From: an uncultured Bdellovibrionales bacterium
Lineage (GTDB): Bacteria > Patescibacteriota > Minisyncoccia > Moranbacterales > GWC2-37-73
Assembly: GCA_964609855.1 (NCBI GenBank)
Contig: CAZSTB010000004.1
Location: 3,740 to 67,739 of the forward strand
Reading direction: 5' to 3'
Length of the DNA: 64,000 nt
The translations under genes were made by a program, and so were the position numbers. Of this stretch, positions 1-64,000 are shown piece by piece (positions within the stretch are counted from its first letter, which is position 1; the number at the start of each line of letters is the position of its first letter). The notes beneath the pieces are model-generated. The model saw only the letters and a program-made list of their open reading frames with translations. It did no database searches and was not told where the DNA came from.

Positions 1-424
1 CCCGGAAGTAATCTGATATAATTTACCCTCATTCTACCAGATATATGTGCTAAAACCTCATGACCATTATCAAGTTTAACTTTAAAGGTCGTACTTGGAA
101 GTGTTTCAATGATGGTTCCTTCGAGCTTTATGAGCTCTTTTTCCTGTTTTGGTGCCATATTTTACTTTTACTTTTACAACATAAAAATAGAGGGGGTTAC
201 ATTGTGGACACTATCCTAATTCATGCGATAAAATAGTAAAAACCTCTACCCAGGGTAAGCTATTAAGTTTTTTTAAAACGTATAACTATCTTAACAAACT
301 ATCGTTTTATTGTCAACCCTGCCAAAAGACTCCCTCTGCAGAGAGAAGAGATTCTGTAAAAGCTTTCTTTTTTAGCCTTTTCGTTTTTAGCCACAAATAG
401 CCCGCGCTTTTATGAAATCTTGGC

Positions 425-2251
425 TTATTCCGACAATTCCTGAATTTCCACAGTTACGCGCTGAGGATACTGTGGAACACGAGTGACAAAAGAGGAATTA
501 AATTCAATATTTGCGTTTTTAATTGGGTATTTCTTCAATATAACACTCAATTCTTCATCTTTTTTCCCAAGAAGGTCCTTTTTGATCTGTTCGCTGTTCA
601 GCTTGGAAATTAACCTAATTTCAGCATAGGTTTTAAGTTCCAACGTCGCATTTTGAAAATCAGGACCAACTGTACCATATTCAATCTTAGAGATCTCCTC
701 TTTATATTCAGCAGTCTGCTTGTCATCTCTCAAATTTTGTTGCACAACCTTTTTCACATCCTTCTCTGCAAATACAAGGGCTTGCAATGTTCCACTAATT
801 GTTACATTGAAACTTCCAGCCATTGAACCTACTTTCGCAGCTACAATAGGTTTTGCGGTTATGATGTTCTGAGCCTGGGGCAGGGCGATTTCACCATCTT
901 GTAATTTATTTTTAAGAACTTCAACAGCCTCTTCCTTAAATGCAGCTGCTGCCATACTTTTTGCACTATCTATATCATCTTGAGTGACTGTTCCGCTTGC
1001 CTCCTCGCTTCCATCCGTTCCACCACTTGCTGAGGCAACTGATTTTGCGTAAAATTTATCAAATTTGGGCCCATCAGCAAATCCTGGGATTTTAAAGGTT
1101 GCAGATTCAATGTTATATTGCGAACCGGGAGCGTCAGCCACAATTTCAGCCTCTATCACTCCAGGCCTCGTTTCGCCTCCCACGGCTGTTGTTCCAGGAA
1201 TTACAATATTTTTCACTAAACGAAAAATTTTACCATCAGTGTTTTCCAACCTAGTTGTAGCAATTAAGGTTTGAGCAGAAGAACTGTACTCATTATAGAT
1301 GGCAACTTTCATTTGAGCTTTTTTGCCATTTATAATTTTTTTACCCGTCATGTTATAAGGCAAGACTAAATCTATATTTTCATTTATCATTTGCACGGGA
1401 ATATCCTGTCCGTCTACATCTTTAATATTTTTTCCATGCAAATCTAAATCGACCTTCTTTTTAACTACTTCAGGTTCAATAGAAATTTTTGCACTTGGCA
1501 CAACCAAATATGCTGCGATACCCACGATAAAAATACAGCAGACAACAATAAACGCCAAGAAGAAATTTTTAGTATTACCTGTTGAATGCAAAGTTTCGAT
1601 TTGATTTGATTCCTCGTGAGAAAAAAGTTTTTCTAAACTCTTAACTTTTCCAGGATCTAATTGCTTCTTATATAATGAACTGCTCGAAACCTGAGGCTTT
1701 TGCGGCAAGTGCGCTTGAACGGATTTACTTGCTAAAACATTTTGCTTGAGATTTATTTGAGCATTTCTTTGCTGCTGTCGAGGGGTTGTCGTGGGAGTTT
1801 TAAGTAAAGCTTTAGACTTCTTCTTAGATGCATTGGTATTCTGAACCGAGTTATGCGCATAAAATTCAGCAGAGCCAACACCGCTCAACCTTGCCTGCTT
1901 ATCTTTTTCGGAGTCAAGATTTAAATTAAACTGCAAATCATTTTCTTCTACATCACTTTCATCAAAATCCTCAACAGTCTCATTAATTTCCTCAAAATCT
2001 TCTACAGCACTACGAACCTCTATTCCGGATCTACTCGCCATGGATGATCCTAACTCATCTTGCGTAACAATAACGATGTGCTTGTTTAATTTTTCTGATT
2101 CGCGCTTTAAAATTTTTAAATTCACGATGCTTTGCAAGAAAAGCGCGCGCTTAGGCACTACAAAATAATTCTCCTTAGACATTGATTTATTCAAGCGGTC
2201 AACCACAGAAGAAATTTCTTCGTCAATGTCAATGTAAAATGTTTGGTGCAT
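425..2251 (-). CDS. Hypothetical bitopic membrane protein (acidic N-terminal cytoplasmic domain, single TM near residue 230, large extracytoplasmic C-terminal domain); sits immediately downstream of ftsA
   Basis: 608-aa ORF; hydrophobic segment FFLAFIVVCCIFIVGIAAYLVV; no recognisable catalytic motif; position after ftsA where ftsZ is normally found, but no tubulin GGGTGTG motif. Confidence 0.45.
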   Translation of the reverse strand: MHQTFYIDIDEEISSVVDRLNKSMSKENYFVVPKRALFLQSIVNLKILKRESEKLNKHIVIVTQDELGSSMASRSGIEVRSAVEDFEEINETVEDFDESDVEENDLQFNLNLDSEKDKQARLSGVGSAEFYAHNSVQNTNASKKKSKALLKTPTTTPRQQQRNAQINLKQNVLASKSVQAHLPQKPQVSSSSLYKKQLDPGKVKSLEKLFSHEESNQIETLHSTGNTKNFFLAFIVVCCIFIVGIAAYLVVPSAKISIEPEVVKKKVDLDLHGKNIKDVDGQDIPVQMINENIDLVLPYNMTGKKIINGKKAQMKVAIYNEYSSSAQTLIATTRLENTDGKIFRLVKNIVIPGTTAVGGETRPGVIEAEIVADAPGSQYNIESATFKIPGFADGPKFDKFYAKSVASASGGTDGSEEASGTVTQDDIDSAKSMAAAAFKEEAVEVLKNKLQDGEIALPQAQNIITAKPIVAAKVGSMAGSFNVTISGTLQALVFAEKDVKKVVQQNLRDDKQTAEYKEEISKIEYGTVGPDFQNATLELKTYAEIRLISKLNSEQIKKDLLGKKDEELSVILKKYPIKNANIEFNSSFVTRVPQYPQRVTVEIQELSE

Positions 2252-2331
2252 ATTATCAGGTTTTAGCTTTTAGCTTTTAGCTTTCAGGATTCCTAAAAAG
2301 CTGAGGAGCTAATGCCTAATTAAGCTGTTTA

Positions 2332-3591
2332 TTAATCTTGTATTGTTTGCAAAACTCGCCGCAATATTCCTGCCATAATTTTCTCTTCGCCAGTTACATC
2401 TAGAATCAAATTTGCCAATCCCATCGGGGTTACATCTTGGGGATTATCCAATTCTCCTGTTTGATCAATAATTCTTACAACATCACGGGGTTGAAGGTAA
2501 CTCACATTTGGTGTTTTTGCAAATGGAAGTCCTTTTGACCATTCTTTATCCGTCAAAGCTTTCTTAATTCCAGGTAGCCCGCTGCCACCGCCGCAAAGTA
2601 AAATGCGAGAAGGCAAAACGTCACTCCCGGCAAATTCAGAAAGTGAAAGCTCAACTCCACTCAGCCATACATCAGCATCTGTCTGCAAAATTTGTTCAAT
2701 CTTTGAGCTAACATCTGCCCCAAGTTTCCCTTCAGCATATTTCAATTTTAATTCTTCAGCCTCTTCCAATTCGATTCTTAATTCCTGAGCTAATTTTTTC
2801 GTAAAAGCACGTCCACCAAAAGCAAACATCTTAGTCCCCTCTAGCCCACCATTACGCACAACAGCTATATCAGTAGTCCCACCTCCAATATCTATAAATA
2901 TTGCACTAAAGTCCAAGGCATCATCATAGTCAATACTCCTCGCAACAGCATACGGTTCAGCCGCAATACTTAAAAGATCGATTCCAAGTTCGTCAGCAAT
3001 AGCTTGCAGCGCTCCCAAATGTATCATCGGCGCATAGGCGTTAAAGATGCTAACTGAAACATCCTTACCTTGAAAACCGATCGGGTTTGTTACTTGATAT
3101 CCATCAATTCTAACATCGACAATGGCAGCATTAATAAGTTTAACTTCGATATCCTGACCTGTTTCCCAAGAAATCTGCTCTTGAATTCTTTCAAAGGCTT
3201 TTAATTGCACTTTCTGAATTATCCCCTTTAGCTCAGGAAAATCAATTCTGGAATCAGGATTGCTTCTCTCATAATGCACCGTCGTTGTTGTTCCTTTTAC
3301 AAGTTCACCGGCAATGCCCACAATGGCTTTTTTCACCTTTTTAATTCCAGCGTTTTCCAAGGCTTTTCCAATGGAAATTTGACAGGTCTCAATAACACCA
3401 GCGATATCTGACACGGCTCCACTTTGCATATTACCTCTTTTTTGTCTTTCCTTTCCGGTACCTACAACAATTCCTACTTTCTGCTGTGGATCAATATAAA
3501 AAACTATAGCTTTCGCAACTTCGGTTCCGATATCCAAAGCTAAATAATATTCAGTCTTAGAGTTGGAAAAAATTTTAGAAAAAATAGACAT
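2332..3591 (-). CDS. ftsA: Cell-division actin-like ATPase FtsA (PilM not fully excluded)
   Basis: 419 aa; ASKHA-fold motifs LALDIGTEVAKA, IFIDIGGGTTDIAVV, FGGRAFTKKLA, LLCGGGSGLPG typical of FtsA. Confidence 0.7.
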   Translation of the reverse strand: MSIFSKIFSNSKTEYYLALDIGTEVAKAIVFYIDPQQKVGIVVGTGKERQKRGNMQSGAVSDIAGVIETCQISIGKALENAGIKKVKKAIVGIAGELVKGTTTTVHYERSNPDSRIDFPELKGIIQKVQLKAFERIQEQISWETGQDIEVKLINAAIVDVRIDGYQVTNPIGFQGKDVSVSIFNAYAPMIHLGALQAIADELGIDLLSIAAEPYAVARSIDYDDALDFSAIFIDIGGGTTDIAVVRNGGLEGTKMFAFGGRAFTKKLAQELRIELEEAEELKLKYAEGKLGADVSSKIEQILQTDADVWLSGVELSLSEFAGSDVLPSRILLCGGGSGLPGIKKALTDKEWSKGLPFAKTPNVSYLQPRDVVRIIDQTGELDNPQDVTPMGLANLILDVTGEEKIMAGILRRVLQTIQD

Positions 3592-3723
3592 ACCTTAACA
3601 GTTTTGAAATTTGAAATTTGAAATTTTTAAAAAAGATTCGAATGCAAAATTTAAAATATATGCATTAAAAATTCATTTTAAATTAAAAATTTTAAATTAA
3701 AAATTAATAACGACATTTATGCA

Positions 3724-4773
3724 TTAATTTAACAATTTCACCTTGACCAAATTAATCTGAATATTTATTTCCTCCTTAGTCAAAAGTCCCTTTTGTCCAC
3801 CAAATTCTTTCACACTTGCGCTACTATTAACAGTGCCCCATCTTAATGCCGTCTCCATGGGTAAGCTATTCAGATGTGCAGCAAAAAAACCACTTGTAAA
3901 TGCATCTCCTGCACCAGTCGTATCAACCGCTTTTTGCATCAAAGCTTGAGCGTGAAAAATTTCTCTTCCGTCATATCCCCAAGCCCCTCTTTCCCCGTCA
4001 GTAAGTACGACAGTTTTTGCACCCAATCTGAACAGAATTTTCATTAGATATTCTTCATTTTCCAATAATTCCCTTACTACTATTTCACCTACAGCACTAA
4101 CCAATTCAATTGCTTCATCTTTATTCAAAAAAAGAATTTCGCAAGCGCCCATTGCTTCGATAATTTTATCAGCGCCGTCGTGAATGGTTTTTTGATTCGG
4201 ATTGAACGCTAAGCGGATACGCTTTTCTTGGGCTATTGTTACAATATCATGCAGAGCTTGCTTCCATTCGCCACTTAAATCTCCAATAAAAATCCAATGA
4301 GGATTTTCGATGCTTTTTTTATCGAAAATAAACTCCTTAGACGCTACATGATTGGAGAAAATTATTCGTTCACCATTTCGCGAGTCTACCAAGATGGCAG
4401 ACATATCACTTTGAAAACCTTTTTTAATCGCTAAATGCTTTATACCAACCCCTATTTTCTCAAGCTCTTTTAATATCCACTTTCCGGTCTGATCGTCGCC
4501 GATTGCGCCATAACAAGCAACCCTCTCCTCCAATTTAGAAAGTCCAGCTGCCACATTAACACTGCAACCACCTAAAGCTTCGAAGCGGTCTTCTATGTGA
4601 TATTTGGCACCCATTTCAAATGCAACTTTCTTCTGAGCCAAAATATCTTCAGGTGTTTCCATCAATAAACCCTCGCTGGTGGGGAAAAAAACATCCTGAG
4701 TTGCCGCGCCGATTGTTAAAATTTTATACATAGATGACTGGAGTTCGAGTATCGCTATTTCAATAGCTCGCAC
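3724..4773 (-). CDS. PfkB-family carbohydrate kinase (ribokinase-like)
   Basis: C-terminal DTTGAGDAFTSGF anion-hole motif and N-terminal GG dipeptide region typical of the PfkB family. Confidence 0.75.
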   Translation of the reverse strand: MRAIEIAILELQSSMYKILTIGAATQDVFFPTSEGLLMETPEDILAQKKVAFEMGAKYHIEDRFEALGGCSVNVAAGLSKLEERVACYGAIGDDQTGKWILKELEKIGVGIKHLAIKKGFQSDMSAILVDSRNGERIIFSNHVASKEFIFDKKSIENPHWIFIGDLSGEWKQALHDIVTIAQEKRIRLAFNPNQKTIHDGADKIIEAMGACEILFLNKDEAIELVSAVGEIVVRELLENEEYLMKILFRLGAKTVVLTDGERGAWGYDGREIFHAQALMQKAVDTTGAGDAFTSGFFAAHLNSLPMETALRWGTVNSSASVKEFGGQKGLLTKEEINIQINLVKVKLLN

Positions 4774-4818
4774 TTCTTTTTATTTTTCTTTTATTTTTGT
4801 TTTCCAATTACAGGATCT

Positions 4819-6120
4819 TTATACCTGTTTCAATTCCTGCTCAATTTTCATAAGTCGATTATATTTGCAAAGTCTTTCTCCGCGAGAAAGTGATCCTGAT
4901 TTAATAAACTCTGCAGCAGTTCCAGCAGCCAGATCAGCAATAAATTCGTCGGTAGTTTCACCGCTCCTATGTGAGATCATAATTTTTAATTGGTGCTTTT
5001 TTGCCAACCGAATACAATCAAGTGTTTCACTCAAGCTCCCGATTTGATTGACCTTGATTAGCACAGCATTGCATGCTTTTTCCTTAATCGCTCTTTCAAC
5101 TCGCTTTACATTTGTCACCAAAAGATCATCCCCAACCAACAAATTTTCATTTAAGACTTCTTTAGGAATTCCTGCTAAAATTTGCTTACCTGCAATTTTC
5201 TCTGTTAAAGAGACCCATCCTTGCCAATCCTCCTCAGTCAATCCATCTTCAATTGAAACTAAATGATATTTATCAATCCATTCTCGATACATATTAATCA
5301 ACCTTTCTTTTTCCAAATGAACTCCTTCAGGCTTCAGCACATACTGACCCTCTTCTTCATCAAAGAAATTTGTTGCAGCTGCATCCAGACCTAAATTTAC
5401 TTGGGTTCCAAGTTCATAACCGCACACCTCAATTGCTTGATTAATAAGCTCCAATGCTTGCGTATTACTCTCTAATTTCGGTGAGAAACCGCCTTCATCG
5501 CCAACACCACTGCTCTGATTCATTGTTTCAAGAATTTTCTTAAGTGCATGAAAAATTTCACTACCCGCACGAAGCTGCTCAGAAAAACCCTTAATTCCCG
5601 TTGGGATAACTTTAAATTCTTGAATACTTAGACCGCTGTCGCTGTGCATTCCGCCATTTAAAACATTAAACATCGGCACCGGGAGACTAGGAGCAACATT
5701 CAGGCCAGAAATCTCATTAATGTATTTGTATAGAGGAGTTTTTTTGGCCATAGCGGCTGCACGACATACTGCCAGTGAAACGCCAAGAATTGCGTTGGCT
5801 CCTAATTTCGATTTATTTTCCGTTCCGTCCAGTTCCAGCATTATTTCATCAATCATCAATTGCTGACTGGCATCCTTACCGAGTAAAGCGCCTTTGATCA
5901 AGGTATTCACATTTTCAACAGCTTTCAAAACACCCAATCCGCCATAGCGAGATTTATCTCCGTCTCTAAGCTCCAAAGCTTCGAACGTTCCAGTTGAAGC
6001 TCCAGAAGGAACAGCAGCCACCGCGCAAACACCGCCACTTAAAGTAATTTCAACTTCCACAGTTGGATTACCCCTTGAATCCAATATTTCTCTTGCATGA
6101 ATATTTTCTATTTTTAACAT
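4819..6120 (-). CDS. eno: Enolase (phosphopyruvate hydratase)
   Basis: N-terminus MLKIENIHAREILDSRGNPTVEVE; SIEDGL, SHRSGETTD, KxNQIGSLSE motifs. Confidence 0.95.
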   Translation of the reverse strand: MLKIENIHAREILDSRGNPTVEVEITLSGGVCAVAAVPSGASTGTFEALELRDGDKSRYGGLGVLKAVENVNTLIKGALLGKDASQQLMIDEIMLELDGTENKSKLGANAILGVSLAVCRAAAMAKKTPLYKYINEISGLNVAPSLPVPMFNVLNGGMHSDSGLSIQEFKVIPTGIKGFSEQLRAGSEIFHALKKILETMNQSSGVGDEGGFSPKLESNTQALELINQAIEVCGYELGTQVNLGLDAAATNFFDEEEGQYVLKPEGVHLEKERLINMYREWIDKYHLVSIEDGLTEEDWQGWVSLTEKIAGKQILAGIPKEVLNENLLVGDDLLVTNVKRVERAIKEKACNAVLIKVNQIGSLSETLDCIRLAKKHQLKIMISHRSGETTDEFIADLAAGTAAEFIKSGSLSRGERLCKYNRLMKIEQELKQV

Positions 6121-6214
6121 ATTTTTTTAAGAAATTTCTAACGGCACTCGCGCCACCAGTATTTCATTTATTTTAATTTCGCTTATTTAAATTAATACTT
6201 TATAACCATAGATC

Positions 6215-6823
6215 CTAATGAATCCGAATCCAGACAAACATCTGCTGAACTGGGTTTAGAATAATCATGACCGCCAAAAGCAACATATAGTAGACCGTCA
6301 AATATTTTAGTGTAATTAAATATTGCTGATGCGATGCTAATGTTTGTTGACAACTGTCGGCCAGGACCTTTGCGGATGCAATCAAAAATCTTAAATGTAT
6401 GACAGCAATTACAACAATTGAGAGGGAGAGGAGATAAAAAGCAGAATCGATCTGAGAACCGTAAAGAAAATAGTTTCCAAAGAAAAAAAGTGGCAAAATC
6501 CAGAACGTCTCTTTATCCCAAAAATCATTTTCTTTTTTGAAATTTTTAAAACTTGAAAAATAAAGGTACGGGATACAAAAATAATTTATGCATATACCTA
6601 TCGAAAATACAGACGCTGTAACCCAGCTATACTTTCCAAAATATGTACCCGGAGCAAACACATTCATGTTATTCAGGAGAATAAGTATCATGCCGATCAA
6701 CAGCAATGTTCTGGAAAAGAATAGTCCAACAAGTGAACGCATATCAACTTCCCTTAAATCATGCAGTGAAACGGAGCTGTTATATATTTCGATATTACCT
6801 CTCTTGAATTGAGGATTTTCCAT
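6215..6823 (-). CDS. Hypothetical polytopic membrane protein
   Basis: 202 aa, 4 to 5 hydrophobic helices, no motif recognised. Confidence 0.4.
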   Translation of the reverse strand: MENPQFKRGNIEIYNSSVSLHDLREVDMRSLVGLFFSRTLLLIGMILILLNNMNVFAPGTYFGKYSWVTASVFSIGICINYFCIPYLYFSSFKNFKKENDFWDKETFWILPLFFFGNYFLYGSQIDSAFYLLSLSIVVIAVIHLRFLIASAKVLADSCQQTLASHQQYLITLKYLTVYYMLLLAVMIILNPVQQMFVWIRIH

Positions 6824-6897
6824 AGTTATTTTCGAAAACTATATTTATTTATTTCCTCAATTATAACATATTTTTCGCCGAAGAAGAAATTTAAAAT

Positions 6898-7941
6898 TTA
6901 TATCCGCAGCGCCGCTATTCCCGGCATGGAATTACCGCTTAAATATTCCAGCATTGCTCCTCCCCCAGTTGAAACAAACGATATACTACTCATTAAATTA
7001 CGTTCCTCGAGTACTTGAACAGATTCTCCCCCGCCGATCAAGGTGTAATTATCACTCTCAGCAATAATATCTAAAATTTGTCTCGTTCCCTGATCATAAG
7101 GAGCTTCTTCAAATTTTCCCATTGGACCGTTCCAAACGATAACTTTTGAGGTTGAGATAATTTCCTTAAATTTCTCAATTGTTTTAGGACCTATATCTAA
7201 GCGATTTTCAGCAAAATCAACTGGCAGAATTACTTTTGAAGAAAATTGGATGTTCTGATCCAGTGCTTCATTGGCAACTTTTCCACCAACCAAAATATGC
7301 GTGTAGGTTTCCTCGAACTTCTTTATCAGTGGCAATTTTGTTTCAATTTTTGCGCCACCAATAATTGCTGTGGCAGGAAGTTGAGGCTCATGCAGGACCT
7401 TGTTTAAATTCTTAATTTCCTCTTGCAGCCAAACACCTGCAAAGCTTGGAATAAATTTGGTCACGCCGGTAACAGAGGCTTGATCGCGATGACAAACACT
7501 GAATGCATCATTTATAAAAGCATCGAAATTTTCTGCGAGACTTTTAGCAAAATCTGCTTCATTTTTTTCCTCTCCTTCATGAAAACGAACATTTTCCAAA
7601 AGCAAAACTTGACCTTCTTTTAAATTATCCAGTGCTTCTTTCACGACATTCCCAATACAATCTGCGACAAAAATTACTTCGCGCTTCAAGATTTTTTCCA
7701 GTTCCTCTTTAATCTGCTGCAATGAGAATTCCGGGTTAATTTTTCCATCCGGCCTGCCTAGATGCGAAGCGAGCGCAATCTTGGTTCCTTTTTGCGCAGC
7801 TAAAAAATCAACCGATCCTTTGCAGGCTTCCAACTTGAAACGCTCTTGAACTTTGCCGTTCAGAATTGCAACATTAAAATCAGCCCTTACCAAAACTTTC
7901 CTGCCCTCTAAATTTACGTCTTGAATTTTGCTTATATGCAT
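6898..7941 (-). CDS. pgk: Phosphoglycerate kinase
   Basis: KVLVRADFNV, ASHLGRP, GGGA motifs; start placed at internal Met (MHISKIQDVN; CAT at 7939-7941) rather than the upstream in-frame extension to 7968. Confidence 0.9.
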   Translation of the reverse strand: MHISKIQDVNLEGRKVLVRADFNVAILNGKVQERFKLEACKGSVDFLAAQKGTKIALASHLGRPDGKINPEFSLQQIKEELEKILKREVIFVADCIGNVVKEALDNLKEGQVLLLENVRFHEGEEKNEADFAKSLAENFDAFINDAFSVCHRDQASVTGVTKFIPSFAGVWLQEEIKNLNKVLHEPQLPATAIIGGAKIETKLPLIKKFEETYTHILVGGKVANEALDQNIQFSSKVILPVDFAENRLDIGPKTIEKFKEIISTSKVIVWNGPMGKFEEAPYDQGTRQILDIIAESDNYTLIGGGESVQVLEERNLMSSISFVSTGGGAMLEYLSGNSMPGIAALRI

Positions 7942-8066
7942 ATATACTGGCGACCCACAGCAGACCACTGATAAAAAATTTCAGCGATTTTGCGTAAATC
8001 GAATTTACAAAGATAAATTATTCTAAGCTTATTATACACCAATTGCGACATTTTTTGAATATTAAA

Positions 8067-8096
8067 AAGAATTACGTAATTAATTACGTAATTCTT
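8067..8096. repeat. Perfect 30-bp palindrome AAGAATTACGTAATTAATTACGTAATTCTT (copy 1, 3' of the abrB-like gene)
   Basis: The sequence equals its own reverse complement and is identical to the copy at 8348-8377, including 6 bp of 5' flank. Confidence 0.9.
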
Positions 8097-8113
8097 GAAT
8101 CGCAAAAAAGCAG

Positions 8114-8290
8114 TTATTCTTTCCAATCAGAAATGATAATCTTCTTGCGCTCAACTTTCACTGCAACTTTTTGTTTTTCGCGCCAGCCAAGTTCGCGCAT
8201 AATTTCAATAGGCAAAGTCAGCCCTAAGGATTTTGCGCCTATCTTGGTAAGCTTGCGCACATTAGAATCCTCAACTTTTCTTCGTGCCAT
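8114..8290 (-). CDS. AbrB/MazE/SpoVT-family small DNA-binding protein (swapped-hairpin fold); alternative start at 8335
   Basis: MARRKVEDSNVRKLTKIGAKSLGLTLPIEIMRELGW matches the AbrB-type looped-hinge helix domain; flanked by two identical 30-bp palindromes. Confidence 0.6.
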   Translation of the reverse strand: MARRKVEDSNVRKLTKIGAKSLGLTLPIEIMRELGWREKQKVAVKVERKKIIISDWKE

Positions 8291-8347
8291 AATTTTTATT
8301 TTTATACTTAATGCTTCCAGTGTAACATAAATCAATACAAATTAAAA

Positions 8348-8377
8348 AAGAATTACGTAATTAATTACGTAATTCTT
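8348..8377. promoter_or_regulatory. Perfect 30-bp palindrome (copy 2) just upstream of the abrB-like gene; candidate operator
   Basis: Identical to 8067-8096; lies 13 to 58 bp upstream of the two candidate start codons of a putative dimeric DNA-binding protein. Confidence 0.5.
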
Positions 8378-8423
8378 TATTGGAAATTGAAAATTGTAAA
8401 TTGAAAATTTTCGTAATAGCGCC

Positions 8424-9524
8424 CTATTTTCCCATCCCGAAGATTGCAACAACTACACCTACAAGTGCAGTGATCATTGTAAAAATCCAGGCACGCATCG
8501 TGACTTTAGTTTCCGGCCAGCCCATCGCTTCAAAATGATGATGCAGCGGTGCTGCTAAAAAAATTTTCCGGTGAAATAATTTCTTACTTGTAAGCTGAAT
8601 GACAACACTTCCTGATTCCAGCACATAGAAAAGGGTTATGACAAATAAAATCAGGGCGGAATTCGTTAGCATAGCAACTACCCCTAAGGTTGCCCCCATA
8701 GAAACTGCACCTGTATCTCCCATAAAAAAGCGCGCGGGATAAACATTGAACCATAGAAATGCCAAGATAGCACCTGCGGCTGCAGCACAAAACGCCGCCA
8801 AATCTATTTTATTCTGTAAAAATGCGATGATTGCGAAAGAGAAAAATGACATCAAGAGCACGCCTCCATTTAAACCATCTAATCCGTCGGTTTCATTTGA
8901 AGAGACAGCGGCGTAAAGTATCACAAAAATAAAAAGCGGAATATACCAAAGTCCAATAGAAAAATCTCCGATAGCTGGAATATGCAAGCGATCCCAGCCA
9001 AGCTTGTAATAAAACCAAAGTGCTCCCGTTGTCGCAATTACGATAAGCCATCCGAAACGCATCGCAAATCTCATGCCACCGCCCTTATTCGAACCCCAGC
9101 CCCGTACGCTCATTACATCATCGAAAAGCCCTAGAATTCCAGCGGAAACCAACGCAAACAGCGGAAGCCAAACTTGTGAACGACTCAGAAAATCCAAACG
9201 CGCAAGAAATCCCATATCAAAAACACTTGCAAGAAATGGAAGCAGAAAATGTGAAGCTATTGCAAGAATTAAAATAGAAAACCAAATAATTGCGCCACCC
9301 ATAGTCGGAGTACCTGCCTTGCAAGCGTGGAGCTTGCTCACGAAATTTAATTTTCCACCACTCACATCAGTCTTTTTTATTTTGATGCCAATTTTATATT
9401 TATACAAAATATGACTCCAAAGTGGCGTTATCAAAAAAGCTAAAGCAAAAGCAGACAGACCGGTCAGTAAAACTTTAAGGACGTTTACGACTTCGGGAAT
9501 TGTTTGAATTTGAGCGAATTGCAT
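8424..9524 (-). CDS. mraY: Phospho-N-acetylmuramoyl-pentapeptide transferase
   Basis: Polytopic membrane protein with conserved MraY stretches (NETDGLDGL, FMGDTG, HHHFE). Confidence 0.9.
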   Translation of the reverse strand: MQFAQIQTIPEVVNVLKVLLTGLSAFALAFLITPLWSHILYKYKIGIKIKKTDVSGGKLNFVSKLHACKAGTPTMGGAIIWFSILILAIASHFLLPFLASVFDMGFLARLDFLSRSQVWLPLFALVSAGILGLFDDVMSVRGWGSNKGGGMRFAMRFGWLIVIATTGALWFYYKLGWDRLHIPAIGDFSIGLWYIPLFIFVILYAAVSSNETDGLDGLNGGVLLMSFFSFAIIAFLQNKIDLAAFCAAAAGAILAFLWFNVYPARFFMGDTGAVSMGATLGVVAMLTNSALILFVITLFYVLESGSVVIQLTSKKLFHRKIFLAAPLHHHFEAMGWPETKVTMRAWIFTMITALVGVVVAIFGMGK

Positions 9525-9613
9525 AAGGTAATATTGGTTTATTAATTTTAAATTTAAGTCCGCAATCCCGCAATCTTTCTTAATAGGGGGTGGCTGCTAT
9601 TCGGGTTTGAATA

Positions 9614-10651
9614 TTATCTCCAGGAATACGACTTAAAGGCCCAATCAGCCATAGTCTTAATATCCGTCCAGCGATGAACATCATCTAATACAACGGAAAC
9701 GATTCTATGTTTTGTTGACGGATCGGCAACGACCATCAAAAGAGAATAACCAGCTAGTGGGGTGAATCCCGTCTTTGCTCCCGTAATATTCGGCATCTGA
9801 TCTAATAGTTGATCGGTATTTAAAATAGTGTGAGACAATTTTCCATCACTTGATTTGACGATAGTATTGCTTGGCAAACGTGAAATCTTCCAAATAGTAT
9901 CATAGCGTAAGGAATATGCTGCGATTCGTGCGATATCATACGCCGAAGAATAGCATTCCGATTCCCGTCCATCTATTTCAAGACCTGAGGGAGTACAGAA
10001 ATTGCTGTCAGTAAGTCCTAGTTCTTTCGCTTTTTGATTCATCATCGCAGCAAAGCCCTCTTGGGAACCGCCCATGTGTTTTCCAAGTGCCAAGGCTGCA
10101 TCATTAGCACTGTTCATCAACATAGCAGTCAACAAATTTCGCGCCGAAATTTTTTCTCCCACTTGGAGACGCGTAGAAATACAATAGCCACTGCGCGGAC
10201 AGCCGATTTTTGTTCCGATAATAAACACTGCCTCTTCATCGATAGTAACATCCTCATCCAAGTTTTTTATTTTTTCCATCACCAAAACTGCCGTCATTAA
10301 TTTTGTTAATGAAGCAATCTGGCGCTGCTCTCTGCCTTCATTATAATGCATGATAGTCCCCGTATCGGCATCAATAATCACGGAAGCATGAGCATTAGGA
10401 ACAACCAAATCTTTCACACCATCCTTACGAACCGGCTGGTATGTAGGGTTTTCAATTGCTTGAGCTTTAATCTTTTGAATTTCGGGTTCCTTTTTTGTTT
10501 CCACACCTTTAACTAAGCCATTCTCAATGCCGTTATCAACTCTCACAACATCAGCCTGAACCTGACTCCCGCCAACCAAGCTTTCATTAAAAAGCAAAAA
10601 GGCATTAAGCGGAAAAAATAAAACCATCACAATTGTCCCAAGTATACCCAT
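9614..10651 (-). CDS. D-alanyl-D-alanine carboxypeptidase (peptidase S11, PBP5-like)
   Basis: SLTKLMT (SxxK), SAND (SxN), KTGFT (KTG) active-site triad of S11 serine peptidases; N-terminal signal/TM segment. Confidence 0.8.
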   Translation of the reverse strand: MGILGTIVMVLFFPLNAFLLFNESLVGGSQVQADVVRVDNGIENGLVKGVETKKEPEIQKIKAQAIENPTYQPVRKDGVKDLVVPNAHASVIIDADTGTIMHYNEGREQRQIASLTKLMTAVLVMEKIKNLDEDVTIDEEAVFIIGTKIGCPRSGYCISTRLQVGEKISARNLLTAMLMNSANDAALALGKHMGGSQEGFAAMMNQKAKELGLTDSNFCTPSGLEIDGRESECYSSAYDIARIAAYSLRYDTIWKISRLPSNTIVKSSDGKLSHTILNTDQLLDQMPNITGAKTGFTPLAGYSLLMVVADPSTKHRIVSVVLDDVHRWTDIKTMADWAFKSYSWR

Positions 10652-10723
10652 CAGCTTTTTCTTTTATATTTAAAAATCTATTTTTATATCAGACTATCAT
10701 TGAAAGCAAAATCGCATTATCAC

Positions 10724-11275
10724 CTATTCTTCAATTTTAATTCGCTCATCCACAGATAGTGTAGCATAATCTGGAAGTTTTTTCACGTCATCGATTCCCA
10801 TTTTCTTAAGGAAATCAAAAGAAATAGTATAAACATAACCCCGCGTGTCGCGCGGATTATCATTTCTGACAATAAGTCCGCGCAATAACAAGTTACGCAG
10901 CGTATAGGCGCAATTGACTCCGCGAATTTGCTCAATTTCAGGCTTTGAAATCGGACCGCGATAAGCGATGATTGACACTACTTCCATGGCGGAATTTGAA
11001 AGCGAATCCTGCATTTCATTTTTAACCAAATTTTCAACGTAAATACTGTTATCAGGATCTGAAACCAATTGTACTTCGTCAGCATTAATAAGGAGCTTTA
11101 ATCCACTTTCAGACTGACTGTATTTTTCCTGTAAGGCAATTATGCACTCTTCAATTAAGTCATTGTCTTGCTCTAAAATTTTAACAAGCTTACGTTTTTT
11201 AAGCGGCTCGCCACTGACAAATAACATACTTTCGATCACGGACATCAATTTATCTTTTTCCATATTTTTATGCAT
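10724..11275 (-). CDS. scpB: Segregation and condensation protein B
   Basis: SVIESMLFVSGEPL N-terminus and tandem winged-helix organisation typical of ScpB; adjacent to scpA. Confidence 0.85.
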   Translation of the reverse strand: MHKNMEKDKLMSVIESMLFVSGEPLKKRKLVKILEQDNDLIEECIIALQEKYSQSESGLKLLINADEVQLVSDPDNSIYVENLVKNEMQDSLSNSAMEVVSIIAYRGPISKPEIEQIRGVNCAYTLRNLLLRGLIVRNDNPRDTRGYVYTISFDFLKKMGIDDVKKLPDYATLSVDERIKIEE

Positions 11276-11377
11276 TAATTTTCATTTTTCAATTTACAAT
11301 TTTCAATAAATTCTAACTTTTAAAATTTTCAAACACAATTCCTGCTTATTGAAAATTCATTGAAAATTGAATATTGG

Positions 11378-12091
11378 TTATTGAGAATTGTCTTTGTGTT
11401 TTAAGCTGATTTCACTAAATAACTCTCCCTGTTCAACATGAATAATCCGTTGCTTAACAAGTTCCAGCATTGCTAAAAAGGAAACTACGATCTCCACTTT
11501 GTCTTTAGCATCCGCAACAAGTTGAGAGAAAGATGATTGTACTCTTACGCGCAGTGTTTCCTGAAGATGCACGATTCTGTCTTCTAGAGTCAAAACTTCT
11601 TTCACAATATCTTCGTCCAATTTCTCAGCAACCGGAATCTCACCTAAAACGCGATTAAATGCCTTTGCTAAATCCTGACTGGTAATATCTTTTGGCGGAT
11701 AAAAAACTACTGATAATCCAAGAAAACCTTCTCGCGAAAAACTTGCAGCCGGGGATTGGAAAATTATTTCCAAGTTTTTAGCTGCATCCTTGAATTTTTT
11801 ATATTCTGCCAGCTGATGCTCTAAATCTTTTATTTCTTCCTCTTCCTCTTCCGTAAATTGTAAAAGTGGTAATAATGCCTTTGACTTGATTAAAATCAGG
11901 CGCGTTGCAATATTTAAGAAATCTGCCAGATGCGACAAACTGACGTCTTTTGCGGAAGAAATATATTCCAGATATTGATCAGTGATCTTGGCCAAGCTGA
12001 CGCGAGTAATGTCCAACTTTTCCTGCTCAGTAAGTTGCAAAAGCAAATCCAGCGGTCCCTCAAATTGTTCCAACTTAATATTATAAAGCAT
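11378..12091 (-). CDS. scpA: Segregation and condensation protein A (kleisin)
   Basis: LEQFEGPLDLLLQLTEQEKLDITRVSLAKITDQYLEYI N-terminal kleisin motif. Confidence 0.85.
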   Translation of the reverse strand: MLYNIKLEQFEGPLDLLLQLTEQEKLDITRVSLAKITDQYLEYISSAKDVSLSHLADFLNIATRLILIKSKALLPLLQFTEEEEEEIKDLEHQLAEYKKFKDAAKNLEIIFQSPAASFSREGFLGLSVVFYPPKDITSQDLAKAFNRVLGEIPVAEKLDEDIVKEVLTLEDRIVHLQETLRVRVQSSFSQLVADAKDKVEIVVSFLAMLELVKQRIIHVEQGELFSEISLKHKDNSQ

Positions 12092-12114
12092 AAAACAGAC
12101 TCAAAAAAAATAAT

Positions 12115-13332
12115 TTATGAAACTACACCTTTCAGCTCCAATTCCAATTCCCTTTCACTTTTATTATCAACTAAAGTCAACGCCGGATACAATGCCAATA
12201 AAACCACGCCTGCAATAAATAGGAACACGACCTTAAGCGGAAAGAAAAATAATATCACCGCAGAAAGAGCAGTGGCTGCCAGATAAGCGACTGAGCGTGA
12301 TGTCCTAAAGAAACTGATGATATCCATATCGCTGCCATCGATGCGCTTATAAAAATAAGAATCACGCAGCGTTTCAATCATTGCTGCTCCAACTCTAGTC
12401 ATAAACAGCACAGTGCTCCAAATCCACAGCGAATTCCCTTTGATAAAAAAGATACTAGCCGTTGAGAAAGCGATCAAAAAAAGTGCGCCAATTATCATCT
12501 CTTTTTCTCCAATCTTCTTATCTGCAAGGATTCCCACCGGATAGCCGAAAACTGTAAACGGGATAAGCATGATCGTAAAAATCAAACCAATTTGTCCCCA
12601 ACCTATTCCGCGATCCAACAAATAAAGCGGGGTATAAACAACCATCAGGGCATAGAAAAATTCCAACGCAAAAGAGATCCAATAAATTCGCATCAAATCT
12701 TTATTGATAAAAATTTTCCTAACTAAATCTTTCACCGTCAAATTACCGCCGAATTTAGAATTGCCGCCGCGAAGTCCGATCAAGCCAGCCACAAAAATTC
12801 CCATATTTATAATCATGGCGATGAAAAATAGACCGAAGTAACTATATTGTTCCAAAATTCTCGTGGAAATCAATGGCCCAAGAATAAATCCTAGATTTGT
12901 CATCATCAAATGAAAGCCGCGAATTCTTCCTGATTTTTTATCTTCAGAATATGACTCTAAGATAATATCCAAAAGCACGATAACTAAATATGAAGAGATG
13001 ATATACATCATCAACAGAGCTATTCCAACGACTGATGGCGGTACCATGGTAAGGATGGTTACACTGCATATTTGCAAAAAAAAGAACAGGAAAAAAGCTG
13101 TTGATTTTCCAATAGCCTTGATAATCTTATGCAAATTTAGCAGTACAATTAAAGCAATGGCATATGCGATAAAGTAAAAAATACTGACATTCTCACTCCC
13201 CAATGAAACCTTAAAATATGATGATTCCACATACATCAAAAGCGACTGCGCAAAACCGAGCAGTAAAGCCAATGAGGTTATGAGTTGTAATTTTCTTTCG
13301 TTTATTTTTTCTTTATGTTTTTTTATTTTCAT
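12115..13332 (-). CDS. MFS-superfamily transporter
   Basis: About 12 hydrophobic helices in a 6+6 arrangement. Confidence 0.65.
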   Translation of the reverse strand: MKIKKHKEKINERKLQLITSLALLLGFAQSLLMYVESSYFKVSLGSENVSIFYFIAYAIALIVLLNLHKIIKAIGKSTAFFLFFFLQICSVTILTMVPPSVVGIALLMMYIISSYLVIVLLDIILESYSEDKKSGRIRGFHLMMTNLGFILGPLISTRILEQYSYFGLFFIAMIINMGIFVAGLIGLRGGNSKFGGNLTVKDLVRKIFINKDLMRIYWISFALEFFYALMVVYTPLYLLDRGIGWGQIGLIFTIMLIPFTVFGYPVGILADKKIGEKEMIIGALFLIAFSTASIFFIKGNSLWIWSTVLFMTRVGAAMIETLRDSYFYKRIDGSDMDIISFFRTSRSVAYLAATALSAVILFFFPLKVVFLFIAGVVLLALYPALTLVDNKSERELELELKGVVS

Positions 13333-13359
13333 GAATTTTTCAACAGCCTTTTACTTGCA

Positions 13360-13388
13360 AGAGGCTAAGTTCAAAAAACTTAGCCTCT
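13360..13388 (-). terminator. Hairpin 3' of aspS (11-bp stem AGAGGCTAAGTT/ACTTAGCCTCT)
   Basis: Perfect inverted repeat seen directly; no clean U-tract. Confidence 0.4.
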
Positions 13389-13404
13389 AATATTTAAAGT
13401 GATA

Positions 13405-14820
13405 CTAAACCAGTTTCTTTTTTCTTTTAACGACTTTGATGCCTGCCTCCACTAGTTGTCTTTCATCGAGTTCACTAGGGGCGCTCATCATAGGATCCTC
13501 TGCTTCACCGGTTTTCGAGAAAGCGATGACTTCTCGAATATTAGGTTCACCTTGAAGTATCATCACGATGCGATCAACTCCCGGTGCGATTCCTCCATGA
13601 GGCGGAGCACCGAATTCGAAGGCTTTAAGCATATGTCCATAATCTCGCTGAATTTTTTCTTCAGGAATTCCCATAATTTCCAGCACCTTACGCAAGGCTT
13701 CAGGTTCATGATTTCGAATGCTTCCCCCACCAATTTCAAATCCATTAAGCACGATGTCGTACTGCGTTGTCAAAATCTCTCCGATATTTTCTTTCCTCAT
13801 CAATTGCTCCATGAACTCAGGTTTCGGTCTAGAAAATGGGTTATGTGTAAATGTCCAACCACTTGAAGATTCTTCATCTTTTTCAAAAAATGGAAAATCA
13901 ACAACCCAACAGAATGCCAACAAATTAGGGTCATTCTTGTCTTCACGAATATCTGGTCTGTCGCATCCATACTTTTCCATTGATTCCTGATAAGAAATCC
14001 TCGGAAATGGCAACGCTTGAATTTTCTTTTCCGGATAATAAGTCTGAACCAATTTGATCAGCATTTCTTCAACAACATTCATCACATCTTCTTGCTCAAC
14101 AAAACTCATTTCCATATCGAGTTGAGTGAACTCCGGTTGGCGGTCTCCGCGAGTATCCTCATCGCGAAAACATCTGGCAATCTGGAAATATCTTTCCAGT
14201 CCGGCAGTCATAAGTAGCTGCTTGTATTGCTGTGGCGATTGCGGCAAAGCATAGAATTTTCCTTTATAGATGCGGGACGGTACAACATAATCACGAGAAC
14301 CCTCAGCAGTTGATTTCCCAAGGATCGGCGTTTCAATTTCAATGAAGTCTTTTTCACCCAAAAAGTCTCTGAAAAATTTCACGACCTTATGGCGCATCAA
14401 AATATTGTCGCGCATTCTTTCACTGCGAAGGTCTAGGTATCTGTATTTTAGGCGTAATTCTTCGTTAACATTTTTAGTATCTTTGTTCAATTCGAAAGGC
14501 AAAGCTTTTGATTCGTTCAAAATCTTGATAGATGCAACTTCAATTTCCACCCCGCCTGTTGCCGATTTCTCATTGCGTGCGCTCATTGGGCGCTCTTTCA
14601 CAACGCCCTCCATTTCAATCACAAATTCGCTTCTTAGACGCTTTGCATTGTCATGCGCTTCCACATGATCAGGAATGATAACTGTTTGAATAATCCCACT
14701 ACGATCCCTAAGGTCAACAAAAATAAGTTTTCCGTGATCACGCCTAATATGTACCCAACCTGCAATTTTTACGGTTTGACCAATAAATTTTGGCGTATCA
14801 ATGATTCTAATTCGCTCCAT
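13405..14820 (-). CDS. aspS: Aspartyl-tRNA synthetase, short bacterial-type lacking the GAD insertion domain
   Basis: N-terminal OB fold (GWVHIRRDHGKLIFVDLRD), class II motifs FRDEDTRGDRQPEFTQLDMEMSF and GGSIR; 471 aa. Confidence 0.9.
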   Translation of the reverse strand: MERIRIIDTPKFIGQTVKIAGWVHIRRDHGKLIFVDLRDRSGIIQTVIIPDHVEAHDNAKRLRSEFVIEMEGVVKERPMSARNEKSATGGVEIEVASIKILNESKALPFELNKDTKNVNEELRLKYRYLDLRSERMRDNILMRHKVVKFFRDFLGEKDFIEIETPILGKSTAEGSRDYVVPSRIYKGKFYALPQSPQQYKQLLMTAGLERYFQIARCFRDEDTRGDRQPEFTQLDMEMSFVEQEDVMNVVEEMLIKLVQTYYPEKKIQALPFPRISYQESMEKYGCDRPDIREDKNDPNLLAFCWVVDFPFFEKDEESSSGWTFTHNPFSRPKPEFMEQLMRKENIGEILTTQYDIVLNGFEIGGGSIRNHEPEALRKVLEIMGIPEEKIQRDYGHMLKAFEFGAPPHGGIAPGVDRIVMILQGEPNIREVIAFSKTGEAEDPMMSAPSELDERQLVEAGIKVVKRKKKLV

Positions 14821-14838
14821 ATGTTTTTATAAACTTAA

Positions 14839-15636
14839 TTATTCAAGAATTTCTGCTACACGCCGGGCAAGGTCACTTGGAACAACATGCGTTTTTTCAT
14901 AAAAATCCGTTATTCCCAAATCCCTGACCGGCTGAATATCTTCTTCCACAACTGACGCCGACAGAACTATTATCGGGGTTTCTTTCGTTTTATCGTCCAG
15001 TCTTATGCGCCTGATAATTTCCTCTCCTGCCATGGCTGGCATCACCATATCAGTGATAATCAAATCGTAATGATTTTCCGCCGCCATCTTGCATCCCCAA
15101 ACACCATTTTTTGCATATTCAACTTCAAATCCATCATCTTCTAATTTCTTGCCAAACATTTCCAAGAAAATTTCCTCATCCTCAATAAACAAAATGCGTT
15201 TTTTATCTTTTTTATGGAGAAAATTAAATCCACCCAAACGTTGACTATTCTTCTTTTGCTCTTGATACATAGCCAGCAGCCTATTTATCTCGGTAACCAA
15301 TTCCGAGGGTGAAAACCTACTTTTTTCAATAAATTCATCTGCCCCATTCTCCCTTGTCTCTTTTTCATTTTCAGCCTTACTCAGATTGCTCAAAATCACA
15401 ACTTTCAAGTCGCTACTATAATTTCCGCTTTTTTTAAGCTCTTTCAAAACATCCATTCCACTCATTTCCGGCAAAACCATATCCAAAAGGATCAAGTCAA
15501 AATCCTCCTCACTGGCAACTTTAAGCACCTCACGACCATTCGTAACGTTAATCACCTCAAAACCTGCATTTTTAAACTTGTTCAGATAGATGTCTGCAAT
15601 CATTGGGTCGTCCTCAACAAGCATGATTTTCGCCAT
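14839..15636 (-). CDS. Orphan response regulator with two tandem receiver (REC) domains and no output domain
   Basis: Two CheY-like units (IMLVEDDP...LILLDMVLP; ILFIEDEE...LIITDMVMP), each with the phospho-acceptor Asp and a conserved Lys. Confidence 0.75.
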   Translation of the reverse strand: MAKIMLVEDDPMIADIYLNKFKNAGFEVINVTNGREVLKVASEEDFDLILLDMVLPEMSGMDVLKELKKSGNYSSDLKVVILSNLSKAENEKETRENGADEFIEKSRFSPSELVTEINRLLAMYQEQKKNSQRLGGFNFLHKKDKKRILFIEDEEIFLEMFGKKLEDDGFEVEYAKNGVWGCKMAAENHYDLIITDMVMPAMAGEEIIRRIRLDDKTKETPIIVLSASVVEEDIQPVRDLGITDFYEKTHVVPSDLARRVAEILE

Positions 15637-15871
15637 AATGGATGTGTAAATTTATAACACTTAATATGCTAAGCATACCTGATATAAAGGGAAAAAGCAA
15701 GAATATTTAACAATTTTCAATTTTCAGTTCTCAATTATCATTGAATTTCCATTTTTTAATTTTCGAAACAAATTTAATAAATTAATCATTGATTAATTGA
15801 GATTTCATTGGAAATTGAAAATTGATTATTGAAAATTTGGAGACAAGATAATTAACTCAGCACATAATTCA

Positions 15872-16744
15872 TTAAAGTGACTTGATTTTCAAAAGCACTT
15901 CGTCAATAATCCATTTTGGCGTACTGGCGCCAGCTGTAACGGCGACTGTCTTACAATCTGCAAACCAGGCAGCATCCAATTCCTCAACTCGCGCCACAAA
16001 ATATGATTTGGGATTAATACGTAGTGCGATTTCCCAAAGCCTTGTGGAATTGGCGCTTTCAGGACTGCCAATTATAACGATGACTTCATTTTCTCCAGCC
16101 ATTTTAGTTATCTCAGTCTGCCTATGATGCGTAGTTAAACAGATAGAATCCACAACTTCAGCATGCGGATATTTCTCGCATATCTGCTTCGCTGCACGCT
16201 CAACAAATTCCTGGTCTTGTGTAGTCTGTGAAAGAATCGCCAACTTCTTATCTTTATCGGCCACAAATCCGCAAAGATCCTCGTCGGTTTCAATTAAGAT
16301 TGCTTTTTTATTGGCCCATTCAAAAATTCCCTTAACTTCCTTATGATTTTTCTCGCCGATCATGACAATTTGTGTGTCGCGATCAAAAAAGGCTTTTGCT
16401 AGTCGCTGAACCTTGATGACACGCGGACAGGTGGTATCGATAAGCGGAACTCCATGAGTTTTTGCAAGTTCATAAATTTTCGGTCCGATACCATGAGCCG
16501 TAACAACTAAAGTTCCAACCTCCCCTTTGATTTTTTCGAAAAAATTCTCAAGGGGTCCCTCAACGTGAACTTTGCGCACACCCATTTTTTCAATTTTTTC
16601 CACCACGTCACTATTATGCACCAAAGACCCAAGCACAAAAATCGGCTTTTTCACCTGCGGGTCACTCGCAATCTTTTCAACGATATCGTACGCCCTCTGC
16701 ACGCCTTCGCAGAAACCTGCGAATTTACTTAAGGTTATTTTCAT
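15872..16744 (-). CDS. ispH: 4-hydroxy-3-methylbut-2-enyl diphosphate reductase (MEP pathway)
   Basis: MKITLSKFAGFCEGVQRA N-terminus; three conserved Cys and HN/TxH motifs of IspH/LytB. Confidence 0.9.
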   Translation of the reverse strand: MKITLSKFAGFCEGVQRAYDIVEKIASDPQVKKPIFVLGSLVHNSDVVEKIEKMGVRKVHVEGPLENFFEKIKGEVGTLVVTAHGIGPKIYELAKTHGVPLIDTTCPRVIKVQRLAKAFFDRDTQIVMIGEKNHKEVKGIFEWANKKAILIETDEDLCGFVADKDKKLAILSQTTQDQEFVERAAKQICEKYPHAEVVDSICLTTHHRQTEITKMAGENEVIVIIGSPESANSTRLWEIALRINPKSYFVARVEELDAAWFADCKTVAVTAGASTPKWIIDEVLLKIKSL

Positions 16745-16938
16745 ATTTAAAAAATAATTTTTAATTTTTAATTTTTAATTTCGAATGAATGTATTAATTC
16801 TTTAATACTTAAAACATTCTGAAATTAGAAATTGAATCGAAATTTTTGCTCCAGGCTTATCCCTTGGGGACAAAATTCAAAATTGGAAATTCAAAATTAC
16901 TTACATAATGCTAAAAGATTAACCGTATTTAGGCAAGT

Positions 16939-17006
16939 GTTACGCAGCATGTTACGCAGCAAAAACCTAACCGCATCATTTACTACCATATGAAGTAGTA
17001 TGGTAG
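16939..17006. repeat. Tandem 11-mer (GTTACGCAGCA x2, 16939-16960) followed by a palindrome CTACCATA-N8-TATGGTAG (16983-17006) in the ispH/proS spacer
   Basis: Seen directly in sequence. Confidence 0.6.
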
Positions 17007-17080
17007 TGAGGGATTAAATTTTGTTTTCCATTTTCAATTCCTGAAACAAGAATTCAAAAAATGGAATTATTATTTTTAAT

Positions 17081-17110
17081 AAGAATCCTCCACTCTATTG
17101 GAGGATTCTT
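17081..17110 (-). terminator. Hairpin (12-bp perfect stem AAGAATCCTCCA/TGGAGGATTCTT) immediately 3' of proS
   Basis: Perfect inverted repeat; A/T-rich flanks. Confidence 0.5.
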
Positions 17111-17120
17111 ATTCAAGAAC

Positions 17121-18350
17121 TTATAATGTTGCTAGAAAATCATCAATCGAAACAATCTTATTTTCGCTTTCGTTTCGCTTTTTAATTTCAATTCCGCCAG
17201 CTGCCAAAGATTTTTTACTGATAACAACGCGCAGTGGTATTCCTATCAGGTCGCTGTCTGCAAATTTTTCACCAGCGCTAACTTCGCGGTCATCCATTAA
17301 AACTTCAATTCCTTTTTGTTTAAGAGTTTGATAAATTTTCTCAGCTTCCTCGTCTTCACCAAGATTAATCAGGTGAACAGCAAAAGGCGCGATTCCTTCC
17401 GGCCAGATGATTCCTTTTTCGTCATGGAAAAGTTCCACTGCAGTTCCCATTAAGCGATTAAGACCAATTCCATAACATCCCATAATCACATCGTTTTCAT
17501 TTCCCTCTTGATCCTTATAAGTAAGTTCAAATGGGGTCGAAAATTTAGTCATCAATTTGAAAATATTTCCCGTCTCAACTGCCTTTTCTTTTCGAAGTTC
17601 AGCATTTCCACATTGAGGACATTTATATTTAAGGTCTTCAATGATTTCGTCATTCACTGCAATACGACATTTGTCACAGATATAAATATTGTCCTCTCCT
17701 GCATCTGTTAAGGTCTGAAATTCATGGGAGTATTTAGAAAACGATCCGCCAGAAGCATATGTATAGTAAGTTTTTTCCCAAATTCCAGCTCTTTCAAAAA
17801 CTCGCTGATATGCGGCAGTAGCTTTTTCATAATAAGCATCTAAATCCTCACTGCTAGTGTGAAATGAATACAGATCTTTCATGAAAAATTCTCTACCGCG
17901 CAAAATTCCGGATTTGGCTCTTTTTTCATCACGGAACTTGTTTTGAATTTGAAATGTCGCAGTTGGCAAATCCTTGTATGAAAGCACGAATTTTTTCATC
18001 AACGGCGACACGACTTCTTCATGAGTTGCGCCAAGAGCATATTCATTTTTAGAATAAAAACTAGTGAATTTGAAAAGATTATCCAAGCCATCCCAGCGTC
18101 CAGATTTCTCCCAATTTTCTTTCGGATTAAGTGACGGCATCAAAATTTCATTTGCGCCAAGATTATTCATCTCTTCGCGAATGATGTTTTCAATCTTGCG
18201 AAATACCCGAAGACCTAATGGCAAAAAAGTATAAGTCCCCGCCATGAGCTTATCCACAAATCCAGCCCTAATCAGCAATTGTGCATTAATACTGACCTCA
18301 TCAGAAGGTGCTTCCTTTTTAGTTTTAGTGAAAAGTTGACTTTGCTTCAT
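17121..18350 (-). CDS. proS: Prolyl-tRNA synthetase, minimal form without an editing domain, with a zinc-ribbon insertion
   Basis: N-terminus QLLIRAGFVDKLMAGTYTFLPLGLRVFRKIENIIREEM matches the ProRS signature; class II core; inserted CDKC...CPQCG motif. Confidence 0.85.
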   Translation of the reverse strand: MKQSQLFTKTKKEAPSDEVSINAQLLIRAGFVDKLMAGTYTFLPLGLRVFRKIENIIREEMNNLGANEILMPSLNPKENWEKSGRWDGLDNLFKFTSFYSKNEYALGATHEEVVSPLMKKFVLSYKDLPTATFQIQNKFRDEKRAKSGILRGREFFMKDLYSFHTSSEDLDAYYEKATAAYQRVFERAGIWEKTYYTYASGGSFSKYSHEFQTLTDAGEDNIYICDKCRIAVNDEIIEDLKYKCPQCGNAELRKEKAVETGNIFKLMTKFSTPFELTYKDQEGNENDVIMGCYGIGLNRLMGTAVELFHDEKGIIWPEGIAPFAVHLINLGEDEEAEKIYQTLKQKGIEVLMDDREVSAGEKFADSDLIGIPLRVVISKKSLAAGGIEIKKRNESENKIVSIDDFLATL

Positions 18351-18363
18351 TGATTTTACATCG

Positions 18364-18423
18364 TGTCATTCCCGCAAAGCAGGAATCCAGGCCCTAGATT
18401 CTGAATCAAATTCAGAATGACAA
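18364..18423. repeat. GC-rich palindromic repeat, family A copy A1 (TGTCATTCCCG...GGAATCCAGGCCC...GAATGACA)
   Basis: 8-bp terminal inverted repeats TGTCATTC/GAATGACA; internal hairpin ATTCTGAAT-CAA-ATTCAGAAT; shares modules with copies at 37305, 39739, 41357. Confidence 0.7.
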
Positions 18424-18567
18424 AGAAATTTAATATATTTAAGGATAACCTTATCATAGCAAATTATCCCTTAAATGCAAGGAAATATATGAAAAAATCG
18501 TTCAATTAGTTCACGAAGTAATTACGTGCCTCTAGGGTCTTAGCAGCTTTCCCACCTTGTGTTGTTC

Positions 18568-18885
18568 TTAATTAATAATTTTCTTACTTACCGCTCCTTC
18601 GAATATTCTGAAAGCAAGTCGGTTTTCTTTTTTGTAAATAATCGGAGTACCAATGTGAGCCCCGCATTTTAAGCAAATTAGTTGCGGAATTTCCACTAAA
18701 GAAAAGTATTGGAGATTTTCATATTTCTCTGAACTGCAAATCCTATCCAGATATGTCCGCTTCAAAAGACCCGGACCATCTTTCTGGTAACTAAAAAGCC
18801 GCTCATCACATTTCGCGCAACAAACATCAAGCAATTTAGATTGCCCACCCCTCGCTTTGCGGTATCTATCCTGCTTCAGCTTCAT
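18568..18885 (-). CDS. Small zinc-ribbon protein (two CxxC pairs)
   Basis: CCAKC ... CLKCG motifs; 105 aa; directly upstream of the M16 peptidase. Confidence 0.4.
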   Translation of the reverse strand: MKLKQDRYRKARGGQSKLLDVCCAKCDERLFSYQKDGPGLLKRTYLDRICSSEKYENLQYFSLVEIPQLICLKCGAHIGTPIIYKKENRLAFRIFEGAVSKKIIN

Positions 18886-18888
18886 AAA

Positions 18889-20160
18889 TTATTCCAAACG
18901 AAAATCCAAATCTTTCTCGTCAATATTACCAATTGCGGAAATCGAAACATTATCTTCATTCAAGTATTTGCTTGCAACTCGTTGAATATCTTCGTTTTTT
19001 AAATTCGCAATAATTTTCGAATATTCATCTATATCCAACAACTTTTCCTTTCCAGATACAGTTGCTTGCCAGCCATACCACCACAAATACTCATATGGAT
19101 CAACAAATTTTATAGCCAGCGAAGACACAAAGGATCGTTTGTAAATGTCCAAACTGATCTCATTAAACATGTTTGATTTTATTTTTTTAATTTCTTCAAA
19201 AATTATTTCTATCGTCTTAGTAACATTTTTCTTATCACAAGAAAAGATGAATCTTAACACGCCAGTTTGCGAGAAATTCTCAGATTCTCCATCTACCCAA
19301 TATGTAAAATCTCGCTTTAATCGCAACTCTTCAATCAGTTTGGAAATCCACTTATTTGCTAAATAATCGCGAATAAAATCAATAGCGGCTATATCCTTTT
19401 GCTCATCGCAAATAGCAGTCGCTCTGAAAGCAACTGCTACAGTTACTTGATTAGCGTCAGTTTTTTCAATGGCTATTTTCTTTGGCTCAACGAAAGTTTC
19501 ACTATCTTCAATGATATTTACACCGCCATTGTTCATTTTTTCATTCAAATACTTTCCAATATTTTCAATACTTTCATCGCCCACTGTCACAAAAGTGCAA
19601 GAACTTTGAGAATAATGACTTTGGATGAACAACTTTAAATCGCTTTCACTGATTGAATTGATACTTTCATCATCGCCGAAAAAACTTCTGCCCATCGATG
19701 AATTCTTCCAAAGCGCCTGATTAGATAAGTTCCAGATGTACTCACGCGGATTAAGCTTATTTTCCCGCATCTCATTCAACACGATATCTTTTTCTTTTTC
19801 AAGATCCTGCTCGTCAAAAACATACCAGCAAAGACCATCGGTTAAAAATTCAAGAGCTTTAAATGTTTCGCTTTTCTCCTGAATATAATATTGATGAGAC
19901 GTTTCATAGCTCGTAAAAGCATTGCACTTGATGCCATGTGACTCAATCGCCTTGAGTCTTTCAATCTCATCAGAGTATTTTTTTGTTCTCTTAACTAAAA
20001 GATGTTCCAATAGGTGCGCTAGACCCTCTTTTCCCGCAGGATCAAATCTGGATCCAGCCCTGAACCACGCCGAAACAATCGAAATCGGTAAATTCTCAAC
20101 CCTCACATTTATAAGTGTTGCTCCGTTTGCAAGTATTATCTTTTCTATTTGATGTTTCAT
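18889..20160 (-). CDS. M16-family (pitrilysin/insulinase-like) zinc peptidase
   Basis: Inverted zinc-binding motif HLLEHLL (HxxEH) followed by a distal Glu. Confidence 0.8.
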   Translation of the reverse strand: MKHQIEKIILANGATLINVRVENLPISIVSAWFRAGSRFDPAGKEGLAHLLEHLLVKRTKKYSDEIERLKAIESHGIKCNAFTSYETSHQYYIQEKSETFKALEFLTDGLCWYVFDEQDLEKEKDIVLNEMRENKLNPREYIWNLSNQALWKNSSMGRSFFGDDESINSISESDLKLFIQSHYSQSSCTFVTVGDESIENIGKYLNEKMNNGGVNIIEDSETFVEPKKIAIEKTDANQVTVAVAFRATAICDEQKDIAAIDFIRDYLANKWISKLIEELRLKRDFTYWVDGESENFSQTGVLRFIFSCDKKNVTKTIEIIFEEIKKIKSNMFNEISLDIYKRSFVSSLAIKFVDPYEYLWWYGWQATVSGKEKLLDIDEYSKIIANLKNEDIQRVASKYLNEDNVSISAIGNIDEKDLDFRLE

Positions 20161-20192
20161 ATTGTTATAATACTACCATTTAATACAAAATT

Positions 20193-20222
20193 AAAGCCCT
20201 TTCCAAGTTCGGAAAGGGCTTT
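20193..20222. terminator. Perfect 12-bp stem hairpin AAAGCCCTTTCC-AAGTTC-GGAAAGGGCTTT, probably the relic terminator of a decayed histidine-kinase gene
   Basis: Seen directly; lies just 3' (minus-strand sense) of the HK-tail pseudogene fragment. Confidence 0.4.
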
Positions 20223-20245
20223 AATGATATTTCAATATTCAAAGT

Positions 20246-20456
20246 TACTTGAGCCTTTTCCTTCTCCATCTGATTCGATCCAACTTATCCGTGGTGCGCT
20301 TCTGCAATTACCTTTCCAACATAAAGTCCAAGTCCTGTGCCGCCAACGTGAAGACGTGAAACGTCCTTGCTCGCCTCGATTCGACAAGACGTATCATTGA
20401 GTCGAAGCGGGTCGACGCGAGGCAGGCCGCGTGAGAATTTTTTGAAAAGATATGAA
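20246..20456 (-). pseudogene. Fragment of a histidine-kinase 3' end (HATPase_c C-terminus), interrupted by a 62-bp GC-rich palindromic insertion at 20368-20429
   Basis: Nucleotide-level similarity to the 3' ends of the HK genes at 26545.. and 29601.. (...GCCAACGTGAAGACGTGAAACGTC...GAAAAGATATG...); the insertion replaces about 7 bp. Confidence 0.7.
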
Positions 20457-20490
20457 GCGTGATTATTATCAAAAGATATAGTAATTGATT

Positions 20491-21042
20491 TTATTCATAA
20501 GAGATGTTTCTTGTTTTTTTTAATATACTTGAAAAGAAAGCGTTATTTCCAAATATACGTAAAGCACATTCCTTAAAAATTTTGCCTTTGTATTTAAAAG
20601 AATTTATATAATTTCTAATCTCCAATCTCAATGCATCATCTCCATGCCTAAGCAATATACTTTCAGCTTCGCAGACCCGTACATTATGTTTGTATTTGCT
20701 GATCAAATCATTAGTGCGCCTTCCATGGTAGCTATTAGTAATAACAATGTTCGAATCGTTCAATGAAAAATTACTCACTATTTCCATAATTGCTGATATA
20801 TTCGACTCCGTGGTTGATGAACCGAGAATATGTGAAGGTAAATCTATAATTGAAAACCTCTCATAATATTGTTTCATATGCTCCGCCCCAGAAATATTTT
20901 TTTTAAATGACCCTCCAACAAAAAAAATATTTGAAACCTTGTAATTGCCAATATAAAGCAGAGCAGCTTTTATACGCAACTTTGCATCATAAGAAAGCTC
21001 TTTCATTGAACCATCGAAGTGATATAGCACGAAAATGTTCAT
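20491..21042 (-). CDS. DUF218 (YdcF/SanA/ElyC-family) protein
   Basis: ITNSYHGRRT matches the T-[SN]-x-[FY]-H-x-x-R signature of DUF218. Confidence 0.5.
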   Translation of the reverse strand: MNIFVLYHFDGSMKELSYDAKLRIKAALLYIGNYKVSNIFFVGGSFKKNISGAEHMKQYYERFSIIDLPSHILGSSTTESNISAIMEIVSNFSLNDSNIVITNSYHGRRTNDLISKYKHNVRVCEAESILLRHGDDALRLEIRNYINSFKYKGKIFKECALRIFGNNAFFSSILKKTRNISYE

Positions 21043-21115
21043 AAATTAAATACTTTAAATAAAAAACGTGGTACCAAACATATGGTACCACGACTTGCAG
21101 TGCAGAAACAGTGTG

Positions 21116-22000
21116 TCATTTCGCGTTTTCTCTGTACCACGATATTGTATGCGTCATTCCCTCCTCCAAAGCAACGCACGGCTTCCACAACGTCAGCGCA
21201 CGTAGCGGCTCTATATCAGCAACGATTCTAGTGTATTCATCCTCTCCCGGACGCATCGCAATGTGCTGTATTTCCGATGCGCTTTCAGTCAAAGATATGA
21301 TCATTTTAGCTAGATCATCAGTCACTGTTTCCACACCACTACCAATTTCAAAAGTTTTTCCTTCGCATTGCGAGAAGTTTTCCATAATAGCAATAATTGC
21401 GGAAATAGCATCGTACACATAGATTAAATCCATTGTTTGCATTCCCGATCCATAAACAACAACGGGATCACCTTTGATGGCCGATACGATCCACGTAGGA
21501 ACAGCCTTTTTGTAGCCACTTTCTTCAAACAAAGGCTGACGGCCAGCATACACATTGAACCATTTAGCAATGACCGCTTCAAGACCGAATTCTTTGCGGT
21601 ACATTTCCACAAAATTCTCCATAGCAATTTTAGTAATTGTATACGGATTTATCCAACAATTCGGTTTGGATATTGCAATCAACTTTGCATTGAATTCACT
21701 ACAAGCCTCCATCACATTAACAGAACCGCCAATATTAACCTCTACAGCGCGACTAACATTGAACACAAGCTCGTTAGTCCCAAGCAAACCAGCCAGATGA
21801 ATCACCATATGACTTCCCCTGACTACATTTCTAACATCGATCGGATTTCTGATGTCACCAGAGACAAAACGAGCATCAACAAATGAACCCCAGCGTGGCT
21901 CTACTTGATCAAAGATGATAACATCATGACCAAGTCCGACAAGTTTATCAACGAGAAAACTACCTACAAATCCGCTTCCACCAGTGATAACAACTTTCAT
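21116..22000 (-). CDS. NAD-dependent epimerase/dehydratase (extended SDR)
   Basis: N-terminal Rossmann motif VVITGGSGFVGSFLVDKL; YxxxK catalytic region (YTITK). Confidence 0.8.
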   Translation of the reverse strand: MKVVITGGSGFVGSFLVDKLVGLGHDVIIFDQVEPRWGSFVDARFVSGDIRNPIDVRNVVRGSHMVIHLAGLLGTNELVFNVSRAVEVNIGGSVNVMEACSEFNAKLIAISKPNCWINPYTITKIAMENFVEMYRKEFGLEAVIAKWFNVYAGRQPLFEESGYKKAVPTWIVSAIKGDPVVVYGSGMQTMDLIYVYDAISAIIAIMENFSQCEGKTFEIGSGVETVTDDLAKMIISLTESASEIQHIAMRPGEDEYTRIVADIEPLRALTLWKPCVALEEGMTHTISWYRENAK

Positions 22001-22130
22001 GACATCCTCCTTGGATAATACTAGTAAAGAGCAATAAATAAACTTCCATGAATGCTAATAATATCTAAGCACATTAGTTCTATTTTTGCAAACAAAAAAG
22101 AAATTTATTTACACTACGTGCTCCACAGGT

Positions 22131-22370
22131 ATCTCAATAATAAATCTGCTTCCTAATCCGTTCGCCGTCGGATTCAACCCAGATTTACCTCAGAGTGAAT
22201 TTATTCTGCTTCCGGGGCTTGGCCGTGATGCGCTTCAGCAATAGCCTTGCCAACATAGAGTCCAAGACCTGTGCCACCTACGTGAAGACGTGATACGTCC
22301 TTTCACGTGAAAACTTTTTGAAAAGATATGGAATTTCTTCTCTTGGAATGCCGGTTCTTGTGTCGGAAAC
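22131..22370 (-). pseudogene. Second histidine-kinase 3'-end fragment (about 75 C-terminal codons of an HATPase_c domain)
   Basis: Aligns to the 29615-29860 HK 3' end (ATCTCAATGATAAATCT..., TTGCCAACRTAGAG, CGTGAAGACGTGA, TTGAAAAGATATGGAATTTC) with an internal ~30-bp indel; homology stops abruptly at 22370. Confidence 0.7.
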
Positions 22371-22409
22371 GCACCTTAACTCCCTAGAAAGGTGGTGATT
22401 CGTGGGAGG
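22370..22409. repeat. ~38-bp direct-repeat motif, left copy (CGCACCTTAACTCCCTAGAAAGGTGGTGATTCGTGGGAGG)
   Basis: About 90% identical to 26001-26037 in the same orientation; degenerate third copy at 22591-22620. Confidence 0.7.
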
Positions 22410-22622
22410 AAATGAAGCTATTGCCATAATTTGCTTTATTTAAAGTAAAAATTTTATTCATTTACTCTCCAGAAATACTCCGTGATGAGTTAACTAACAC
22501 AATTTATTAACTTTTATACTTAGATAATTACCGTTTACATACAATATCTTAGCATATTAGTTAAAAAAAGCAGGCTCTTATGCATACTTATCCCTCAACT
22601 AGGAAGCGATTCGTGGGAGGAA

Positions 22623-23159
22623 TTAGAGCAAATTTAAATAATCCAACCCAAGATACCCAACTTCGACATCTGAGCTCTTTCCACTTCTAAGCAATTCTCT
22701 AAATTCTGAAATTGACATTAGCACAACCTCCGTGAATTCATTTTCCTCAAGTTTTTGTTCGGAAACTTTCTCACAATCAGTAACTACAACGCAATTTTTT
22801 TTCATCGTAGAATAACCATCGCCAATAATAGATGTTACAAATTCTGCGTTTCCCTTATACCCAGTCTCCTCCAAAAGCTCTCTTTCTGCCGCTTGCTTTG
22901 GAGTCTCGCCTTTGTCGACATAACCGCCAGGCAATTCGATAAGAATTTCTTTCGGTCCTGGTCTAAATTGCTTAACGAGAACGATTTGTTTATCTTTCGT
23001 TATCGCCAAAGTAGCCACAAAAACACTTTCTTTCTTTATATAGAAATCATTTACTTCCCCATTTGGCAATTTGAAGTCAACTTTTTCAATGCCTCTCCCA
23101 TATTTACTAAAAATTTCCTCTCGGGAAATTTCTTCCCATTCTTCTATTTCATTTAACAT
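22623..23159 (-). CDS. Nudix hydrolase (ADP-ribose pyrophosphatase-like)
   Basis: Nudix box GGYVDKGETPKQAAERELLEETGY. Confidence 0.8.
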   Translation of the reverse strand: MLNEIEEWEEISREEIFSKYGRGIEKVDFKLPNGEVNDFYIKKESVFVATLAITKDKQIVLVKQFRPGPKEILIELPGGYVDKGETPKQAAERELLEETGYKGNAEFVTSIIGDGYSTMKKNCVVVTDCEKVSEQKLEENEFTEVVLMSISEFRELLRSGKSSDVEVGYLGLDYLNLL

Positions 23160-23258
23160 ATTATATTTTTTAATCTAATAAAAACAAGGTGAATTAATTT
23201 ATAATCCACCTTGATGCTAACACAGTTCGCACTTTTAATCAACAAACGTTGATAGCTA

Positions 23259-24431
23259 TTAAAAGAAATTATCATTAGAAACACCCAAATTAAATGGTCT
23301 ATCAAGATATTTCTTTACAATCTTGTTGTGCTCCCAATTTCTGCAGAATAACGAATTGCAGCACTCACTCCTCATTTTGCGAAAATTATTGATTGCATTA
23401 CTATCGCAATTTGGCAAATCCGCAATTTGGCAAATCGATAATTCATGCAATCTGTATTCGGCTAAGGTTAAGCAGGGATACATATAGCCGTCTGGAGCTA
23501 TCAACTGATAAGCAAGACATACGGAACATTCATCTAGACTTTCAACAAAAACATTACTGGGATTAGTGATATTAATAAGCCTGTTTAAACCACCATTGAT
23601 TAATTGAGAAAACAGACCCATATTACTCTTTCTCCTAAGAAAATATTCGAGACCTTCGCACCCCCTGAATTCATCTTTCATGTTACCCAAAAGAACAATT
23701 AATTGCTCTTTATCAGGTAAAAAATTGATATTTTCCTCATGAAGCGCTTGTGTCAATTGCGTCGGGCGAGACATCAAGAAGGCAGGTTTGAATTGGATGT
23801 GCATCCTTTCAAGAGCTCTGTTATCATCCTTATATCTCAAATACACTTCTCTTATGAAAGGAATGATATCCGACATATTCTTTCTATGGAAAAGAAAGTG
23901 CACCCCAACATGAGGAATCTCTACACAATGCTTCAGGTAGAATTCGATATTACCTAAAACTTTCCAGTATAATTCAGCGTTCCTCCCAGAGTATTTTCCA
24001 TCCTCAATTGAATATACTGAAACCCTAACCCAATCAATGCATTTTCGCCATAAACCATCGGGAATTATTACCCCGTTAGTTATTAAGCCGATTTTAACAT
24101 TTGGGATTTTTGCGAGCTTTAGAACAGCATTATCGAATTTTGGATAAAGAGTAGGTTCGCCACCGCCAGCAATCGTTATCACTTTTGGCTTTATGAATCT
24201 AGCGATATTATCCAACAACTCAAAAGGGATTTCTTTGTCGCCTAATCCACGGAAATGACAGCCTGAACAATTTAAGCAACATTTATCAGTAAGTTGCAAC
24301 TCGATATGTCCAGATTGACATAGCAAACCTCTATTTGCATCTGGTGAATCCAAGGAGATTCTCTTTTTTCTAATTAATTCCAGATGATTTAAGATTCGAT
24401 TTTTATCAGTTGCAACATTCGCATAGACCAT
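23259..24431 (-). CDS. Radical SAM enzyme with a C-terminal Cys-rich SPASM/twitch-like domain
   Basis: CLNCSGC (CxxxCxxC) cluster, GGGEPTLYP SAM-binding motif, C-terminal CSVC...C...C...CC...C auxiliary-cluster cysteines. Confidence 0.75.
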   Translation of the reverse strand: MVYANVATDKNRILNHLELIRKKRISLDSPDANRGLLCQSGHIELQLTDKCCLNCSGCHFRGLGDKEIPFELLDNIARFIKPKVITIAGGGEPTLYPKFDNAVLKLAKIPNVKIGLITNGVIIPDGLWRKCIDWVRVSVYSIEDGKYSGRNAELYWKVLGNIEFYLKHCVEIPHVGVHFLFHRKNMSDIIPFIREVYLRYKDDNRALERMHIQFKPAFLMSRPTQLTQALHEENINFLPDKEQLIVLLGNMKDEFRGCEGLEYFLRRKSNMGLFSQLINGGLNRLINITNPSNVFVESLDECSVCLAYQLIAPDGYMYPCLTLAEYRLHELSICQIADLPNCDSNAINNFRKMRSECCNSLFCRNWEHNKIVKKYLDRPFNLGVSNDNFF

Positions 24432-24462
24432 TGTAATCTCCTTGTACCCATATTATTCAGGG

Positions 24463-25662
24463 TCAGATAAAGTTAATAGACATATTGTCTTCGCATAAAA
24501 CCTTCTCGTAAATTTCATTATGAGGAGAATATGTGCACCTTGGACAGCTACTTAAATCAAGTTTATCGTACATCTTCCAATGGTTGTCATTCCCCCATAC
24601 ATTAAGAATATCCCCAATATTTCTTAGATTATGGGAAAGTTCTAACATCGAATCACCCCTCCTGTCACAGCATTGACAAAGCGTGAAAGAATCAGGATAG
24701 TCCCCAGAGTCAGGTGGTGAAAAAACAGTCGTCATAAACAATGCATGACACTTAACGAAATTGTTCTTTTTATCGAAGTCAGGCGTGAACTTATGAGTAA
24801 CTCCGTATATGGAAAAATTTTCATCTTCCATTTCCCTCGCCACTCTCAATTTATCATAAAACATCGAAATCGTTTTATCATCAAAGGAGATGTTCCCTTT
24901 CGAATACCATGGTTTGCCAACAGGTCTGATATGAATACTTTTACATCCAATTGCTTTAGCCAATTTCGTAGCCACATCAATCTCATGGACATTTCTTTCA
25001 TGAACAAGAAATTTATAGGTCACGCCAAACGACAATGGTTTTTGAGCTAAATTTGTAGAATATTTATGAGAATACTCTACTAGCTTTTGCATGTTTTTAA
25101 TGACTCTATCAAATTCAGATAAAGACACTCCTTTCAAGCCAGCAAACGTATTTGCCGCACCACTATCGACTGAAACAGAAACCCAATGACATCTGGACAA
25201 GGATTCGATAAAATCGCCAATATGGCTTCCATTGGTTACAACACCAACATCAATATCTCTATCAACAAGATTATCTATGAAGAACCCTGTTTCACTGTTC
25301 AGAAGAGGCTCGCCTCCTCCAGCTATACAAACAGCTTTCACTCCATATTTATTTCCTTTGCATTTCCAATCGCCCAATGCTTTAGCAATTTCTTCCAGAG
25401 CAACTCTGGAAAGCCGTTGCCTTGATTTTTTATTAATAATAGCTTTGGAATTACACCAAATACAATCATAGTTACATTCATTGGTTGGGTCGACAGTCAC
25501 TAAAACTGGCGGGGGGATTATTCCACCTCTTTCGATAGAACGCCAACGTTCTAAATGAGCTATTACTTTCAAGCTGTTAAAAGGATTAAAAAACCTACCA
25601 AAGCTCCATTCTCCCTCTGTTTTATTGGCTAAGTCTTGACTTTCTTTTTCTGAATGTTTCAT
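24463..25662 (-). CDS. Radical SAM enzyme with a C-terminal Cys-rich SPASM/twitch-like domain (paralogous to the upstream neighbour)
   Basis: CNYDCIWC (CxxxCxxC), GGGEPLLN motif, C-terminal CQCC...CPRC...C cysteines; RBS GGAGA 8 nt upstream. Confidence 0.75.
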   Translation of the reverse strand: MKHSEKESQDLANKTEGEWSFGRFFNPFNSLKVIAHLERWRSIERGGIIPPPVLVTVDPTNECNYDCIWCNSKAIINKKSRQRLSRVALEEIAKALGDWKCKGNKYGVKAVCIAGGGEPLLNSETGFFIDNLVDRDIDVGVVTNGSHIGDFIESLSRCHWVSVSVDSGAANTFAGLKGVSLSEFDRVIKNMQKLVEYSHKYSTNLAQKPLSFGVTYKFLVHERNVHEIDVATKLAKAIGCKSIHIRPVGKPWYSKGNISFDDKTISMFYDKLRVAREMEDENFSIYGVTHKFTPDFDKKNNFVKCHALFMTTVFSPPDSGDYPDSFTLCQCCDRRGDSMLELSHNLRNIGDILNVWGNDNHWKMYDKLDLSSCPRCTYSPHNEIYEKVLCEDNMSINFI

Positions 25663-25819
25663 TTTTCACCTCACTTTGATTTTTATGAGAGACTCATTTT
25701 TGAACTGCTATTCATTTTTTAAGGGACATCAAAGAATAACACAATAAATCCGAAAGTCAATGTTACGCTTTTTCGCCAAAACAAAAAACACCTCGCGAAA
25801 AAGTGTTTTCATGCCTACA

Positions 25820-25866
25820 GCCCGCCTCGTGTCGACAAGCGAATGTCTTCGCGAGTCGAGGCGGGC
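25820..25866. repeat. GC-rich palindromic element (GCCCGCCTCG...CGAGGCGGGC), related to the insertion inside the HK fragment at 20368-20429
   Basis: 9-bp perfect terminal stems; shared CGCCTCG-TTCGACAAG / GAGTCGA-GGCGGG halves with 20368-20429. Confidence 0.6.
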
Positions 25867-26000
25867 AATACAAAAAGCAAGCTAATCGTAAGCTATTGTG
25901 ACTAGTCCTAATGGTATGTTTATAAGAAGTTTTTTGGTTTTACTCTGATAAATCAGAGTAAACGACCCCTAGAATTTGGTCAATGTCCGAAGACATCAAC

Positions 26001-26037
26001 CGCACCTTAACACCCTAGAAGAGGTGACTCGTGGGAG
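26001..26037. repeat. ~38-bp direct-repeat motif, right copy (CGCACCTTAACACCCTAGAAGAGGTGACTCGTGGGAG)
   Basis: Same-orientation near-copy of 22370-22409; the pair brackets the Nudix + 2 rSAM cassette. Confidence 0.7.
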
Positions 26038-26080
26038 ATTGGGAAATAACTAAATCAATGCACAAACACCATCCAATTCT

Positions 26081-26536
26081 TTAAAAAGAAGGTGCATTGT
26101 AACCATATAATTCAATATATTTTAGAAAATTTGACCTGCTTGCTAGTGATAAATCTTCAGGATTAATTTCAGACAATTCAATCCACCTAACCTCATCACA
26201 TTTACCAGGCTCCATTGTTTTTGCTTCGCCAGAAATGTGTTTTGCAATGTACGTTGTTGTCACCCAGTGTTGTCCCTCTTCTTCTATTATATGATCAACA
26301 ATTTCAAGAAGTTTTAGGATTTCTATTTCGATATCATTTTCTTCTCTTACTTCCCTTTTTATAGCATCTTCCAATTTCTCACCAAAATCAACTCCACCAC
26401 CAGGAAACTCCCAAAGCCCTCTTTCATTTCTAGCCAAGTTTCCTCTTTTTGATACTATAACTTTTCTTTCATCATTGAAGACTATCGCTCCAACGCCCAC
26501 GCCTATATAGTCTTTGCCTTTTTTCATATTTTTCAT
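26081..26536 (-). CDS. Nudix hydrolase (MutT-like)
   Basis: Nudix box GGGVDFGEKLEDAIKREVREENDIEI. Confidence 0.8.
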   Translation of the reverse strand: MKNMKKGKDYIGVGVGAIVFNDERKVIVSKRGNLARNERGLWEFPGGGVDFGEKLEDAIKREVREENDIEIEILKLLEIVDHIIEEEGQHWVTTTYIAKHISGEAKTMEPGKCDEVRWIELSEINPEDLSLASRSNFLKYIELYGYNAPSF

Positions 26537-26544
26537 AAATTTGT

Positions 26545-28128
26545 TTAATCCACATGCTCAACTGGAATTTCAATAATAAATCTTGAGCCTTTTCCTTCTC
26601 CGTCTGATTCAACCCACATTTTACCATGATTAGCTTCAACTACTTTCTTGCCGAAATATAATCCGAGTCCGGTTCCGGTGGATGTTAATCTTTTCTGATT
26701 ACTTCCACGTGAGAATTTACCAAATATATTTCCCAGATCTTCTTTCGGAATACCAATTCCAGTGTCAGAAACAGTTATGCGCACCGCCTTAGCTTGCAGC
26801 TTAGCGCTGACAATGACACTCCCCGCTTTCGTGTATTTTAGAGAGTTATCAACAAGATTAGAAACGGCTTCAAAAATCTTACCTCGGTCTATCGAGACTA
26901 GTGGCAATGATTTTTTAGGAAGCTCAAGTGATAACTTTAAGTCCTTCTCCTTAGCTGAAAGTTCGAATGAATCAACAATTTCCTTTAAGATATTTTCAAT
27001 TTTCTCATTTTTAAATTCGAAAACCATTCTTCCAGATTCAATTCTCGAAATATTCAAAAGATCTTCAACCAAATGAAGCAGTCGATTGTTAGCATTGCTG
27101 ATTCTATCCAAAGGATGCTTTAATTCCTCAGGAATTACTCCATAATTTCCCTCAGAGATGAGTGATAAAAACCCTTTCGAGGTAGTTAACGGTGTCCTTA
27201 ATTGATGAGATGCGATTGAGATAAATTCCGATTTCGCTTCATCAAGTTTTCGAAGTTGCGCATTGGCAATTTCAAGTTCTTCTTTTCTCAATACTTCTTC
27301 CCTAACAGATTTTATCAAAAGGTAACCGAATATAATCGAAAATACAAGCATCACGATTGCCGCGGAAAACTCATAAAATCCCTTTGTTATGAATATTTCT
27401 ATAGTTAAGAATATCCAAAGTGAAAAGGTAAATAATTCTGTTGTAATTATTTTTACATTTAAAAAATGGTATTTCAATATCGCCAAGAAAATAATAAATC
27501 CAAATACTGAGGTATACACTGGAGCTAAAATTGTAAGGTAAAAAATTCCCAACAATGGTAAAATCAAGTTTGTTCCAATAGCTAACAATAAAAAAATGGA
27601 AATTCCCAACAGAAGAAGCTGCATGGAATTTTTTATTTCAGAATTTTTTTCAAAATAATACTTAGTAGAGATACGTATAGCAGCATACGCAAGAGTTCCT
27701 AGCATATATATACTATAAACCAACATACCCCAACCGAATTCCAAATCAACAATTCCATCATTCGGTATAATTTTTTTTATCAACACTGGACTTAAGCTAA
27801 TAGCTAAAACAAAGATAAATAGAATTGCGATAATAGATTTCCACACGCTCTGCATTCGCTGATCTTCAGGGAATGTTTTTGCAAACATCGCTAATCCAGT
27901 GCCAAATATCGCAGTAAAGAAAAAAATTAATTTATTAATCCAAGTAAGTGCATTTATTGAATATTCAAGATTAGAGTAATAATTAGCGATTATCCAACCC
28001 GAGAGACCAATAATTGACCAAAAGAGATATCTTCCCGATAGTGATTTTCTTAAATGAATAGCAATTAAAACTAGTAATAAAAAATTAGCAAAAACACTTA
28101 CTAATAAAGTAATGAACTGTCCATTCAT
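26545..28128 (-). CDS. Sensor histidine kinase with N-terminal 7-8 TM sensor domain (HisKA + HATPase_c)
   Basis: H-box SHQLRTPLTTSKGF; coiled-coil linker; C-terminal G1/G2 boxes (DTGIGIP, GTGLGL). Confidence 0.85.
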   Translation of the reverse strand: MNGQFITLLVSVFANFLLLVLIAIHLRKSLSGRYLFWSIIGLSGWIIANYYSNLEYSINALTWINKLIFFFTAIFGTGLAMFAKTFPEDQRMQSVWKSIIAILFIFVLAISLSPVLIKKIIPNDGIVDLEFGWGMLVYSIYMLGTLAYAAIRISTKYYFEKNSEIKNSMQLLLLGISIFLLLAIGTNLILPLLGIFYLTILAPVYTSVFGFIIFLAILKYHFLNVKIITTELFTFSLWIFLTIEIFITKGFYEFSAAIVMLVFSIIFGYLLIKSVREEVLRKEELEIANAQLRKLDEAKSEFISIASHQLRTPLTTSKGFLSLISEGNYGVIPEELKHPLDRISNANNRLLHLVEDLLNISRIESGRMVFEFKNEKIENILKEIVDSFELSAKEKDLKLSLELPKKSLPLVSIDRGKIFEAVSNLVDNSLKYTKAGSVIVSAKLQAKAVRITVSDTGIGIPKEDLGNIFGKFSRGSNQKRLTSTGTGLGLYFGKKVVEANHGKMWVESDGEGKGSRFIIEIPVEHVD

Positions 28129-28213
28129 AATTAAATAATCATTATTAACTTATATCCTCATCTAATTATATTTTAAAGCGCACGTCATGGCAATGCATGA
28201 CGTGCGCTTATCA

Positions 28214-28828
28214 TCAGGAAATCAACATCTCATAAAAAGCATTCTGCTTCTTCTCGAAAGATGCCATCTGTTCATCCATATTGAGAACACAAAGTACCGT
28301 TGATGAACCCATGTAAAACATGGGGTTCCCAATGCGGTGAATCCGCCAACCGACCATATCCATAACCCGCAGAGCTCTTGCATCAATGGCAATCAGCCAG
28401 TGTTTAATATGATTGTTGAGACTGTAGAGAAGGCTTGTTTTATAAATTCCCCAGGAAACTTTCTTGTCATTATTTCCTTTTCCCACAGCCAAAGCGCCAA
28501 CAACAACAGACTTTCCGGACTCAAATTTACTTATATGTTCTAACGCGCACTCCTTTAATTGACCATCCCACAATGTAAGGAGCTCATTCGCGCAAACGAT
28601 TGGCGAAAACTTCAACGTCCCTAACACATTATCATCACAATATGCGACAACGTACTCGTCTTCCTTGTGATTGTCAGGAATGATTCGATCAGGATATGCA
28701 TTCTCAATATATCCCAAATCTAAATAAACATCGTGCCTCAATTTTTGGGCCATCTCTCCTAATGTACCAGCTTGAGTGACAAAATATCTTACACCTTGAA
28801 AACTACTCATCTCTTGAGCCGTGTTCAT
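28214..28828 (-). CDS. GNAT-fold N-acyltransferase of the LuxI / FeeM N-acyl amino acid synthase-like family
   Basis: RHDVYLDLGY (cf. LuxI RxxVFxxxLGW), EDEY acidic cluster, YCDDNVLGTLKF (cf. LuxI YKDNNLIGSARL); overlaps the thiF-like gene by 4 nt. Confidence 0.5.
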   Translation of the reverse strand: MNTAQEMSSFQGVRYFVTQAGTLGEMAQKLRHDVYLDLGYIENAYPDRIIPDNHKEDEYVVAYCDDNVLGTLKFSPIVCANELLTLWDGQLKECALEHISKFESGKSVVVGALAVGKGNNDKKVSWGIYKTSLLYSLNNHIKHWLIAIDARALRVMDMVGWRIHRIGNPMFYMGSSTVLCVLNMDEQMASFEKKQNAFYEMLIS

Positions 28829-29592
28829 AATCCCCCCTTTTTGATTGTAAAGTCATAAGTATCAAAGAACAATATATTTGGAACAGTTACGGGTTTTTCA
28901 TTTCTGATCACAAATGAAATAACCTGACTGGAAACCATTGCTGCAACCAATGCAACCGAGGAGGAAATGCTTGGCATTGACATTTCGCCACCCAAAACTT
29001 TCTCGAGCATCTCATTTGAGATATATGCAGGAACCTCTGGCATATATTTCATTGCATCGATACTACTATCATTTTCATTATATTCAAAATATTCTTCAAA
29101 TGTCATTCCACTAGGATCAAAACAAAGAGTGCTTGAACCCCATCCAATATTAGCACCCATAAAAACAAATTTATTCTGGATTCTTGCTTCTTTCGCCAAC
29201 ATTACAGATATTTCAGGCACTGAATATTCAATTTCATCAATAATTATGTCAGAGTAATTCACAAACTCTTTTACATTCTCTTCGGTGATGCCCTGATTAA
29301 AAACCACCACCTTAATGTCTGGATTAATTTTTCGCAGCTCCTGAGCAACAACTTCTGCTTTATTCTTACCCAATGTTTCAGAATTTGAACCAAACTGCCT
29401 ATTTATATTTTGTACTTCAAAAAACTCAGGGTCTGCTAAGATTATCGTTCCAACTCCAAAACGAGCAAGTCTTTCAGCCAGAAGACCACCATCCCCACCC
29501 GCACCAGCAATTGATATTGAAAGTTTTGATATTTTTTCTTGCTGCCATTCAGTAACGAAACCTATATTTCTTTCAAATAGTTTATTTTTCAT
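28825..29592 (-). CDS. ThiF/MoeB/HesA-family E1-like adenylyltransferase (no CxxC zinc motif)
   Basis: Nucleotide-binding motif IAGAGGDGGLLAERLARFGVGTIILADPEFFEVQNINRQ. Confidence 0.75.
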   Translation of the reverse strand: MKNKLFERNIGFVTEWQQEKISKLSISIAGAGGDGGLLAERLARFGVGTIILADPEFFEVQNINRQFGSNSETLGKNKAEVVAQELRKINPDIKVVVFNQGITEENVKEFVNYSDIIIDEIEYSVPEISVMLAKEARIQNKFVFMGANIGWGSSTLCFDPSGMTFEEYFEYNENDSSIDAMKYMPEVPAYISNEMLEKVLGGEMSMPSISSSVALVAAMVSSQVISFVIRNEKPVTVPNILFFDTYDFTIKKGGL

Positions 29593-29600
29593 AAATTTGT

Positions 29601-31325
29601 TTATGCCACATGCTCCACTGGAATCTCAATGATAAATCTTGAACCGAGGTCGGCGCCATCAGATTCAACCCAGACTTGGCCGTGGTGGGCTTCGGCGATT
29701 GCTTTGCCAACGTAGAGCCCGAGGCCGGTTCCGCCAACGTGAAGACGTGAAACGTCTTTTCCACGTGAGAATTTCTTGAAAAGATATGGAATTTCCTCCC
29801 TTGGGATTCCTATTCCAGTATCAGAAACTGTGATGCGAACCATCTGACCAAATTCAGATTTCTTCTCCGGAATAACGAAACCATTTTCATCGATCAAAAC
29901 TCCAGTTTCTTTAAGCTCAGCCTTTACGGTCACACCGCCCTTTTCCGTATATTTCAACGCATTATCAATGAAATTAGAAACCAGCTCTCTAATCTTAGTA
30001 TAATCCATGATAATTTCAGGCAGTGGGGTTTCGGGAAGCTTTAAGTCAAGATAAAACTTTTTCGTTTTTGCTATCAAAATGAAGTTATCATTTAATTCCT
30101 TGATGAGTTTTTCAACATTGGATTTTTCAAAAGCAAATTGCATACGTCCCGATTCAATTCGAGAGACATTGAGCAAATCTTCAATTAAACTCACTAAACG
30201 CTCAGAAGATGAATAAACTTTTTCCATTGCCCCCTTAACGCTTTCGGTTAATTCTCCATATGAACCCTCGAGCAAAAGTGAAGCAAATCCCTTGATTGCC
30301 GTAATCGGAGTTCTGAGTTGATGAGAAGCAATTGAGATAAATTCAGTTTTCGCATTATCCAACTTCCTAAGCTGATCATTCGCCGTAGCTAATTTATCAG
30401 CCATTGCCTGAAGTTGCTCCTTGCGTTCAACTTCTTGCTTGACAGACCTAATGAGCATATATCCAAAGCCAAGGGATAACGCTAGCGTCACTCCAGTTAA
30501 AACCATCGCCGTAGTGTTTTGAACGAAGAAGAATTGTGAACCGACAAGCAAAATCATGGAGACTACCAATGCTTGTGCACCAATTAGCTTTATTTCAAAT
30601 GTTTTATATTTAACAATCATATAAGCAAGGAAAGCCACAAAAATAGGCATTCCAAAAAGCTTATACTGCTCAAACTTCCAATCAAGCTCCATTGTAATAA
30701 GAAAGTTTCCAATTGAAAAAGTTATCAACAAAATCACAATTCCCAAGGTAAAAAGCAAAATTTGCTTCTTATGTGCTACTTCAGCCTTTTTGTATCCCCT
30801 TATGGTAACTCCCGCTATCCATAAAATCAAAAGAATTTCCACAATATAAATATATATCCAAAGTGGCCCCTCAAAAGCCGCCCTATCGCAATTCGTTAAA
30901 TCATAGCCCAATAAATTATAGCGAGTATGCGTTAAAAAAATAACCGGCAAAAAAACCAAACTTACCAATATTTTCTTAAGAAAAGAAATGTCCGTGCCGT
31001 AAACAAATAAATAAGTTAAGTACAGAGCTGCTGCATACATAAGAAGCTCTAATGGAGCCATTGCTGACCAAAAAAACATGATGTATTGATCTTTTTCGCT
31101 TGCCCATAATATCAAATCAAAATAAACCCACAATGAAAACACAACTGTTAAAAAAAACAAAATTTTGTTTATCAACTCTTTTCTTCCTTTAAAAAAAACG
31201 AAGAAGCCAATAATCAAAGATAGAATAAGAGGTACCAAATGAGAATAGTAAATCAAGGGCTCATACACATTTGCTGAAAAAATAAGGAATTTCGCAGCAT
31301 CCCAATTACAAGATAGTGGATCCAT
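29601..31325 (-). CDS. Sensor histidine kinase with N-terminal multi-TM sensor domain (paralogue of 26545..28128)
   Basis: H-box SHQLRTPITAIKGF; HATPase_c G-boxes; same architecture and linker (QLRKLDxAKxEFISIASHQLRTP) as the other HK. Confidence 0.85.
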   Translation of the reverse strand: MDPLSCNWDAAKFLIFSANVYEPLIYYSHLVPLILSLIIGFFVFFKGRKELINKILFFLTVVFSLWVYFDLILWASEKDQYIMFFWSAMAPLELLMYAAALYLTYLFVYGTDISFLKKILVSLVFLPVIFLTHTRYNLLGYDLTNCDRAAFEGPLWIYIYIVEILLILWIAGVTIRGYKKAEVAHKKQILLFTLGIVILLITFSIGNFLITMELDWKFEQYKLFGMPIFVAFLAYMIVKYKTFEIKLIGAQALVVSMILLVGSQFFFVQNTTAMVLTGVTLALSLGFGYMLIRSVKQEVERKEQLQAMADKLATANDQLRKLDNAKTEFISIASHQLRTPITAIKGFASLLLEGSYGELTESVKGAMEKVYSSSERLVSLIEDLLNVSRIESGRMQFAFEKSNVEKLIKELNDNFILIAKTKKFYLDLKLPETPLPEIIMDYTKIRELVSNFIDNALKYTEKGGVTVKAELKETGVLIDENGFVIPEKKSEFGQMVRITVSDTGIGIPREEIPYLFKKFSRGKDVSRLHVGGTGLGLYVGKAIAEAHHGQVWVESDGADLGSRFIIEIPVEHVA

Positions 31326-31343
31326 TTTTATTTTTATTAAAAA

Positions 31344-31841
31344 TTAGCGTTGCGTTTTAAGGCCCAGCAATTCAGCATTTTGTTCCAAATAAATCTTCTT
31401 AAAATACGTAGGGAAGACAGGGAAATATTTTCTAAAAAATAATGGCGGCAAATGCCTCGTACCTCGAATTATCCCCCTGCAATCACGAGCACCACATCCA
31501 CATCTCATGGTCCACGATGTATCTTCAGAAATTGAATAATCAAAAGTTATTTCTTCGTTTTTTTTAATGTTTCGCAATGCCACAAACGTAACTCTACCCC
31601 TTACGCTCGTATTTGGATCACAGGAGTGATTTATATAAACATAGGGTTTAATCGGGTCAATCCAGAGATCCTTATCTATCCCTACAATATTCGGCATTGA
31701 CAATAGATTTTTCCTATTGCTATTATTCATCTTCAAAATTCGACCCTTCATGATGAACACTACCTCCCCTTTTTTAATATCCCTATTTGAAAACAAACCA
31801 GTACCTGCAATTTCAGATTTACCTACATAAATTTTTGACAT
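31344..31841 (-). CDS. SET-domain protein (putative protein lysine methyltransferase) with post-SET Cys cluster
   Basis: GTGLFS, NHSCDPN, FDYS motifs; C-terminal CGCGARDC. Confidence 0.75.
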   Translation of the reverse strand: MSKIYVGKSEIAGTGLFSNRDIKKGEVVFIMKGRILKMNNSNRKNLLSMPNIVGIDKDLWIDPIKPYVYINHSCDPNTSVRGRVTFVALRNIKKNEEITFDYSISEDTSWTMRCGCGARDCRGIIRGTRHLPPLFFRKYFPVFPTYFKKIYLEQNAELLGLKTQR

Positions 31842-32027
31842 GTTAATTACAATTAACTATTAATCTATATATATTACCAATAATTATCTTCTAAAACAAA
31901 GTTTTACAATAATAAATTACATCAAAATAATATATTTATATGCATCCAATGTTAGTATATCACAATTTCATATCAAAGAAAATTCTTGCAAAAGAAAGAG
32001 CACTGAGGGATTTTATCCATCAGTGCT

Positions 32028-32708
32028 CTATTTTCTCCTTGAAAAAACCAGTGCCAATACAACCGCCAAGTATATAACCAGGTTATATATTGGTAGCGTG
32101 GCAATTGTAAAATTCCATTTTTCAATTGCCAGTAGATTTGCTACTCCACTTACCAGCGTTATTAGCCAAGCAAATAAATCTTCTTCGAATGGCTCTTTCC
32201 ACGATTTTAAAATAGTTGGAATTGCAGCAAGAATGTCCACGACAAGGAAGCAAAAAAGTGCAACCATAGGACTTCCTGAAAAAAACCACACAACAATACC
32301 CATTACTGAACCAAGTGAACAAATTGAATCAATTATTGTCCACTCTTTTTTTCCGTAAAACAAGGACAGAAATGCAGTCAATGTCATTCCAATAATACCA
32401 GCAATTGGAAGCCAAATAGTATTTTCGGCACCAGACATGATATAGCTAGCACTAAGCATCACTTCGAGAATCGACCATATCCACCAGGTCGCCTTACTGG
32501 GTTTAGTTTCTCCGTTAACAATAGAAATTAGATACGGAAGATATGCGACCAAGTTAATAAATCCAGCAATTTCACCCATCGTGCTTTTGACGTCCCCACC
32601 ATGATTCAATTGAATAATAGCAACTAAACCAATCAAAAGAACTGCAATTGTTTTTGATTTGACAGATGCCGCAAATTTTACAGCAATGCTTGTAACAAAA
32701 CCGCTCAT
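32028..32708 (-). CDS. Hypothetical polytopic membrane protein (about 7 TM)
   Basis: Hydropathy only. Confidence 0.4.
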   Translation of the reverse strand: MSGFVTSIAVKFAASVKSKTIAVLLIGLVAIIQLNHGGDVKSTMGEIAGFINLVAYLPYLISIVNGETKPSKATWWIWSILEVMLSASYIMSGAENTIWLPIAGIIGMTLTAFLSLFYGKKEWTIIDSICSLGSVMGIVVWFFSGSPMVALFCFLVVDILAAIPTILKSWKEPFEEDLFAWLITLVSGVANLLAIEKWNFTIATLPIYNLVIYLAVVLALVFSRRK

Positions 32709-32883
32709 GGCGACACCTCCCTATGGAATTGTTAAATTAACTGATTTTTAATTATACACCCAAAAATAGCATTTGTCAAGCACAAATGCTGTTTTCGGCT
32801 ATTTCATGGCTTATAATAGCCATTATCGCCTTAAAGCTATAATTAAAAGTAAAGAATACCCATCTTCATTAGCCAAGAATAGT

Positions 32884-33633
32884 CTATATATTTTTAAAAA
32901 TAATAGGCAAGTATTCAGCAAATGGACTACCGTCCTTATTTAAAAGGTTTTCTTTGTTTTGTTCATTTTTTGTCACGTAAATGAGTTTTGCTAGCTCCGG
33001 CTTTTCACCTTTTTCCAAAATATCCTTCTCAAAAAGTTCATACTCACTCAAGAGTTGCTCCAAATCAATAGATAATTTGACCCAATACACAACTCCTAAA
33101 AATTTTTGTGGTCCGCTTTGCACAACAGCCCAAGGCAAAAAGCTTTCTATTCGAGAATTATCCGTTGATGAAATACCTATTTCTTCTTCCATTTCATTGG
33201 AGGCATTTCTTGAGATATCAATAAATTTACCATCTTCTTTTAAATCCTCTCTCGTTATTCCACCCCCAATACATTGAATTCTTCCCGGCAGTGCTGTATT
33301 ACTATTCATTTGTCCAAATACAAGAAAATTATCCTTTGTTTCTATCATGACAGAGGAATGAACCACGCGGCACATATATTCACCCTTAATGATCCCATGA
33401 ATAGTTGTCAGATAATGGGCATAATCGGAAAGCATTAATTCAACCATAACCTCCCCGTTTTCTTCCTTATTCTTTACGACAGTAAAAACATCTCCCCTCT
33501 TAAATGTTTTACCTTCAGATATTAATTCATTCCAATGATTTTCTATTGCTATTGAAACATCTTCAGGAAAGATAATTTTTTTATCATTATATTCAAGAAT
33601 TGGCTCCCTGTTTAGTTTTATAAACTCGTTCAT
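32884..33633 (-). CDS. Hypothetical protein with a degenerate Nudix-like box
   Basis: GGGITREDLKEDGKFIDISRNASNEMEEEIGI loosely fits Gx5Ex7REUxEExGU; weak. Confidence 0.3.
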   Translation of the reverse strand: MNEFIKLNREPILEYNDKKIIFPEDVSIAIENHWNELISEGKTFKRGDVFTVVKNKEENGEVMVELMLSDYAHYLTTIHGIIKGEYMCRVVHSSVMIETKDNFLVFGQMNSNTALPGRIQCIGGGITREDLKEDGKFIDISRNASNEMEEEIGISSTDNSRIESFLPWAVVQSGPQKFLGVVYWVKLSIDLEQLLSEYELFEKDILEKGEKPELAKLIYVTKNEQNKENLLNKDGSPFAEYLPIIFKNI

Positions 33634-33659
33634 TTTGTTTTTTTATTTATTTTCACTTT

Positions 33660-34440
33660 TTCTTTCCCCTACATGGTCCGGAGTTCTTCCCCGATTTATT
33701 CCTCCAACAAATACTTCTGCAAGTTCTTTTTTTCTTTCATGTGAAATGCATTACTCTCAACAAATCTCCTGTAATCATCAGCGTCATCAAATTGACTGAG
33801 AATGATATTTCCATCATATCTAGAAGCACCGCTTTTTGGGACGTAGCCGGCAAAACTCGAATAGGGCCAGCTGACGGAGTTCTTCTCCGATTGCATGTGA
33901 ATGAAATAGTTCAAATTTACGTATGCTGATAAATATAAAAGATAAGCATTCGAATCTATATGAATTGCCTTGAATTTCCCTTGGAATAAAGCTCCGGATC
34001 GTTTTTGTTTGATGTTGAAATAATTAGTGTAGCCCGTGCCGATCTTTTGCATGAATGACACAACTCCGCCATCTTGCTTCTGCTTTATGATTAAATGAAA
34101 GTGGTTGGGATTCAAGCAATAACAAACGATTTCAACCAACTCATTTGCAAATAAGGGTGCGGAGTCGAACTCCGATTTCGGAGTTCGACTCCGCAACAAT
34201 CTTTCTTCTCTTAACATGCCAGAGTTAAAATCAGACATGGCACCGAGAAATCTGTCGTAATCACTGGCATCCGAAAAAATCATGCGCTTATCCACGCCGC
34301 GATTATACACATGATAATATTCATCAGTAATAAATTGTATTTTTCTTGATGGCATAGAATTTATTTCCACGGAGTTCCACGGAGTTCTTCTCCGATTAAT
34401 TTGAAGCATTTTAAAAGAGCATTTCTGCTCTTTTATCTTT
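33660..34440. mobile_element. Candidate minimal IS200-like element: the transposase gene plus flanking/overlapping GGAGTTCTTC(Y)CCGATT repeats and a terminal hairpin
   Basis: Motif copies at 33681-33697, 33887-33902, 34381-34397; tandem CACGGAGTTC x2 at 34367-34386; hairpin AAAAGAGCA-TTTC-TGCTCTTTT at 34412-34433; element boundaries are inferred. Confidence 0.35.
33696..34409 (-). CDS. HuH Y1 tyrosine transposase, IS200/RAYT (REP-associated tyrosine transposase) family
   Basis: YHVYNRGVDKRMIFSDASDYDRFLG (RAYT N-terminal block), HuH motif NHFHLII, C-terminal YLLYLSAYVNLN (cf. YLxxLxRYIHxNP with catalytic Tyr). Confidence 0.7.
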   Translation of the reverse strand: MLQINRRRTPWNSVEINSMPSRKIQFITDEYYHVYNRGVDKRMIFSDASDYDRFLGAMSDFNSGMLREERLLRSRTPKSEFDSAPLFANELVEIVCYCLNPNHFHLIIKQKQDGGVVSFMQKIGTGYTNYFNIKQKRSGALFQGKFKAIHIDSNAYLLYLSAYVNLNYFIHMQSEKNSVSWPYSSFAGYVPKSGASRYDGNIILSQFDDADDYRRFVESNAFHMKEKKNLQKYLLEE

Positions 34441-34442
34441 CA

Positions 34443-35024
34443 TTATTCCAGTGGTAAATTTTCATTCTCAACCTCCTCTACTTTGGTTGGATTTTCTTCC
34501 AAGCCCTCTTCACATTCCGCATCACCTTCCTCGCAGGCAACTTCCGCACTTTCTTCTTGCAGTGCAGAGCATTCTTCATCCCCTGCCTCGACAGCAGCCG
34601 GGTCACATTCGGCGACTTCCTCTTCCTCTTCGACGGGATTATCAATAATGTATTGTTCAGGATCATTACAAATTTGTCCCTCTTCGGCGGTTTCCTCGCT
34701 GCACAAAATCATTTCACATTCTGCCTCACCCTCAGGGCAAGTCAAGGCTTCGCAATTTTCATCCGCAGGATCGCAAAGTGGAATATTGGCTGCATTTCTT
34801 TTTATAAGCTTGTAATACCAAATGTCTTCTTCCGGATCACCAGTGCACTCTTCCTCTTCCGGATCGCATTCATAAATAAAGCATGTTTCCAAGGTTGGAT
34901 CGCAGTCTGCCTCAGCTTCAATGATGTAGTCCTTTTTTAACATGATGCGCCAAAAGGTCACACCGACTGAACCGGCAATCATCAATGCGAAAACCCACAA
35001 CAACACTTTTGATTTTTTATCCAT
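34443..35024 (-). CDS. Membrane-anchored, highly acidic Cys-rich protein (CDP/CxE repeats)
   Basis: N-terminal TM (VLLWVFALMIAGSVGV), then about 20 Cys spaced in CDPxxE/CExxxC repeats among Glu/Asp runs. Confidence 0.45.
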   Translation of the reverse strand: MDKKSKVLLWVFALMIAGSVGVTFWRIMLKKDYIIEAEADCDPTLETCFIYECDPEEEECTGDPEEDIWYYKLIKRNAANIPLCDPADENCEALTCPEGEAECEMILCSEETAEEGQICNDPEQYIIDNPVEEEEEVAECDPAAVEAGDEECSALQEESAEVACEEGDAECEEGLEENPTKVEEVENENLPLE

Positions 35025-35158
35025 AAAAAGATTTTATTAAATTTGATATAGTTATTATATCACAAAACGTGACCTAAAAAAAGTTCCAACCTAAAAAAAT
35101 ATTAGGGATAGCTAATATTTAAAACCAGCTATCATCTTTGATGATAGCTGGTTTGTTT

Positions 35159-36358
35159 TTACAACAATTTATTTTTATGCAAAAACAATAGTGCGACTAA
35201 ACCCATAAGAGAAAACAGTGCCGCACATGCCACGAACGTTGTCTGCAGCGAATATGCGTCGTGCACCCAGCCCATAATAGGTCCGATGATTGCAAAGATA
35301 AGTCTTGCCATCAAACTTTGCACGGACATGATTGTAGCCCGCTGCTCAGATGAGACCAAGCCGTTGATATAGCTTTTTATAATCGGATTGTTTATTCCCC
35401 TGGTCACATAGAACAAGGCAATGAAAACGATGGCCGCAGGTGCAATGTGAAAACTCAAGAGCACATAAGCTAGCACTGGCAGAATAATCAAGGCAATCAG
35501 CGAAGCTTTCCGCCCCAGATATTCTTCAATACTATGAGCCTTAAGCGAGAACCAACCGCCTATAAACATAAATGCAGCCCACAGCGCCCCAAACATATAT
35601 TGGGGGATTTTTGCTTCCATCCAATACACTTGAATAAACCAGACCATGGTTAAAGTTGAAGTGCTGACGATTGCAGAGTAAATGATAAGCCATTTGATTT
35701 CCACGTGATCATGCAAAGAATATTTCATCAATTTAAACATGGTCACGATGCTACTTTCGCGATTTTGCTGCTGCGGTTTTTTGATTTCATGAAGCGACAT
35801 TGCGACGGGAATTACCGTGAGCGCAAGCAGGACATCGAAATAAATGGGAAATCTTAAGCTGACAAGTGCCAGCAGCGAACCTCCAACAAAACTCGTGACT
35901 GCTTCTGAAAACATGCTCGCACTTCCGCCATTTCCCTCAGCTTTGATAGCCGTGCGACTGCCCCGCTCTTTATCAGTATGGTCATAAATCATCGCACTGT
36001 CAGCGCCGGAAGTAAAACAGTATCCGAATGCCAACAAAATTTCGCCACCCAAAAATCCAAAAAACGTGCTGGACAGCGAGTATACCAAGTATCCGACAGC
36101 TGAAAAACATCCTCCGATTATGATAGACTTTTTCCTGCCATACGTATCAGCAAAATATCCGGTTGGAACTTCTATGACAATGACTGCCAGTGCAAACAGC
36201 GACTGCAACAAGGTTATTTCCTTCATGGAAAGTCCGTGCTGCTTAAAAAACAGCACAATGATTGCGATACTAAACATACCGCTGCGAAGCGCCTTGATAA
36301 CATACATCTTTTGCAGATTGTTCGTCTTGCACGTTAGCCAATTCATGACATCCCCCAT
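35159..36358 (-). CDS. MFS-superfamily transporter
   Basis: 12 predicted TM helices; GYFADTYGRKK loop motif between TM2 and TM3. Confidence 0.7.
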   Translation of the reverse strand: MGDVMNWLTCKTNNLQKMYVIKALRSGMFSIAIIVLFFKQHGLSMKEITLLQSLFALAVIVIEVPTGYFADTYGRKKSIIIGGCFSAVGYLVYSLSSTFFGFLGGEILLAFGYCFTSGADSAMIYDHTDKERGSRTAIKAEGNGGSASMFSEAVTSFVGGSLLALVSLRFPIYFDVLLALTVIPVAMSLHEIKKPQQQNRESSIVTMFKLMKYSLHDHVEIKWLIIYSAIVSTSTLTMVWFIQVYWMEAKIPQYMFGALWAAFMFIGGWFSLKAHSIEEYLGRKASLIALIILPVLAYVLLSFHIAPAAIVFIALFYVTRGINNPIIKSYINGLVSSEQRATIMSVQSLMARLIFAIIGPIMGWVHDAYSLQTTFVACAALFSLMGLVALLFLHKNKLL

Positions 36359-36642
36359 TACTCGGTTAAGGTTGGACTGCTAATTGTAAAAGGACTTTTT
36401 GCTCAACAAAAAACTCGGCTTTTGTTCAGCCGAGCTTATCCAAAGAAGAAGTTTTTGAAATCACATTATGATGTCTTACTTAAAAATTGCCTAAGATAAC
36501 CACAGCTAAACAAAATATTTTCCATATCTGGGGACACGAAAATACGACCGTTTTTGTAATCGGCCTTTTTTGTTCTATTTAGCTGACAGCTATGCTTTTG
36601 CATAAATGTATTTCAAAAATTAATTGTATCTATTTTTTAACA

Positions 36643-37068
36643 TTAATTGATATTCTTGTCAATAGCACCAAAAAACAACTTTTTTATGCCATCCGGTCTG
36701 ATTTCCAAGCTGCGCATTTCGGAAATATTTATCCACTCCAATTCATGTGTGCCTTCATACGCTGAATCCAATTGAAATTCCGGGCCCTCACCACTACCAA
36801 GATTTCCACTGACAATCTCGCAGGCATAAAAAAATTCGATTTGTTTTCCGTAATCTTTTTGCTCAAAAATATTCTCAAATAAAAGCTCTCCGACTGAAAC
36901 CTCTACGCCCAGTTCTTCTTTGCATTCTCGAATTAGTGCTTGCTCACAACTTTCTCCATCCTCAACTCCCCCGCCAGGAAAAACCCAATATGTCATATCC
37001 TGCTTAACACGCTTTATCAATAAAAGCTTTCCATCTTTTTTAATTATAGCTCGAACACGTTTTTTCAT
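36643..37068 (-). CDS. Nudix hydrolase
   Basis: Nudix box GGGVEDGESCEQALIRECKEELGVEV. Confidence 0.8.
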   Translation of the reverse strand: MKKRVRAIIKKDGKLLLIKRVKQDMTYWVFPGGGVEDGESCEQALIRECKEELGVEVSVGELLFENIFEQKDYGKQIEFFYACEIVSGNLGSGEGPEFQLDSAYEGTHELEWINISEMRSLEIRPDGIKKLFFGAIDKNIN

Positions 37069-37304
37069 ATTTAAACGAATTCATAAGAATCTACTACTGC
37101 AATGCTCTGCAGCTTAATTATATCAAAATAAGTAAATTCAGACTATTTTTTAAAGAGCACGGTTGTCATGTGTTTATTTAATCAACCATCAATTGCAAAC
37201 AGACAGCGGATTTTAATCAATGCGAGCCTGGATTCCCTTTTTCAATGGAATGACAATGCGGATAAAATACTAAATCTAAATTTCCAAAGTCAAATAAAAT
37301 ACTT

Positions 37305-37385
37305 CCTTGTCATCCTCAGCTTGACTGGGGATCCAGGTTTTATAAATACAGGGCCTGGATTCCCGTTTTCACGGGAATGACAAGG
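37305..37385. repeat. GC-rich palindromic repeat, family A copy A2 (CCTTGTCATCCTCAGCTTGACTGGGGATCCAGG...CCTGGATTCCCG...GGGAATGACAAGG) with partial re-duplication at 37437-37466
   Basis: 9-bp terminal inverted repeats; modules shared in reverse orientation with 39739-39855. Confidence 0.7.
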
Positions 37386-37522
37386 ATCATGTATTTATCA
37401 TGCTCGCGCGACCAATGGAAGTGCCCTTGTGATAAACGCGGGGATCCCAGGTTTATAAATATTAGCAAAAATAAAAAAAGCCCGTGGATATTTCCACAGG
37501 CAATTAAAAAGCATTGAGCTAG

Positions 37523-39145
37523 CTATTCACTCCAAGACTCAGTCAGTAGCGGTACGCTACTTGGATTTTTCGGAGCAACTCCGGTGTACGTATAAACGAC
37601 TCTGGCAGTAGCTGCTTTACCGGAAATATCTGTCGCGGTAAAATTTAAACCTAGAATCATGTTACTTGAATTACCGCCGGCTTTTCCCAAGCAACTAAAT
37701 ATGCCGTCGCCAGCAACCTTGTCTCCACTGATGCCTTGATCATTGATGCGTATTCCAGGATTGACCTTTCCGGCATCGGTCTCATATGTGACCGAGCTTA
37801 TATATGCAAGACCGTGCTGATGCGAAACGGATATTTCCGCCAAGACCAGTGTTTCAGTAGTTCCTGATGAGGGAGATAATCTTGCCCAATTTATTATGGG
37901 CTTAATGTCAGCTCCGCCAGCAGGTTTTGTTTGAGCGTACTGTCTTGCTGGCGTTAAAATGAAAGAGTCATCATTTGCCAATATTCCTTCGCCGCCATGC
38001 ACCCCGGCATATTCATATGCTGCTTCTGCTAAACCTACACAGTTGTAATATTCTGGGCCTTTTACGTATTTCCCAAAAATCATTCCATAGGCTCTTTCAA
38101 GATTCAAATAAGGCTTCCCGACTTTGCTTTCAACAAACTCAACAATCTTTTGCCGTTGCTGCATGGTTACATCGTTGAATTTAAGTTCGCGGGCGCCCAT
38201 GTACACAGAATTGTCATGAAAGTAAGCACTAATAAGATAACTTTGAATCGAGTTTGGTACCTTATAATATGCATACCTAACACCGACACCAGGCATAGCC
38301 TCTACTAAATTATATTTGCCGAAGAAAATTACCTCAGGCGTGGCCACTCCCTGACCATTCCAATCTTTCTCACTCGTATAGATTCCCACATGACCAGGAG
38401 TCCATCCAGCCAGAGAAATTGAGGCAACCAATTCAAGTGAAGATTCGCCAGACAATTTAAATAGAAGATCTCCCATTGCTGGCTTTCCGAAATCCTCAGG
38501 AGGCATTCCGCTTAAGCCTGCAATGGAATACAGACTAAAGTGATTAACTTCACCGGTAAGAATATTGTTCACCGTGTCTATACTCAGGACTCTTTCTTCT
38601 TTCCAAACTTTGGTCGTCTTATTAAAAGAATAGAGCTTGAGCGTGGATTTACTTTCAACGCCAGCAATGGCCAGGTCTTCAGCGGAAAAAGGCATCTCAA
38701 TAACCGAAGGCTTACTGAAAACAGTGCCGTCCGGTCCAAAATCTATCACACTTCCAACCGGGTTGAGGCCCACAGGTAAAGCAGCAGTGTTATCTGCAAC
38801 ACCTACCGATATTAAAGTATTCTGGTCGAGGGCCCCGGGGGGAATTTTCAATTTCATTTCTTTTCCCACATCCAGCTGCACAGAAACAGTATCACCCAAG
38901 ATAGCATTCACATCCTTTGTAGCAATCGGCTGCGTAGATGCTGAGAAATTCGAAAAGCCGCTGGCACTTGGTGACTGCTCAGGAATTGTGGGCGGAGCTA
39001 CTACCGGAGGCTGAACTGTCTGGTTTGCCTCATCTTGAGGGGTCACCTGACTAGAGGGCTCACTTGGCCCTGTTCCACCGCTGCAACCAAAAAGGGACAC
39101 TACAAAAAGCGCGAGCAAAAACCATTTCGACTTTCTCATTTCCAA
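37523..39145 (-). CDS. Secreted lipoprotein, possible permuted-papain (NlpC/P60/transglutaminase-like) domain
   Basis: Lipobox LFGCSGG after the signal peptide; YNCVGLAEAAYEYAG resembles the NlpC/P60 catalytic Cys context; weak. Confidence 0.45.
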   Translation of the reverse strand: MEMRKSKWFLLALFVVSLFGCSGGTGPSEPSSQVTPQDEANQTVQPPVVAPPTIPEQSPSASGFSNFSASTQPIATKDVNAILGDTVSVQLDVGKEMKLKIPPGALDQNTLISVGVADNTAALPVGLNPVGSVIDFGPDGTVFSKPSVIEMPFSAEDLAIAGVESKSTLKLYSFNKTTKVWKEERVLSIDTVNNILTGEVNHFSLYSIAGLSGMPPEDFGKPAMGDLLFKLSGESSLELVASISLAGWTPGHVGIYTSEKDWNGQGVATPEVIFFGKYNLVEAMPGVGVRYAYYKVPNSIQSYLISAYFHDNSVYMGARELKFNDVTMQQRQKIVEFVESKVGKPYLNLERAYGMIFGKYVKGPEYYNCVGLAEAAYEYAGVHGGEGILANDDSFILTPARQYAQTKPAGGADIKPIINWARLSPSSGTTETLVLAEISVSHQHGLAYISSVTYETDAGKVNPGIRINDQGISGDKVAGDGIFSCLGKAGGNSSNMILGLNFTATDISGKAATARVVYTYTGVAPKNPSSVPLLTESWSE

Positions 39146-39387
39146 TCTCCTTTTTTGTTGACAACATTGTAGGTGAATTACATAAATGTCTGCAACCGAC
39201 CAACCTCCTTTTTTAAATTATTAAAAAACTATATTGATAGATACGACATTTGAATAATACCATTTCAATTGATATTAGTCTATCTATTTATCTTTATATA
39301 TTCAGTCCTGCCAAACTTGAAATAAAAGGTAGCTTTTACGGTACTAAGTTAGACAAAAATCAAAATTATTAGCAAGAAAAATCAATC

Positions 39388-39573
39388 ATGCCAAAAAGCA
39401 AACAGAGAAAAATTAAAATACCCAAAAGTCTGATTCTTCAATTTGGCGCTTTTTTCGCCTTTTTCTTTTTCAATTCCCTACTTGTACATCTTCGAGGCGT
39501 GCTTATCTCATTGATATTTCTTTTTGGATATTATTCTTGCATCGGCATTCAGAAAGCGCTGATGAAATTATAG
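39388..39573 (+). CDS. Possible small hydrophobic protein (61 aa)
   Basis: ORF only; basic N-terminus then a hydrophobic stretch; sits in a repeat-rich spacer, so could be spurious. Confidence 0.2.
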   Translation: MPKSKQRKIKIPKSLILQFGAFFAFFFFNSLLVHLRGVLISLIFLFGYYSCIGIQKALMKL

Positions 39574-39580
39574 AGGCAGG

Positions 39581-39655
39581 ATTTAGGATGTGGGAATTAG
39601 GCATTAAGAATTAGGAACTAGGACTTAGGAGTTAGGAATTAGGAATTAATAATCA
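39581..39655. repeat. Tandem heptamer array (about 10 units of ATTAGGA-like: ATTTAGGA TGTGGGA ATTAGGC ATTAAGA ATTAGGA ACTAGGA CTTAGGA GTTAGGA ATTAGGA)
   Basis: Seen directly. Confidence 0.8.
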
Positions 39656-39738
39656 ATTATTTATTTTCCTCGCTCATGTCATGCTCATGTCGGGTTCATC
39701 TGCCGATAGGCAGTAATATTTTAGAGAAATCTTAAATA

Positions 39739-39855
39739 AAAACCTGGATCCCCAGCCCGTCTCGAATCGGCGAATGAATGAGAGCCGAGGCGGATCAAGC
39801 TGAGGATGACATATACGAATTGTCATTCCCGACTCGATCGGGAATCCAGGCCCGT
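39739..39855. repeat. Composite GC-rich repeat A3, joining family-A modules (GGGGATCCAGG, GTCAAGCTGAGGATGACA, TGTCATTCCCG..CGGGAATCCAGGCCC) with a family-C core (GCCCGTCTCG...GCCGAGGCGGATC)
   Basis: Module-by-module matches to 37305-37385 (reverse orientation), 18364-18423 and 43385-43420. Confidence 0.65.
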
Positions 39856-39939
39856 ATTTTAATAATATTAACTCAGTCAATTTATTAAAATAAAAATACA
39901 CCAGCAATGTGCTGGTGTATTTTAAATAAGCCAAGTATC

Positions 39940-41349
39940 TTACTTCAAGTTTTTCGCAAAAAATACTGGGAGCCCAGAAATCTTAATTCTTTCCTGCTTC
40001 ATCGTGTCGCGGTCGCGAACAGTCACAGTTTCATCTTCCAAAGAATCGAAGTCGACAGTTATGCAATAAGGAGTTCCGATTTCATCTTGGCGGCGATATC
40101 TTTTTCCCACATTTCCATTGTCATCAAACTCGCACATGAAATCCATTTTCAAAGTGTTGAAAATTTCCTTTGCCTTTGCCACCAATTCAGGTTTGTTTTT
40201 CATGAGCGGGAAAACAGCAACCTTGATCGGTGCGAGTCTTTTGTCCAATTTAAGAACTGTTCTCGTGTCGCCATCGTTGTCCTCAATAGTGTAAGCCTTA
40301 TCAATAAACATCAAAAACAAACGAGCTAGTCCGACTGAAGTTTCCATAATATGAGGAATAAACTTCTCACCAGTTTTTTCATCGAAATAGGTAAGGTCAA
40401 CTCCGGAAAACTTACTGTGTTGTGAAAGATCCCAATCGCCGCGAGCATGAATTCCTTCAACCTCCTTGAATCCTCCCAGTGACTTGAAATTATATTCCAC
40501 ATCATAAGCCTCGGATGCATAGTGAGCTAATTTTTCATGTTCATACCATCTGATATCTTCAGGAGCCATTCCGTATTCAAGATACCAATTCCAGCGCACT
40601 TGTTTCCAGTCATCATATTTATCTTTCATAATGCTTGGATGCAGGAAGTATTGCATTTCCATTTGTTCAAACTCGCGTGTGCGGAAAATGAATTGGCGAG
40701 CCACGATTTCATTACGGAAAGCTTTTCCAACCTGAGCAATACCAAACGGAAGTTTCACGCGCGTAGAATCAATCGTGTTTTTATATTCAAGATAAATACC
40801 ACCGCAAGTTTCCGGACGAAGGTAAACCACATTTTCTTCACTAAGCGCATCGGTTGGAGAGCCAAGATTTGATTTCACCATCAAGGAAAATCTTTTTGCT
40901 GGAGTCACATCAGTCGATCCACAATTTTGACACTTGAGTTTTCCCGCCTCGCGTAGCTTATCAAGCTCAGCATTAATATGTTCCAAGGGAGCCTTATCTA
41001 CACCTTGCACGCCATGAGCTTCCAAAACGTGATCAGCACGCATGCGAGCATTGCATTTTCTGCAATCAATCTGCGGGTCGTCAAAACTATCGATGTGCCC
41101 GGAAGCTTTCCAAGTCGTTGGATGCATAAAAATCGCACTGTCGAGTCCGACAATGTCTTCCCTATATTGCACCATGTGCTTCCACCAAGCATCACGAATA
41201 TTATTCTTTAAAAGTGCTCCGTAATGACCATAGTCATAGATAGCAGCAAAACCTCCATAAATTTCAGAGGATGGAAAAACAAAACCCCTTCTCTTACAAA
41301 GAGAAACGATATCTTCGATTGTTGTTGAAACTTTTTTTTCTTCGCTCAT
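39940..41349 (-). CDS. glyQS: Glycyl-tRNA synthetase, alpha2 homodimeric (GlyQS) type
   Basis: N-terminus RRGFVFPSSEIYGGFAAIYDYGHYGALLKNNI and class II core motifs. Confidence 0.9.
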   Translation of the reverse strand: MSEEKKVSTTIEDIVSLCKRRGFVFPSSEIYGGFAAIYDYGHYGALLKNNIRDAWWKHMVQYREDIVGLDSAIFMHPTTWKASGHIDSFDDPQIDCRKCNARMRADHVLEAHGVQGVDKAPLEHINAELDKLREAGKLKCQNCGSTDVTPAKRFSLMVKSNLGSPTDALSEENVVYLRPETCGGIYLEYKNTIDSTRVKLPFGIAQVGKAFRNEIVARQFIFRTREFEQMEMQYFLHPSIMKDKYDDWKQVRWNWYLEYGMAPEDIRWYEHEKLAHYASEAYDVEYNFKSLGGFKEVEGIHARGDWDLSQHSKFSGVDLTYFDEKTGEKFIPHIMETSVGLARLFLMFIDKAYTIEDNDGDTRTVLKLDKRLAPIKVAVFPLMKNKPELVAKAKEIFNTLKMDFMCEFDDNGNVGKRYRRQDEIGTPYCITVDFDSLEDETVTVRDRDTMKQERIKISGLPVFFAKNLK

Positions 41350-41356
41350 ATAATTT

Positions 41357-41456
41357 TGTCATTCCGACCGCAGTGGAGCCTGCCTGCCGGTAGGCAGGGA
41401 ATCTAAGCCATTAACCCAGATCTCTCGATTCCGCTTCGCTTCACTCGAGATGACAT
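41357..41456. repeat. GC-rich palindromic repeat A4 (TGTCATTCC...GCCTGCCTGCCGGTAGGCAGGGAATC...GAGATGACA)
   Basis: Terminal TGTCAT/ATGACA; internal CTGCCGG(T/C)AGGCAG palindrome also present in 43462-43486 and 39709-39724. Confidence 0.65.
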
Positions 41457-41459
41457 TAA

Positions 41460-42036
41460 AAATAATAATTAAAAACAAAAAAACTCGTCCTGTGCATACC
41501 AAAATGATTGATATGTACGGGACGAGTTATTCTCGCGGTTCCACCCGACTTCCCCCGCCGAGGCGGAGACAACTTTTCTAGTCAGTTAGATTTGCTTTAT
41601 ACAAGCGAAAAGGTGCCACCCTCCTCATCTCACTCACTTCATCTATTATACTCCCTTTAAGGCTAAATGTCAACTGTCTCTTGACAAATTAACCTAATGA
41701 TACTACAATTGACTTTTATGTTAATACTTTCGGTGTAGTTGGTGCCCTCGTGCGCAAGATTGCCTTCATTGTATCTAAACATAAAACAGATGGATAAACT
41801 ACCATTTGTGTTGCAGTCGCTTAAGGCTCAACAAATTTAATTTTTTTATTTTCAAGCGGAGCGAGCGAATTGAAAGTGGGTTTTCAATGTAAACTATAGA
41901 AATTTACTTATTTCTATAGTGAATGAGGAAGATCTTTCAATTCTGAGCGAGCGCAGAAAATATGCTAATATGTTTAGATACTCAAGAAAAAATCGCTATT
42001 ACAGCGAGCTTTTCTTGTGGGTCTTGTACTACATAA
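41460..42036 (+). promoter_or_regulatory. Long ORF-free 5' leader region of the DEAD-box helicase gene with several inverted repeats (e.g. CTCGTCC...GGACGAG at 41495-41537)
   Basis: About 570 bp without an ORF upstream of a cold-shock-type helicase; inference from architecture. Confidence 0.3.
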
Positions 42037-43260
42037 ATGCCAAGCAAAAACTTTAAACCAGGTAGCGCGCGTCCGAAGCGCTCCAGAGCACCTTTCCAAG
42101 GTGGTCAGAAAAACCCCTTTAATAACGGAGGAGGTGGACGCAAAAAACGTTTCACGGGAAATTTTATTGATGTCAGCCGTTTCATTAACAAAGCAGTTCC
42201 TCAAGAAACACAACCGAAATACGTTCCGGACACCGTTTTCGCTGATTTCAATATCAACGAAGCAATTAAAAAAACTATCGCTGCTCGCGGATTCGAACAT
42301 CCTACCCCAATTCAAGATAAAACCATAAACCACATTCTCGAAGGGAAAGATTTGATCGGACTAGCTAACACCGGAACTGGAAAAACTGGAGCATTCTTGA
42401 TTCCAATGCTTAACAAGATCATGAAAAACCCAAGTGAGAAATTGCTTGTGGTTGTGCCGACCCGCGAATTAGCCATTCAGATTCAGGAAGAATTCAGAGC
42501 TTTCGCACAAGGTCTTCGTATCGGATCTGTAGTCGTAGTAGGTGGAGCAAACATCCGCACACAGATAGATTGTCTACGCAGTAAGTACAATGTTGTTATC
42601 GGAACCCCAGGAAGACTTAAGGATCTGATCCAAAGAAAAAATCTTAACCTTGGAAGTTTCGCAAACGTTGTTCTGGATGAAGCTGACCGCATGTTGGACA
42701 TGGGATTCATGCCTGATGTAAAATATCTTCTTTCATTGGTTGCCGAGAAAAGACAAACGTTGTTCTTCTCAGCTACCCTTGCCCCTGAAATTGAAAATTT
42801 GATTAAAGACTTTTTAGTTGACCCGATCAGAGTTTCTATCAAAACCAGAGAAACCAGTTCAAACATAGATCAAGATGTCATTCGCATGAAGCCAGGTGAA
42901 GACAAAATTGAAGTTTTAGAAGAATTGCTCAGAAAAGCGCACTTCTCAAAAGTATTGATTTTCTCTCGCACTAAACATGGCGCAGAAAAACTTGCAAACA
43001 TCTTGCACAGAAACGGATTCAAAGCTGAATCTATTCATGGTGACAAGTCGCACGCAAAACGTCAGAAAGCTTTGAAACTTTTCAAAGAAAACTATATCGA
43101 TATCTTGGTTGCCACCGATGTTGCTGCTCGCGGATTGGACATCCCTGATGTTTCTCACGTTATCAACTTCGATGTGCCTGCAACTTACGATGACTATGTC
43201 CACAGAATCGGAAGAACTGGACGCGCTGGTAAAACTGGAACAGCTTTGACTTTCATTTAA
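42037..43260 (+). CDS. DEAD-box ATP-dependent RNA helicase
   Basis: Q-motif, AxTGTGKT, PTRELA, DEAD (VLDEADRMLDMGF), SAT, HRIGRTGR motifs. Confidence 0.9.
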   Translation: MPSKNFKPGSARPKRSRAPFQGGQKNPFNNGGGGRKKRFTGNFIDVSRFINKAVPQETQPKYVPDTVFADFNINEAIKKTIAARGFEHPTPIQDKTINHILEGKDLIGLANTGTGKTGAFLIPMLNKIMKNPSEKLLVVVPTRELAIQIQEEFRAFAQGLRIGSVVVVGGANIRTQIDCLRSKYNVVIGTPGRLKDLIQRKNLNLGSFANVVLDEADRMLDMGFMPDVKYLLSLVAEKRQTLFFSATLAPEIENLIKDFLVDPIRVSIKTRETSSNIDQDVIRMKPGEDKIEVLEELLRKAHFSKVLIFSRTKHGAEKLANILHRNGFKAESIHGDKSHAKRQKALKLFKENYIDILVATDVAARGLDIPDVSHVINFDVPATYDDYVHRIGRTGRAGKTGTALTFI

Positions 43261-43334
43261 TCTCAGCTTCCACAAATATAGCCAAGAAAAAAGCAACGCC
43301 TTTTACGGTGTTGCTTTTTTTGTTGCTTTAAATT

Positions 43335-43558
43335 TAAAATAAAAGGTATTAACCCCGGGGCAAGCCCCGAACCCCTTGGGTTTCCGCGGCCCGTCTCGCC
43401 CTAGGCTTGCCGAGGTGGACCTGTCTCGTTTGGCACTCGCCAAGGCGGGCAAGCCGCGAGGTACCTGCCTGCCGGCAGGCAGGTTAAACCTATTTGATGT
43501 CATCACTCGCTCGGAAACGAAAATTCATTTTCATTTCGCTCGACTTCGTTCGACAATA
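43335..43558. repeat. GC-rich ~220-bp repeat, family C copy C1
   Basis: About 85-90% identical over ~160 bp to 50243-50402 (AAAAGGTATYAACCCC...GCAAGCCCCGAACC...GGGTTTCCGCGGCCCGTCTCGCCC...GGCTTGCCGAGGTGGACC...CGAAACRAAAATTCATTTTCRTTTCGCTCGACTTCGTT); contains the CCTGCCTGCCGGCAGGCAGG palindrome. Confidence 0.8.
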
Positions 43559-43670
43559 ATCTCCTATTAAAATTCAAATTAGTTTGAAAAGAAATTCTTT
43601 TATTGCTCGCTACGAATATTATCCTGCATCCCATGTACTACAGCATGTAGAAAGGAGGTGAATAAAACAT

Positions 43671-43889
43671 ATGGCAAATCAAAATAGAGGGTTGGCTAGC
43701 GCAGATGAAAAAACTAGACGTGAAGTTGCTAGAAAAGGCGGTCAGGCCGTAAGTCAAGACAGACAACATATGTCTGAAATTGGTAGAAAAGGTGGTCAGA
43801 CCGTAAGTCAGGACAAAAGGCATATGTCTGAAATTGGAAAGAAAGGTGGCGAAGCCTCACACTCTGGAGGTCGCCCATCGAATAGATAA
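43671..43889 (+). CDS. KGG-repeat general stress protein (YciG-like)
   Basis: Three (K/R)KGGQ(A/T)VSQD(R/K)(Q/R)HMSEIG(R/K)KGG repeats; strong RBS AAGGAGGTG 8 nt upstream. Confidence 0.6.
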   Translation: MANQNRGLASADEKTRREVARKGGQAVSQDRQHMSEIGRKGGQTVSQDKRHMSEIGKKGGEASHSGGRPSNR

Positions 43890-43994
43890 TTGAAAAAAAA
43901 TAGGAATTTACTTTAAAGCAGATCCGTTTGTGACCTAAATAAGGGGCTAATAGCCCCTTATTTACCTTATTTATTAGTTTATTTTGTTTTTATA

Positions 43995-44375
43995 TTATCT
44001 GGTTCCTAAAGGAGTTCCGTGACCGCGTCCATGGGTGCTTGAAGAAGATGAAGACATTCCCTCCCAAATTGATACGGCAATTATGACAATACCTAGAATA
44101 ATACTGTTCCATAAAATTCCAGTTGTCATGCCGGTCACGAAGAGTGGAGTCAACAACAGCCAAACTCCAAGAATTCCAGCCACCCAGCTTGTCCACGTAG
44201 CAGCTTTAGTTGAAAACCAGCCCACAAGACCAACTATGGCTACAATAAGACCTACTATGAATTCGTTACTTGAAAATCCCAAATTCATAAAATAAGCGAA
44301 GAACATTAGCCAGAAACCTGCAATCGTATTGATGCCGCTAGCTGTTTTTACACTTTGTTCGTTCATATGTCTCAC
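43995..44375 (-). CDS. Small membrane protein (3-4 TM) with Ser/Gly/His-rich tail
   Basis: Hydropathy; RBS GAGGAGGTG upstream. Confidence 0.4.
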   Translation of the reverse strand: MRHMNEQSVKTASGINTIAGFWLMFFAYFMNLGFSSNEFIVGLIVAIVGLVGWFSTKAATWTSWVAGILGVWLLLTPLFVTGMTTGILWNSIILGIVIIAVSIWEGMSSSSSSTHGRGHGTPLGTR

Positions 44376-44474
44376 CTCCTCTCATAATTTTATCCAAAAC
44401 TGCCATCTTGGTTAAAATTAAATTATTAACACATCTACTCATAACTTCTAATACAATTTGTAGCTGTGAAAATT

Positions 44475-44966
44475 CTAAGAAAGAAAACGTTTGATACGGC
44501 TAAGAAAGAAATCTTGAAATAATTGCACATATACAAAAGCAACGATTGCAGCGATAAACAAGCTGCCAAAAATGTCCAAATAATGATGCACCCCAGCAAA
44601 GACGCGCGAGATTCCAACAATTGATGCCAGCAATAAAAGAATCATGCCAAGTTTTTTATTAAAATAATAAATAAGCATGGCCACTGCACTGGCAAGCAAG
44701 GTATGATCCGATGGAAAACCGTTGTCCGCAACATGAAAAATAAGCGGAGTAAAATCTCCTACCACGAAAGGTCTGGGATTATAAAAAAACTGCGAAAAAA
44801 TACGCGCCAATACAAAAGTAAGCGGCATGGTTATCGTGCCAAAAATCAGCATTTGCCTGCGAACAGCTTTTTTTTGTTTAAAAAGATACCATATTGCAAA
44901 TGCAATACTGATAAAAACCAGATATTTTGCGCCAAATATGATTACCAAATCTAAAGTAGTTTTCAT
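44475..44966 (-). CDS. PAP2-superfamily membrane phosphatase (undecaprenyl-diphosphatase-like)
   Basis: PSDHT (PSGH-like) and SRVFAGVHHYLD (SRx5Hx3D) acid-phosphatase motifs. Confidence 0.7.
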   Translation of the reverse strand: MKTTLDLVIIFGAKYLVFISIAFAIWYLFKQKKAVRRQMLIFGTITMPLTFVLARIFSQFFYNPRPFVVGDFTPLIFHVADNGFPSDHTLLASAVAMLIYYFNKKLGMILLLLASIVGISRVFAGVHHYLDIFGSLFIAAIVAFVYVQLFQDFFLSRIKRFLS

Positions 44967-45064
44967 CTAATTTTTCTTAAGAAATCTTGTTGAAATGATA
45001 ACATACACGGCACATAAAAAAAAGCAGCACCGAGGTACTGCTTTTAAACTCCGCAAAGTGTGGT

Positions 45065-45349
45065 CTACTGATTAAGTGGCTTTTGTCTAAGCTCACTAAT
45101 AAGACAGATGTTTTTGAATACCATAGTTTTTCCATCTTGCCCCTCCTTAACGTTTTCCGTAATTCCGAAAGAATAAGTTTTACCCTCCTCAACTCCAAGT
45201 TTTTTAAAATCAGCTTGCGCTCTGCTCTCTTGACCGTCTTTTTTCATTTGAAAGAAAGAATAAAAACCGCCATTCGCCTTTATTGATGTCCGATTATTGT
45301 CAGTTTTAATTTCTTCCACTGTCATTTCCAAGAATTTGATATCACTCAT
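45065..45349 (-). CDS. Hypothetical small protein
   Basis: ORF only. Confidence 0.3.
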   Translation of the reverse strand: MSDIKFLEMTVEEIKTDNNRTSIKANGGFYSFFQMKKDGQESRAQADFKKLGVEEGKTYSFGITENVKEGQDGKTMVFKNICLISELRQKPLNQ

Positions 45350-45438
45350 TTTTTCTTCTTTAAATTAATTAATTTTCGCAAAATGTTGCCATAAATTTTG
45401 CTATTGGTATATTCTAGCACATTTTTTTTTAATTGCAC

Positions 45439-45469
45439 AAAAAAAGACCACCGGCTTAGCCAAGTGGTC
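45439..45469 (-). terminator. Rho-independent terminator 3' of the REC-rSAM gene (GACCAC-N12-GTGGTC followed by a 7-nt U-run on the minus strand)
   Basis: Hairpin plus T-tract seen directly. Confidence 0.6.
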
Positions 45470-45535
45470 ATCTATTTCAAGAAACAGAACATTTTACAAC
45501 CCTCCATTATTTTTCTCATTGCAGTTCCCCCATGC

Positions 45536-46906
45536 TTAGTTGCGCCATTCTTTGCCATACGATACCGTAGTACCGCAGCTTATTCCGCTTCCGATATCAT
45601 TGCCTCCCACATTTACTCTGTAACGAGCATTCAAACCCGCCTGGTTCAATCGGTCAACGAAGCGAAGTGCTTCGCTCTCATTACAGTCTCGAGGAAAATC
45701 CGGCAAGCAACCACGCGTTGCCAACATAATTTTCTGATCAATCATGTGCCAATCCTTGCAAAATTCAACAATCGCTTTTATATCTTTCTTACCATCATTT
45801 AAATCTTTTTTCAACATCCAGTTTAATGTCCAAGGGTTTGGAGACAGTATCTCCCTCGTTTCAAATAAACATTGGCTTTTCGTCATAGGTAATAGCCATG
45901 GGCGTATTACCTGATCAAATGAATGGACTGACAGATTTATTTTCACCGGCCTTCCTTCGAGACGCGGCAAAAACTTTTTCAAAACTGCATTATTTCCTAT
46001 CGTGGGAATTACGTGCTTAATATTCAGAAAAGCAGTTTGAGCAACTCCGTCAATCCGTTCCACGAACTTGCAGCTATTTTCCGGATTAAAAATAAAATCT
46101 CCTCCCACTGTTTGCAGAACCTTTATTTCCTGATCCATATAAGAAAGACTTTCAAGCGCCAAAGATGATTTGAGACCAGCTAAAAATTGTGCGCCCATCT
46201 CTGAATCAGTAAGCCTGATCGCTTTCCTATTTTTTCCGGTTCTACACATTCTGCACTCTCCAAAGCAACCAACCATATTTGAGATACAAATATTGATGAC
46301 TCTACGCGACTTCCCGGGCGGATAATAAACAATGGAGCGAACGCATGATGTCTTTCTTGCTCGCATAAGACGATAATCAATTTCCTCAAGTGATGTAGTC
46401 TGATAATCAAATTGCTTTCTAGCAATTTCAAGTAGCAGTTTTTGACTGAGGGGCGACAATTGATTTTCAATTTCTTCAATAATGTCGTTTCTAGTACTCT
46501 TCTGCTTTTTCAATAACCAAAGATCCAACACCGGCCTCGTCATTAAGCGCTCGGAATCCTGCTTTTCAATGCAGCGAAATCTGCCGTTCAGACTACGGTG
46601 CCAGCCCCCAATATCATTGGTCATTAGGCATAGGCAAGGTTCTCCATATTTTTCGGCAATTATTTCGAGTAATTCCACACCACGCTCATCGCGTTCCAGG
46701 TAATCATCAGCCAAAATGATATCGATTTTCCATTGCTTTAGCATCCGTAGCGCTTGCTTGGAATTTTTTGATACAAAAACCAGACAAGTCTTCTGGAACC
46801 ATAAAATAAGCTTGGATGAATGCTCCTCTTTCGTTACAATTAAGATTTTAGGTTTTTGATTGAATTCATCTCGCATTTTTATCTCCCTTGTTATGTATTT
46901 TTTCAA
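45536..46906 (-). CDS. Fusion protein: N-terminal receiver (REC)-like domain + RlmN/Cfr-family radical SAM RNA methyltransferase core
   Basis: REC-like block KILIVTKEE...IDIILADDYL...; rSAM block VYYPPGKSRRVINICISNMVGCFGECRMCRTG aligns with RlmN [29 protein letters not shown]; further RlmN-like blocks LSVHSFDQVIR, MLKKDLNDG, GSGISCG (RlmN AACGQL). Confidence 0.65.
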   Translation of the reverse strand: MKKYITREIKMRDEFNQKPKILIVTKEEHSSKLILWFQKTCLVFVSKNSKQALRMLKQWKIDIILADDYLERDERGVELLEIIAEKYGEPCLCLMTNDIGGWHRSLNGRFRCIEKQDSERLMTRPVLDLWLLKKQKSTRNDIIEEIENQLSPLSQKLLLEIARKQFDYQTTSLEEIDYRLMRARKTSCVRSIVYYPPGKSRRVINICISNMVGCFGECRMCRTGKNRKAIRLTDSEMGAQFLAGLKSSLALESLSYMDQEIKVLQTVGGDFIFNPENSCKFVERIDGVAQTAFLNIKHVIPTIGNNAVLKKFLPRLEGRPVKINLSVHSFDQVIRPWLLPMTKSQCLFETREILSPNPWTLNWMLKKDLNDGKKDIKAIVEFCKDWHMIDQKIMLATRGCLPDFPRDCNESEALRFVDRLNQAGLNARYRVNVGGNDIGSGISCGTTVSYGKEWRN

Positions 46907-47007
46907 ACAAAGTATGAACCAAAAACGGAGTTGAAATTTAGTTATTAAGGAACTGTCTCAATAGGAACCAGCTATAATATCATCATTCATTGTTATTGTC
47001 AATACCC

Positions 47008-48561
47008 TTATTTAGCATTCTTCGGAAGATACACGGAAAACATTGAACCTTCGCTGGGTGTACTCTCTACCTTAATTTCTCCACCATGACTATCCACAAC
47101 CCATCTACAGATTGACAGCCCCAAGCCACTGCCGCCTTCACTGCGAGACCTGGATTTGTCGGCGCGATAGAAGCGTTCAAACACATGCGGAAGATGTTCA
47201 GTCTCAATGCCAATTCCCCCATCTTTAACGCTGAAGGCAACTTCACTTCCCAGATCTTCTGTTTCAACATTTATCCAGCCACCAATCTTATTGTATCTTA
47301 TGGCGTTTTTTATTAAATTAAAAATCAGCTTTTCCAGCTTTTGTTCATCCGCCATCATTACAAGCTCAGTCTCCCCCGCGAATGAGATTTTAACTTTTTT
47401 TTCTTGAGCGATTATACTTAAAGCCTTGCAAGCGTTACGAATTTTCTCATTCAAATCAATCTGACGATATTCTAAATGCTGCTTGAGCGAATCTGAATTA
47501 GCCAGCAAGGAAAGATCTGTCATCATGATAGATATTCTGCTTATTTCTTCCAATATCTGATGATAGGCTTCATTATTTTCTTTCTTGATTCCACTATCGA
47601 TTTCCAACTGCCTGACAGAAAGCTCCAAATTGCACTGGATAATAGCCATTGCGGTTCTGAGCTCATGAGAAACATCCGCCATAAAAGTTGATTTGAGATT
47701 CAAAACCTTATTCAATTCAGCATTCGTGCGATCTAATTCAAGGGTCCTTTGCTCAACTTTTTTCTCCAAATTATCGTTTAATTTCTGAAGCTTGTTTTTT
47801 GAAACAATGAGTTCCGTATTATCCACGGCCATAGAAAGTGCGCCTTCAATTTCTCCCTTTTCATCGCGCAGCGGTACAGCGATTATTTTAAGATATTTTT
47901 CCCCTAGCGCGTTTTTTTCAAAGCATTTATCTTTTATTATCTCCTTCCCATCTGTAAGAAGTTTTTTGTAGTCTTCAACAAGATTTTCTCGAATAAAAAA
48001 TTCACTAGAAAATATATTTTTCTTTCGAAAATCTTTAGTACTAGATAAGCTATGGAAATATTTGTTAGCTGAAGTCATGAAACCATCTTTATCTATGGTT
48101 ATCATGCTAATCGGCGCATTATCTAAAATTTTATGATGAAGCTGGCTCATGCGCTTATTTTCCTCAGAAATTTCACCCTTAGCAGCTCCAGCAGCTCGAG
48201 TCTTTTTACGGTTCAGCAGATTATCTATTCGCCTACTCAATTCTTCCAGAGAAAAGGGCTTGAGCATGTAATCATTAGCGCCAGCTTTCATTCCAATCAT
48301 CCGATCCTTAGCTGTATCGCGCGCCGTAAGCATGATAATCGGAGTTTTAATCTTTAAGCTACGTAATTGCTTGCAGATTTCTATGCCATCCATCTTGGGT
48401 AGCATCAGATCAAGGATTATCAGATCGTAACCCCCCTTTTTACTCATTTCAAAACCTCTCTTGCCGTCAAAAGCCAAATCTACTTCAAACTTTTCCATTT
48501 CAAGGCCTTTTTTGAGTAAATTTGCAATCTTAAGCTCGTCTTCAATTATCAATATTTTCAT
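47008..48561 (-). CDS. Hybrid two-component protein: REC + PAS + HisKA + HATPase_c
   Basis: N-terminal CheY-like domain (ILIIEDE...LIILDLMLP...KP), central PAS-like region, H-box SHELRTAMAII, C-terminal G-boxes. Confidence 0.85.
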   Translation of the reverse strand: MKILIIEDELKIANLLKKGLEMEKFEVDLAFDGKRGFEMSKKGGYDLIILDLMLPKMDGIEICKQLRSLKIKTPIIMLTARDTAKDRMIGMKAGANDYMLKPFSLEELSRRIDNLLNRKKTRAAGAAKGEISEENKRMSQLHHKILDNAPISMITIDKDGFMTSANKYFHSLSSTKDFRKKNIFSSEFFIRENLVEDYKKLLTDGKEIIKDKCFEKNALGEKYLKIIAVPLRDEKGEIEGALSMAVDNTELIVSKNKLQKLNDNLEKKVEQRTLELDRTNAELNKVLNLKSTFMADVSHELRTAMAIIQCNLELSVRQLEIDSGIKKENNEAYHQILEEISRISIMMTDLSLLANSDSLKQHLEYRQIDLNEKIRNACKALSIIAQEKKVKISFAGETELVMMADEQKLEKLIFNLIKNAIRYNKIGGWINVETEDLGSEVAFSVKDGGIGIETEHLPHVFERFYRADKSRSRSEGGSGLGLSICRWVVDSHGGEIKVESTPSEGSMFSVYLPKNAK

Positions 48562-48646
48562 AATTTTAAAAGGCTATAAAAAACTGAGCATTTTTAATCT
48601 AAATGCCATTGAATAATTAACTGGATACTATACATCAATATTAATT

Positions 48647-48671
48647 AAAAAGCAACCCCTCCCGGAGTTGC
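48647..48671 (-). terminator. Hairpin GCAACCCCTCCCGGAGTTGC followed by a U-run (minus strand) 3' of the sigma-factor gene
   Basis: Seen directly. Confidence 0.5.
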
Positions 48672-48694
48672 TGACAAATTAAACTAAACACCGC

Positions 48695-49402
48695 TTATGG
48701 GAGCTTGAAATCAATTGGCTGCTCTTGCTGCTGCACAACTTCAAGTAATTTTCTTTTAGCGCGATTAATCAATGTCCCGACCGTGTTAACAGGTTTTCCC
48801 AAAATTTTACTAATATCCTCATAAGAATGCTCCTTAAAATACCTCAAATGCAGCGCGCGTTGGTATTTTTCAGGGAGTTTTTCCATCGCCTGCTTTATTT
48901 CCCTGGAAATTTCTTCCTGCATCCATTTATCCTCATAAGACTCATCGTTAGCGGCAGTCTCCAACTTATCCTTGCTCGTCACCACCTCGTCCCATGAAAC
49001 GGTATAGCGCTTACTTTTGCGCTTGAGAAAATTTACCGACTCATTATGTGCTATTCGATATATCCAAGAAGAAAATTTTCTGGTCGTATCAAAATATTCG
49101 ATGTTCTTAAAAGTCTTTAAAAATACAGCTTGCAGGATATCCTCTGTTTCGTCGCGATTACCAACCAGATGAAATATGTAAGTAAAAAGTTTTTTTTGAT
49201 ATCGAAGATGCAATTCTGCGCAAGCAAAACTGCTGTTTTTTCTCACGAGTGCAATTAGTTGACCGTCATCAAGCTGGGTAAATTCTTGAACATCTACCTT
49301 TCCGCCAAGCAAGGGACTGAATAATAGTTCATTCTTAGTCTTATTGCCATTGGAAATTTTCAACTGCATATTCGCTGCTTTTTTTTGCGTCTTGATTTTC
49401 AT
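48695..49402 (-). CDS. RNA polymerase sigma-70 family factor, ECF-like (regions 2 and 4)
   Basis: Region 2 (DILQAVFLKTFKNIEYFD...SWIYRIAHN) and region 4 HTH (YEDISKILGKPVNTVGTLINRAKRKL). Confidence 0.75.
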   Translation of the reverse strand: MKIKTQKKAANMQLKISNGNKTKNELLFSPLLGGKVDVQEFTQLDDGQLIALVRKNSSFACAELHLRYQKKLFTYIFHLVGNRDETEDILQAVFLKTFKNIEYFDTTRKFSSWIYRIAHNESVNFLKRKSKRYTVSWDEVVTSKDKLETAANDESYEDKWMQEEISREIKQAMEKLPEKYQRALHLRYFKEHSYEDISKILGKPVNTVGTLINRAKRKLLEVVQQQEQPIDFKLP

Positions 49403-49574
49403 AACTTCATATTAAGATTAATTTATTAATGCCCGTATCACTTAGCTGTTGAGCTTAGTCATACATTATGCATTAACAATCATTAAGATATGATTAAGTT
49501 ACAAAGTATCAGTATTACTTGCTTTATTTTGCCATTTGTGCTATACTAGTAGGTTAATTAGTTGCTCAATATCT

Positions 49575-50249
49575 ATGAAGATTCTTATCGTTGAAGACCA
49601 GGAAAAATTAGCCAAACTCATTCAAAAGGGGCTTATTCTTGAGGGTTTTAGTGCTGATTACGTTCTGGACGGCGAAGAGGCCGCAAATCGCATTGCGGTT
49701 CATCATAGCGAGTATGATCTTATTATTCTGGATTACATGTTGCCCAATAAAAGCGGCCTGGAGATTTGCAGTCAAACAAGAGAAAGAAAAATTGCGATTC
49801 CGATTCTCATGTTAACCGGCAAAGATGCCTTGCCTGACATTACAGCTGGTTTAAATTCCGGCGCTGATGACTATCTCACTAAACCTTTTTCCTTTGACGA
49901 ACTAGTTGCCAGAATTAGAGCCATTTTACGCAGACCAAAAATAACTCTGCCATCCACGCTACAGATTAAACATGTTCAACTCGATCCTCTTGCTAAAATT
50001 GTCACCTGCAATAAAAAACTTGTAAGCTTAACTCTACGAGAATTCAGCCTCTTGGAATATTTAATGCGTCATGGCGACGAAGCACTTTCACGCGAAACCA
50101 TTCTTTCTGGCGTATGGGATTTTGCGTTTGATTCATTCGCTAATGTCGTAGATGTACATATTGCCAATTTAAGAAAAAAACTTGGAGATCTTGATGGTAA
50201 GATAATTGAGACAGTGCGTGGTATCGGATATAAGATGAATACAAAATAA
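49575..50249 (+). CDS. OmpR/PhoB-family response regulator (REC + winged helix)
   Basis: MKILIVEDQ...LIILDYMLP...ADDYLTKPF receiver; C-terminal LTLREFSLLEYL...VRGIGYKM wHTH; start set at internal Met 49575. Confidence 0.85.
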   Translation: MKILIVEDQEKLAKLIQKGLILEGFSADYVLDGEEAANRIAVHHSEYDLIILDYMLPNKSGLEICSQTRERKIAIPILMLTGKDALPDITAGLNSGADDYLTKPFSFDELVARIRAILRRPKITLPSTLQIKHVQLDPLAKIVTCNKKLVSLTLREFSLLEYLMRHGDEALSRETILSGVWDFAFDSFANVVDVHIANLRKKLGDLDGKIIETVRGIGYKMNTK

Positions 50250-50402
50250 AAGGTATCAACCCCTGAGCAAGCCCCGAACCTTCTGGGTTTCCGCGGCCCG
50301 TCTCGCCCGAGGCTTGCCGAGGTGGACCCGTCTCGCCTGACGCTCGGGTAGGCAGCGAAACAAAAATTCATTTTCGTTTCGCTCGACTTCGTTTGAAGAT
50401 AA
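50243..50402. repeat. GC-rich repeat, family C copy C2
   Basis: See 43335-43558; the two overlapping long ORFs over it (50069..50407 and 43303..43506) share translated sequence only because of the repeat. Confidence 0.8.
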
Positions 50403-50496
50403 GCCAAGTATATTCAAAAACCCCTTAGCACAAGGGGCTTTTATTTATAAAGGGATGAGTTCCTTTGGCTTTTAAGACCTTTCTCGCTCTACTTCA

Positions 50497-51861
50497 TCAG
50501 ATAAACGGGATGAATTTCCTCACTTTTTCCATCACCTTTCCTAGCGCATCTTCAGAGGCCATAATGATCGGATTCATAAACGGCCAAGGTGTCATGCTGG
50601 GATGCGCGATATAATTGAATTTCAACATCTTTAGGATATTTAATCTCAGACCGATTGCAAAACTTGCCAACTCTGCTGAAGCAATCACTCCGCTTCCAAA
50701 TGCTTCATATCCCACCAGACGCATTGTTGGTCCAGCAAAAATAAGTTTCACTTCAAGCGGTTTATGTTTTTTCAAATCCTTATAAATATCCGTAACCTCA
50801 GCTTTTCCAGTAAAGACTAATCTAAATCTATTTCTTGCTTCATCTTCAGTTAAACCCACGCATGCAAATTCCTTATCTAAAGTTTGAAATGCAAACGCCC
50901 CAGTTGAACCGTTATATGAAATTGGAAATCCAGCGATCTGAAATCCGACAATCTTAGCTTGTTGAATCGCACTACTAGCAAGTTGACTTGGTCTGAATTC
51001 GCCTGTAGGTGCAAACTTTGGCACACAACAATCTCCACAGGCAAAAACGCTGCGCACGTTCGTTCGCATGTTTTTATCCACGATGACTCCGCGCTCATCG
51101 TATTTTATTTTTGTTCCATGCAGTATCTCAGTATTCGCAATAACGCCAGTCGCTAAAACCACCACATCAGTTTCGATTTTCTGCCACATGCCTTTTTCGC
51201 GTGTGGATACTTCTTTCCTGCTGCCTGCAATATCTTTTATTTCAATAGCTGCGCAATTAAATCTCACGTTAATACCATTATCTTCCAGGTGGGAAATAAT
51301 TTTCTTGGCATATTCTTGACTTGCAATATTGGAACTTATGGCGGGCGCATATTCTATGAGACTTACCTCCAACCCTTTTTGCCTTAGGGCTCCTGCCATT
51401 TCAATCCCGATAACTCCCGCACCGATCACTACCGCGTTCTTGGCAGTTTTTGTTATTTCCAAAATGCTGCCAGCATCATCACTTGTTCTGACTGTATGGA
51501 TATTTTTCCCGTAAATCCCCTTTATTTCTGGCTTAACCGGGGATGCGCCAGTTGCGATTACCAAATAATCATAATCGAAAATATTGCCGGAATCTGTTGT
51601 TACCTGCTTTTTTCGCGTATTGATGTTGACCGCTCGTTGATGAATAACTTCAACGCCATAATCGCCTGCCATACTATCAGGCTGAATTGCATCTTTTATT
51701 TTGGCCTCCCCTGTTATCACATAGGGGGTTGTGCAGCGGCAATAAATATCTTTTTCTTCCGACAATGCAATTGCAGAAAATTTTCCTTTCTTGAGTTGAC
51801 TAGCGACAATTCCACTGAACATTCCTGCTCCACCGCATCCGATTGAAACTATTTTTTTCAT
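50497..51861 (-). CDS. FAD-dependent pyridine nucleotide-disulfide oxidoreductase (NADH oxidase / CoA-disulfide reductase-like)
   Basis: Two Rossmann GxGxxG motifs (VSIGCGGAG; VVIGAGVIGIEMAG), ATGASP motif; start set at MKKIVSIG. Confidence 0.8.
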   Translation of the reverse strand: MKKIVSIGCGGAGMFSGIVASQLKKGKFSAIALSEEKDIYCRCTTPYVITGEAKIKDAIQPDSMAGDYGVEVIHQRAVNINTRKKQVTTDSGNIFDYDYLVIATGASPVKPEIKGIYGKNIHTVRTSDDAGSILEITKTAKNAVVIGAGVIGIEMAGALRQKGLEVSLIEYAPAISSNIASQEYAKKIISHLEDNGINVRFNCAAIEIKDIAGSRKEVSTREKGMWQKIETDVVVLATGVIANTEILHGTKIKYDERGVIVDKNMRTNVRSVFACGDCCVPKFAPTGEFRPSQLASSAIQQAKIVGFQIAGFPISYNGSTGAFAFQTLDKEFACVGLTEDEARNRFRLVFTGKAEVTDIYKDLKKHKPLEVKLIFAGPTMRLVGYEAFGSGVIASAELASFAIGLRLNILKMLKFNYIAHPSMTPWPFMNPIIMASEDALGKVMEKVRKFIPFI

Positions 51862-52028
51862 AATTCTTGAATGAATACTTATCTTTCTTAAACATTTTAA
51901 CATTTAGTCATTAAGATTACCAATCTACATGGCAAAAATATTTTTGTTTTAAATTTTAATAACAGCTTTAAGTTTTTAAACAAAAAACATCTTCTTGCGA
52001 AGATGTTTTTTAGCCACAAGATTTATCC

Positions 52029-52961
52029 CTATTCTCCGTGCGCTATCTTACCTAGCAATGAATCCAGATCCTCCTGGGAATAAAATTCGATTACGATCTT
52101 TCCTCCATCGCCTGCCTTAGAAATTTTCACCTTAGTTCCCAGTGCTTCCACTAAAGTGTTCTCGAGAGCTTTCATTTGAGGGTCACTTCCAGCCTTTCGC
52201 TGATATGATTTCACGGAAGTTTCCTTTGCGCGCTCCTCTACCTGGCGCACGGTAAGATTATTACTCAAAATCATTTCATACATAGCGCGTTGTTTTTCCG
52301 CATTAGAAAGAGATAGAATCGCTTTCGCATGTCCTTCGGTTATCTTTCCATCTATCAAACCTTTTTGAACCTCAATAGGCAGCGTAAGCAGACGCATTTT
52401 GTTAGCAACTAATGAGCGGCTTTTCCCCATCTTTGTTGCCACTTCTTCTTGTGTCATCTGAAATTCATCAGCAAGCTTCTGATAAGCTTTTCCTTCTTCA
52501 ATTGCATTAAGGTCATGTCGCTGAATATTTTCAATGATTGCAAGCTCCAATTTTTGCAGTTCGTCAGCTTCTCGAATAATAACAGGCACTTTCTTGAGTC
52601 CAACTCTCTTGGAAGCTTGAAAACGACGCTCACCAGCGATCAATTCATAATGATTGCCTTTCCTGCTGACAATCAAGGGCTGGATAATTCCGTGCATTTT
52701 GATAGATTGAGCAAGACTTTCAAGTTTCTCATCATCAAAAGTATGGCGAGGCTGCATAGGATTTGCGACAATCTGATTGACATCAACTTCAATCACGTAA
52801 CTATCACCCCTGATAACTTCGTCATTATTTTTAACCATTGGACGCGCAACCGCTACTGTGTCTTGAACCTGACTATCTTGAGCAGATGTTGCTTGTGTGT
52901 CTACTTGTTTATTTGGAATAAGCGACGAAAGTCCTCTTCCTAGACCGTATTGTTGGGACAT
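52029..52961 (-). CDS. parB: Chromosome partitioning protein ParB/Spo0J
   Basis: ParB box GIIQPLIVSRKGNHYELIAGERRFQASKRVGLKKVPVIIR and HTH. Confidence 0.85.
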   Translation of the reverse strand: MSQQYGLGRGLSSLIPNKQVDTQATSAQDSQVQDTVAVARPMVKNNDEVIRGDSYVIEVDVNQIVANPMQPRHTFDDEKLESLAQSIKMHGIIQPLIVSRKGNHYELIAGERRFQASKRVGLKKVPVIIREADELQKLELAIIENIQRHDLNAIEEGKAYQKLADEFQMTQEEVATKMGKSRSLVANKMRLLTLPIEVQKGLIDGKITEGHAKAILSLSNAEKQRAMYEMILSNNLTVRQVEERAKETSVKSYQRKAGSDPQMKALENTLVEALGTKVKISKAGDGGKIVIEFYSQEDLDSLLGKIAHGE

Positions 52962-53092
52962 AAACTTATTAATTTTAAATTCTAAATTTTAAATTTAAAA
53001 TGAATGATAAATGAACAAATGTTCAAAATCATTTAGCATTTTAGAATTAAAAATTGATTTAAAATTTCAAATTTAAAATTTAAAATTTTTAT

Positions 53093-53893
53093 TTATACTG
53101 TAAGATTTTTCTTTATTTCCGCAGCTTCGGCGTCGTCCCTTTCAATCATTTCTTTAACAAGATTTTTATATGACCTGGCACCTTTGGAAAGACTATCAAA
53201 ACTCAAAATAGATTTTCCATAGCTTGGAGCTTCCGCAAGTCTGACGCTGCGCGGAATCACACTATCAAAAACATGGCCAGGAAAATGATCGCGCATTTCC
53301 TTTACTACCTGCCTTGCCAACCGATTTCTTCTGTCATACATAGTCAGCACAGCGCCCATAATTTTCAGATTTGGCTGCAAGTGCTTCTGCACAAGCTCAA
53401 TCGTCTCTAGAAGTTGACTAAGGCCTTCGAGCGCATAATATTCAGTTTGCACAGGAATCAGCACTGCATCACTGGCAACGAGTCCATTTATAGTCAGCAG
53501 TCCCAAGCTCGGCGGAGAATCGATTATAATATAATCATAGTCACTTCTTATCTGTCTTAATACATCATATAACTTGAATTCTCGATTTTCAAAATGGACC
53601 ATCTCCACACCCGCTCCAGCTAAGTCCTGCGAAGACGGCAAAAGGTCATGCCCGGAATTTTCTGCACGAATAATTACATTCCTAGGATGCTCGCCACTAA
53701 CCAAGGTATGATAAAGACCCTTTTCAAGACTACGGATATCAATACCGAGACCAGAAGAAGCATTTCCTTGTGGATCAAGGTCTACCAATAAAGCTTTTTT
53801 TCCAAAATTAGCCAAATAAGTGGCGATGTTAATAGCGGTGGTAGTTTTACCAACTCCTCCTTTCTGATTTATAAGCGAAATTATTTTAGCCAT
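53093..53893 (-). CDS. parA: Chromosome partitioning ATPase ParA/Soj
   Basis: Deviant Walker A KGGVGKTTTAINIATYLA. Confidence 0.9.
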   Translation of the reverse strand: MAKIISLINQKGGVGKTTTAINIATYLANFGKKALLVDLDPQGNASSGLGIDIRSLEKGLYHTLVSGEHPRNVIIRAENSGHDLLPSSQDLAGAGVEMVHFENREFKLYDVLRQIRSDYDYIIIDSPPSLGLLTINGLVASDAVLIPVQTEYYALEGLSQLLETIELVQKHLQPNLKIMGAVLTMYDRRNRLARQVVKEMRDHFPGHVFDSVIPRSVRLAEAPSYGKSILSFDSLSKGARSYKNLVKEMIERDDAEAAEIKKNLTV

Positions 53894-54112
53894 AACAAAA
53901 AGTAAAATTTGAAATTTTAAATTTGAAATTTTAAATCAAATCCAAATAACCAAATAAGTAAATTTAAAAGCACGTCATGCAAATGCCGACAGGCACACAT
54001 TCATTGTAAATTAAAAATTGAAAATTGAAAATTCCGCGTGCAATCACGTGGGTTTATTGTATCACATTGACAAAATGCTTTCAAATGGATAAACTAGGGT
54101 AGTTGGAATAAT

Positions 54113-54196
54113 GCCGCGGTGGTGGAACTGGTAGACGCACTGGACTCAAAATCCAGCGATGGCAACATCATGGGAGTTCGAGTCTCCCCCGCGGCA
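54113..54196 (+). tRNA. tRNA-Leu (anticodon CAA) with long variable arm
   Basis: Acceptor stem GCCGCGG/CCGCGGC, D-arm TGGTAGA, anticodon stem-loop CTGGA-CTCAAAA-TCCAG, long variable arm, T-arm GGGAGTTCGAGTCTCCC. Confidence 0.8.
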
Positions 54197-54204
54197 CAAG
54201 CGAG

Positions 54205-54226
54205 ACAGGATTTATCCTGTTTTTTG
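54205..54226 (+). terminator. Rho-independent terminator after tRNA-Leu (ACAGGA-TTTA-TCCTGT + TTTTTT); second hairpin at 54262-54285
   Basis: Seen directly. Confidence 0.7.
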
Positions 54227-54373
54227 TTACCCAGGGGAGATGTTTCCTCGCGGCACAATAAAACAGGGGTTACCCTGTTTTATACTATTATAAGAGGCTA
54301 CATAAAATGGATTATCTCGCCACAACAAGAAAAATCAAGAAACCCACATAGACATGCCGGTTCCGTTTCAAAG

Positions 54374-55330
54374 CTATTTTTTCTTCGCAAGCTTAATTAT
54401 CCTAGCTCGAGGTTTCACCATCTGACGTACGGCTTGCTTTTGCTCGCTCATCTTTTTAGCATTTCTTATTGAGCGAAAATTTTTAAATATTCTTTTCATT
54501 AAAAAAATCAAAAGTCCCAGCAATCCAAACAATAGCAAGACTTTTATCATGATAACAATCCAGAGATTATTCCTCATTCCAAGACCAGTATAGTCAGATC
54601 GCACAATACCTCCAGGCACCATATTTTGATAACCCTGAGAGATTACTTTTTCTTTTCTATTTTGTTCGACAAAAATAACTTTTATATATGCTTTATCTTG
54701 AGCGAAAGTAGGTTGTGGATAAATCATTGATTTTGGAGATGCGGAAATTTCACTTCTTTCAGTTAAAGAAGCTGACTCTGAGCTACCACTTTCATCTGCT
54801 TGCACTTCATCATTGCTTATAGCTGGTTCCATCATAGGATAAGCCACCATTGGAGGAATTTGCCTGGTAGATTCTTGAATTATTTCACTGGCAATGTTTT
54901 TTAAGTCGCTTACAGTAGTTTCAAATTTTTCTACTGGAATCTGAATTACAATAGAACCATTTTTAATCCGATCAGAAGCATGTGCAATAAGGGTTTCATG
55001 AACTGCACCATTATTTTTTTCTACAATACCAGCAATCTGCTTCTGCGTGTTTTCAATGCTTTCAACCGTAATCGCCAACTCTCCACTCTTCAGCGCATCT
55101 TGCGGAGGATAAAACTGCGAACCATCCAGCGATGTAGGATATAAATATGCAGTCCTAGTCGAACTCATCATTCCTCCATCATAGCCTCGGGAACGTGCTT
55201 GAAACTTCTGATGCACACCAAGTATTCCGACAATAATCGACGTGACTGCCAGCACTAGCAGAGCGAAACCGCTAACAAGCAGTATCCTCCTGTTAATAAA
55301 TGCTTTTTTTATTGAAGACTTTTTTTCCAT
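54374..55330 (-). CDS. Hypothetical membrane-anchored protein (N- and C-terminal TM segments)
   Basis: Hydropathy only. Confidence 0.4.
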   Translation of the reverse strand: MEKKSSIKKAFINRRILLVSGFALLVLAVTSIIVGILGVHQKFQARSRGYDGGMMSSTRTAYLYPTSLDGSQFYPPQDALKSGELAITVESIENTQKQIAGIVEKNNGAVHETLIAHASDRIKNGSIVIQIPVEKFETTVSDLKNIASEIIQESTRQIPPMVAYPMMEPAISNDEVQADESGSSESASLTERSEISASPKSMIYPQPTFAQDKAYIKVIFVEQNRKEKVISQGYQNMVPGGIVRSDYTGLGMRNNLWIVIMIKVLLLFGLLGLLIFLMKRIFKNFRSIRNAKKMSEQKQAVRQMVKPRARIIKLAKKK

Positions 55331-55429
55331 ATTTATTTTATATTTGTTTAAGTATAGCCGCTTAAATTATAACATAAATAAGAGAAAAGGGTAATCAAGA
55401 TTGACTACCCTTTTTGGTAAAATTTCAAA

Positions 55430-56362
55430 CTAACCTACCTTGACAAATTCGATGAAGTTTTGCTTCGTAAGTCTAGCATATGCTAAAAATACATCCTTTA
55501 AACCCATTTTTTTAAAAATCGCTCTACCCTTGCAAAGCTGATCTTTATAGTATTTCTCCTTCTCTGCAGCATTCATACTTTTCATAATATTCCTGTACGC
55601 CGCACAGCCTGCATGCTGAATAATTACACCTTCCTCAGCACCAGCGCGCACAGCTTTTTCTACATTCATAAGATCAGCGTCATTTCCATCTATAATCCCC
55701 TTGCAGGAACCTGGACTTCCGAGCAAATGATAATAAGGAATTTTCAAAGAAGAATAGACAAAGTCGAAGCTTTCCTTGCGAAAACGAAAATCTAAGCAGA
55801 TAGAAAGGAGGTACTTACAGGAAAGCACACTGCGCAAAGAGAATGCTATCCTCCAAACAATTTCTTCTTTGCCGCTGCCGTCAATCAAGCCCTCATAAGA
55901 AACATATTCAAGCATCTCTCCATCATCCGCAATGCGGATGAAAATGGGCAAGATTCTCACATCCTGATGATTATGCATCGAGCTTCTGGCAAACGCCAGC
56001 ATCCGCCCTTTATGAAATTCCTCCTCTTCGCGTCTATCATTAAAACGAGCGGGCAAAATAAGCTCCGCATGATGAAAAACTATCACCAACCTTGCCTCAT
56101 GATCATTACAGACAAGATTCAGTGTGCCCATTTCCGTGGGACTCCCCCTTAGATAGCGCTTTGCGAAACGATCAGTTGCGACCAAATCGAAAGCGCTAAG
56201 ATTGAGACCTTCAGGATCTCTGAGATACTGACTCGTGGATCTAAGAATTCTGAAATCCGCCGGAATAAATGCGACTGCATTGCAGGTATTTATTCCAGCA
56301 TAATCAAAACTCGTAGTTAGCAGGACATTACCACTTTTAATGCCTAACATTCTGTGTGACAT
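55430..56362 (-). CDS. Hypothetical protein
   Basis: ORF only; a His/Cys-containing stretch (IIQHAGCAAY) is not diagnostic. Confidence 0.35.
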   Translation of the reverse strand: MSHRMLGIKSGNVLLTTSFDYAGINTCNAVAFIPADFRILRSTSQYLRDPEGLNLSAFDLVATDRFAKRYLRGSPTEMGTLNLVCNDHEARLVIVFHHAELILPARFNDRREEEEFHKGRMLAFARSSMHNHQDVRILPIFIRIADDGEMLEYVSYEGLIDGSGKEEIVWRIAFSLRSVLSCKYLLSICLDFRFRKESFDFVYSSLKIPYYHLLGSPGSCKGIIDGNDADLMNVEKAVRAGAEEGVIIQHAGCAAYRNIMKSMNAAEKEKYYKDQLCKGRAIFKKMGLKDVFLAYARLTKQNFIEFVKVG

Positions 56363-56535
56363 TTTTACTGCCTCCTTTTGATTGGCATAAAAAATTATGC
56401 ATACTTGAAGTAAACATGATGATTTTCAATTTTTTAAAAAACCAAACAAATGTGTAAATAATTTCCTTTTTTCGTATTATCTAAAATTCACTAATAACTT
56501 TCCATATCACAAGCCATGCAGTCTCCTGAAAAGCA

Positions 56536-58293
56536 CTAATCCATAAAGTAAAACGGTATACTCAACTGCTTTATTCCATTAAGCCTGTAATCAAGCATCT
56601 TCTTACCAACAAAAATAACACTTATGCGATTGTCGGTTTGTGCAATTTCTTCAATATTTGCATCCAATATTCCCCTACGACTTACGAATTTAAATATAAT
56701 CGTATTCTCTTTTCCCATTGATTGCTCGAGTTCATTAAACACTTTTTCAGCCTTAGCTTTTATTTGCGTCTCTAAATCTTCTGTAAATTTATCTTCCAAG
56801 CAAAGCATCACAACAACTTTTTCAATTTTGTGTCGATTCGCCCAATCCGCGACAAACGGAAGCCTGCCAATAAATGATTCACCTCTTGTCACCAGCATCA
56901 CGGAAGATTTTTCACTCAAATCCACTTTCTTTTTATCATGCATAATTTCAGCAACTTTCAATTTTTCAGCAACCATCGGTGTCAATAAAGGCTCCACAAT
57001 CAAAGTAAGCAAAATGGTCCACATACCAATTTCAATCAAACCGTTAACATCCGGCAACCCCATTGATACTATAGTTAACATCAAAACTGCAGGAATAGCA
57101 CCTGTTTCTCTCACAAAAGAGATGAATAGTAAGTCGCGAACAGATAGTTTCTCCTTTCCCCAATAAGTAAATGCACCCATGGAAACAAAGACGGCTATCG
57201 GCCTAATGATAAACATGAAAATTAAGGCGGCCGCAATTCCAATCGGAGCGTATTCGATTAATTTCGGAAGGTCAACCAATGATCCAAGTAAAATGAAAAT
57301 TATAGGCTTCAGGAATCCGTCAACCAAATTATTGAAAAATCTCTCCGTTTCTGTTAAATGTTCCGAAATATGGAAAATCAAACCAGCAACAAAAGCAGCA
57401 AGATATCCACTTCCTCCTGCGAATAATGCGATGGTAAAAATGATAATTGGAACTGAAATGAAGAATGCAGAATCTGCTTCGAACTCTTGCCCTTGAAAGT
57501 GCTTGAATCTTAGCAGCAGTTCCAAGAAGAGATATCCAGCGATACCCAGCATTGATCCAAAAAACAATTGTTTAGCTAATATGATGCCACTTTCATAATT
57601 AAAAATGGCGCCATACCATTGACTAATATTGGCAAACTGAGTTCCAGCAAGAGCGATGGAAAGGAAAACAATTGTCAGCAATGTGCCCACAACATCAGTA
57701 ACGGCGCTTTCTGAAATTATAATATCCTTAACTGCACGGTTACGGAAACGTAAGTTCTTAAGAACTGGAATTATAGCTGCAGGGTCAGTTGAGGCAAGAA
57801 CCGCACCGAGCAGAACTGATACCATCATGGAAATATTCAAATCAAACATCAGTCCCAATCCCCAGATCATCCATGAAAAAAGAAAAGCTGTAATAAACAA
57901 ACCGATAAAAGAAACAGAAAATATTTTCCAAATCAATTTTTTAAAATTTGCAAAAGGTATTTCCAAACCGCCGGAAAACAAGATCAGTGTTGCACCTAGC
58001 CCAACTACTATTCCCAAAATTTCACTACTCGTGGCAATTGGTACAAGCAGCGGCTTTGCAGCCAATCCTAAAAATATTGCCATAACAAAAGATGGCAGCC
58101 TCACTAAATGTGAAAGATAAAAAACCAAGAAACTTAAAAGAAAAAGTGTGGCTATAACAAAAAAATTAGTCATAATAGCCGCCTCACTGCCGTGCTGCAG
58201 AGACTTATAGATAGTGCTGCCAAAAGAGGAGAAAAAACCAACTACAGCTATAATAAACATCGTCATGCCGTAGCGAATGGATTTCTTTTTCAT
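56536..58293 (-). CDS. Monovalent cation:proton antiporter (CPA1 / NhaP-type Na+/H+ exchanger) with C-terminal cytoplasmic domain
   Basis: About 12 TM helices with the Na_H_Exchanger-type profile, then a soluble C-terminal domain. Confidence 0.7.
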   Translation of the reverse strand: MKKKSIRYGMTMFIIAVVGFFSSFGSTIYKSLQHGSEAAIMTNFFVIATLFLLSFLVFYLSHLVRLPSFVMAIFLGLAAKPLLVPIATSSEILGIVVGLGATLILFSGGLEIPFANFKKLIWKIFSVSFIGLFITAFLFSWMIWGLGLMFDLNISMMVSVLLGAVLASTDPAAIIPVLKNLRFRNRAVKDIIISESAVTDVVGTLLTIVFLSIALAGTQFANISQWYGAIFNYESGIILAKQLFFGSMLGIAGYLFLELLLRFKHFQGQEFEADSAFFISVPIIIFTIALFAGGSGYLAAFVAGLIFHISEHLTETERFFNNLVDGFLKPIIFILLGSLVDLPKLIEYAPIGIAAALIFMFIIRPIAVFVSMGAFTYWGKEKLSVRDLLFISFVRETGAIPAVLMLTIVSMGLPDVNGLIEIGMWTILLTLIVEPLLTPMVAEKLKVAEIMHDKKKVDLSEKSSVMLVTRGESFIGRLPFVADWANRHKIEKVVVMLCLEDKFTEDLETQIKAKAEKVFNELEQSMGKENTIIFKFVSRRGILDANIEEIAQTDNRISVIFVGKKMLDYRLNGIKQLSIPFYFMD

Positions 58294-58330
58294 AAATATT
58301 GATTATTTTTTAAATTCGTAATTAAAAGAC

Positions 58331-59956
58331 TTACGATGTCAGCCCTAATGCGTCTCTGGTGCTGGAAAAAACCTCGCCTTTTTCCTTCATATTTCTGAAC
58401 CATCGCTCTTTATTCAATGCTCTTGTCAATGAATCATTAGCTGAAGAAATCACAACATTCTTCCCTCTGATTTTCAAAGTTTCAATCATTTCCTTAATGA
58501 TTTCCAACCCGTCCATGTCAAAGAAGAATAAGTTGCGGAAACTCAATACCACCGTTTTCGTATCATCACTTATTAAATTAATATTTTCCATGTGAGATTG
58601 AACATTGACATACGTAAGCTGTCCCGCAAATCGATAAACCAAAGAATCTCCATGATCAGACCTTTTTGCAAATTCCTTTGCATTTAACCTTGCTAGTAAT
58701 TTTCCATCGCGATTAATATTGATTTCGGTTTTAGCACGCGACATCTTGTTGGCGAACATTAAAAGTGCAACCACCGATCCGATCAATATTCCAAAAATCG
58801 GGTCCTCTGCGACTGTAATAATTGCCACGATAATCGCAAGCAAAAAAGCAGATTTATCGTTGCGATATATTTTTACAAAATGTTCACGCTCCACCATTTG
58901 CGTTGCCGTAAAAATCAAAATTGAGGCTACAACTGGAAGCGGGAGGTATTTAAAAATAAATAGGAAAATTGCTGAAATAATCAAGATGCAAACGCTGCTG
59001 ATTGTTGCAGACATTTTATCATTAGCACCACTTTTTACATTCAGTGAAGTTCGAGCCAAAGCAGCTGTTGCAGGAATACCACCAAAAAGTCCTGAGAAAA
59101 TATTTGCAAGTCCAGTACCCAACACTTCTTTTCTGGTATTGTGCTTTGTTTTTGTCATTCCATCAGCTATTTTTGCTGACATTAAGGTTTCCAGAATTCC
59201 CACCACGCTCACAGCCACAGCTCCCATCAGTATCTCTTTATTAATCACCCAAGAAATGTTTGGAATTGCAAAAAGATTACCAGAGATATCGCCGAACTTT
59301 GAAAATAAAGTCTGAAATTGAACATCAATAAAACCAATTTGAGAAAGATATCCAAGTAAAATTCCAATCGGAGCCAGCACCATCACTCCTGGAACTTTCG
59401 GATAGAATTTTCTCCAAGCAAATAGGAAGATTAGTCCTGAAATAGTGAGTATCAAAGTTGCCCAATGCAAAGAGCTTAGATGCGAAAAACTCTCACCCAA
59501 GTTATCAATCAATTTTTCATGAACTGGCAATCCCTTTAAGCCAAAAGCGAAATTAAATTGTCCCAAGGCTATTATAAAAGCAACCCCTAAGGTGAACCCA
59601 TGTACAACGCTTGAGGGAATAAAAACGATATAACGCTCCCAACGAAGCAGAAAAACTATCAGTGTCATCAATCCAGTCAAAATAGCTAGGAGTGGTAGAA
59701 TTGAAACGCCATATTTAATTGCAAAAACAATTAAGATTCCAGAAAGAGCACCAGTTGGTCCGACGATATTGAAATTACTCCCTCCAAAAATTGACGCGAG
59801 CAATCCCGCCCAAATTGCCGTGACTACACCCATGAGTGGCGTGGCTCCAGCTGCAACTGCCAAGGAAATTGAAAGAGGAATTGAAACAAAAGCGACCGTT
59901 AGACCGGCTTTCCAATTAGCTTTTATTTTTTCTTTAAAATCAGAGCTCTTTTCCAT
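58331..59956 (-). CDS. SulP-family anion transporter with C-terminal STAS domain
   Basis: SulP N-terminal signature (GLTVAFVSIPLSISLAVAAGATPLMGV...IFGGSNFNIVGPTGALS) and a STAS-like C-terminus. Confidence 0.85.
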   Translation of the reverse strand: MEKSSDFKEKIKANWKAGLTVAFVSIPLSISLAVAAGATPLMGVVTAIWAGLLASIFGGSNFNIVGPTGALSGILIVFAIKYGVSILPLLAILTGLMTLIVFLLRWERYIVFIPSSVVHGFTLGVAFIIALGQFNFAFGLKGLPVHEKLIDNLGESFSHLSSLHWATLILTISGLIFLFAWRKFYPKVPGVMVLAPIGILLGYLSQIGFIDVQFQTLFSKFGDISGNLFAIPNISWVINKEILMGAVAVSVVGILETLMSAKIADGMTKTKHNTRKEVLGTGLANIFSGLFGGIPATAALARTSLNVKSGANDKMSATISSVCILIISAIFLFIFKYLPLPVVASILIFTATQMVEREHFVKIYRNDKSAFLLAIIVAIITVAEDPIFGILIGSVVALLMFANKMSRAKTEININRDGKLLARLNAKEFAKRSDHGDSLVYRFAGQLTYVNVQSHMENINLISDDTKTVVLSFRNLFFFDMDGLEIIKEMIETLKIRGKNVVISSANDSLTRALNKERWFRNMKEKGEVFSSTRDALGLTS

Positions 59957-60241
59957 ATTTGTTTATTTAAATAATTTATTCATTCAGCACTTCAAAATTT
60001 GAAAACAAAAAAACTCCGCAAAAAATGGGGGGTATTTTTGTAGCAAAAATTAAGCAAACAAAAAAGCCTATGCCAGAGCATACACTTTTCTTTTTTGGGC
60101 TATAGAAAAAGGACCGAGAAAAGTCAGAGCATCCTTTTTTAAAATATTTATCTACAAAACAACTAAGATTTATTTAATCAACTCTAAAATTTTACTCCTA
60201 TAAAAAAAAGCTGTCAATATTTCATTAATGAATTTTAATAA

Positions 60242-60271
60242 GGACCCGTCATCGAATTCGATGACGGGTCC
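60242..60271 (-). terminator. 30-bp perfect palindrome GGACCCGTCATCGAATTCGATGACGGGTCC immediately 3' of the transporter gene
   Basis: Seen directly; U-poor tail. Confidence 0.45.
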
Positions 60272-60276
60272 CGCTT

Positions 60277-61611
60277 CTAGAAAAACCTGTGCTGCAAGAT
60301 AAATGTTCCTGCTCCAGCGAGATATCCCACGAAAGCCAAAACCCCTATCCTTCTAGCATACCAGAAGAAAGTTATTTTTTCCAAGCCCATCGCCGCAACA
60401 CCTGCAGCTGAACCTATGATCAGAATTGAACCACCTGTGCCGGCGCAATATGACATAAATTCCCAAAGGAAGCTATCGGTCGGATATTGTGCAAGATCAT
60501 ACATTCCTATGGACGCAGCAACCAGCGGCACGTTATCAACAACTGCGCTTGCTATTCCGATAAAAGTAACAATAAGATCTTGACGGCCTACGCTGTGATC
60601 GAGCCATTTGGCAAGCGATCCCAGGATATGCGTATGCTCTAAGGTTGCCACAGCCATCAGAATGCCAATGAAAAAGACTATAGATCCCATGTCTATCTTG
60701 GTAAGAGCATGGACCAGTGTCAGATGCTGCTTGTCATCAGCTTCCTTTTGGCGATGCACCAAATCCCCTGCCAGCCAAAGAATTCCGAGACCGAACAGAA
60801 TTCCCATAAAAGGCGGCAGATGAGTTATGGTTTTAAAGATAGGGACACACACCAAAATCCCAATCCCCATAAAAAACATAAAGTTGCGCTCAAAAGGTGT
60901 AGTTTCTGGCAAATTGATTGCCTCAACTATTTTAGGAGCAATAACCTCACGCCCCTTAAGCATGAAGCTTACTATGGTGAGCGGTACAGCAAGGTTAACC
61001 AGTGAGGGTAGCAAAACACCCTTGATAATATTCATCGCCGTAATTTGCCCACCAATCCAAAGCATGGTGGTGGTGACATCTCCGATCGGAGACCATGCCC
61101 CACCAGCATTGGCAGCGACAACGATCATCCCTGCGAAGAACAGACGGTCCTCCTCGTTTTCAAGCAACTTTTTCATCAGTGAGATCATCACGATAGTGGT
61201 AGTCAGATTATCCAACACAGCGCTGAGGAAAAAGGTAACAAATCCGATCAGCCACATCAGCGATGAAAGCTTAGTCGTCCTGATTTTAGACGTTACCACC
61301 TCGAAGCCGTTGTGAGCATCAACCACCTCGACAATTGTCATGGCCCCTATCAAGAAGAAGATTATCTGGGCAGTAGAGGCTAGCGATTCATTCAGCTGAT
61401 GCCCAACCAGCGAGTGATCGCCGGTAGACAAGGCGTAGATAGACCACAGTAAGCCAGCTCCAATTAGCGAAGATGCTGATTTGTTGATCCCGATGGGATG
61501 TTCAAATGCGATAGCCAGATAGATAATACCAAACCAGCAAATCAATGCTACAATCATGTTCCCTCCTAGTAAATGTTGGAATAAGTTAAAAGCCAAAATG
61601 CCGCAAAACAT
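60277..61611 (-). CDS. ArsB/NhaD-superfamily ion transporter (Na+/H+ antiporter NhaD-like)
   Basis: Polytopic (10-12 TM) with an internal repeat typical of the ArsB/NhaD/CitMHS fold. Confidence 0.55.
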   Translation of the reverse strand: MFCGILAFNLFQHLLGGNMIVALICWFGIIYLAIAFEHPIGINKSASSLIGAGLLWSIYALSTGDHSLVGHQLNESLASTAQIIFFLIGAMTIVEVVDAHNGFEVVTSKIRTTKLSSLMWLIGFVTFFLSAVLDNLTTTIVMISLMKKLLENEEDRLFFAGMIVVAANAGGAWSPIGDVTTTMLWIGGQITAMNIIKGVLLPSLVNLAVPLTIVSFMLKGREVIAPKIVEAINLPETTPFERNFMFFMGIGILVCVPIFKTITHLPPFMGILFGLGILWLAGDLVHRQKEADDKQHLTLVHALTKIDMGSIVFFIGILMAVATLEHTHILGSLAKWLDHSVGRQDLIVTFIGIASAVVDNVPLVAASIGMYDLAQYPTDSFLWEFMSYCAGTGGSILIIGSAAGVAAMGLEKITFFWYARRIGVLAFVGYLAGAGTFILQHRFF

Positions 61612-61877
61612 ACCAAATTCTAATCAAAAGCCTCCTTGATAAGTATTTTTTAATAAGTATTCAATTCACAACCTAAATCAAACGCCACGTTTGTGCGCGA
61701 AACAAGAACATTATTTCTATTAAAGAACTTCAAGCTAAAGATGATTCTAGCATTAAATAGTAAAGAAATCAAGTAATTTCATAGAAATATCTCCAAAAAA
61801 ATAACAATTAAAAAATTAAAAACATATGCTTATGATGCATATGTTTTTAATTGATACTATTTTTACGAAAAATTCAA

Positions 61878-62330
61878 TCAATCCAGCTTCATGCCACCTC
61901 TTGAATGATGCTTTTTGGCAACTCGTACGCGCGCCATTTCCTTTTCAATAGCAGCCGCAACTTTAGCATATTCCATCTCATTCATGGAAACTTTTTCATT
62001 CTTGATTTCTTCCGCCCTCTTTCTCGCCTCCTCTGCGCGAGTGATATCAATTTCACTAGCCGCCTCAGCAGTATCAGCCAAAACCACTAATTTATTGTCG
62101 TTGAATTCAATAAATCCAGTTGAAACAACAAGCAGGGTTTCAACTCCTTCGGATTTCAGCATGATTTCTCCAGCTTTCAAGGCCGCAATATAGCTGCGAT
62201 GTCCCGGCATGATTGTCACTTGTCCATCCGAAACAGGAAGTGTGGCCTGATCAACTTCAGACTCGAACAAAGTTCGTTCGGGAGTCACGATTTTGAATTT
62301 AATTTTAGTAGACATACGATTAATTTTCAT
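61878..62330 (-). CDS. atpC: F-type ATP synthase epsilon subunit (start may be at MSTKIKF, 62315)
   Basis: KFKIVTPERTLFESEVDQATLPVSDGQVTIMPGHRSYIAALKAGEI beta-sandwich plus C-terminal helical hairpin. Confidence 0.8.
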   Translation of the reverse strand: MKINRMSTKIKFKIVTPERTLFESEVDQATLPVSDGQVTIMPGHRSYIAALKAGEIMLKSEGVETLLVVSTGFIEFNDNKLVVLADTAEAASEIDITRAEEARKRAEEIKNEKVSMNEMEYAKVAAAIEKEMARVRVAKKHHSRGGMKLD

Positions 62331-62441
62331 TTTTCAATTCACAATTTTCATTGAATTTTCAATTTTCAATGTTTGAAAATTTATTCATTGCGAATTTATT
62401 GTAAATTGATCATTGATCATTGGAAATTATGAAATCAAAAA

Positions 62442-63860
<1,419 letters not shown>

Positions 63861-64000
63861 TTAGGCATTAGCTTCTTAGCTTTTTAGCCAATCAAATTAA
63901 TTACTATTTATAATTTCACAAATATATTTTGTCATCTTGAGTGTAATTGAGACCGATAGGTCGAAATGAAGTCGAAAGATCTGAGTTTTTTAGTGGGCTC

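Follow-up and report, generated by a model that had tools for sequence, protein, structure and literature searches.

A two-gene radical SAM operon with a possible role in nucleotide-sugar chemistry

Radical SAM enzymes (rSAMs) of the twitch/SPASM type are often peptide maturases. Viperins are not known to have a Cys-rich C-terminal domain. Among the solved rSAMs acting on sugar nucleotides or nucleosides, DesII is a TDP-sugar deaminase and BlsE a cytosylglucuronate decarboxylase (PMC11434129, PMC3715490). In the window analysed here (the whole stretch of 64,000 nucleotides, from a bacterium of the candidate phyla radiation, CPR), the core finding is a two-gene minus-strand operon, rSAM-B followed by rSAM-A, with its own promoter and leader and an intrinsic terminator. 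The gene coordinates given in the preliminary description are correct, and both rSAM and both Nudix genes lie on the minus strand. The features of this region are as follows.

26081-26536, minus strand: Nudix2, MutT-like
25733-25760, minus strand: promoter-like site (TTGACT, 16 nt, TG-TATTCT), from a consensus scan
25663-25732, minus strand: conserved AT-rich 5' UTR with Shine-Dalgarno sequence GTGAGGTG, from alignments of relatives
25715-25683, minus strand: 10-codon mini-ORF (MNSSSKMSLS, then stop) within the 5' UTR, from translation
24463-25662, minus strand: rSAM-B, 399 aa, radical SAM core and C-terminal Cys domain
23259-24431, minus strand: rSAM-A, 390 aa, radical SAM core and twitch-like C-terminal domain
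23175-23213, minus strand: intrinsic-terminator-like hairpin between rSAM-A and Nudix1 (12-bp stem, 5-nt loop, U-run), from a scan
22623-23159, minus strand: Nudix1, 178 aa, PF00293

The two rSAM genes are separated by 31 nt. The promoter-like site forms the upstream edge of the conserved block: similarity ends just upstream of the -35 box, and this box and everything downstream of it align in the window and in four related loci (L005, L102, L021, and L105). The terminator-like hairpin is kept in five lineages, with one compensatory change from a C-G to a U-A pair and a consensus energy of -17 kcal/mol. For the 5' UTR, no convincing consensus structure (-4.7 kcal/mol) and no Rfam match were found. 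In the 418-nt spacer upstream of rSAM-B, no ORF on the same strand reaches 40 aa, in line with the earlier remark that no precursor-type small ORF is visible. The 20-aa plus-strand ORF noted there (25685-25747) runs antisense to the conserved promoter/5' UTR block, and nothing else in the analysis pointed to it as a gene.

Both proteins possess the CxxxCxxC motif of the SAM-cleaving cluster (C51/C55/C58 in rSAM-A, C63/C67/C70 in rSAM-B) and the SAM-binding GGGEP motif (residue 89 in rSAM-A, residue 115 in rSAM-B), just as first described. Family alignments revealed invariant cysteines in the C-terminal domains: C302-X12-G-X4-C320, C358, and C363 in rSAM-A, and C305, C331, C332, C373, and C376 in rSAM-B. 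These four to five residues per protein would be enough for one auxiliary Fe-S cluster of a twitch-like kind. On the other hand, the label SPASM is not supported: neither PF13186 nor TIGR04085 matched either protein at E <= 0.01, and the CX2CX5CX3C motif is absent. The only Pfam match of rSAM-B is Radical_SAM. The two proteins had also been called paralogous, but they share only 25% identity over ~180 core residues and fall into separate orthologous families; judged from their sequences, they are two different families and not recent paralogs. The rSAM-B family is large and crosses phyla (736 homologs, ~45-50% identical), and the rSAM-A family is rare: a search of 1.84 billion representatives gave 13 clusters at E <= 1e-30. 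More distant relatives of rSAM-A carry a cytidylyltransferase domain (PF02348) as a fusion. In an NCBIfam search every model stayed far below its cut-off for both proteins, which places neither in a housekeeping rSAM family, and no characterised enzyme of either family was found in the literature.

AlphaFold models of rSAM-A and rSAM-B had pLDDT values of 92.8 and 85.7. For both, the top fold matches, and thus the closest solved folds, are DesII (8hzv) and BlsE (7vob), with E-values of 1e-9 to 1e-12 and TM-scores of 0.5-0.69. The next matches have similar E-values and include the peptide maturases SuiB, SkfB, PqqE, and anSME, together with MoaA and viperin; the ranking of these predicted models is not sharply discriminating. 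The presence of peptide maturases in this list and the common action of twitch/SPASM-type enzymes on peptides would agree with a role in RiPP or protein maturation, the substrate being encoded elsewhere or very small, such as the 10-codon leader ORF, whose frame and stop are conserved. At L015, ORFs of 86 and 47 aa and a SPASM rSAM lie downstream of the pair. However, the N-terminal regions of both models are short and purely helical and therefore leave no RRE, and a Pfam search of both proteins found no PqqD/RRE domain. A conserved small ORF of at least 20 aa on the same strand was not found beside the pair in the window; the mini-ORF has no Shine-Dalgarno sequence, begins with ATT in one lineage and encodes no Cys; the NCBIfam scores for every peptide-maturase model are negligible, and the neighbors across phyla are sugar enzymes. 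Peptide or protein maturation is thus highly improbable. With neither a peptide-recognition domain nor a precursor gene, the arrangement is indeed not a standard RiPP layout, as had been suspected.

The genomic contexts of the homologs point in another direction. Both rSAMs have homologs within nucleotide-sugar/glycan loci of several phyla. Outside CPR, 76 metagenomic rSAM-B loci were collected, 59 of them with informative flanks; a UDP-glucose-dehydrogenase-type gene lies within 150 nt of rSAM-B in 24 of the 59 and within 3 kb in 31. These dehydrogenases pass TIGR03026 and resemble the UDP-glucose 6-dehydrogenases AglM/TuaD. At three genome loci rSAM-B directly precedes a UDPG/MGDP-dehydrogenase gene, accompanied by genes for sugar O-methyltransferases and another rSAM; flagellin genes adjoin one of these three loci and NeuB another. 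Loci without a dehydrogenase have GT1, GT2, GT10, methyltransferase, and ABC-transporter genes, and genes of the RGP family, the plant UDP-arabinopyranose mutase family, adjoin rSAM-B homologs in five loci. For the rSAM-B family at large, the recurrent dehydrogenase-type neighbor argues for an NDP-hexuronate as substrate, and together with the RGP-type neighbors it suggests a BlsE-like decarboxylation to a pentose.

In CPR, as well as in Lachnospiraceae, Roseburia, and Eubacteriales genomes, the gene for rSAM-A directly follows that of an rSAM-B homolog. In Roseburia the pair adjoins EpsG, and at L030 it has a DegT/DnrJ/EryC1 aminotransferase gene, accompanied by GT2 and GNAT genes, on one side and a GT5/GT1 fusion on the other. 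A solitary rSAM-A gene comes after an SDR epimerase gene and before genes for a 327-aa protein of unknown function, an AAA_33 kinase, and GT1, in this order. In the 64-kb window no NDP-sugar dehydrogenase or glycosyltransferase gene was found, and the only sugar-type neighbor of the pair is the following set of two genes.

21116-22000, minus strand: SDR NDP-sugar epimerase/4,6-dehydratase, 294 aa, PF01370 and PF16363, LegB- and dTDP-glucose-4,6-dehydratase-like
20491-21042, minus strand: DUF218 protein, 183 aa, PF02698

A similar SDR adjoins rSAM genes in L001-L004, L017/L025, L026, and L101, and the epimerase-DUF218 pair recurs in L001-L004, where it lies immediately upstream of the rSAMs; the SDR gene is a likely pathway partner of the rSAM pair. 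We consider the chance somewhat better than even that the two rSAMs act one after the other, each by radical chemistry, on a nucleotide-activated sugar that goes into a cell-surface glycan. Nucleotide-linked chemistry, which the preliminary description had raised as a possibility, is the better reading in view of the nucleotide-sugar/glycan loci, of DesII and BlsE as the best folds and of the ADP-ribose/ADP-sugar type of Nudix1.

Some contexts could fit a role in defense. At L018-L020 a bare two-gene rSAM pair without glycan genes lies beside serine recombinase, AbiJ, KilA-N, and ISL3 genes; HAD, AAA_18, and AbiEii genes follow downstream in L001, and Apyc1-like and restriction-modification genes occur near the L102 pair. 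The rSAM cores also give weak matches to PADLOC pVip and NCBIfam viperin models (E 1e-8 to 1e-14), and Nudix1 and Nudix2 both match the PADLOC candidate PDC-S07. These observations would be explained by a viperin-like defense/toxin module that moves between variable islands, in which the rSAMs turn a common nucleotide into an analogue, for example a chain terminator, and the Nudix, phosphatase, and kinase genes handle phosphates. The viperin scores, however, lie far below cut-off (50 vs 180 bits) and cover the generic SAM-binding core only, both proteins have the Cys-rich C-terminal domain, and by far most homologs lie in glycan-biosynthesis rather than defense contexts. A survey of 2.9 million viral contigs contained no true rSAM-A homolog and only 13 rSAM-B-like loci, one of them on the same 115-kb contig as the metagenomic locus L137. 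A defense role is accordingly a slender prospect.

Nudix1 aligns over its full length with solved ADP-ribose pyrophosphatases/NudF and in part with NUDT5, and is of the ADP-ribose/ADP-sugar pyrophosphatase type. This type would suit a three-gene pathway in which the rSAMs modify an ADP- or NDP-sugar and an obligate Nudix1 cleaves the pyrophosphate, freeing the sugar phosphate or clearing off-pathway products. The order rSAM-B, rSAM-A, Nudix (178 aa) recurs in the window, L001-L008, L021, L102, and L104-L106; alignment to relatives breaks immediately outside these genes on both sides, and the Nudix1 ortholog at L186 ends a module of NTP_transferase, PGM/PMM, Fe-ADH, and IMPase genes. All carriers of this order, however, are closely related, with rSAM identities of at least 77%, and more distant rSAM pairs (L015, L018-L020, L028, and L030) have no Nudix gene. 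The window and L005 share a downstream housekeeping block (tRNA synthetase, LytB, response regulator, AspRS), so that at least some of the seemingly different contexts are one locus with variable filling. Nudix1 has 1002 homologs, 60-75% identical across Patescibacteria, and some orthologs lie in loci without rSAMs (L184 and L186), whereas rSAM-A is rare; moreover, the strongly conserved terminator separates Nudix1 from rSAM-A, and Nudix1 has no Shine-Dalgarno sequence. Nudix1 is a CPR-wide ortholog that adjoins the rSAM pair only in this lineage. The pairing of rSAM and Nudix genes emphasized earlier is therefore not a conserved design, and an obligate three-gene pathway is unlikely. Two Nudix genes do flank the pair, but not as a repeated pairing: they are of different subfamilies (32% identity over 56 aa), and 8 nt separate Nudix2 from the stop codon of the kinase gene upstream of it.

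The surroundings of the operon contain several short repeated elements.

26001-26037, no strand: R2, full repeat copy, 44 nt after the Nudix2 stop
25820-25866, no strand: GC-rich palindromic element, one of a small dispersed family
22591-22620, no strand: R1', degenerate repeat copy, 3 nt after the Nudix1 stop
22370-22409, no strand: R1, full repeat copy, adjoining the point where the kinase pseudogene is cut short
22101-22367, minus strand: remnant of a HisKA_7TM-type histidine kinase gene (3' end, last ~88 codons), from direct-repeat families compared with intact kinases

The ~38-nt repeats are real: R1 and R2 match at 34/37 positions and differ by two indels, of 2 nt and 1 nt, and R1' is a degenerate copy. 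The 64 kb contain three copies of the 12-nt repeat core, where 0.2 would be expected, and none of 100 shuffles reached three. This concentration, the contact of R1 with the truncation point of the pseudogene and the position of the copies where alignment to relatives breaks would fit a discrete insertion from 22370 to 26037, a mobile or recombined cassette ending in the repeats. Compared by eye, R1 and ~80 nt beyond it appear homologous to L001 16540-16655, and L001 has a degenerate counterpart in the same place as R1'; repeat copies there part successive gene modules. The claim that the repeats bracket a cassette nevertheless fails. The block common to relatives runs from ~25770 to 22620 and leaves R2 ~230 nt outside; L005, L021, and L102 have the rSAM-rSAM-Nudix genes without any repeat copy; and the L001 copies come after the Nudix, AAA_18, and AbiEii genes, with none upstream of rSAM-B. 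No integrase or transposase was found inside the segment, and its GC content is like that of the flanks (0.35-0.39 vs 0.30-0.45). Such an insertion is very unlikely.

The kinase fragment is decayed as described, with in-frame stops and frameshifts; it matches the 3' ends of two intact kinase genes (26545-28128 and 29601-31325) at 61-86% identity. The palindrome also stands, with 20-nt arms that are 80% complementary; on the minus strand an AT-rich hairpin and a T-run come next, and the two hairpins together fold at -41.8 kcal/mol (z = -4.7). A sibling (20368-20428) is inserted within another kinase fragment, a weaker copy lies at 39755-39795, and none was found upstream of rSAM-B in the relatives aligned. 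The region is prone to rearrangement: the kinase fragments, GC-rich palindromes, and short repeats in it are its scars and small repeats and not the ends of a mobile cassette.

The reaction and substrate proposed for the rSAM pair are drawn from genomic context and fold. In the proposed modification of a nucleotide-activated sugar, each rSAM would cleave SAM reductively, and the 5'-deoxyadenosyl radical would remove a hydrogen from the ring of the NDP-sugar, giving a substrate radical that would then resolve by elimination, decarboxylation, or oxidation. The SDR near the window's pair may supply or consume a keto-deoxy sugar, and Nudix1 may trim or recycle the nucleotide sugar without being a defining part of the system. 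The auxiliary cluster would serve as an electron acceptor or conduit, the role proposed for that of the twitch dehydrogenase BtrN. DesII has a single cluster (PMC11434129); rSAM-A and rSAM-B conserve extra Cys residues, and their chemistry may accordingly differ from that of DesII.

Between 18.9 and 31.3 kb of the window every gene lies on the minus strand, and domain calls from profile searches place two radical SAM (rSAM) genes, rSAM-B and then rSAM-A (together, the pair), between two Nudix genes. Close homologs of the window's proteins are annotated as Candidatus Moraniibacteriota or Patescibacteria, and its GC content is about 0.3-0.45.

Features of the region, from upstream to downstream
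33696-34409: IS200-like Y1 transposase, upstream of the kinase cluster
31344-31841: SET-domain protein, upstream of the kinase cluster
31325-29601, minus: histidine kinase HK3, first in transcription order
29592-28825, minus: ThiF-like E1, an adenylyltransferase of the ThiF family (PRK08223-like), 3' of HK3
28828-28214, minus: FeeM/AHL-synthase-like N-acyltransferase, overlapping the ThiF-like E1 gene by 4 nt
28128-26545, minus: histidine kinase HK2
26536-26081, minus: Nudix2, starting 8 nt past the HK2 stop
26037-26001: R2, repeat copy between Nudix2 and the palindrome
25866-25820: GC-rich palindrome, between R2 and rSAM-B
25662-24463, minus: rSAM-B, 399 aa
24431-23259, minus: rSAM-A, 390 aa
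23159-22623, minus: Nudix1, 178 aa
22620-22591: R1', degenerate repeat copy after Nudix1
22409-22370: R1, repeat copy, followed by a kinase fragment
22367-22101, minus: decayed 3' fragment of a HisKA_7TM histidine kinase
22000-21116, minus: SDR epimerase/dehydratase, LegB- and RmlB-like
21042-20491, minus: DUF218 protein
about 20454-20248, minus: second decayed 3' fragment of a HisKA_7TM histidine kinase
20160-18889, minus: M16 peptidase

The genomic context of the rSAM families is glycan biosynthesis, and we consider it somewhat probable that rSAM-B and rSAM-A are a nucleotide-sugar tailoring pair; we are far less confident of any specific reaction. rSAM-B has 736 significant homologs among the candidates. 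Its eight closest full-length matches, in the CPR group, are 80-98% identical, and beyond CPR the family extends at about 45-50% identity to Desulfobacteria, Geobacter, Planctomycetota, Brocadiales, Synergistaceae and Nanoarchaeota. In three genome loci the homolog lies immediately 5' of a UDPG/MGDP-dehydrogenase gene, which is followed by genes for TylF-type methyltransferases, another rSAM and Methyltransf_21 proteins; one of these loci adjoins flagellin genes and another NeuB. A metagenome scan yielded 76 non-CPR loci, and among the 59 with at least 1.4 kb of flank that were counted, a dehydrogenase gene stands within 150 nt of the rSAM-B homolog in 24 and within 3 kb in 31. The linked dehydrogenases pass TIGR03026 and are closest to the UDP-glucose 6-dehydrogenases AglM and TuaD. 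A gene of the RGP family (PF03214), which we take to be that of the plant UDP-arabinopyranose mutases, adjoins the homolog in five loci, and the neighbours at dehydrogenase-less loci are GT1, GT2, GT10, methyltransferase and ABC-transporter genes. Across the whole rSAM-B family, the most specific hypothesis supported by context is decarboxylation of an NDP-hexuronate in the manner of BlsE. In the window, tblastn found no NDP-sugar dehydrogenase, NeuB, TylF, RGP or second SPASM rSAM of the kind seen in other phyla. Because the 64 kb hold no dehydrogenase and the adjacent SDR 4,6-dehydratase/epimerase is the sole candidate partner, the substrate in this CPR genome is less clear.

rSAM-A is rare, with about 50 full-length homologs, 13 clusters at E <= 1e-30 among 1.84 billion representatives and about ten carriers among 185,579 species genomes; the viral contigs searched held no true relative. 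It lies directly 3' of an rSAM-B homolog in another CPR locus, L015 (64% and 56% identity), and the same order recurs in Lachnospiraceae, Roseburia and Eubacteriales genomes (39-41% and 36% identity). In Roseburia (locus L028) the pair is preceded by EpsG, an amylase-like gene and an rSAM-TSCPD gene, and in locus L030 it has GT2, GNAT and DegT/DnrJ/EryC1 aminotransferase genes on one side and a GT5/GT1 fusion on the other; both pairs are placed inside EPS clusters. A solo rSAM-A occurs in a module of SDR epimerase, rSAM-A, a 327-aa unknown protein, AAA_33 kinase and GT1, and fusion to a cytidylyltransferase domain is seen in more distant relatives. Three giant proteins of 4,305-6,428 aa (P0325, P0326 and P0345) also include a domain that matches the rSAM-A core (residues ~11-217) at 34-37% identity. 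The literature search for a characterised homolog returned nothing relevant apart from papers on BlsE and DesII, and both rSAM families are uncharacterised in the family libraries and literature searched.

In three further loci (L018-L020) the bare pair stands beside serine recombinase, AbiJ, KilA-N and ISL3 genes. In these gut Lachnospiraceae-type sequences (6829-9579) the pair and a 124-aa protein form an identical module in different mobile contexts, either a serine recombinase with AbiJ and ISL3 or a methyltransferase with KilA-N; the 124-aa protein, considered as a cryptic Nudix or precursor, had no Pfam match. Some neighbourhoods are mobile or defence-like, which, with weak matches to the prokaryotic viperin model, speaks for a viperin-like module producing nucleotide analogues or serving in defence. 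The scores are nevertheless below threshold (NF038283/PADLOC pVip, 33.8 and 50.4 bits versus 180, the N-terminal core alone aligning), and glycan contexts predominate. Prokaryotic viperins are about 280 aa long, have a single cluster and make ddh-nucleotides, and we know of none with an extra Cys-rich domain, whereas rSAM-A and rSAM-B are proteins of 390-399 aa that carry one and do not qualify as viperins. A viperin-like module is accordingly regarded as improbable.

The gene coordinates and core motifs of the preliminary description proved correct: CxxxCxxC and GGGEP are found at C51/55/58 and residue 89 in rSAM-A, and at C63/67/70 and residue 115 in rSAM-B. PF04055 matches the two proteins at 44.2 and 54.3 bits (cut-off 29.5), and their AlphaFold models (pLDDT 92.8 for rSAM-A and 85.7 for rSAM-B) both have an alternating beta/alpha core, placing them in the radical SAM superfamily. 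They had been called paralogous but are not close paralogs, being 25% identical over the core only and belonging to separate families. Their assignment to the SPASM class was not borne out either. The SPASM domain has a seven-Cys motif, CX9-15GX4C-gap-CX2CX5CX3C-gap-C, and binds two auxiliary clusters (PMC6231123); the seven-Cys motif is absent here, CX2CX5CX3C occurs in neither protein, and PF13186 and TIGR04085 gave no match at E <= 0.01. No NCBIfam family came near its cut-off for either protein (best W_rSAM_matur, 49 and 67 bits versus 380), and a PDB sequence search with both returned only marginal core matches, to NifB and QueE.

Four C-terminal cysteines are invariant in rSAM-A and five in rSAM-B. 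A twitch domain is understood here as a truncated SPASM domain, a beta-hairpin with CX9-15GX4C followed by a helix, with one auxiliary cluster. In rSAM-A, C302-X12-G315-X4-C320 spans a predicted hairpin (strands 308-311 and 316-318), and C358 and C363 are also invariant, in keeping with that description; the five cysteines of rSAM-B lack the CX9-15GX4C spacing. The NF033640 twitch model scored 23 bits versus a cut-off of 170. Going by the conserved residues, the extra cysteines of each protein suffice for one predicted auxiliary cluster.

The same class assignment had raised the question of a missing RiPP substrate. Foldseek against PDB placed DesII (8hzv) and BlsE (7vob) at the top for both models, followed by SuiB, SkfB, PqqE, anSME, MoaA and viperin-like enzymes. 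With the SPASM peptide maturases (anSME, PqqE, SuiB and the sactisynthases) the two proteins share the radical SAM core, a Cys-containing C-terminal domain and moderately similar folds, as a RiPP or protein maturase would; they differ from them in lacking the seven-Cys motif, PF13186/TIGR04085, an RRE and a precursor gene. No Pfam match to PqqD or an RRE was found in either protein, whose N-termini of 40-55 residues are purely helical in the models, and the only conserved small ORF on the same strand by the pair is one of 10 codons in the rSAM-B leader. The pair therefore has neither of the marks of a RiPP maturase, an RRE or an adjacent precursor gene, and a peptide or protein substrate appears very improbable. 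For a twitch/SPASM rSAM that lacks a precursor gene, glycan context should be checked ahead of a RiPP reading.

The nucleotide-sugar reading concerns the pair as a unit, and rSAM-B and rSAM-A are a predicted operon with its own promoter, leader, gap and terminator. A promoter-like TTGACT-16 nt-TATTCT (25760-25733, minus) lies upstream of rSAM-B, and relatives align from it through a leader of about 70 nt to the rSAM-B start, with no similarity upstream of the -35 box. The two genes are separated by 31 nt. A terminator-like 12-bp hairpin with a U-run (23175-23213, minus) fills part of the gap between the end of rSAM-A and the start of Nudix1 and is strongly conserved, with one compensatory base-pair change across five lineages. 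The conserved 5' UTR showed no riboswitch-like fold (-4.7 kcal/mol, no covariation), and Rfam searches of both intergenic regions, at gathering and E-value thresholds, gave chance-level matches only. The mini-ORF of the leader (25683-25715, minus) encodes MNSSSKMSLS and a stop; its frame and TAA stop are kept in three relatives (L005, L102 and L021) with ATG, GTG or ATT starts. It lacks a Shine-Dalgarno sequence and could act as a regulatory leader, or simply be conserved UTR.

The relatives compared (loci L001-L008, L021, L102 and L104-L106; rSAMs 77-88% identical) all share the order rSAM-B, rSAM-A, Nudix (178 aa). All trio-bearing genomes are close relatives, which limits what conserved gene order can prove, and more distant pairs lack the Nudix gene. 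The preliminary description had also pointed to Nudix genes on both sides. Two are present, but their subfamilies are unrelated, Nudix1 resembling ADP-ribose/ADP-sugar pyrophosphatases and Nudix2 MutT/NUDT15. Nudix1 matches PF00293 at 64.7 bits (cut-off 21.1), and its residues 7-166 align with solved bacterial ADP-ribose pyrophosphatases/NudF at E 1e-15 to 1e-17; it falls below the NCBIfam equivalog cut-offs (NudE, 55.8 versus 169 bits). This predicted likeness suits nucleotide-sugar chemistry. Nudix1 has no Shine-Dalgarno sequence, and its orthologs (1002 matches at 60-75% identity, nearly all of 176-180 aa) are spread across Patescibacteria. Some stand at loci free of rSAMs: in L184 the neighbour is Fic, and in L186 (2770-8659) the ortholog, 72% identical, is the last gene of a module with NTP_transferase, PGM/PMM, Fe-ADH and IMPase. 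Next to it in L186 come genes for a phage-type integrase, an N6/N4 methyltransferase and an OLD-like nuclease. Nudix1 3' ends were also considered as general repeat-bearing integration sites; nothing repeat-like follows the orthologs in L184 and L186. Because Nudix1 orthologs occur without rSAMs, the intervening hairpin is conserved and distant pairs lack Nudix, the pair is taken as the functional unit and a Nudix is not a design principle of the system. An accessory role of Nudix1 is doubtful, and so to the same degree is an obligate three-gene pathway, for which the constant trio order in close relatives would otherwise speak.

The trio had further been described as a cassette bracketed by R1 and R2. 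The repeats are real: R2 matches R1 at 34 of 37 aligned positions, two small indels aside, R1' is degenerate, and a 12-nt core occurs three times in 64 kb, always at this locus, against 0.2 expected. The repeat sequence is CTCCCACGARTCACCNCCTTTCTAGGG, and on the gene strand CCTCCCACGAATCACC(T/A)CCTTTCTAGGGAG. Presumably this strand (..ATCACCTCCTTTCTA..) resembles the 3' tail of 16S rRNA, the organism's own 16S lying outside the window; the opposite strand has an extended Shine-Dalgarno sequence, 6 nt and then GTG GGA GG. Because similarity to relatives ends at the -35 box, R2 and the palindrome lie outside the shared block, which ends about 230 nt inside R2. At the downstream edge similarity stops right after the Nudix stop, where the window has R1' and L001 a degenerate copy in the same place. 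A mismatch-tolerant scan found no copy in L005, L021 or L102, which carry the same genes. In L001 copies lie at ~13040, at 14487-14516 after an AAA_18 gene and at 16615-16648 after an AbiEii gene, with none 5' of rSAM-B, so that in this syntenic genome the motif occurs without bracketing the trio and flanks other genes, an outcome that the preliminary description had named as refuting its cassette. No recombinase lies within the R1-R2 segment. The repeats neither travel with the genes nor mark their boundaries, and a repeat-bounded insertion, a matter orthogonal to function, is quite unlikely. Short repeats around a gene set should be compared with relatives before cassette boundaries are named. 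The repeat always lies just past a gene stop, at points where the relatives cease to align. In L001, 3' of a repeat copy, 16900-17260 contains a tRNA-like sequence, and the stretch before it ends like a tRNA/tmRNA acceptor arm.

The window and L005 have a downstream housekeeping block in common (class-II tRNA synthetase, LytB, response regulator and AspRS), and therefore these two at least represent one chromosomal locus with variable filling. The SDR-DUF218 gene pair lies 3' of the rSAMs in the window and 5' of them in L001, preceded in both by a kinase or kinase fragment. The decayed kinase fragment next to R1 was rightly recognised: it matches the 3' ends of HK2 and HK3 at 61-86% identity in several blocks and contains stops and frameshifts. 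Each decayed fragment is directly 5' of an intact gene (SDR epimerase; M16 peptidase), a layout that parallels the intact kinases preceding ThiF and Nudix2. Recombination among kinase paralogs, reshuffling units of kinase plus cargo, is suggested. The ThiF-like E1 and FeeM/AHL-synthase-like acyltransferase pairing (28214-29592, minus) sits straight after a histidine kinase. The palindrome was likewise confirmed and folds strongly; a sibling lies inside the other kinase fragment (20368-20428) and a weaker copy at 39755-39795. The former splits two blocks that are contiguous in intact kinases, which suggests a REP/MITE-like mobile repeat. The elements form a small GC-rich family in an AT-rich genome. 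In our reading, the region is littered with small repeats and kinase-gene scars and is not a discrete insertion.

If the pair does tailor nucleotide sugars, each rSAM would generate a 5'-deoxyadenosyl radical that removes hydrogen from the ring of an NDP-sugar. Decarboxylation, elimination or oxidation would resolve the substrate radical thus formed, and the putative auxiliary cluster would accept or conduct electrons. As a tentative proposal, rather unlikely to hold in full, rSAM-B may carry out oxygen-sensitive radical remodelling of NDP-hexuronates in anaerobes and CPR, for example by converting UDP-glucuronate, in a decarboxylation like that of BlsE, to a UDP-pentose that feeds RGP-type mutases; rSAM-A, the rare partner, may contribute another radical reaction, such as deoxygenation, epimerisation or ring rearrangement, and the joint product may be an undescribed sugar on flagellins, S-layers or CPR surfaces. 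If the nucleotide-sugar reading holds, rSAM-B would represent a large family in many anaerobic phyla for which the libraries and papers searched offer neither a curated model nor a characterised member, and radical SAM chemistry would enter ordinary surface-glycan nucleotide-sugar pathways, whereas the characterised examples compared here, DesII and BlsE, belong to antibiotic biosynthesis. The recurrent UDP-glucose dehydrogenase pairing would then give a directly testable substrate hypothesis. CPR surfaces mediate host attachment, and the pair may set a lineage-variable surface sugar in these bacteria. The architecture is not surprising; the enzymology is a good, testable lead.

DesII (8hzv), from the desosamine pathway, is the top structural match for both proteins. 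It deaminates TDP-4-amino-4,6-dideoxy-D-glucose, with a single [4Fe-4S] cluster and three domains, including a C-terminal beta-hairpin domain (PMC11434129); the rSAMs share this layout. Its substrate is an NDP-4,6-dideoxyhexose from a 4,6-dehydratase and a DegT-type aminotransferase; comparable neighbours are found here, an SDR dehydratase/epimerase in the window, L001, L017 and L101 and a DegT aminotransferase in L030. DesII is 9-13% identical to the rSAMs and has a six-helix N-terminal domain and one cluster, whereas rSAM-A and rSAM-B have short N-termini and 4-5 extra conserved cysteines. In its twitch domain BtrN (4m7t), a dehydrogenase, carries a single auxiliary [4Fe-4S] cluster ligated entirely by cysteines, and its substrate is a small molecule of carbohydrate type (PMC6231123). 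The CX9-15GX4C and two further invariant cysteines of rSAM-A recall it, and it is among the rSAM-A fold matches; it ranks only 20th there (TM 0.38), rSAM-B lacks CX9-15GX4C, and the BtrN substrate is not nucleotide-linked. For Nudix1 the comparable enzymes are ADP-ribose/ADP-sugar pyrophosphatases (NudF, NUDT5 and T. thermophilus Ndx), residues 57-150 aligning with NUDT5 at E ~2e-12.

BlsE (7vob), of the blasticidin S pathway, is a radical SAM enzyme whose substrate is a nucleobase-linked hexuronate: it decarboxylates cytosylglucuronate, made from UDP-glucuronate, to cytosylarabinopyranose, and has CxxxCxxC and GGEP (PMC3715490). For both models it comes second among distinct structures (TM 0.58/0.69 for rSAM-B), and the context of the rSAM-B family, which usually adjoins the enzyme making UDP-hexuronate, is similar. 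The likeness is in fold only, and neither protein belongs to the BlsE family: identity is 12-15%, and TIGR04466 gives 21.3 bits for rSAM-B versus 400 and does not list rSAM-A. rSAM-B exceeds BlsE by about 70 residues and has an N-terminal extension and five invariant C-terminal cysteines; its homologs lie in surface-glycan loci across many phyla and not in a nucleoside-antibiotic cluster, and in the 64-kb window of this CPR genome the pair has no dehydrogenase neighbour. Radical SAM enzymes acting on nucleotide-linked sugars are thus already known in DesII and BlsE; what is new is a widespread glycan-locus rSAM family tied to UDP-glucose dehydrogenase, in tandem with a second, rare, twitch-like rSAM.

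Follow-up and report, generated by a model that had tools for sequence, protein, structure and literature searches.

Two histidine kinase genes in DNA from an uncultured Bdellovibrionales bacterium enclose the genes for a ThiF/E1-like adenylating enzyme and an acyltransferase, which raises the question of what the enclosed pair makes and whether the kinases detect it. The source genome was examined through a stretch of 64,000 nucleotides (64 kb), here called the window, and its relatives through flanks of ~8 kb. An earlier note had proposed an autoinducer-type circuit at this locus. Its coordinates and minus-strand assignment for five ORFs were correct, and its domain calls (SET, HK, ThiF, GNAT and HK) were recovered with Pfam. 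The features considered below are:

31344-31841, minus strand: SET-domain ORF (Pfam SET, 61.6 bits)
29601-31325, minus strand: HK1, 574 aa, HisKA and HATPase_c (Pfam), seven predicted TM segments
28825-29592, minus strand: ThiF/E1-like adenylating enzyme, 255 aa (Pfam ThiF PF00899, 124 bits)
28214-28828, minus strand: GNAT with a LuxI/FeeM fold, 204 aa (Pfam FeeM PF21926 and Autoind_synth PF00765)
28176-28209, minus strand: perfect 14-bp inverted repeat (hairpin) within the 85-nt GNAT-HK2 gap
28193-28165, minus strand: promoter-like site TTGCCA-17-TATAAT, overlapping the hairpin
26545-28128, minus strand: HK2, 527 aa, HisKA and HATPase_c (Pfam), seven predicted TM segments
14839-15636, minus strand: REC-REC response regulator with two receiver domains and no output domain

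The genes are tightly packed, with 8 nt between HK1 and ThiF, a 4-nt overlap of the ThiF stop and the GNAT start at 28825-28828, and 85 nt between GNAT and HK2. The hairpin in this last gap has a dG of -27.7 kcal/mol (z -4.35), and none of 200 shuffles folded equally well. Acting as a terminator or attenuator, it might split the expression of the synthase from that of the kinase.

The 204-aa acyltransferase

The GNAT barely cleared two Pfam thresholds, that of FeeM (PF21926; 27) with 29.7 bits and that of Autoind_synth (PF00765; 24) with 25.7 bits. Foldseek searches with its AF2 model (pLDDT 94.8) returned TofI, LasI, BjaI, MesI and FeeM as the best matches, with TM of 0.57-0.70. These HMM and fold matches uphold the earlier description of the protein as LuxI/FeeM-like, and the LuxI/FeeM-branch signal argues against an unrelated GNAT. 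FeeM and the PEP-CTERM/exosortase-associated synthases (PF21926, TIGR03694) have the same fold and family-level HMM signal; no score reached the TIGR03694 cutoff of 112, including that of the synthase from a related ThiF-synthase-kinase cluster, L041 (92 bits). Pfam scans of the ORFs revealed neither an acyl carrier protein gene nor genes for an acyl-CoA ligase or an exosortase near the window synthase. We predict that the GNAT is an N-acyl amino acid synthase.

AHL synthases are its best structural matches, the Autoind_synth score exceeds the Pfam threshold, and a JGI annotation names one homologue an N-acyl-L-homoserine lactone synthetase. The protein might then be a genuine LuxI-type AHL synthase with LuxN-like membrane kinases, ThiF having an unrelated function. 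However, the NCBIfam AHL-synthase models gave 23-27 bits against cutoffs of 250-292, the FeeM score is above the Autoind_synth score, and the Glu at position 109 is absent. The invariant partner of the synthase adenylates carboxylates, whereas a lactone has no free carboxylate to offer, and FeeM-ThiF fusions exist, as in the remote relative P0185. We regard an AHL synthase as very improbable. No LuxR-type or autoinducer-binding protein was found among the window ORFs scanned with Pfam.

Residue 109 of the window GNAT is Val and residue 73 is Lys; of 37 relatives, 32 carry Glu at the former position and 34 carry Arg at the latter. The conserved acidic residue of the LuxI-type E-x-S-R motif is absent (Val109), and distant family members carry E-I-S-R at this strand motif. 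Judged from the motif, position 109 is probably equivalent to LasI E101; we take a Glu here to matter for catalysis, going by LuxI-family mutagenesis and the E-x-S-R alignment. The nearest homologue, P0002, likewise has no Glu, with Ile at the equivalent position. Two related loci, L013 and L025, have only a truncated 7TM fragment as the ORF that follows the synthase, which shows that the module can partly decay. Together with the E109V and R73K substitutions, these observations would fit a catalytically impaired synthase in a decaying or repurposed cluster, for example with the GNAT as a ligand-binding partner of the kinases. All four ORFs are nevertheless intact and tightly packed, the synthase is modelled confidently by AF2 and retains its other family-invariant residues (G70, D149, G174, S175, H32, D33 and Y35), and not all GNATs require a general base. 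Such an impairment seems to us improbable.

The ThiF-like partner and the proposed chemistry

The Pfam ThiF domain covers residues 7-250 of the 255-aa protein, which, as had been noted, has a single GxGxxG motif (GAGGDG at residue 30) and no CxxC. Its sole Cys is C157, and its AF2 model has a pLDDT of 91.9. Residues invariant across 30 ThiF relatives include D34, R65, K78 and D119, adenylation residues among them. The nearest solved structure by TM-score is AclA (9egb; 0.81/0.83), followed by ThiF, PaaA and MccB. AclA of Tenacibaculum discolor (PDB 9EGB, 9EGC and 9EGD) is a stand-alone ThiF-type protein of ~265 aa that was crystallised with substrate; it matches the window ThiF over its full length by profile (E 1e-26) at 22% identity and has Ile in place of the family-invariant C157. 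We found no description of the AclA reaction in the literature and draw no functional inference from it for the window ThiF.

Among NCBIfam models, PRK08223 matched best, at 174 bits against a cutoff of 266. Next came the ThiF half of PRK14851, a model of ThiF-flavin-oxidase fusions, at 134 bits (cutoff 1170); the Rv1355c/TrzS family model gave 55 bits. These scores, all below the curated cutoffs, suggest that the window ThiF lies nearest to systems composed of an N-acyl-amino-acid synthase, a ThiF cyclase and a nitroreductase. A housekeeping ThiF or MoeB was rejected, in agreement with the earlier view: the ThiF equivalogs gave 89 bits (cutoff 159) and 86 bits (cutoff 275) and MoeB 62 bits (cutoff 266), the protein has no CxxC, and the window contains no ThiS/MoaD-like partner and no credible small ORF ending in GG.

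The resemblance of the fold to MccB, PaaA, ThiF and MoeB, and weak matches of CBASS E1-E2 models, could also indicate adenylation of a peptide or protein C-terminus, whether of the microcin-C/RiPP type, as ThiS/MoaD activation or by a Cap2-like defence E1. This is extremely unlikely given that the protein lacks a peptide-clamp or RRE domain at its N-terminus; the structures of MccB and PaaA exceed the core that aligns with it by 70-100 residues. The intergenic space is too small for a precursor ORF, a 51-aa ORF in the related locus L001 is not conserved, and neither are the C-termini of the kinases. PADLOC matches are limited to the Rossmann core, and an E2 or JAB partner is absent. A RiPP enzyme of the MccB/PaaA type was rejected for want of a clamp or RRE domain and of a precursor gene, and with it the microcin-C analogy drawn in the earlier note falls.

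The systems most like the enclosed pair are those for acyl-oxazolones, namely OxzA/OxzB of Pseudoalteromonas rubra, TyzA/TyzB/TyzC and TrzA/TrzS of Mycobacterium tuberculosis, and the clusters of NasY, ThiF and a nitroreductase for N-acyl dehydrotyrosines. In these, as in the window, a LuxI/FeeM-fold synthase adjoins a ThiF-type adenylating enzyme in what resembles an operon, and the window ThiF appears closest to their PRK08223/PRK14851 lineage (PMC10404671, PMC12856293, PMC12479983). TyzA, TyzB and TyzC, and TrzA with TrzS, make acyl-oxazolones; in OxzAB, TyzABC and TrzAS the acyltransferase first makes the N-acyl amino acid, whose carboxylate ThiF then adenylates and cyclises (PMC10404671, PMC12856293). 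Acyl transfer onto an E1-adenylated substrate, as previously suggested for this locus, would reverse that order and is not upheld. In TrzS, cyclisation by ThiF precedes desaturation, and the labile saturated ring accumulates without O2 (PMC10404671, PMC12856293). The window differs from these systems in its order, ThiF before synthase, in having a 7TM histidine kinase in the position of the tailoring genes, and in its synthase, of 204 aa against 322 aa for TyzA and without the conserved Glu.

The reading that we favour, at somewhat less than an even chance, is that the locus encodes a variant of the "oxazolone synthetase" pathway found in the candidate phyla radiation, without a flavin desaturase and tied to membrane sensor kinases that detect the product. 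The most likely product of the pair is an N-acyl amino acid or the corresponding saturated oxazolone, and functionally coupled kinases, probably of HisKA_7TM type, may sense this product. The GNAT would move an acyl chain from acyl-CoA or acyl-ACP onto the amino group of an amino acid. The translationally coupled ThiF, the predicted ATP-dependent cyclase, would then adenylate the free alpha-carboxylate of the N-acyl amino acid with ATP, and attack by the amide oxygen would give a 2-alkyl-5(4H)-oxazolone. We infer these substrates and products, and with particular caution their detection by the kinases. Features of the locus that weigh against the oxazolone pathway are Val109 and Lys73, the marginal Pfam scores of the synthase, the sub-cutoff scores of ThiF, and the hairpin and promoter-like site before HK2.

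Genes that follow the pair in related loci

Among 55 related loci, ThiF and the synthase are always adjacent, with the synthase directly 3' of ThiF, wherever sequence is present. Two mutually exclusive continuations follow. In Chitinophagales, whose ThiF is 50-55% identical, the pair is followed by a second GNAT and a flavin oxidase; in candidate-phyla-radiation relatives it is followed by a histidine kinase with an HK2-type 7TM sensor. Counted as distinct loci, there are 13 of ThiF-synthase-kinase and 17 of ThiF-synthase-GNAT2-oxidase, and none with downstream sequence has neither. L001 has the full HK-ThiF-GNAT-HK order with a GNAT of only 40% identity, and ThiF-GNAT-HK recurs in 11 distinct loci of candidate-phyla-radiation type; the arrangement is therefore non-random. 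Among distant ThiF relatives (30-42% identity), the kinase comes immediately after ThiF in five of six loci, often overlapping it.

Two models match the Chitinophagales flavin oxidase: PRK14851, in its other half (positions 333-613), and that of the Rv1355c (TrzS) family (371-655). No match to this oxidase was found in the window ORFs or in the ~8 kb flanks of the kinase-linked loci, and Pfam scans of nearly all ORFs of at least 110 aa in the 64-kb window found no nitroreductase or flavin oxidase. The window and the candidate-phyla-radiation flanks thus differ from the acyl-oxazolone systems, which have such a gene or domain. With no nitroreductase-type oxidase found in these regions, the oxazolone ring would stay saturated, and the predicted product is at most a saturated oxazolone.

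The sensor kinases and a candidate regulator

Hydropathy gave seven TM segments for HK1 and seven for HK2. The earlier note had described the two as paralogues with an identical linker and H-box. Paralogy was borne out by 45% identity across the C-terminal ~400 residues (E 3e-104) and by the common H-box string EFISIASHQLRTP, intact in HK1 (SHQLRTP at residue 334); the linker is similar only. A receptor-like N-terminus common to both kinases had also been claimed, but BLAST and phmmer detected no similarity between the N-terminal membrane domains. In the sensor alignment neither the NY-x-SN nor the TNLxLP motif of HK2-type sensors occurs in HK1, whose sensor appears to be a divergent variant of that type. 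HK1 and HK2 each scored 24.8 bits against HisKA_7TM (PF16927, threshold 28.6), and neither qualifies as a PrsK equivalog.

An HK1-type kinase was found upstream of the pair only in the window and in L001 (HK1_N, 230 bits). Searches with the HK2 N-terminal domain matched the kinase immediately after the synthase in L001, L005, L007, L013, L020, L023, L025, L031, L044 and L046 (49-316 bits), and weakly the kinases of L041 and L043. Same-position kinases of L013, L025 and L041 passed the HisKA_7TM Pfam threshold (41.3, 49.8 and 52.6 bits) and align with HK2 along the entire sensor, with the intramembrane motifs conserved. The sensor domain, and not just the kinase core, is conserved beside the pair, and a consistent link to the pair is seen for the HK2-type sensor alone.

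The synthase-kinase link is conserved across distant lineages and therefore gives real support to a signalling connection. The physical side of the proposed autoinducer circuit thus stands, and its other side, sensing of the product, is conjectural. In such a circuit HK2-type kinases, and here also HK1, would detect the lipid or the N-acyl amino acid precursor in the membrane. In Vibrio, LuxM/LuxN and CqsA/CqsS likewise pair the synthase gene of a small lipophilic signal with that of a neighbouring histidine kinase, which senses through a TM-helix bundle without a large extracytoplasmic domain. The window shares the circuit logic proposed in the earlier note with them as a functional analogy only: unlike HK1 and HK2, both LuxN and CqsS are of the hybrid kind and include a receiver domain, and the ThiF step makes the chemistry different. 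Signalling has been suggested as a role for oxazolones, compounds of as yet undefined biological function (bioRxiv 10.1101/2020.06.11.147165).

The conserved adjacency would suit regulation of the pair equally well. The kinases may be upstream regulators that sense an unrelated envelope or host cue and, via a receiver protein, govern the making of an N-acyl amino acid or oxazolone used as a membrane lipid, an antimicrobial or a host-directed effector. Both membrane constituents and antibiotics are known among N-acyl amino acids (PMC10404671). The hairpin and promoter-like site that part the synthase from HK2 suggest that the two are expressed separately. Two kinase-linked loci, L049 and L050, have cytoplasmic PAS or GAF sensors, and in L049 no synthase can be recognised next to ThiF; not every case therefore fits one "membrane lipid receptor" model. 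We nevertheless consider upstream regulation rather unlikely. The same sensor domain accompanies the pair even between lineages with synthases only ~35-40% identical, the sister clade swaps the kinase for tailoring enzymes, which points to a closer tie to the chemistry, and the regulators adjacent to the kinases are receiver-only, with no DNA-binding regulator next to the kinase in any locus.

Receiver-only proteins adjoin the kinase in L013, L046, L041, L043, L050 and L053. The earlier note had seen no cognate response regulator beside the kinases of the window, and indeed none adjoins them. The REC-REC protein at 14839-15636 is, however, orthologous (335 bits) to the syntenic regulator of L001, which lies three genes past the second kinase, and the gene order HisRS-LytB-RR-AsxRS is common to the window and L001. 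From this synteny, the REC-REC protein is tentatively the phosphoacceptor of HK1 and HK2. Phosphorylation of a receiver-only regulator, possibly this one, would complete an autoinducer-like or feedback circuit.

Organisation of the gene cluster and its sensor kinases

The earlier note had proposed a possible autoinducer-type circuit in which a ThiF/GNAT pair lies between two paralogous sensor kinases. The ORF list matched its coordinates exactly for the five genes, all on the minus strand:

31344-31841, minus strand: SET-domain protein (ORF list and Pfam; 165 aa, 61.6 bits)
29601-31325, minus strand: HK1, sensor kinase (ORF list; Pfam HisKA and HATPase_c)
28825-29592, minus strand: ThiF, E1-like protein (ORF list; Pfam ThiF, 124 bits)
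28214-28828, minus strand: GNAT, candidate synthase (ORF list; Pfam FeeM, 29.7 bits, and Autoind_synth, 25.7 bits)
26545-28128, minus strand: HK2, sensor kinase (ORF list; Pfam HisKA and HATPase_c)

The SET-domain gene and HK1 are separated by 18 nt and HK1 and ThiF by 8 nt, ThiF and GNAT overlap by 4 nt, and 85 nt lie between GNAT and HK2. This last gap contains a perfect 14-bp hairpin (dG -27.7 kcal/mol, z -4.35) together with a promoter-like site. No riboswitch or known RNA element scored above noise in the intergenic regions. The SET-domain gene was rejected as a module member because it is missing in L001, one of the loci gathered for comparison, where purD is found upstream instead; the protein, whose position 18 nt from HK1 is not kept there, is probably outside the module.

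HK1 and HK2 are 45% identical across their C-terminal ~400 residues and have the same H-box. Hydropathy predicts seven TM segments in each, and sequence comparison detected no similarity between the two membrane domains. Both matched the HisKA_7TM sensor domain (PF16927) at 24.8 bits, below the 28.6-bit threshold, which was exceeded by the sensors at the HK2 position in L013, L025 and L041. HK2 and the sensors at its position have the intramembrane motifs W-x3-NY-x-SN, FGWG, TNLxLP and AIxK..FLxIK in common; some of these are missing from HK1 and its L001 orthologue, and an HK1-type kinase upstream of the pair was present in the window and L001 only among the loci surveyed. When the HK2 sensor domain was used as the query of a word-indexed search, only three weak matches were obtained. 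Identity with the PrsK/PEP-CTERM kinases was rejected, as the match was limited to the catalytic core. The ORF after the synthase in L013 (9526-10557) and L025 (1677-2729) is shorter (344-351 aa), comprising the 7TM sensor and the first part of HisKA without the ATPase domain, and represents an assembly frameshift or else a kinase that is truncated or decayed. Farther downstream in L013 lie a second kinase gene, which is complete, and a gene for a receiver.

The putative acyltransferase, the ThiF protein and their predicted chemistry

The two Pfam scores of the GNAT lie above the thresholds for FeeM (PF21926; 27 bits) and Autoind_synth (PF00765; 24 bits). An AlphaFold2 model built with 37 relatives as input had a pLDDT of 94.8, and its best solved-structure matches were the AHL synthases TofI, LasI, BjaI, MesI and RpaI together with the N-acyl amino acid synthase FeeM (TM 0.57-0.70). 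Ordinary acetyltransferases ranked below these, so that the protein is not an unrelated GNAT and its earlier assignment as LuxI/FeeM-type is upheld. Residue 109 is Val (Glu in 32/37 relatives) and residue 73 is Lys (Arg in 34/37); the closest homologue also lacks Glu at the former position. Glu109 is retained by the orthologue in L007, whose synthase and ThiF genes lie at 8001-9402. Because Val109 and Lys73 replace the family residues, activity of the GNAT in this genome is not assured. The family is small, with 392 matches at E <= 1e-3 and 24 at E <= 1e-30 in a profile search of 1.84 billion representatives. P0185, a remote member, is a FeeM-ThiF fusion. In other remote relatives, FeeM-like domains are fused to a SAM-dependent methyltransferase, at either end, or to a PlsC-type acyltransferase (P0119, P0152, P0196, P0203 and P0121).

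The ThiF protein has a GAGGDG motif, one Cys and no CxxC. It scored 174 bits with the NCBIfam model PRK08223 and 134 bits with the N-terminal half of PRK14851, both below cutoffs, and at most 89 bits with the ThiF, MoeB and TcdA equivalogs, all far below theirs. PRK14851 models a ThiF-flavin-oxidase fusion, since the oxidase of the sister clusters in Chitinophagales matches its positions 333-613. The same oxidase matches positions 371-655 of the family of Rv1355c, which is TrzS. The ThiF model (pLDDT 91.9) was nearest by TM-score to PDB 9EGB (0.81/0.83), followed by E. coli ThiF, PaaA, MccB and MoeB. The 9EGB record is entitled "AclA from Tenacibaculum discolor in complex with substrate"; a literature search for a paper on AclA found none.

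Four other roles for ThiF were considered and rejected. Housekeeping ThiF/MoeB activation of a sulfur carrier is at odds with the scores under the HMM cutoffs, the missing CxxC and the absence of any ThiS/MoaD ORF from the window. For microcin-C/RiPP adenylation there is neither clamp domain nor precursor, and a 51-aa ORF in L001 has no counterpart elsewhere. Matches to CBASS/Cap2-type defence E1 proteins in PADLOC span the Rossmann core alone, and modification of the kinase C-terminus is countered by kinase tails that are not conserved. L013, a Minisyncoccales contig, also carries a second, divergent ThiF-family gene (4860-5693; 278 aa, Pfam 108 bits) ~2.3 kb upstream of its ThiF-synthase pair.

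A precedent for pairing FeeM-like and ThiF proteins is the oxazolone-producing tyz cluster of M. tuberculosis, in which the FeeM/BjaI-like acyltransferase TyzA uses acyl-CoA to make N-acylated Tyr or Phe, the ThiF homologue TyzB drives cyclisation of this product with ATP, and TyzC, a flavin oxidase of the nitroreductase superfamily, desaturates it to the acyl-oxazolone (PMC10404671). OxzA/OxzB of Pseudoalteromonas rubra (bioRxiv 10.1101/2020.06.11.147165) and TrzA/TrzS (PMC12856293) follow the same route, and the same three genes are implicated in the N-acyl dehydrotyrosines of Planctomycetes and other producers (PMC12479983). TrzS cyclises first and desaturates second, and limiting O2 leads to a build-up of the saturated product (PMC12856293). 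The oxazolone ring is opened by acid and by methanol (PMC12856293). The window cluster resembles Tyz in pairing a FeeM-like GNAT with a ThiF-type protein but, unlike it, is not accompanied by a flavin oxidase within the 64 kb. By homology and this characterised precedent, the GNAT would make an N-acyl amino acid, and ThiF would adenylate its carboxylate and close a 5(4H)-oxazolone. Since the 64-kb window holds no flavin oxidase, the ring would stay saturated; the absence of this O2-dependent desaturase predicts a chemically distinct product with a more reactive ring.

Conserved linkage to HisKA_7TM kinases, and candidate receiver proteins

We gathered 55 loci from exact-protein look-ups and ThiF-alignment scans of genome and metagenome collections, and their ORFs were sorted by profiles and seeds. 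In the close ThiF clade (44-73% identity), the GNAT directly follows ThiF wherever sequence continues, and two mutually exclusive continuations then occur. In type A, comprising 17 distinct loci (named as Chitinophagales, Taibaiella, Parafilimonas or "Bacteroidetes"), the next genes encode a second GNAT and an Acg/TyzC-like flavin oxidase of ~367 aa, whereas in type B, comprising 11 distinct loci (the window, Moranbacteria and Minisyncoccales MAGs, and low-GC contigs), the next gene encodes a histidine kinase. The window is placed in the candidate phyla radiation on the basis of its nearest relatives, these Moranbacteria and Minisyncoccales MAGs, and of its synteny with them. The type B kinases carry an N-terminal membrane domain like that of HK2, scoring 49-316 bits when only the HK2 sensor is used as query. 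One or the other continuation was present at every locus for which downstream sequence exists. In the two further contigs L041 and L043, the ThiF gene is accompanied by genes for a synthase resembling TIGR03694, a HisKA_7TM kinase and, in convergent orientation, a receiver protein; their host is Gram-negative, the contigs bearing dnaA-dnaN-gyrBA, fabZ and lpxB. Among six loci with a distant ThiF (30-42% identity), a kinase immediately follows ThiF in five. The gene orders of all six are:

L050: Autoind_synth-ThiF-GAF kinase
L054: FeeM-ThiF-7TM kinase
L052 and L053: unknown gene(s)-ThiF-7TM kinase
L049: ThiF-PAS kinase-regulator
L055: FeeM-ThiF-124 aa

In a neighbour-joining ThiF tree without bootstrap, the kinase-linked forms were basal and the oxidase-linked Chitinophagales formed one nested clade, a topology that suggests a direction for the exchange of kinase for oxidase. 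The four-gene Chitinophagales cluster (ThiF, FeeM-like, GNAT2, Acg/TyzC-like flavin oxidase) lies at 8001-11081 in L010 (Taibaiella) and also occurs in L012, L016-L019, L022, L024, L027-L029, L032-L035 and L037-L039. It resembles a split cluster of the oxazolone type that includes one additional acetyltransferase. The 50-55% identity between its ThiF and that of the window hints at gene exchange between Bacteroidota and candidate-phyla-radiation bacteria.

No response regulator adjoins the cluster in the window. L001 has the gene order HK-ThiF-GNAT-HK-HisRS-LytB-regulator-AsxRS, and the same HisRS-LytB-regulator-AsxRS block is present in the window at 18350-13405. It directly follows the kinase cluster in L001 and is separated from HK2 by ~8.4 kb in the window.

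14839-15636: regulator of the block, with two receiver domains (REC-REC) and no output domain

This regulator matches its L001 counterpart with 335 bits, and receiver-only proteins also adjoin the kinase in L013, L046, L041, L043, L050 and L053. The intervening stretch of the window (18351-26544) encodes an M16 peptidase, a DUF218 protein, an NAD epimerase, two NUDIX proteins and, before the second of these, two paralogous radical-SAM proteins (23259-24431 and 24463-25662) with weak family matches only (tungsten-cofactor maturase, viperin-like).

From the conserved gene linkage, the 7TM kinase or kinases may respond to the lipid or its precursor and signal via the receiver-only proteins. The main rival explanation has the kinases doing no more than regulating the synthesis of a lipid whose role is not in signalling. 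The papers describing oxazolone lipids give their biological role as unknown, and De Rond et al. pointed to their lability in water, "like many signaling molecules" (bioRxiv 10.1101/2020.06.11.147165). The signalling link of the earlier note is strengthened by the conserved synthase-ThiF-HisKA_7TM kinase linkage, while its chemistry and microcin analogy give way to oxazolone-synthetase logic. We found no description of this linkage in the literature. We tentatively propose, as a possible but rather unlikely reading, that an N-acyl-amino-acid synthase, ThiF, a HisKA_7TM kinase and a receiver-only regulator form an undescribed, widespread system for cell-cell or self-signalling, with a lipid derived from an N-acyl amino acid (possibly a short-lived oxazolone with a saturated ring) as signal and HisKA_7TM as receptor.

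To our knowledge, no receptor is known for oxazolone/N-acyl-amino-acid lipids. These are recent finds in Proteobacteria, Mycobacterium tuberculosis and Planctomycetes, and HisKA_7TM is listed in domain censuses without an assigned ligand (PMC6944256). The linkage joins the two questions of what oxazolone lipids do and what HisKA_7TM binds. If true, the proposal would give these bacterial metabolites their first biological role and receptor, supply the sensor family with its first ligand, and place an autoinducer-type circuit in candidate-phyla-radiation bacteria, which are ultra-small. In such bacteria, whose genomes are small and whose regulators are few, the retention of two paralogous putative receptors on either side of a two-gene synthase suggests that the signal matters for their lifestyle.

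Other features of the window

A second signalling cluster (47008-50249) comprises genes for a REC-HisKA-HATPase hybrid kinase that lacks a TM sensor (47008-48561), for an ECF-like sigma factor and, in divergent orientation, for an OmpR-type response regulator (49536-50249). The product of 34443-35024 is a 193-aa protein without a Pfam match; its N-terminal TM anchor precedes a very acidic region rich in Cys, in which C-x-x-x-E/D patterns recur. The minus strand carries nearly all long ORFs of the window (1-64000), and every 2-kb bin has a negative GC skew; the window as a whole therefore lies on one replichore. ParA/ParB are encoded at 52029-53893. At 33696-34409, a 237-aa protein weakly matches the IS200-like Y1 transposases (27 bits); L008 and L009 also have a Y1_Tnp fragment after the kinase.

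Follow-up and report, generated by a model that had tools for sequence, protein, structure and literature searches.

TGTC-Tagged Hairpin Repeats in a Moranbacteria-like Genome: Probable Members of the CGTC-Type REP (NTS/SRM) Class

About ten copies of an oriented hairpin unit of 29–33 nt are spread over five intergenic sites of the window, i.e., the whole 64-kb stretch of DNA that was analyzed. They probably represent the TGTC/CGTC-tagged class of REPs, which comprises CGTC-1 REPs, dRS3/NTS of Neisseria, RPE-6 of Rickettsia, and the SRM, with an Ssn-type enzyme as the likeliest agent of their spread. Homologs of GlyRS place the host among Moranbacteria-like Parcubacteria (the closest relative, L122, has a GlyRS that is 92% identical), and the intergenic DNA of the genome has acquired pairs of units with their tags outside (tag-out pairs) by insertion, these pairs having multiplied in it. 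The repeat class itself is known; the new details are the host group and a clean insertion site. Such membership would extend the host range of the NTS/SRM and Ssn to small-genome candidate-phyla bacteria, and a limited literature search found no paper linking CPR to such repeats.

Anatomy and Inventory of the Repeat Unit

The unit consists of an unpaired 5′ TGTC tag, an 8-bp stem, a loop of 3–5 nt, and an unpaired CCAGG tail (once CTAGG), the stem starting with AT (the first two pairs are A–T and T–A) and finishing with AT. There are two main stem types, namely A (ATTCCCGN/NCGGGAAT), with the private tail CCAGGCCC, and B (ATCCTCAG/CTGGGGAT), with the tail CCAGGTTTTATAAATA. Most units are arranged in inverted pairs, three tag-out vs. 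one tag-in, and a tag-out pair makes up an element of 60–100 nt with TGTCAT...ATGACA ends. The units are listed below with their scores in the covariance model R1, which is described in the next section.

18364–18391, plus strand: unit A, TGTC ATTCCCGC AAA GCAGGAAT CCAGG; R1 29.8 bits, E 8.8e-6; left half of the tag-out pair 18364–18422, its partner being 18393 on the minus strand
18393–18422, minus strand: variant unit, TGTC ATTCTGAAT TTG ATTCAGAAT CTAGG, perfect 9-bp stem; R1 20.5 bits, E 0.0032; right half of the same pair, its tail overlapping that of the 18364 unit
37227–37255, minus strand: lone unit A (TGTCATTCCATTGAAAAAGGGAATCCAGG); R1 32.1 bits, E 2e-6
37308–37337, plus strand: unit B, TGTC ATCCTCAG CTTGA CTGGGGAT CCAGG(TTTTATAAATA), unit sequence TGTCATCCTCAGCTTGACTGGGGATCCAGG; R1 28.6 bits, E 1.9e-5; left half of the tag-out pair 37305–37385, its partner being 37354 on the minus strand
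37354–37382, minus strand: canonical unit A, TGTCATTCCCGTGAAAACGGGAATCCAGG; R1 47.4 bits, E 1.2e-10; right half of the pair 37305–37385
37425–37462 (approximate), plus strand: degenerate unit B, CTTGTGATAAACGCGGGGATCCCAGGTTTATAAATA, found by eye and missed by R1; weak fold, tail common with unit B at 37308
39739–39811, minus strand: unit B with an inserted 39-nt hairpin module (TCCGCCTCGGCTC...GAGACGGG); half of a tag-in pair
39821–39850, plus strand: unit A, TGTCATTCCCGACTCGATCGGGAATCCAGG; R1 40.1 bits, E 1.3e-8; other half of the tag-in pair with 39739–39811
41357–41409, plus strand: interrupted unit, TGTC ATTCC, then 32 nt including the palindrome CCTGCCTGCCGGTAGGCAGG, then GGAAT CTAAGCC; missed by R1
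41410–41456, minus strand: divergent unit, TGTC ATCTCGAG ... CGAGAGAT CTGGG; forms a 100-nt tag-out pair with 41357–41409

TGTC directly precedes the stem in all ten units except the degenerate one at 37425, whose tag is TGTG. In seven units, the stem is of 8–9 bp and starts with AT, and the loop is of 3–5 nt in six of these seven and of 42 nt in one, which carries an insert. The latter is the 39739 unit, where the module sits between the loop and the 3′ stem, so that a hairpin scan reports a 9-bp stem with a 42-nt loop; it matches unit B at 37308 at 17/17 positions. The CCA tail is present in five of the six units detected by R1 (the 18393 unit has CTA), as well as in the interrupted 39748–39810 unit. 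None of the five or six insertion sites is in coding DNA, while non-coding DNA makes up about 16% of the window (coding, about 84%). Folded as single-stranded DNA, the 37305–37385 pair reaches −22.3 kcal/mol (z = −7.0) and the 39737–39857 pair about −24 kcal/mol (z about −3.3), the folds of the remaining pairs being less distinct.

A first-pass annotation of this DNA had described a dispersed intergenic palindromic family of the REP/MITE type, and both the motif counts and R1 bear this out, with all four sites that it listed holding the sequences described. The motif TGTCATYC occurs 15 times in the window vs. 4.3 ± 2.0 in shuffled sequences, nine of the 15 being inside repeats; GGRATCCAGG is present in six exact copies, all within repeats; CTGCCGRYAGGCAG gives five matches vs. 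none expected, and TCAAGCTGAGGATGACA has two exact copies. Terminal inverted repeats were confirmed by a paired-motif search, TGTCATYC-N35-65-GRATGACA matching twice in the window vs. zero expected. The neighboring genes are those named before, i.e., proS, glyQS, a Nudix gene, and a lipoprotein gene (LFGC lipobox). The units are indeed mostly GC-rich islands (52–57% GC vs. about 38% for the window), except for the 37227 and 18393 copies, which have 41% and 33%, respectively. The sites of the supposed four or more long copies stand, but the single long elements do not, each being a pair of 29–33 nt units, and the lone unit at 37227–37255 on the minus strand had been overlooked. The 39739–39855 copy is rightly placed but turns out to be a tag-in pair, one unit of which bears a 39-nt loop insert; at 41357–41456, again a true site, both halves are divergent or interrupted. 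What had been taken for a re-duplication at 37437–37466 is instead the tail of the degenerate unit at about 37425–37462.

Conservation of the Unit across Bacterial Phyla

In a scan of 185,579 species genomes, the exact core TGTCATTCCCG-N4-8-CGGGAATCCAGG was found in at least 120 stretches, which by record title represent about 20 phylum-level groups; 54 viral contigs contain the core as well. Among the matches listed are Nitrospirota, alpha-, beta-, and gamma-Proteobacteria, Desulfobacterota, Planctomycetota, Acidobacteriota, Chloroflexota, Actinomycetes, Verrucomicrobia, Vampirovibrio, Leptospiraceae, Atribacteria, Omnitrophota, and Rickettsia. At least 13 of the listed matches are Patescibacteria loci, with Magasanik-, Falkow-, Buchanan-, Moranii-, Roizman-, Nomura-, and Paceibacteria represented. 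The earlier remark that such repeats are not commonly reported in candidate-phyla organisms is right only for the literature searched, whereas in sequence data the unit is common in Patescibacteria. Identical 29- to 31-mers of the canonical 37354 unit are present in five of the loci (L021, L024, L048, L094, and L105).

The comparison units were selected by a hairpin filter and a required GTCAT, to which a CC/CT tail was added for the alignment. Among 250 GTCAT-plus-hairpin units in the at least 120 listed loci, 221 have an 8-bp stem, 207 a 4-nt loop, and 226 a CCA tail. The orientation of pairs among the 232 comparison units with a CC/CT tail is predominantly tag-out (52, along with 7 tag-in and 12 tandem). 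An alignment (A1) and a covariance model (R1) were built from 65 distinct foreign units, none of them from the window. In A1, compensatory changes occur at five of the eight stem pairs, the first two pairs being constant; the positions G2 T3 C4 A5 T6 ... A T C C A show no variation between phyla, and stem pairing reaches 99%, though this figure and the invariance of GTCAT and the tail are partly due to construction because the harvest filters required them.

When run unfiltered on the whole window, R1 recovers six units (37354 minus, 39821 plus, 37227 minus, 18364 plus, 37308 plus, and 18393 minus) with E values from 1.2e-10 to 3.2e-3; elsewhere in the 64 kb, its hits are limited to echoes of the palindromic stems on the reverse strand and to weak ones with E of at least 0.1. 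Such values bear on the suggestion that the motifs resemble each other by chance or are pieces of one structured RNA gene, the latter being an alternative already envisaged in the first-pass annotation. The motifs are indeed short and some counts are modest (with one mismatch allowed, GGRATCCAGG gives 7 matches vs. 4.2 expected), but a model made independently of the window detects them at E down to 1e-10, the copies are spread over five intergenic regions, as much as 23 kb from one another, with units on either strand, and the exact unit core recurs in more than 100 other genomes, so this explanation can practically be dismissed.

Relation to CGTC-Tagged REPs and to the NTS/SRM

The closest published counterpart is the CGTC type of REPs described by Di Nocera, De Gregorio, and Rocco (2013, BMC Genomics 14:522; PMC3733652). 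In these, the CGTC tag is often TGTC, the stems of 8–9 bp start from AT, the loops have 4–5 nt, and the tail is CCA; the dimers mostly have their tags outside (“HH”), and no associated transposase accompanies REPs of this type. The CGTC-1 group unites dRS3 of Neisseria and RPE-6 of Rickettsia (PMC3733652). The window repeats share with CGTC-1 REPs the tag, the 8-bp AT stem, the loop of 4–5 nt (3–5 nt in the window), the CCA tail, the tag-out majority, the intergenic location, occasional mosaic clusters, and the lack of a flanking transposase gene. They differ in that stems are mixed (ATTCCCGN, ATCCTCAG, and ATTCTGAAT) over just about ten copies and that two units hold modules of 32–39 nt within the hairpin. 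The hosts are different too, since the published list covers five phyla with no CPR (PMC3733652), while the window host belongs to Patescibacteria.

The repeat of Neisseria has been redefined by Chenal et al. (2025, Nat Commun 16:2388; PMC11893778) as the 28-nt NTS, CGTCATTCCCGCGMAVGCGGGAATCYRG, and generalized to the SRM. Its partner, SsnA, is a 94-aa GIY-YIG protein that binds the unit only as single-stranded DNA, on one strand only, and cleaves this strand a few bases 5′ of the unit. Cleavage depends critically on the three bases that precede the stem, and binding on the C that follows it (PMC11893778). Strand-specific binding and cleavage of ssDNA have been demonstrated for the Neisseria and Wolbachia enzymes only (PMC11893778). 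The positions needed by SsnA according to mutagenesis (PMC11893778) coincide with those invariant in A1. Comparison of the core CGTCATTCCCGCGMAVGCGGGAATCYRG with the window unit TGTCATTCCCGTGAAAACGGGAATCCAGG reveals conservation of the GTC that precedes the stem and of the C that follows it. Another likeness is that units cluster on either side of genes, the lipoprotein gene and glyQS each being bracketed in the window. At the strict level, the similarity is looser: at no more than one mismatch to the NTS, no window unit fits, the best one, TGTCATTCCCGTGAAAACGGGAATCCAG, having three mismatches, and the SRM pattern HGTCWYN(0-2)YYVSBRHN(0-5)WNVSBRGN(0-2)RNCYNB is matched by one window unit (37355–37382) vs. 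0.11 expected in shuffles, the remaining units missing it through loop or stem variants. The natural-transformation role is known from Neisseria, and the window set comes without an ssn gene.

Insertion and Multiplication in the Host Genome

The loci of relatives were gathered through protein homologs and the contigs encoding them. In the window, glyQS has a T-box leader (41515–41719, minus strand) that scores below the Rfam gathering threshold, with its GGGTGGAACCGCG core and terminator conserved in relatives. The closest relative, L122, has the same leader but is devoid of the 100-nt pair upstream of glyQS. At its empty site, the terminator runs directly into ...TTTTTTAA, immediately followed by ACAATATGG; the filled site of the window reads ...TTTTTAA[TGTCATCTCGAG...GGAATGACA]AAATTATATG, where the bracketed insert has 100 nt. 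Because the L122 site is empty, the pair 41357–41456 is a discrete insertion bounded by TGTC...GACA. The filled/empty comparison thus identifies the inverted pair, bounded exactly by TGTC...GACA, as the unit inserted, and the pair is tolerated within the T-box leader of an essential gene. No clear target-site duplication is legible at this single filled/empty pair (window vs. L122). Seven loci of relatives, 102.6 kb altogether, contain no units. As for MITE-type features, the inverted TGTCAT...ATGACA ends are seen, and there is no parent IS in the window.

Multiplication within the genome is indicated by the tails. The tail CCAGGCCC follows three of the four A units of the window vs. 2 of 129 foreign units, and the B units of the window share a longer AT-rich tail, CCAGGTTTTATAAATA; private tails shared within the window point to copying inside this genome. 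Both ends of L001, a public short-read contig from this organism (100% identical), fall within units, which is what multi-copy repeats would produce. Units of this kind break short-read assemblies and also give spurious small ORFs (e.g., 39674–39934), and they merit masking or labeling.

A rival reading is a function at the RNA level, i.e., transcript hairpins serving as terminators, mRNA stabilizers, or 5′-leader modulators of proS and glyQS translation. Two pairs end shortly before start codons (7 nt for glyQS and 13 nt for proS), and the 41357 pair lies between the T-box terminator and the glyQS ATG, so that, being inside the leader, it is transcribed on read-through; many REPs have been considered transcribed by Di Nocera et al. 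(PMC3733652). Nevertheless, the units are equal on both strands and have no U tracts, the insert is absent beside the same genes in close relatives, which express them, and an Rfam search of the repeat regions at gathering and permissive thresholds gave no family for the units, just the sub-threshold T-box. The RNA form of the unit is not bound by SsnA (PMC11893778), and the unpaired GTC and CCA kept in about 20 phyla favor a protein–DNA site over host-specific RNA roles. A terminator role was rejected because the neighboring genes carry their own canonical terminators (37480–37501 and 39893–39923). On balance, an RNA-level role appears unlikely as an account of the family.

Another option is that a site-specific recombinase or an IS110-type element uses the units as its attachment or target sites, in the way that dRS3 serves filamentous prophages of Neisseria. 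According to work cited in PMC11893778, dRS3, which has the same core, is a documented target of a phage recombinase, and the occurrence of units in the 54 viral contigs agrees with this. However, none of the 24 window ORFs scanned against Pfam and NCBIfam is a recombinase, integrase, or IS110-like gene, and no unit is split by a large insert, the sole inserts being the hairpin modules of 32–39 nt. It is decidedly improbable that the window copies serve as such sites.

The Y1 Gene Near the Repeat Cluster

The first-pass annotation had joined the repeats and the ORF 33696–34409 (minus strand) into a REP/RAYT system. In such systems, a Y1 (IS200-like, “RayT”) protein is thought to recognize and spread the hairpins, as RAYTs do with GTAG REPs or REPINs, and the TGTC hairpins would be treated in the same way here. 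The ORF does encode a Y1/HUH protein (Pfam Y1_Tnp, 27.2 bits vs. the cut-off of 23) with the HUH (HFH) and Tyr motifs. It comes from a large family of Parcubacteria proteins, some of which JGI labels “REP element-mobilizing transposase RayT.” In addition, Y1 enzymes act on ssDNA hairpins, and the gene lies 3–7 kb from the repeat cluster. REPINs/BIMEs with RAYT (GTAG REPs of Pseudomonas and E. coli) also resemble the window repeats in their hairpin units, inverted doublets as the inserted unit, intergenic location, and genome-specific amplification.

In spite of this, several results speak against the system proposed. The protein scores 23 bits in the NCBIfam RAYT model NF047646 vs. the cut-off of 80. 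A PDB sequence search with the protein gave no significant match to solved transposases, and the family profile compared with solved structures gave none either, the best being ISDra2 TnpA with E 0.8, while the solved E. coli RAYT was not matched. The tag of the window repeats is TGTC, not GTAG, and no transposase is tied to CGTC REPs (PMC3733652). No TGTC unit flanks the gene; instead, it is bordered on both sides by its own 18-nt hairpin, AATCGGAGAAGAACTCCG, in direct orientation. Direct-orientation hairpins on one strand have the look of IS200/IS605-type ends. The 18-mer CGGAGTTCTTCYCCGATT (a 5-bp hairpin) is found just upstream of, within, and just downstream of the gene, and the same hairpin is conserved on both sides of a 91%-identical Y1 homolog from another sample (L183), in whose 13 kb no TGTC unit is present. 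Finally, Y1 homologs are absent from 828 kb of the at least 120 unit-bearing genome loci and from 497 kb of unit-bearing viral loci. The Y1 gene is thus a separate small element with its own ends, and we consider it very improbable that it moves the TGTC hairpins. It follows that a nearby “RayT” label is no guide to the mobilizer of TGTC units.

Ssn-Type Enzymes as Possible Mobilizers

The ssn gene adjoins units in six loci (L089, L101, L009, L026, L077, and L096), and in L089 it is bracketed by unit pairs on both sides. L096 is a contig of Magasanikbacteria (CPR; WJJZ01000006.1), where the Ssn C-terminus lies at 3–83 and a unit at 90–118; since Ssn is carried here next to a unit, CPR bacteria do encode the enzyme. 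At the same time, the gene was found nearby in 6 of the at least 120 listed unit-bearing genome loci and in none of the 54 viral ones, so that most units are distant from ssn. The best 120 hits of the Ssn homolog search are mostly Ignavibacteria-like proteins, with no named CPR members. For the window, the Ssn ORF of L089 (tblastn) and a 120-sequence family HMM served as probes, E. coli YhbQ being too distant as a GIY-YIG probe. Neither tblastn nor the HMM (six frames, E up to 10) revealed an Ssn-like (cd10448-type GIY-YIG) ORF or pseudogene in the 64 kb, and no Ssn gene was found in the relatives’ loci.

By analogy with SsnA, the hairpin together with the preceding GTC and the following C would be an Ssn binding and cleavage site on single-stranded DNA. 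Recognition of the units, whenever the DNA becomes single-stranded during replication or upon uptake from outside, would be due to an Ssn-type enzyme whose gene lies in another part of the genome or has since been lost. Small-genome bacteria of the candidate phyla depend on taking up DNA. Such an enzyme would be the likeliest agent of the unit spread; we infer its action on the window copies because the recognition positions are the same and because L096 provides a case of Ssn in CPR.

The movement of the repeats by Ssn is a published hypothesis derived from the IS-like unit-ssn-unit layout. Extending it to the window, one may tentatively propose, as a speculation that is more probably wrong than right, that tag-out pairs are non-autonomous mobile elements moved in trans by Ssn-type GIY-YIG ssDNA nucleases. 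The cuts made by the nuclease 5′ of the two units, one on either strand, would then fall exactly at the two outer boundaries of the pair. If this is true, the transposition chemistry would be unlike the Y1/RAYT route, and the proposal would explain why one 29-mer is common, almost unchanged, to about 20 bacterial phyla and phages. It would also imply a recent burst in the Moranbacteria-like genome, visible in the filled vs. empty site, the private tails, and the nested hairpin modules.

Mosaic Modules and a Second GC-Rich Repeat

The mosaic internal modules claimed previously do recur at several sites of the window. Two units (39739 and 41357) hold extra hairpin modules in the stem-loop, and these reappear elsewhere. 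The module CCTGCCTGCCGGYAGGCAGG is present at 41376 and 43460, with a short form at 39700, and the module CCCGTCTCG...CCGAGGYGG at 39757, 43390, and 50298. Two of the palindromic modules lie outside the units:

39700–39713, strand not assigned: isolated palindromic module CTGCCGATAGGCAG, adjoining the 39739 pair
43460–43482, strand not assigned: palindromic module CCTGCCTGCCGGCAGGCAGG, the same as in the 41357 unit, within the 64-nt insert of the 43331–43560 repeat

NIMEs of Neisseria are mosaic intergenic arrays bounded by dRS3, and the region of 37.2–41.5 kb is similar to them in that it intersperses TGTC units with short repeat modules of other kinds. The arrays of the window are, however, much smaller, and the modules CCTGCCTGCCGGYAGGCAGG and CCCGTCTCG...CCGAGGYGG are unrelated to the RS elements of Neisseria; there is a likeness to the arrays around dRS3, but with different partner modules.

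Aside from the TGTC units, the window contains a second GC-rich repeat in two copies that are 85% identical (43331–43560 and 50238–50402), each just 3′ of a plus-strand gene. The copies of CCCGTCTCG...CCGAGGYGG at 43390 and 50298 are held within this repeat.

TGTC Repeats in Assemblies, Open Reading Frames, and Viral Contigs

Assemblies of the window organism are broken by the TGTC repeats. A public short-read contig of the same organism (L001, from SRR446577) is 100% identical to window positions 39782-41404, and both of its ends fall within repeat units. The open reading frames (ORFs) made up of such units are a typical product of this repeat class, as represented by the following two:

39674-39934, minus strand: ORF of 86 aa, mostly made of repeat units
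39778-39888, plus strand: ORF of 36 aa, mostly made of repeat units

Both ORFs are almost certainly spurious; their peptides include, e.g., ...GPGFPIESGMT... and ...ELSFPTRSGIQ... Some predicted viral contigs bear at least four exact TGTC units, among them IMGVR_UViG_3300038336_000082 (stretches L145, L153, and L167) and IMGVR_UViG_3300038335_000131 (L137 and L168), and phages may carry the repeat from host to host. In the retrieved portions of these two contigs, neither a gene for Ssn, the small GIY-YIG single-strand DNA nuclease, nor a Y1 gene was found.

The Y1 Gene and Its Hairpins

The IS200-like Y1 gene is flanked on both sides by the hairpin AATCGGAGAAGAACTCCG in direct orientation (window 33679-34397), with a third copy lying within the gene at 33875. 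A perfect palindrome of 26 nt at 34164-34189 has the same core, CGGAGTTC, as the flanking hairpin, and the 720 nt of the Y1 region harbor six of the eight CGGAGTTC sites of the window. The same hairpin flanks, at 2643-2660 and 3340-3357, surround a 91%-identical Y1 homolog in L183, a contig from another sample. The hairpins AATCGGAGAAGAACTCCG are probably the ends of the Y1 element itself.

The glyQS Leader

41515-41719, minus strand: T-box leader 5′ of glyQS (Rfam 44.6 bits, E 1.7e-7)

This score falls below the Rfam gathering score for T-boxes (93), while the leader's GGGTGGAACCGCG core and its terminator hairpin are kept in the closest relative (L122) and in the contigs of three others (L123, L124, and L128). 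The Rfam threshold may under-call T-boxes of Parcubacteria-type genomes.

Other Repeats

A second GC-rich repeat is present in two copies, 85% identical to each other:

43331-43560, plus strand: copy 1, directly 3′ of a plus-strand DEAD helicase gene
50238-50402, plus strand: copy 2, directly 3′ of a plus-strand response regulator gene

Copy 1 bears a 64-nt insert containing the palindrome CCTGCCTGCCGGCAGGCAGG. The stems of this repeat include G-T pairs only on the plus strand, and neither copy has a match in Rfam.

Many intergenic regions contain, on either strand, AT-rich phased repeats (AATTGAAAATTG, TTTAAAATTT) with a period of about 5-11 nt, often arranged as inverted pairs, which may be promoter-upstream or curved-DNA elements:

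3600-3740, 8350-8410, 11270-11390, 15710-15840: first four sites
16750-16900, 52960-53095, 53900-54035, 62320-62440: other four sites

A perfect 31-nt inverted repeat, AAAGAATTACGTAATTAATTACGTAATTCTT, lies on both sides of a small ORF at 8043-8330 (8066-8096 and 8348-8378). The 600-nt gap 5′ of the lipoprotein gene contains about nine tandem copies of the 8-mer TTAGGAAN (39575-39650), and a comparable TTAACGAA/TTAACTCG array is found in the glyQS leader of the relative L123 (7545-7620).

A 54-nt tandem repeat (83% identical, 43721-43828) lies within a small ORF whose product, with repeated ...RKGGQ.VSQD..HMS... segments, resembles a stress protein of the KGG type. DNA blocks that are 60-90% identical (20248-20454, 22101-22383, 26527-26785, and 29583-29841) recur in several histidine-kinase-like genes, paralogs located within a short span.
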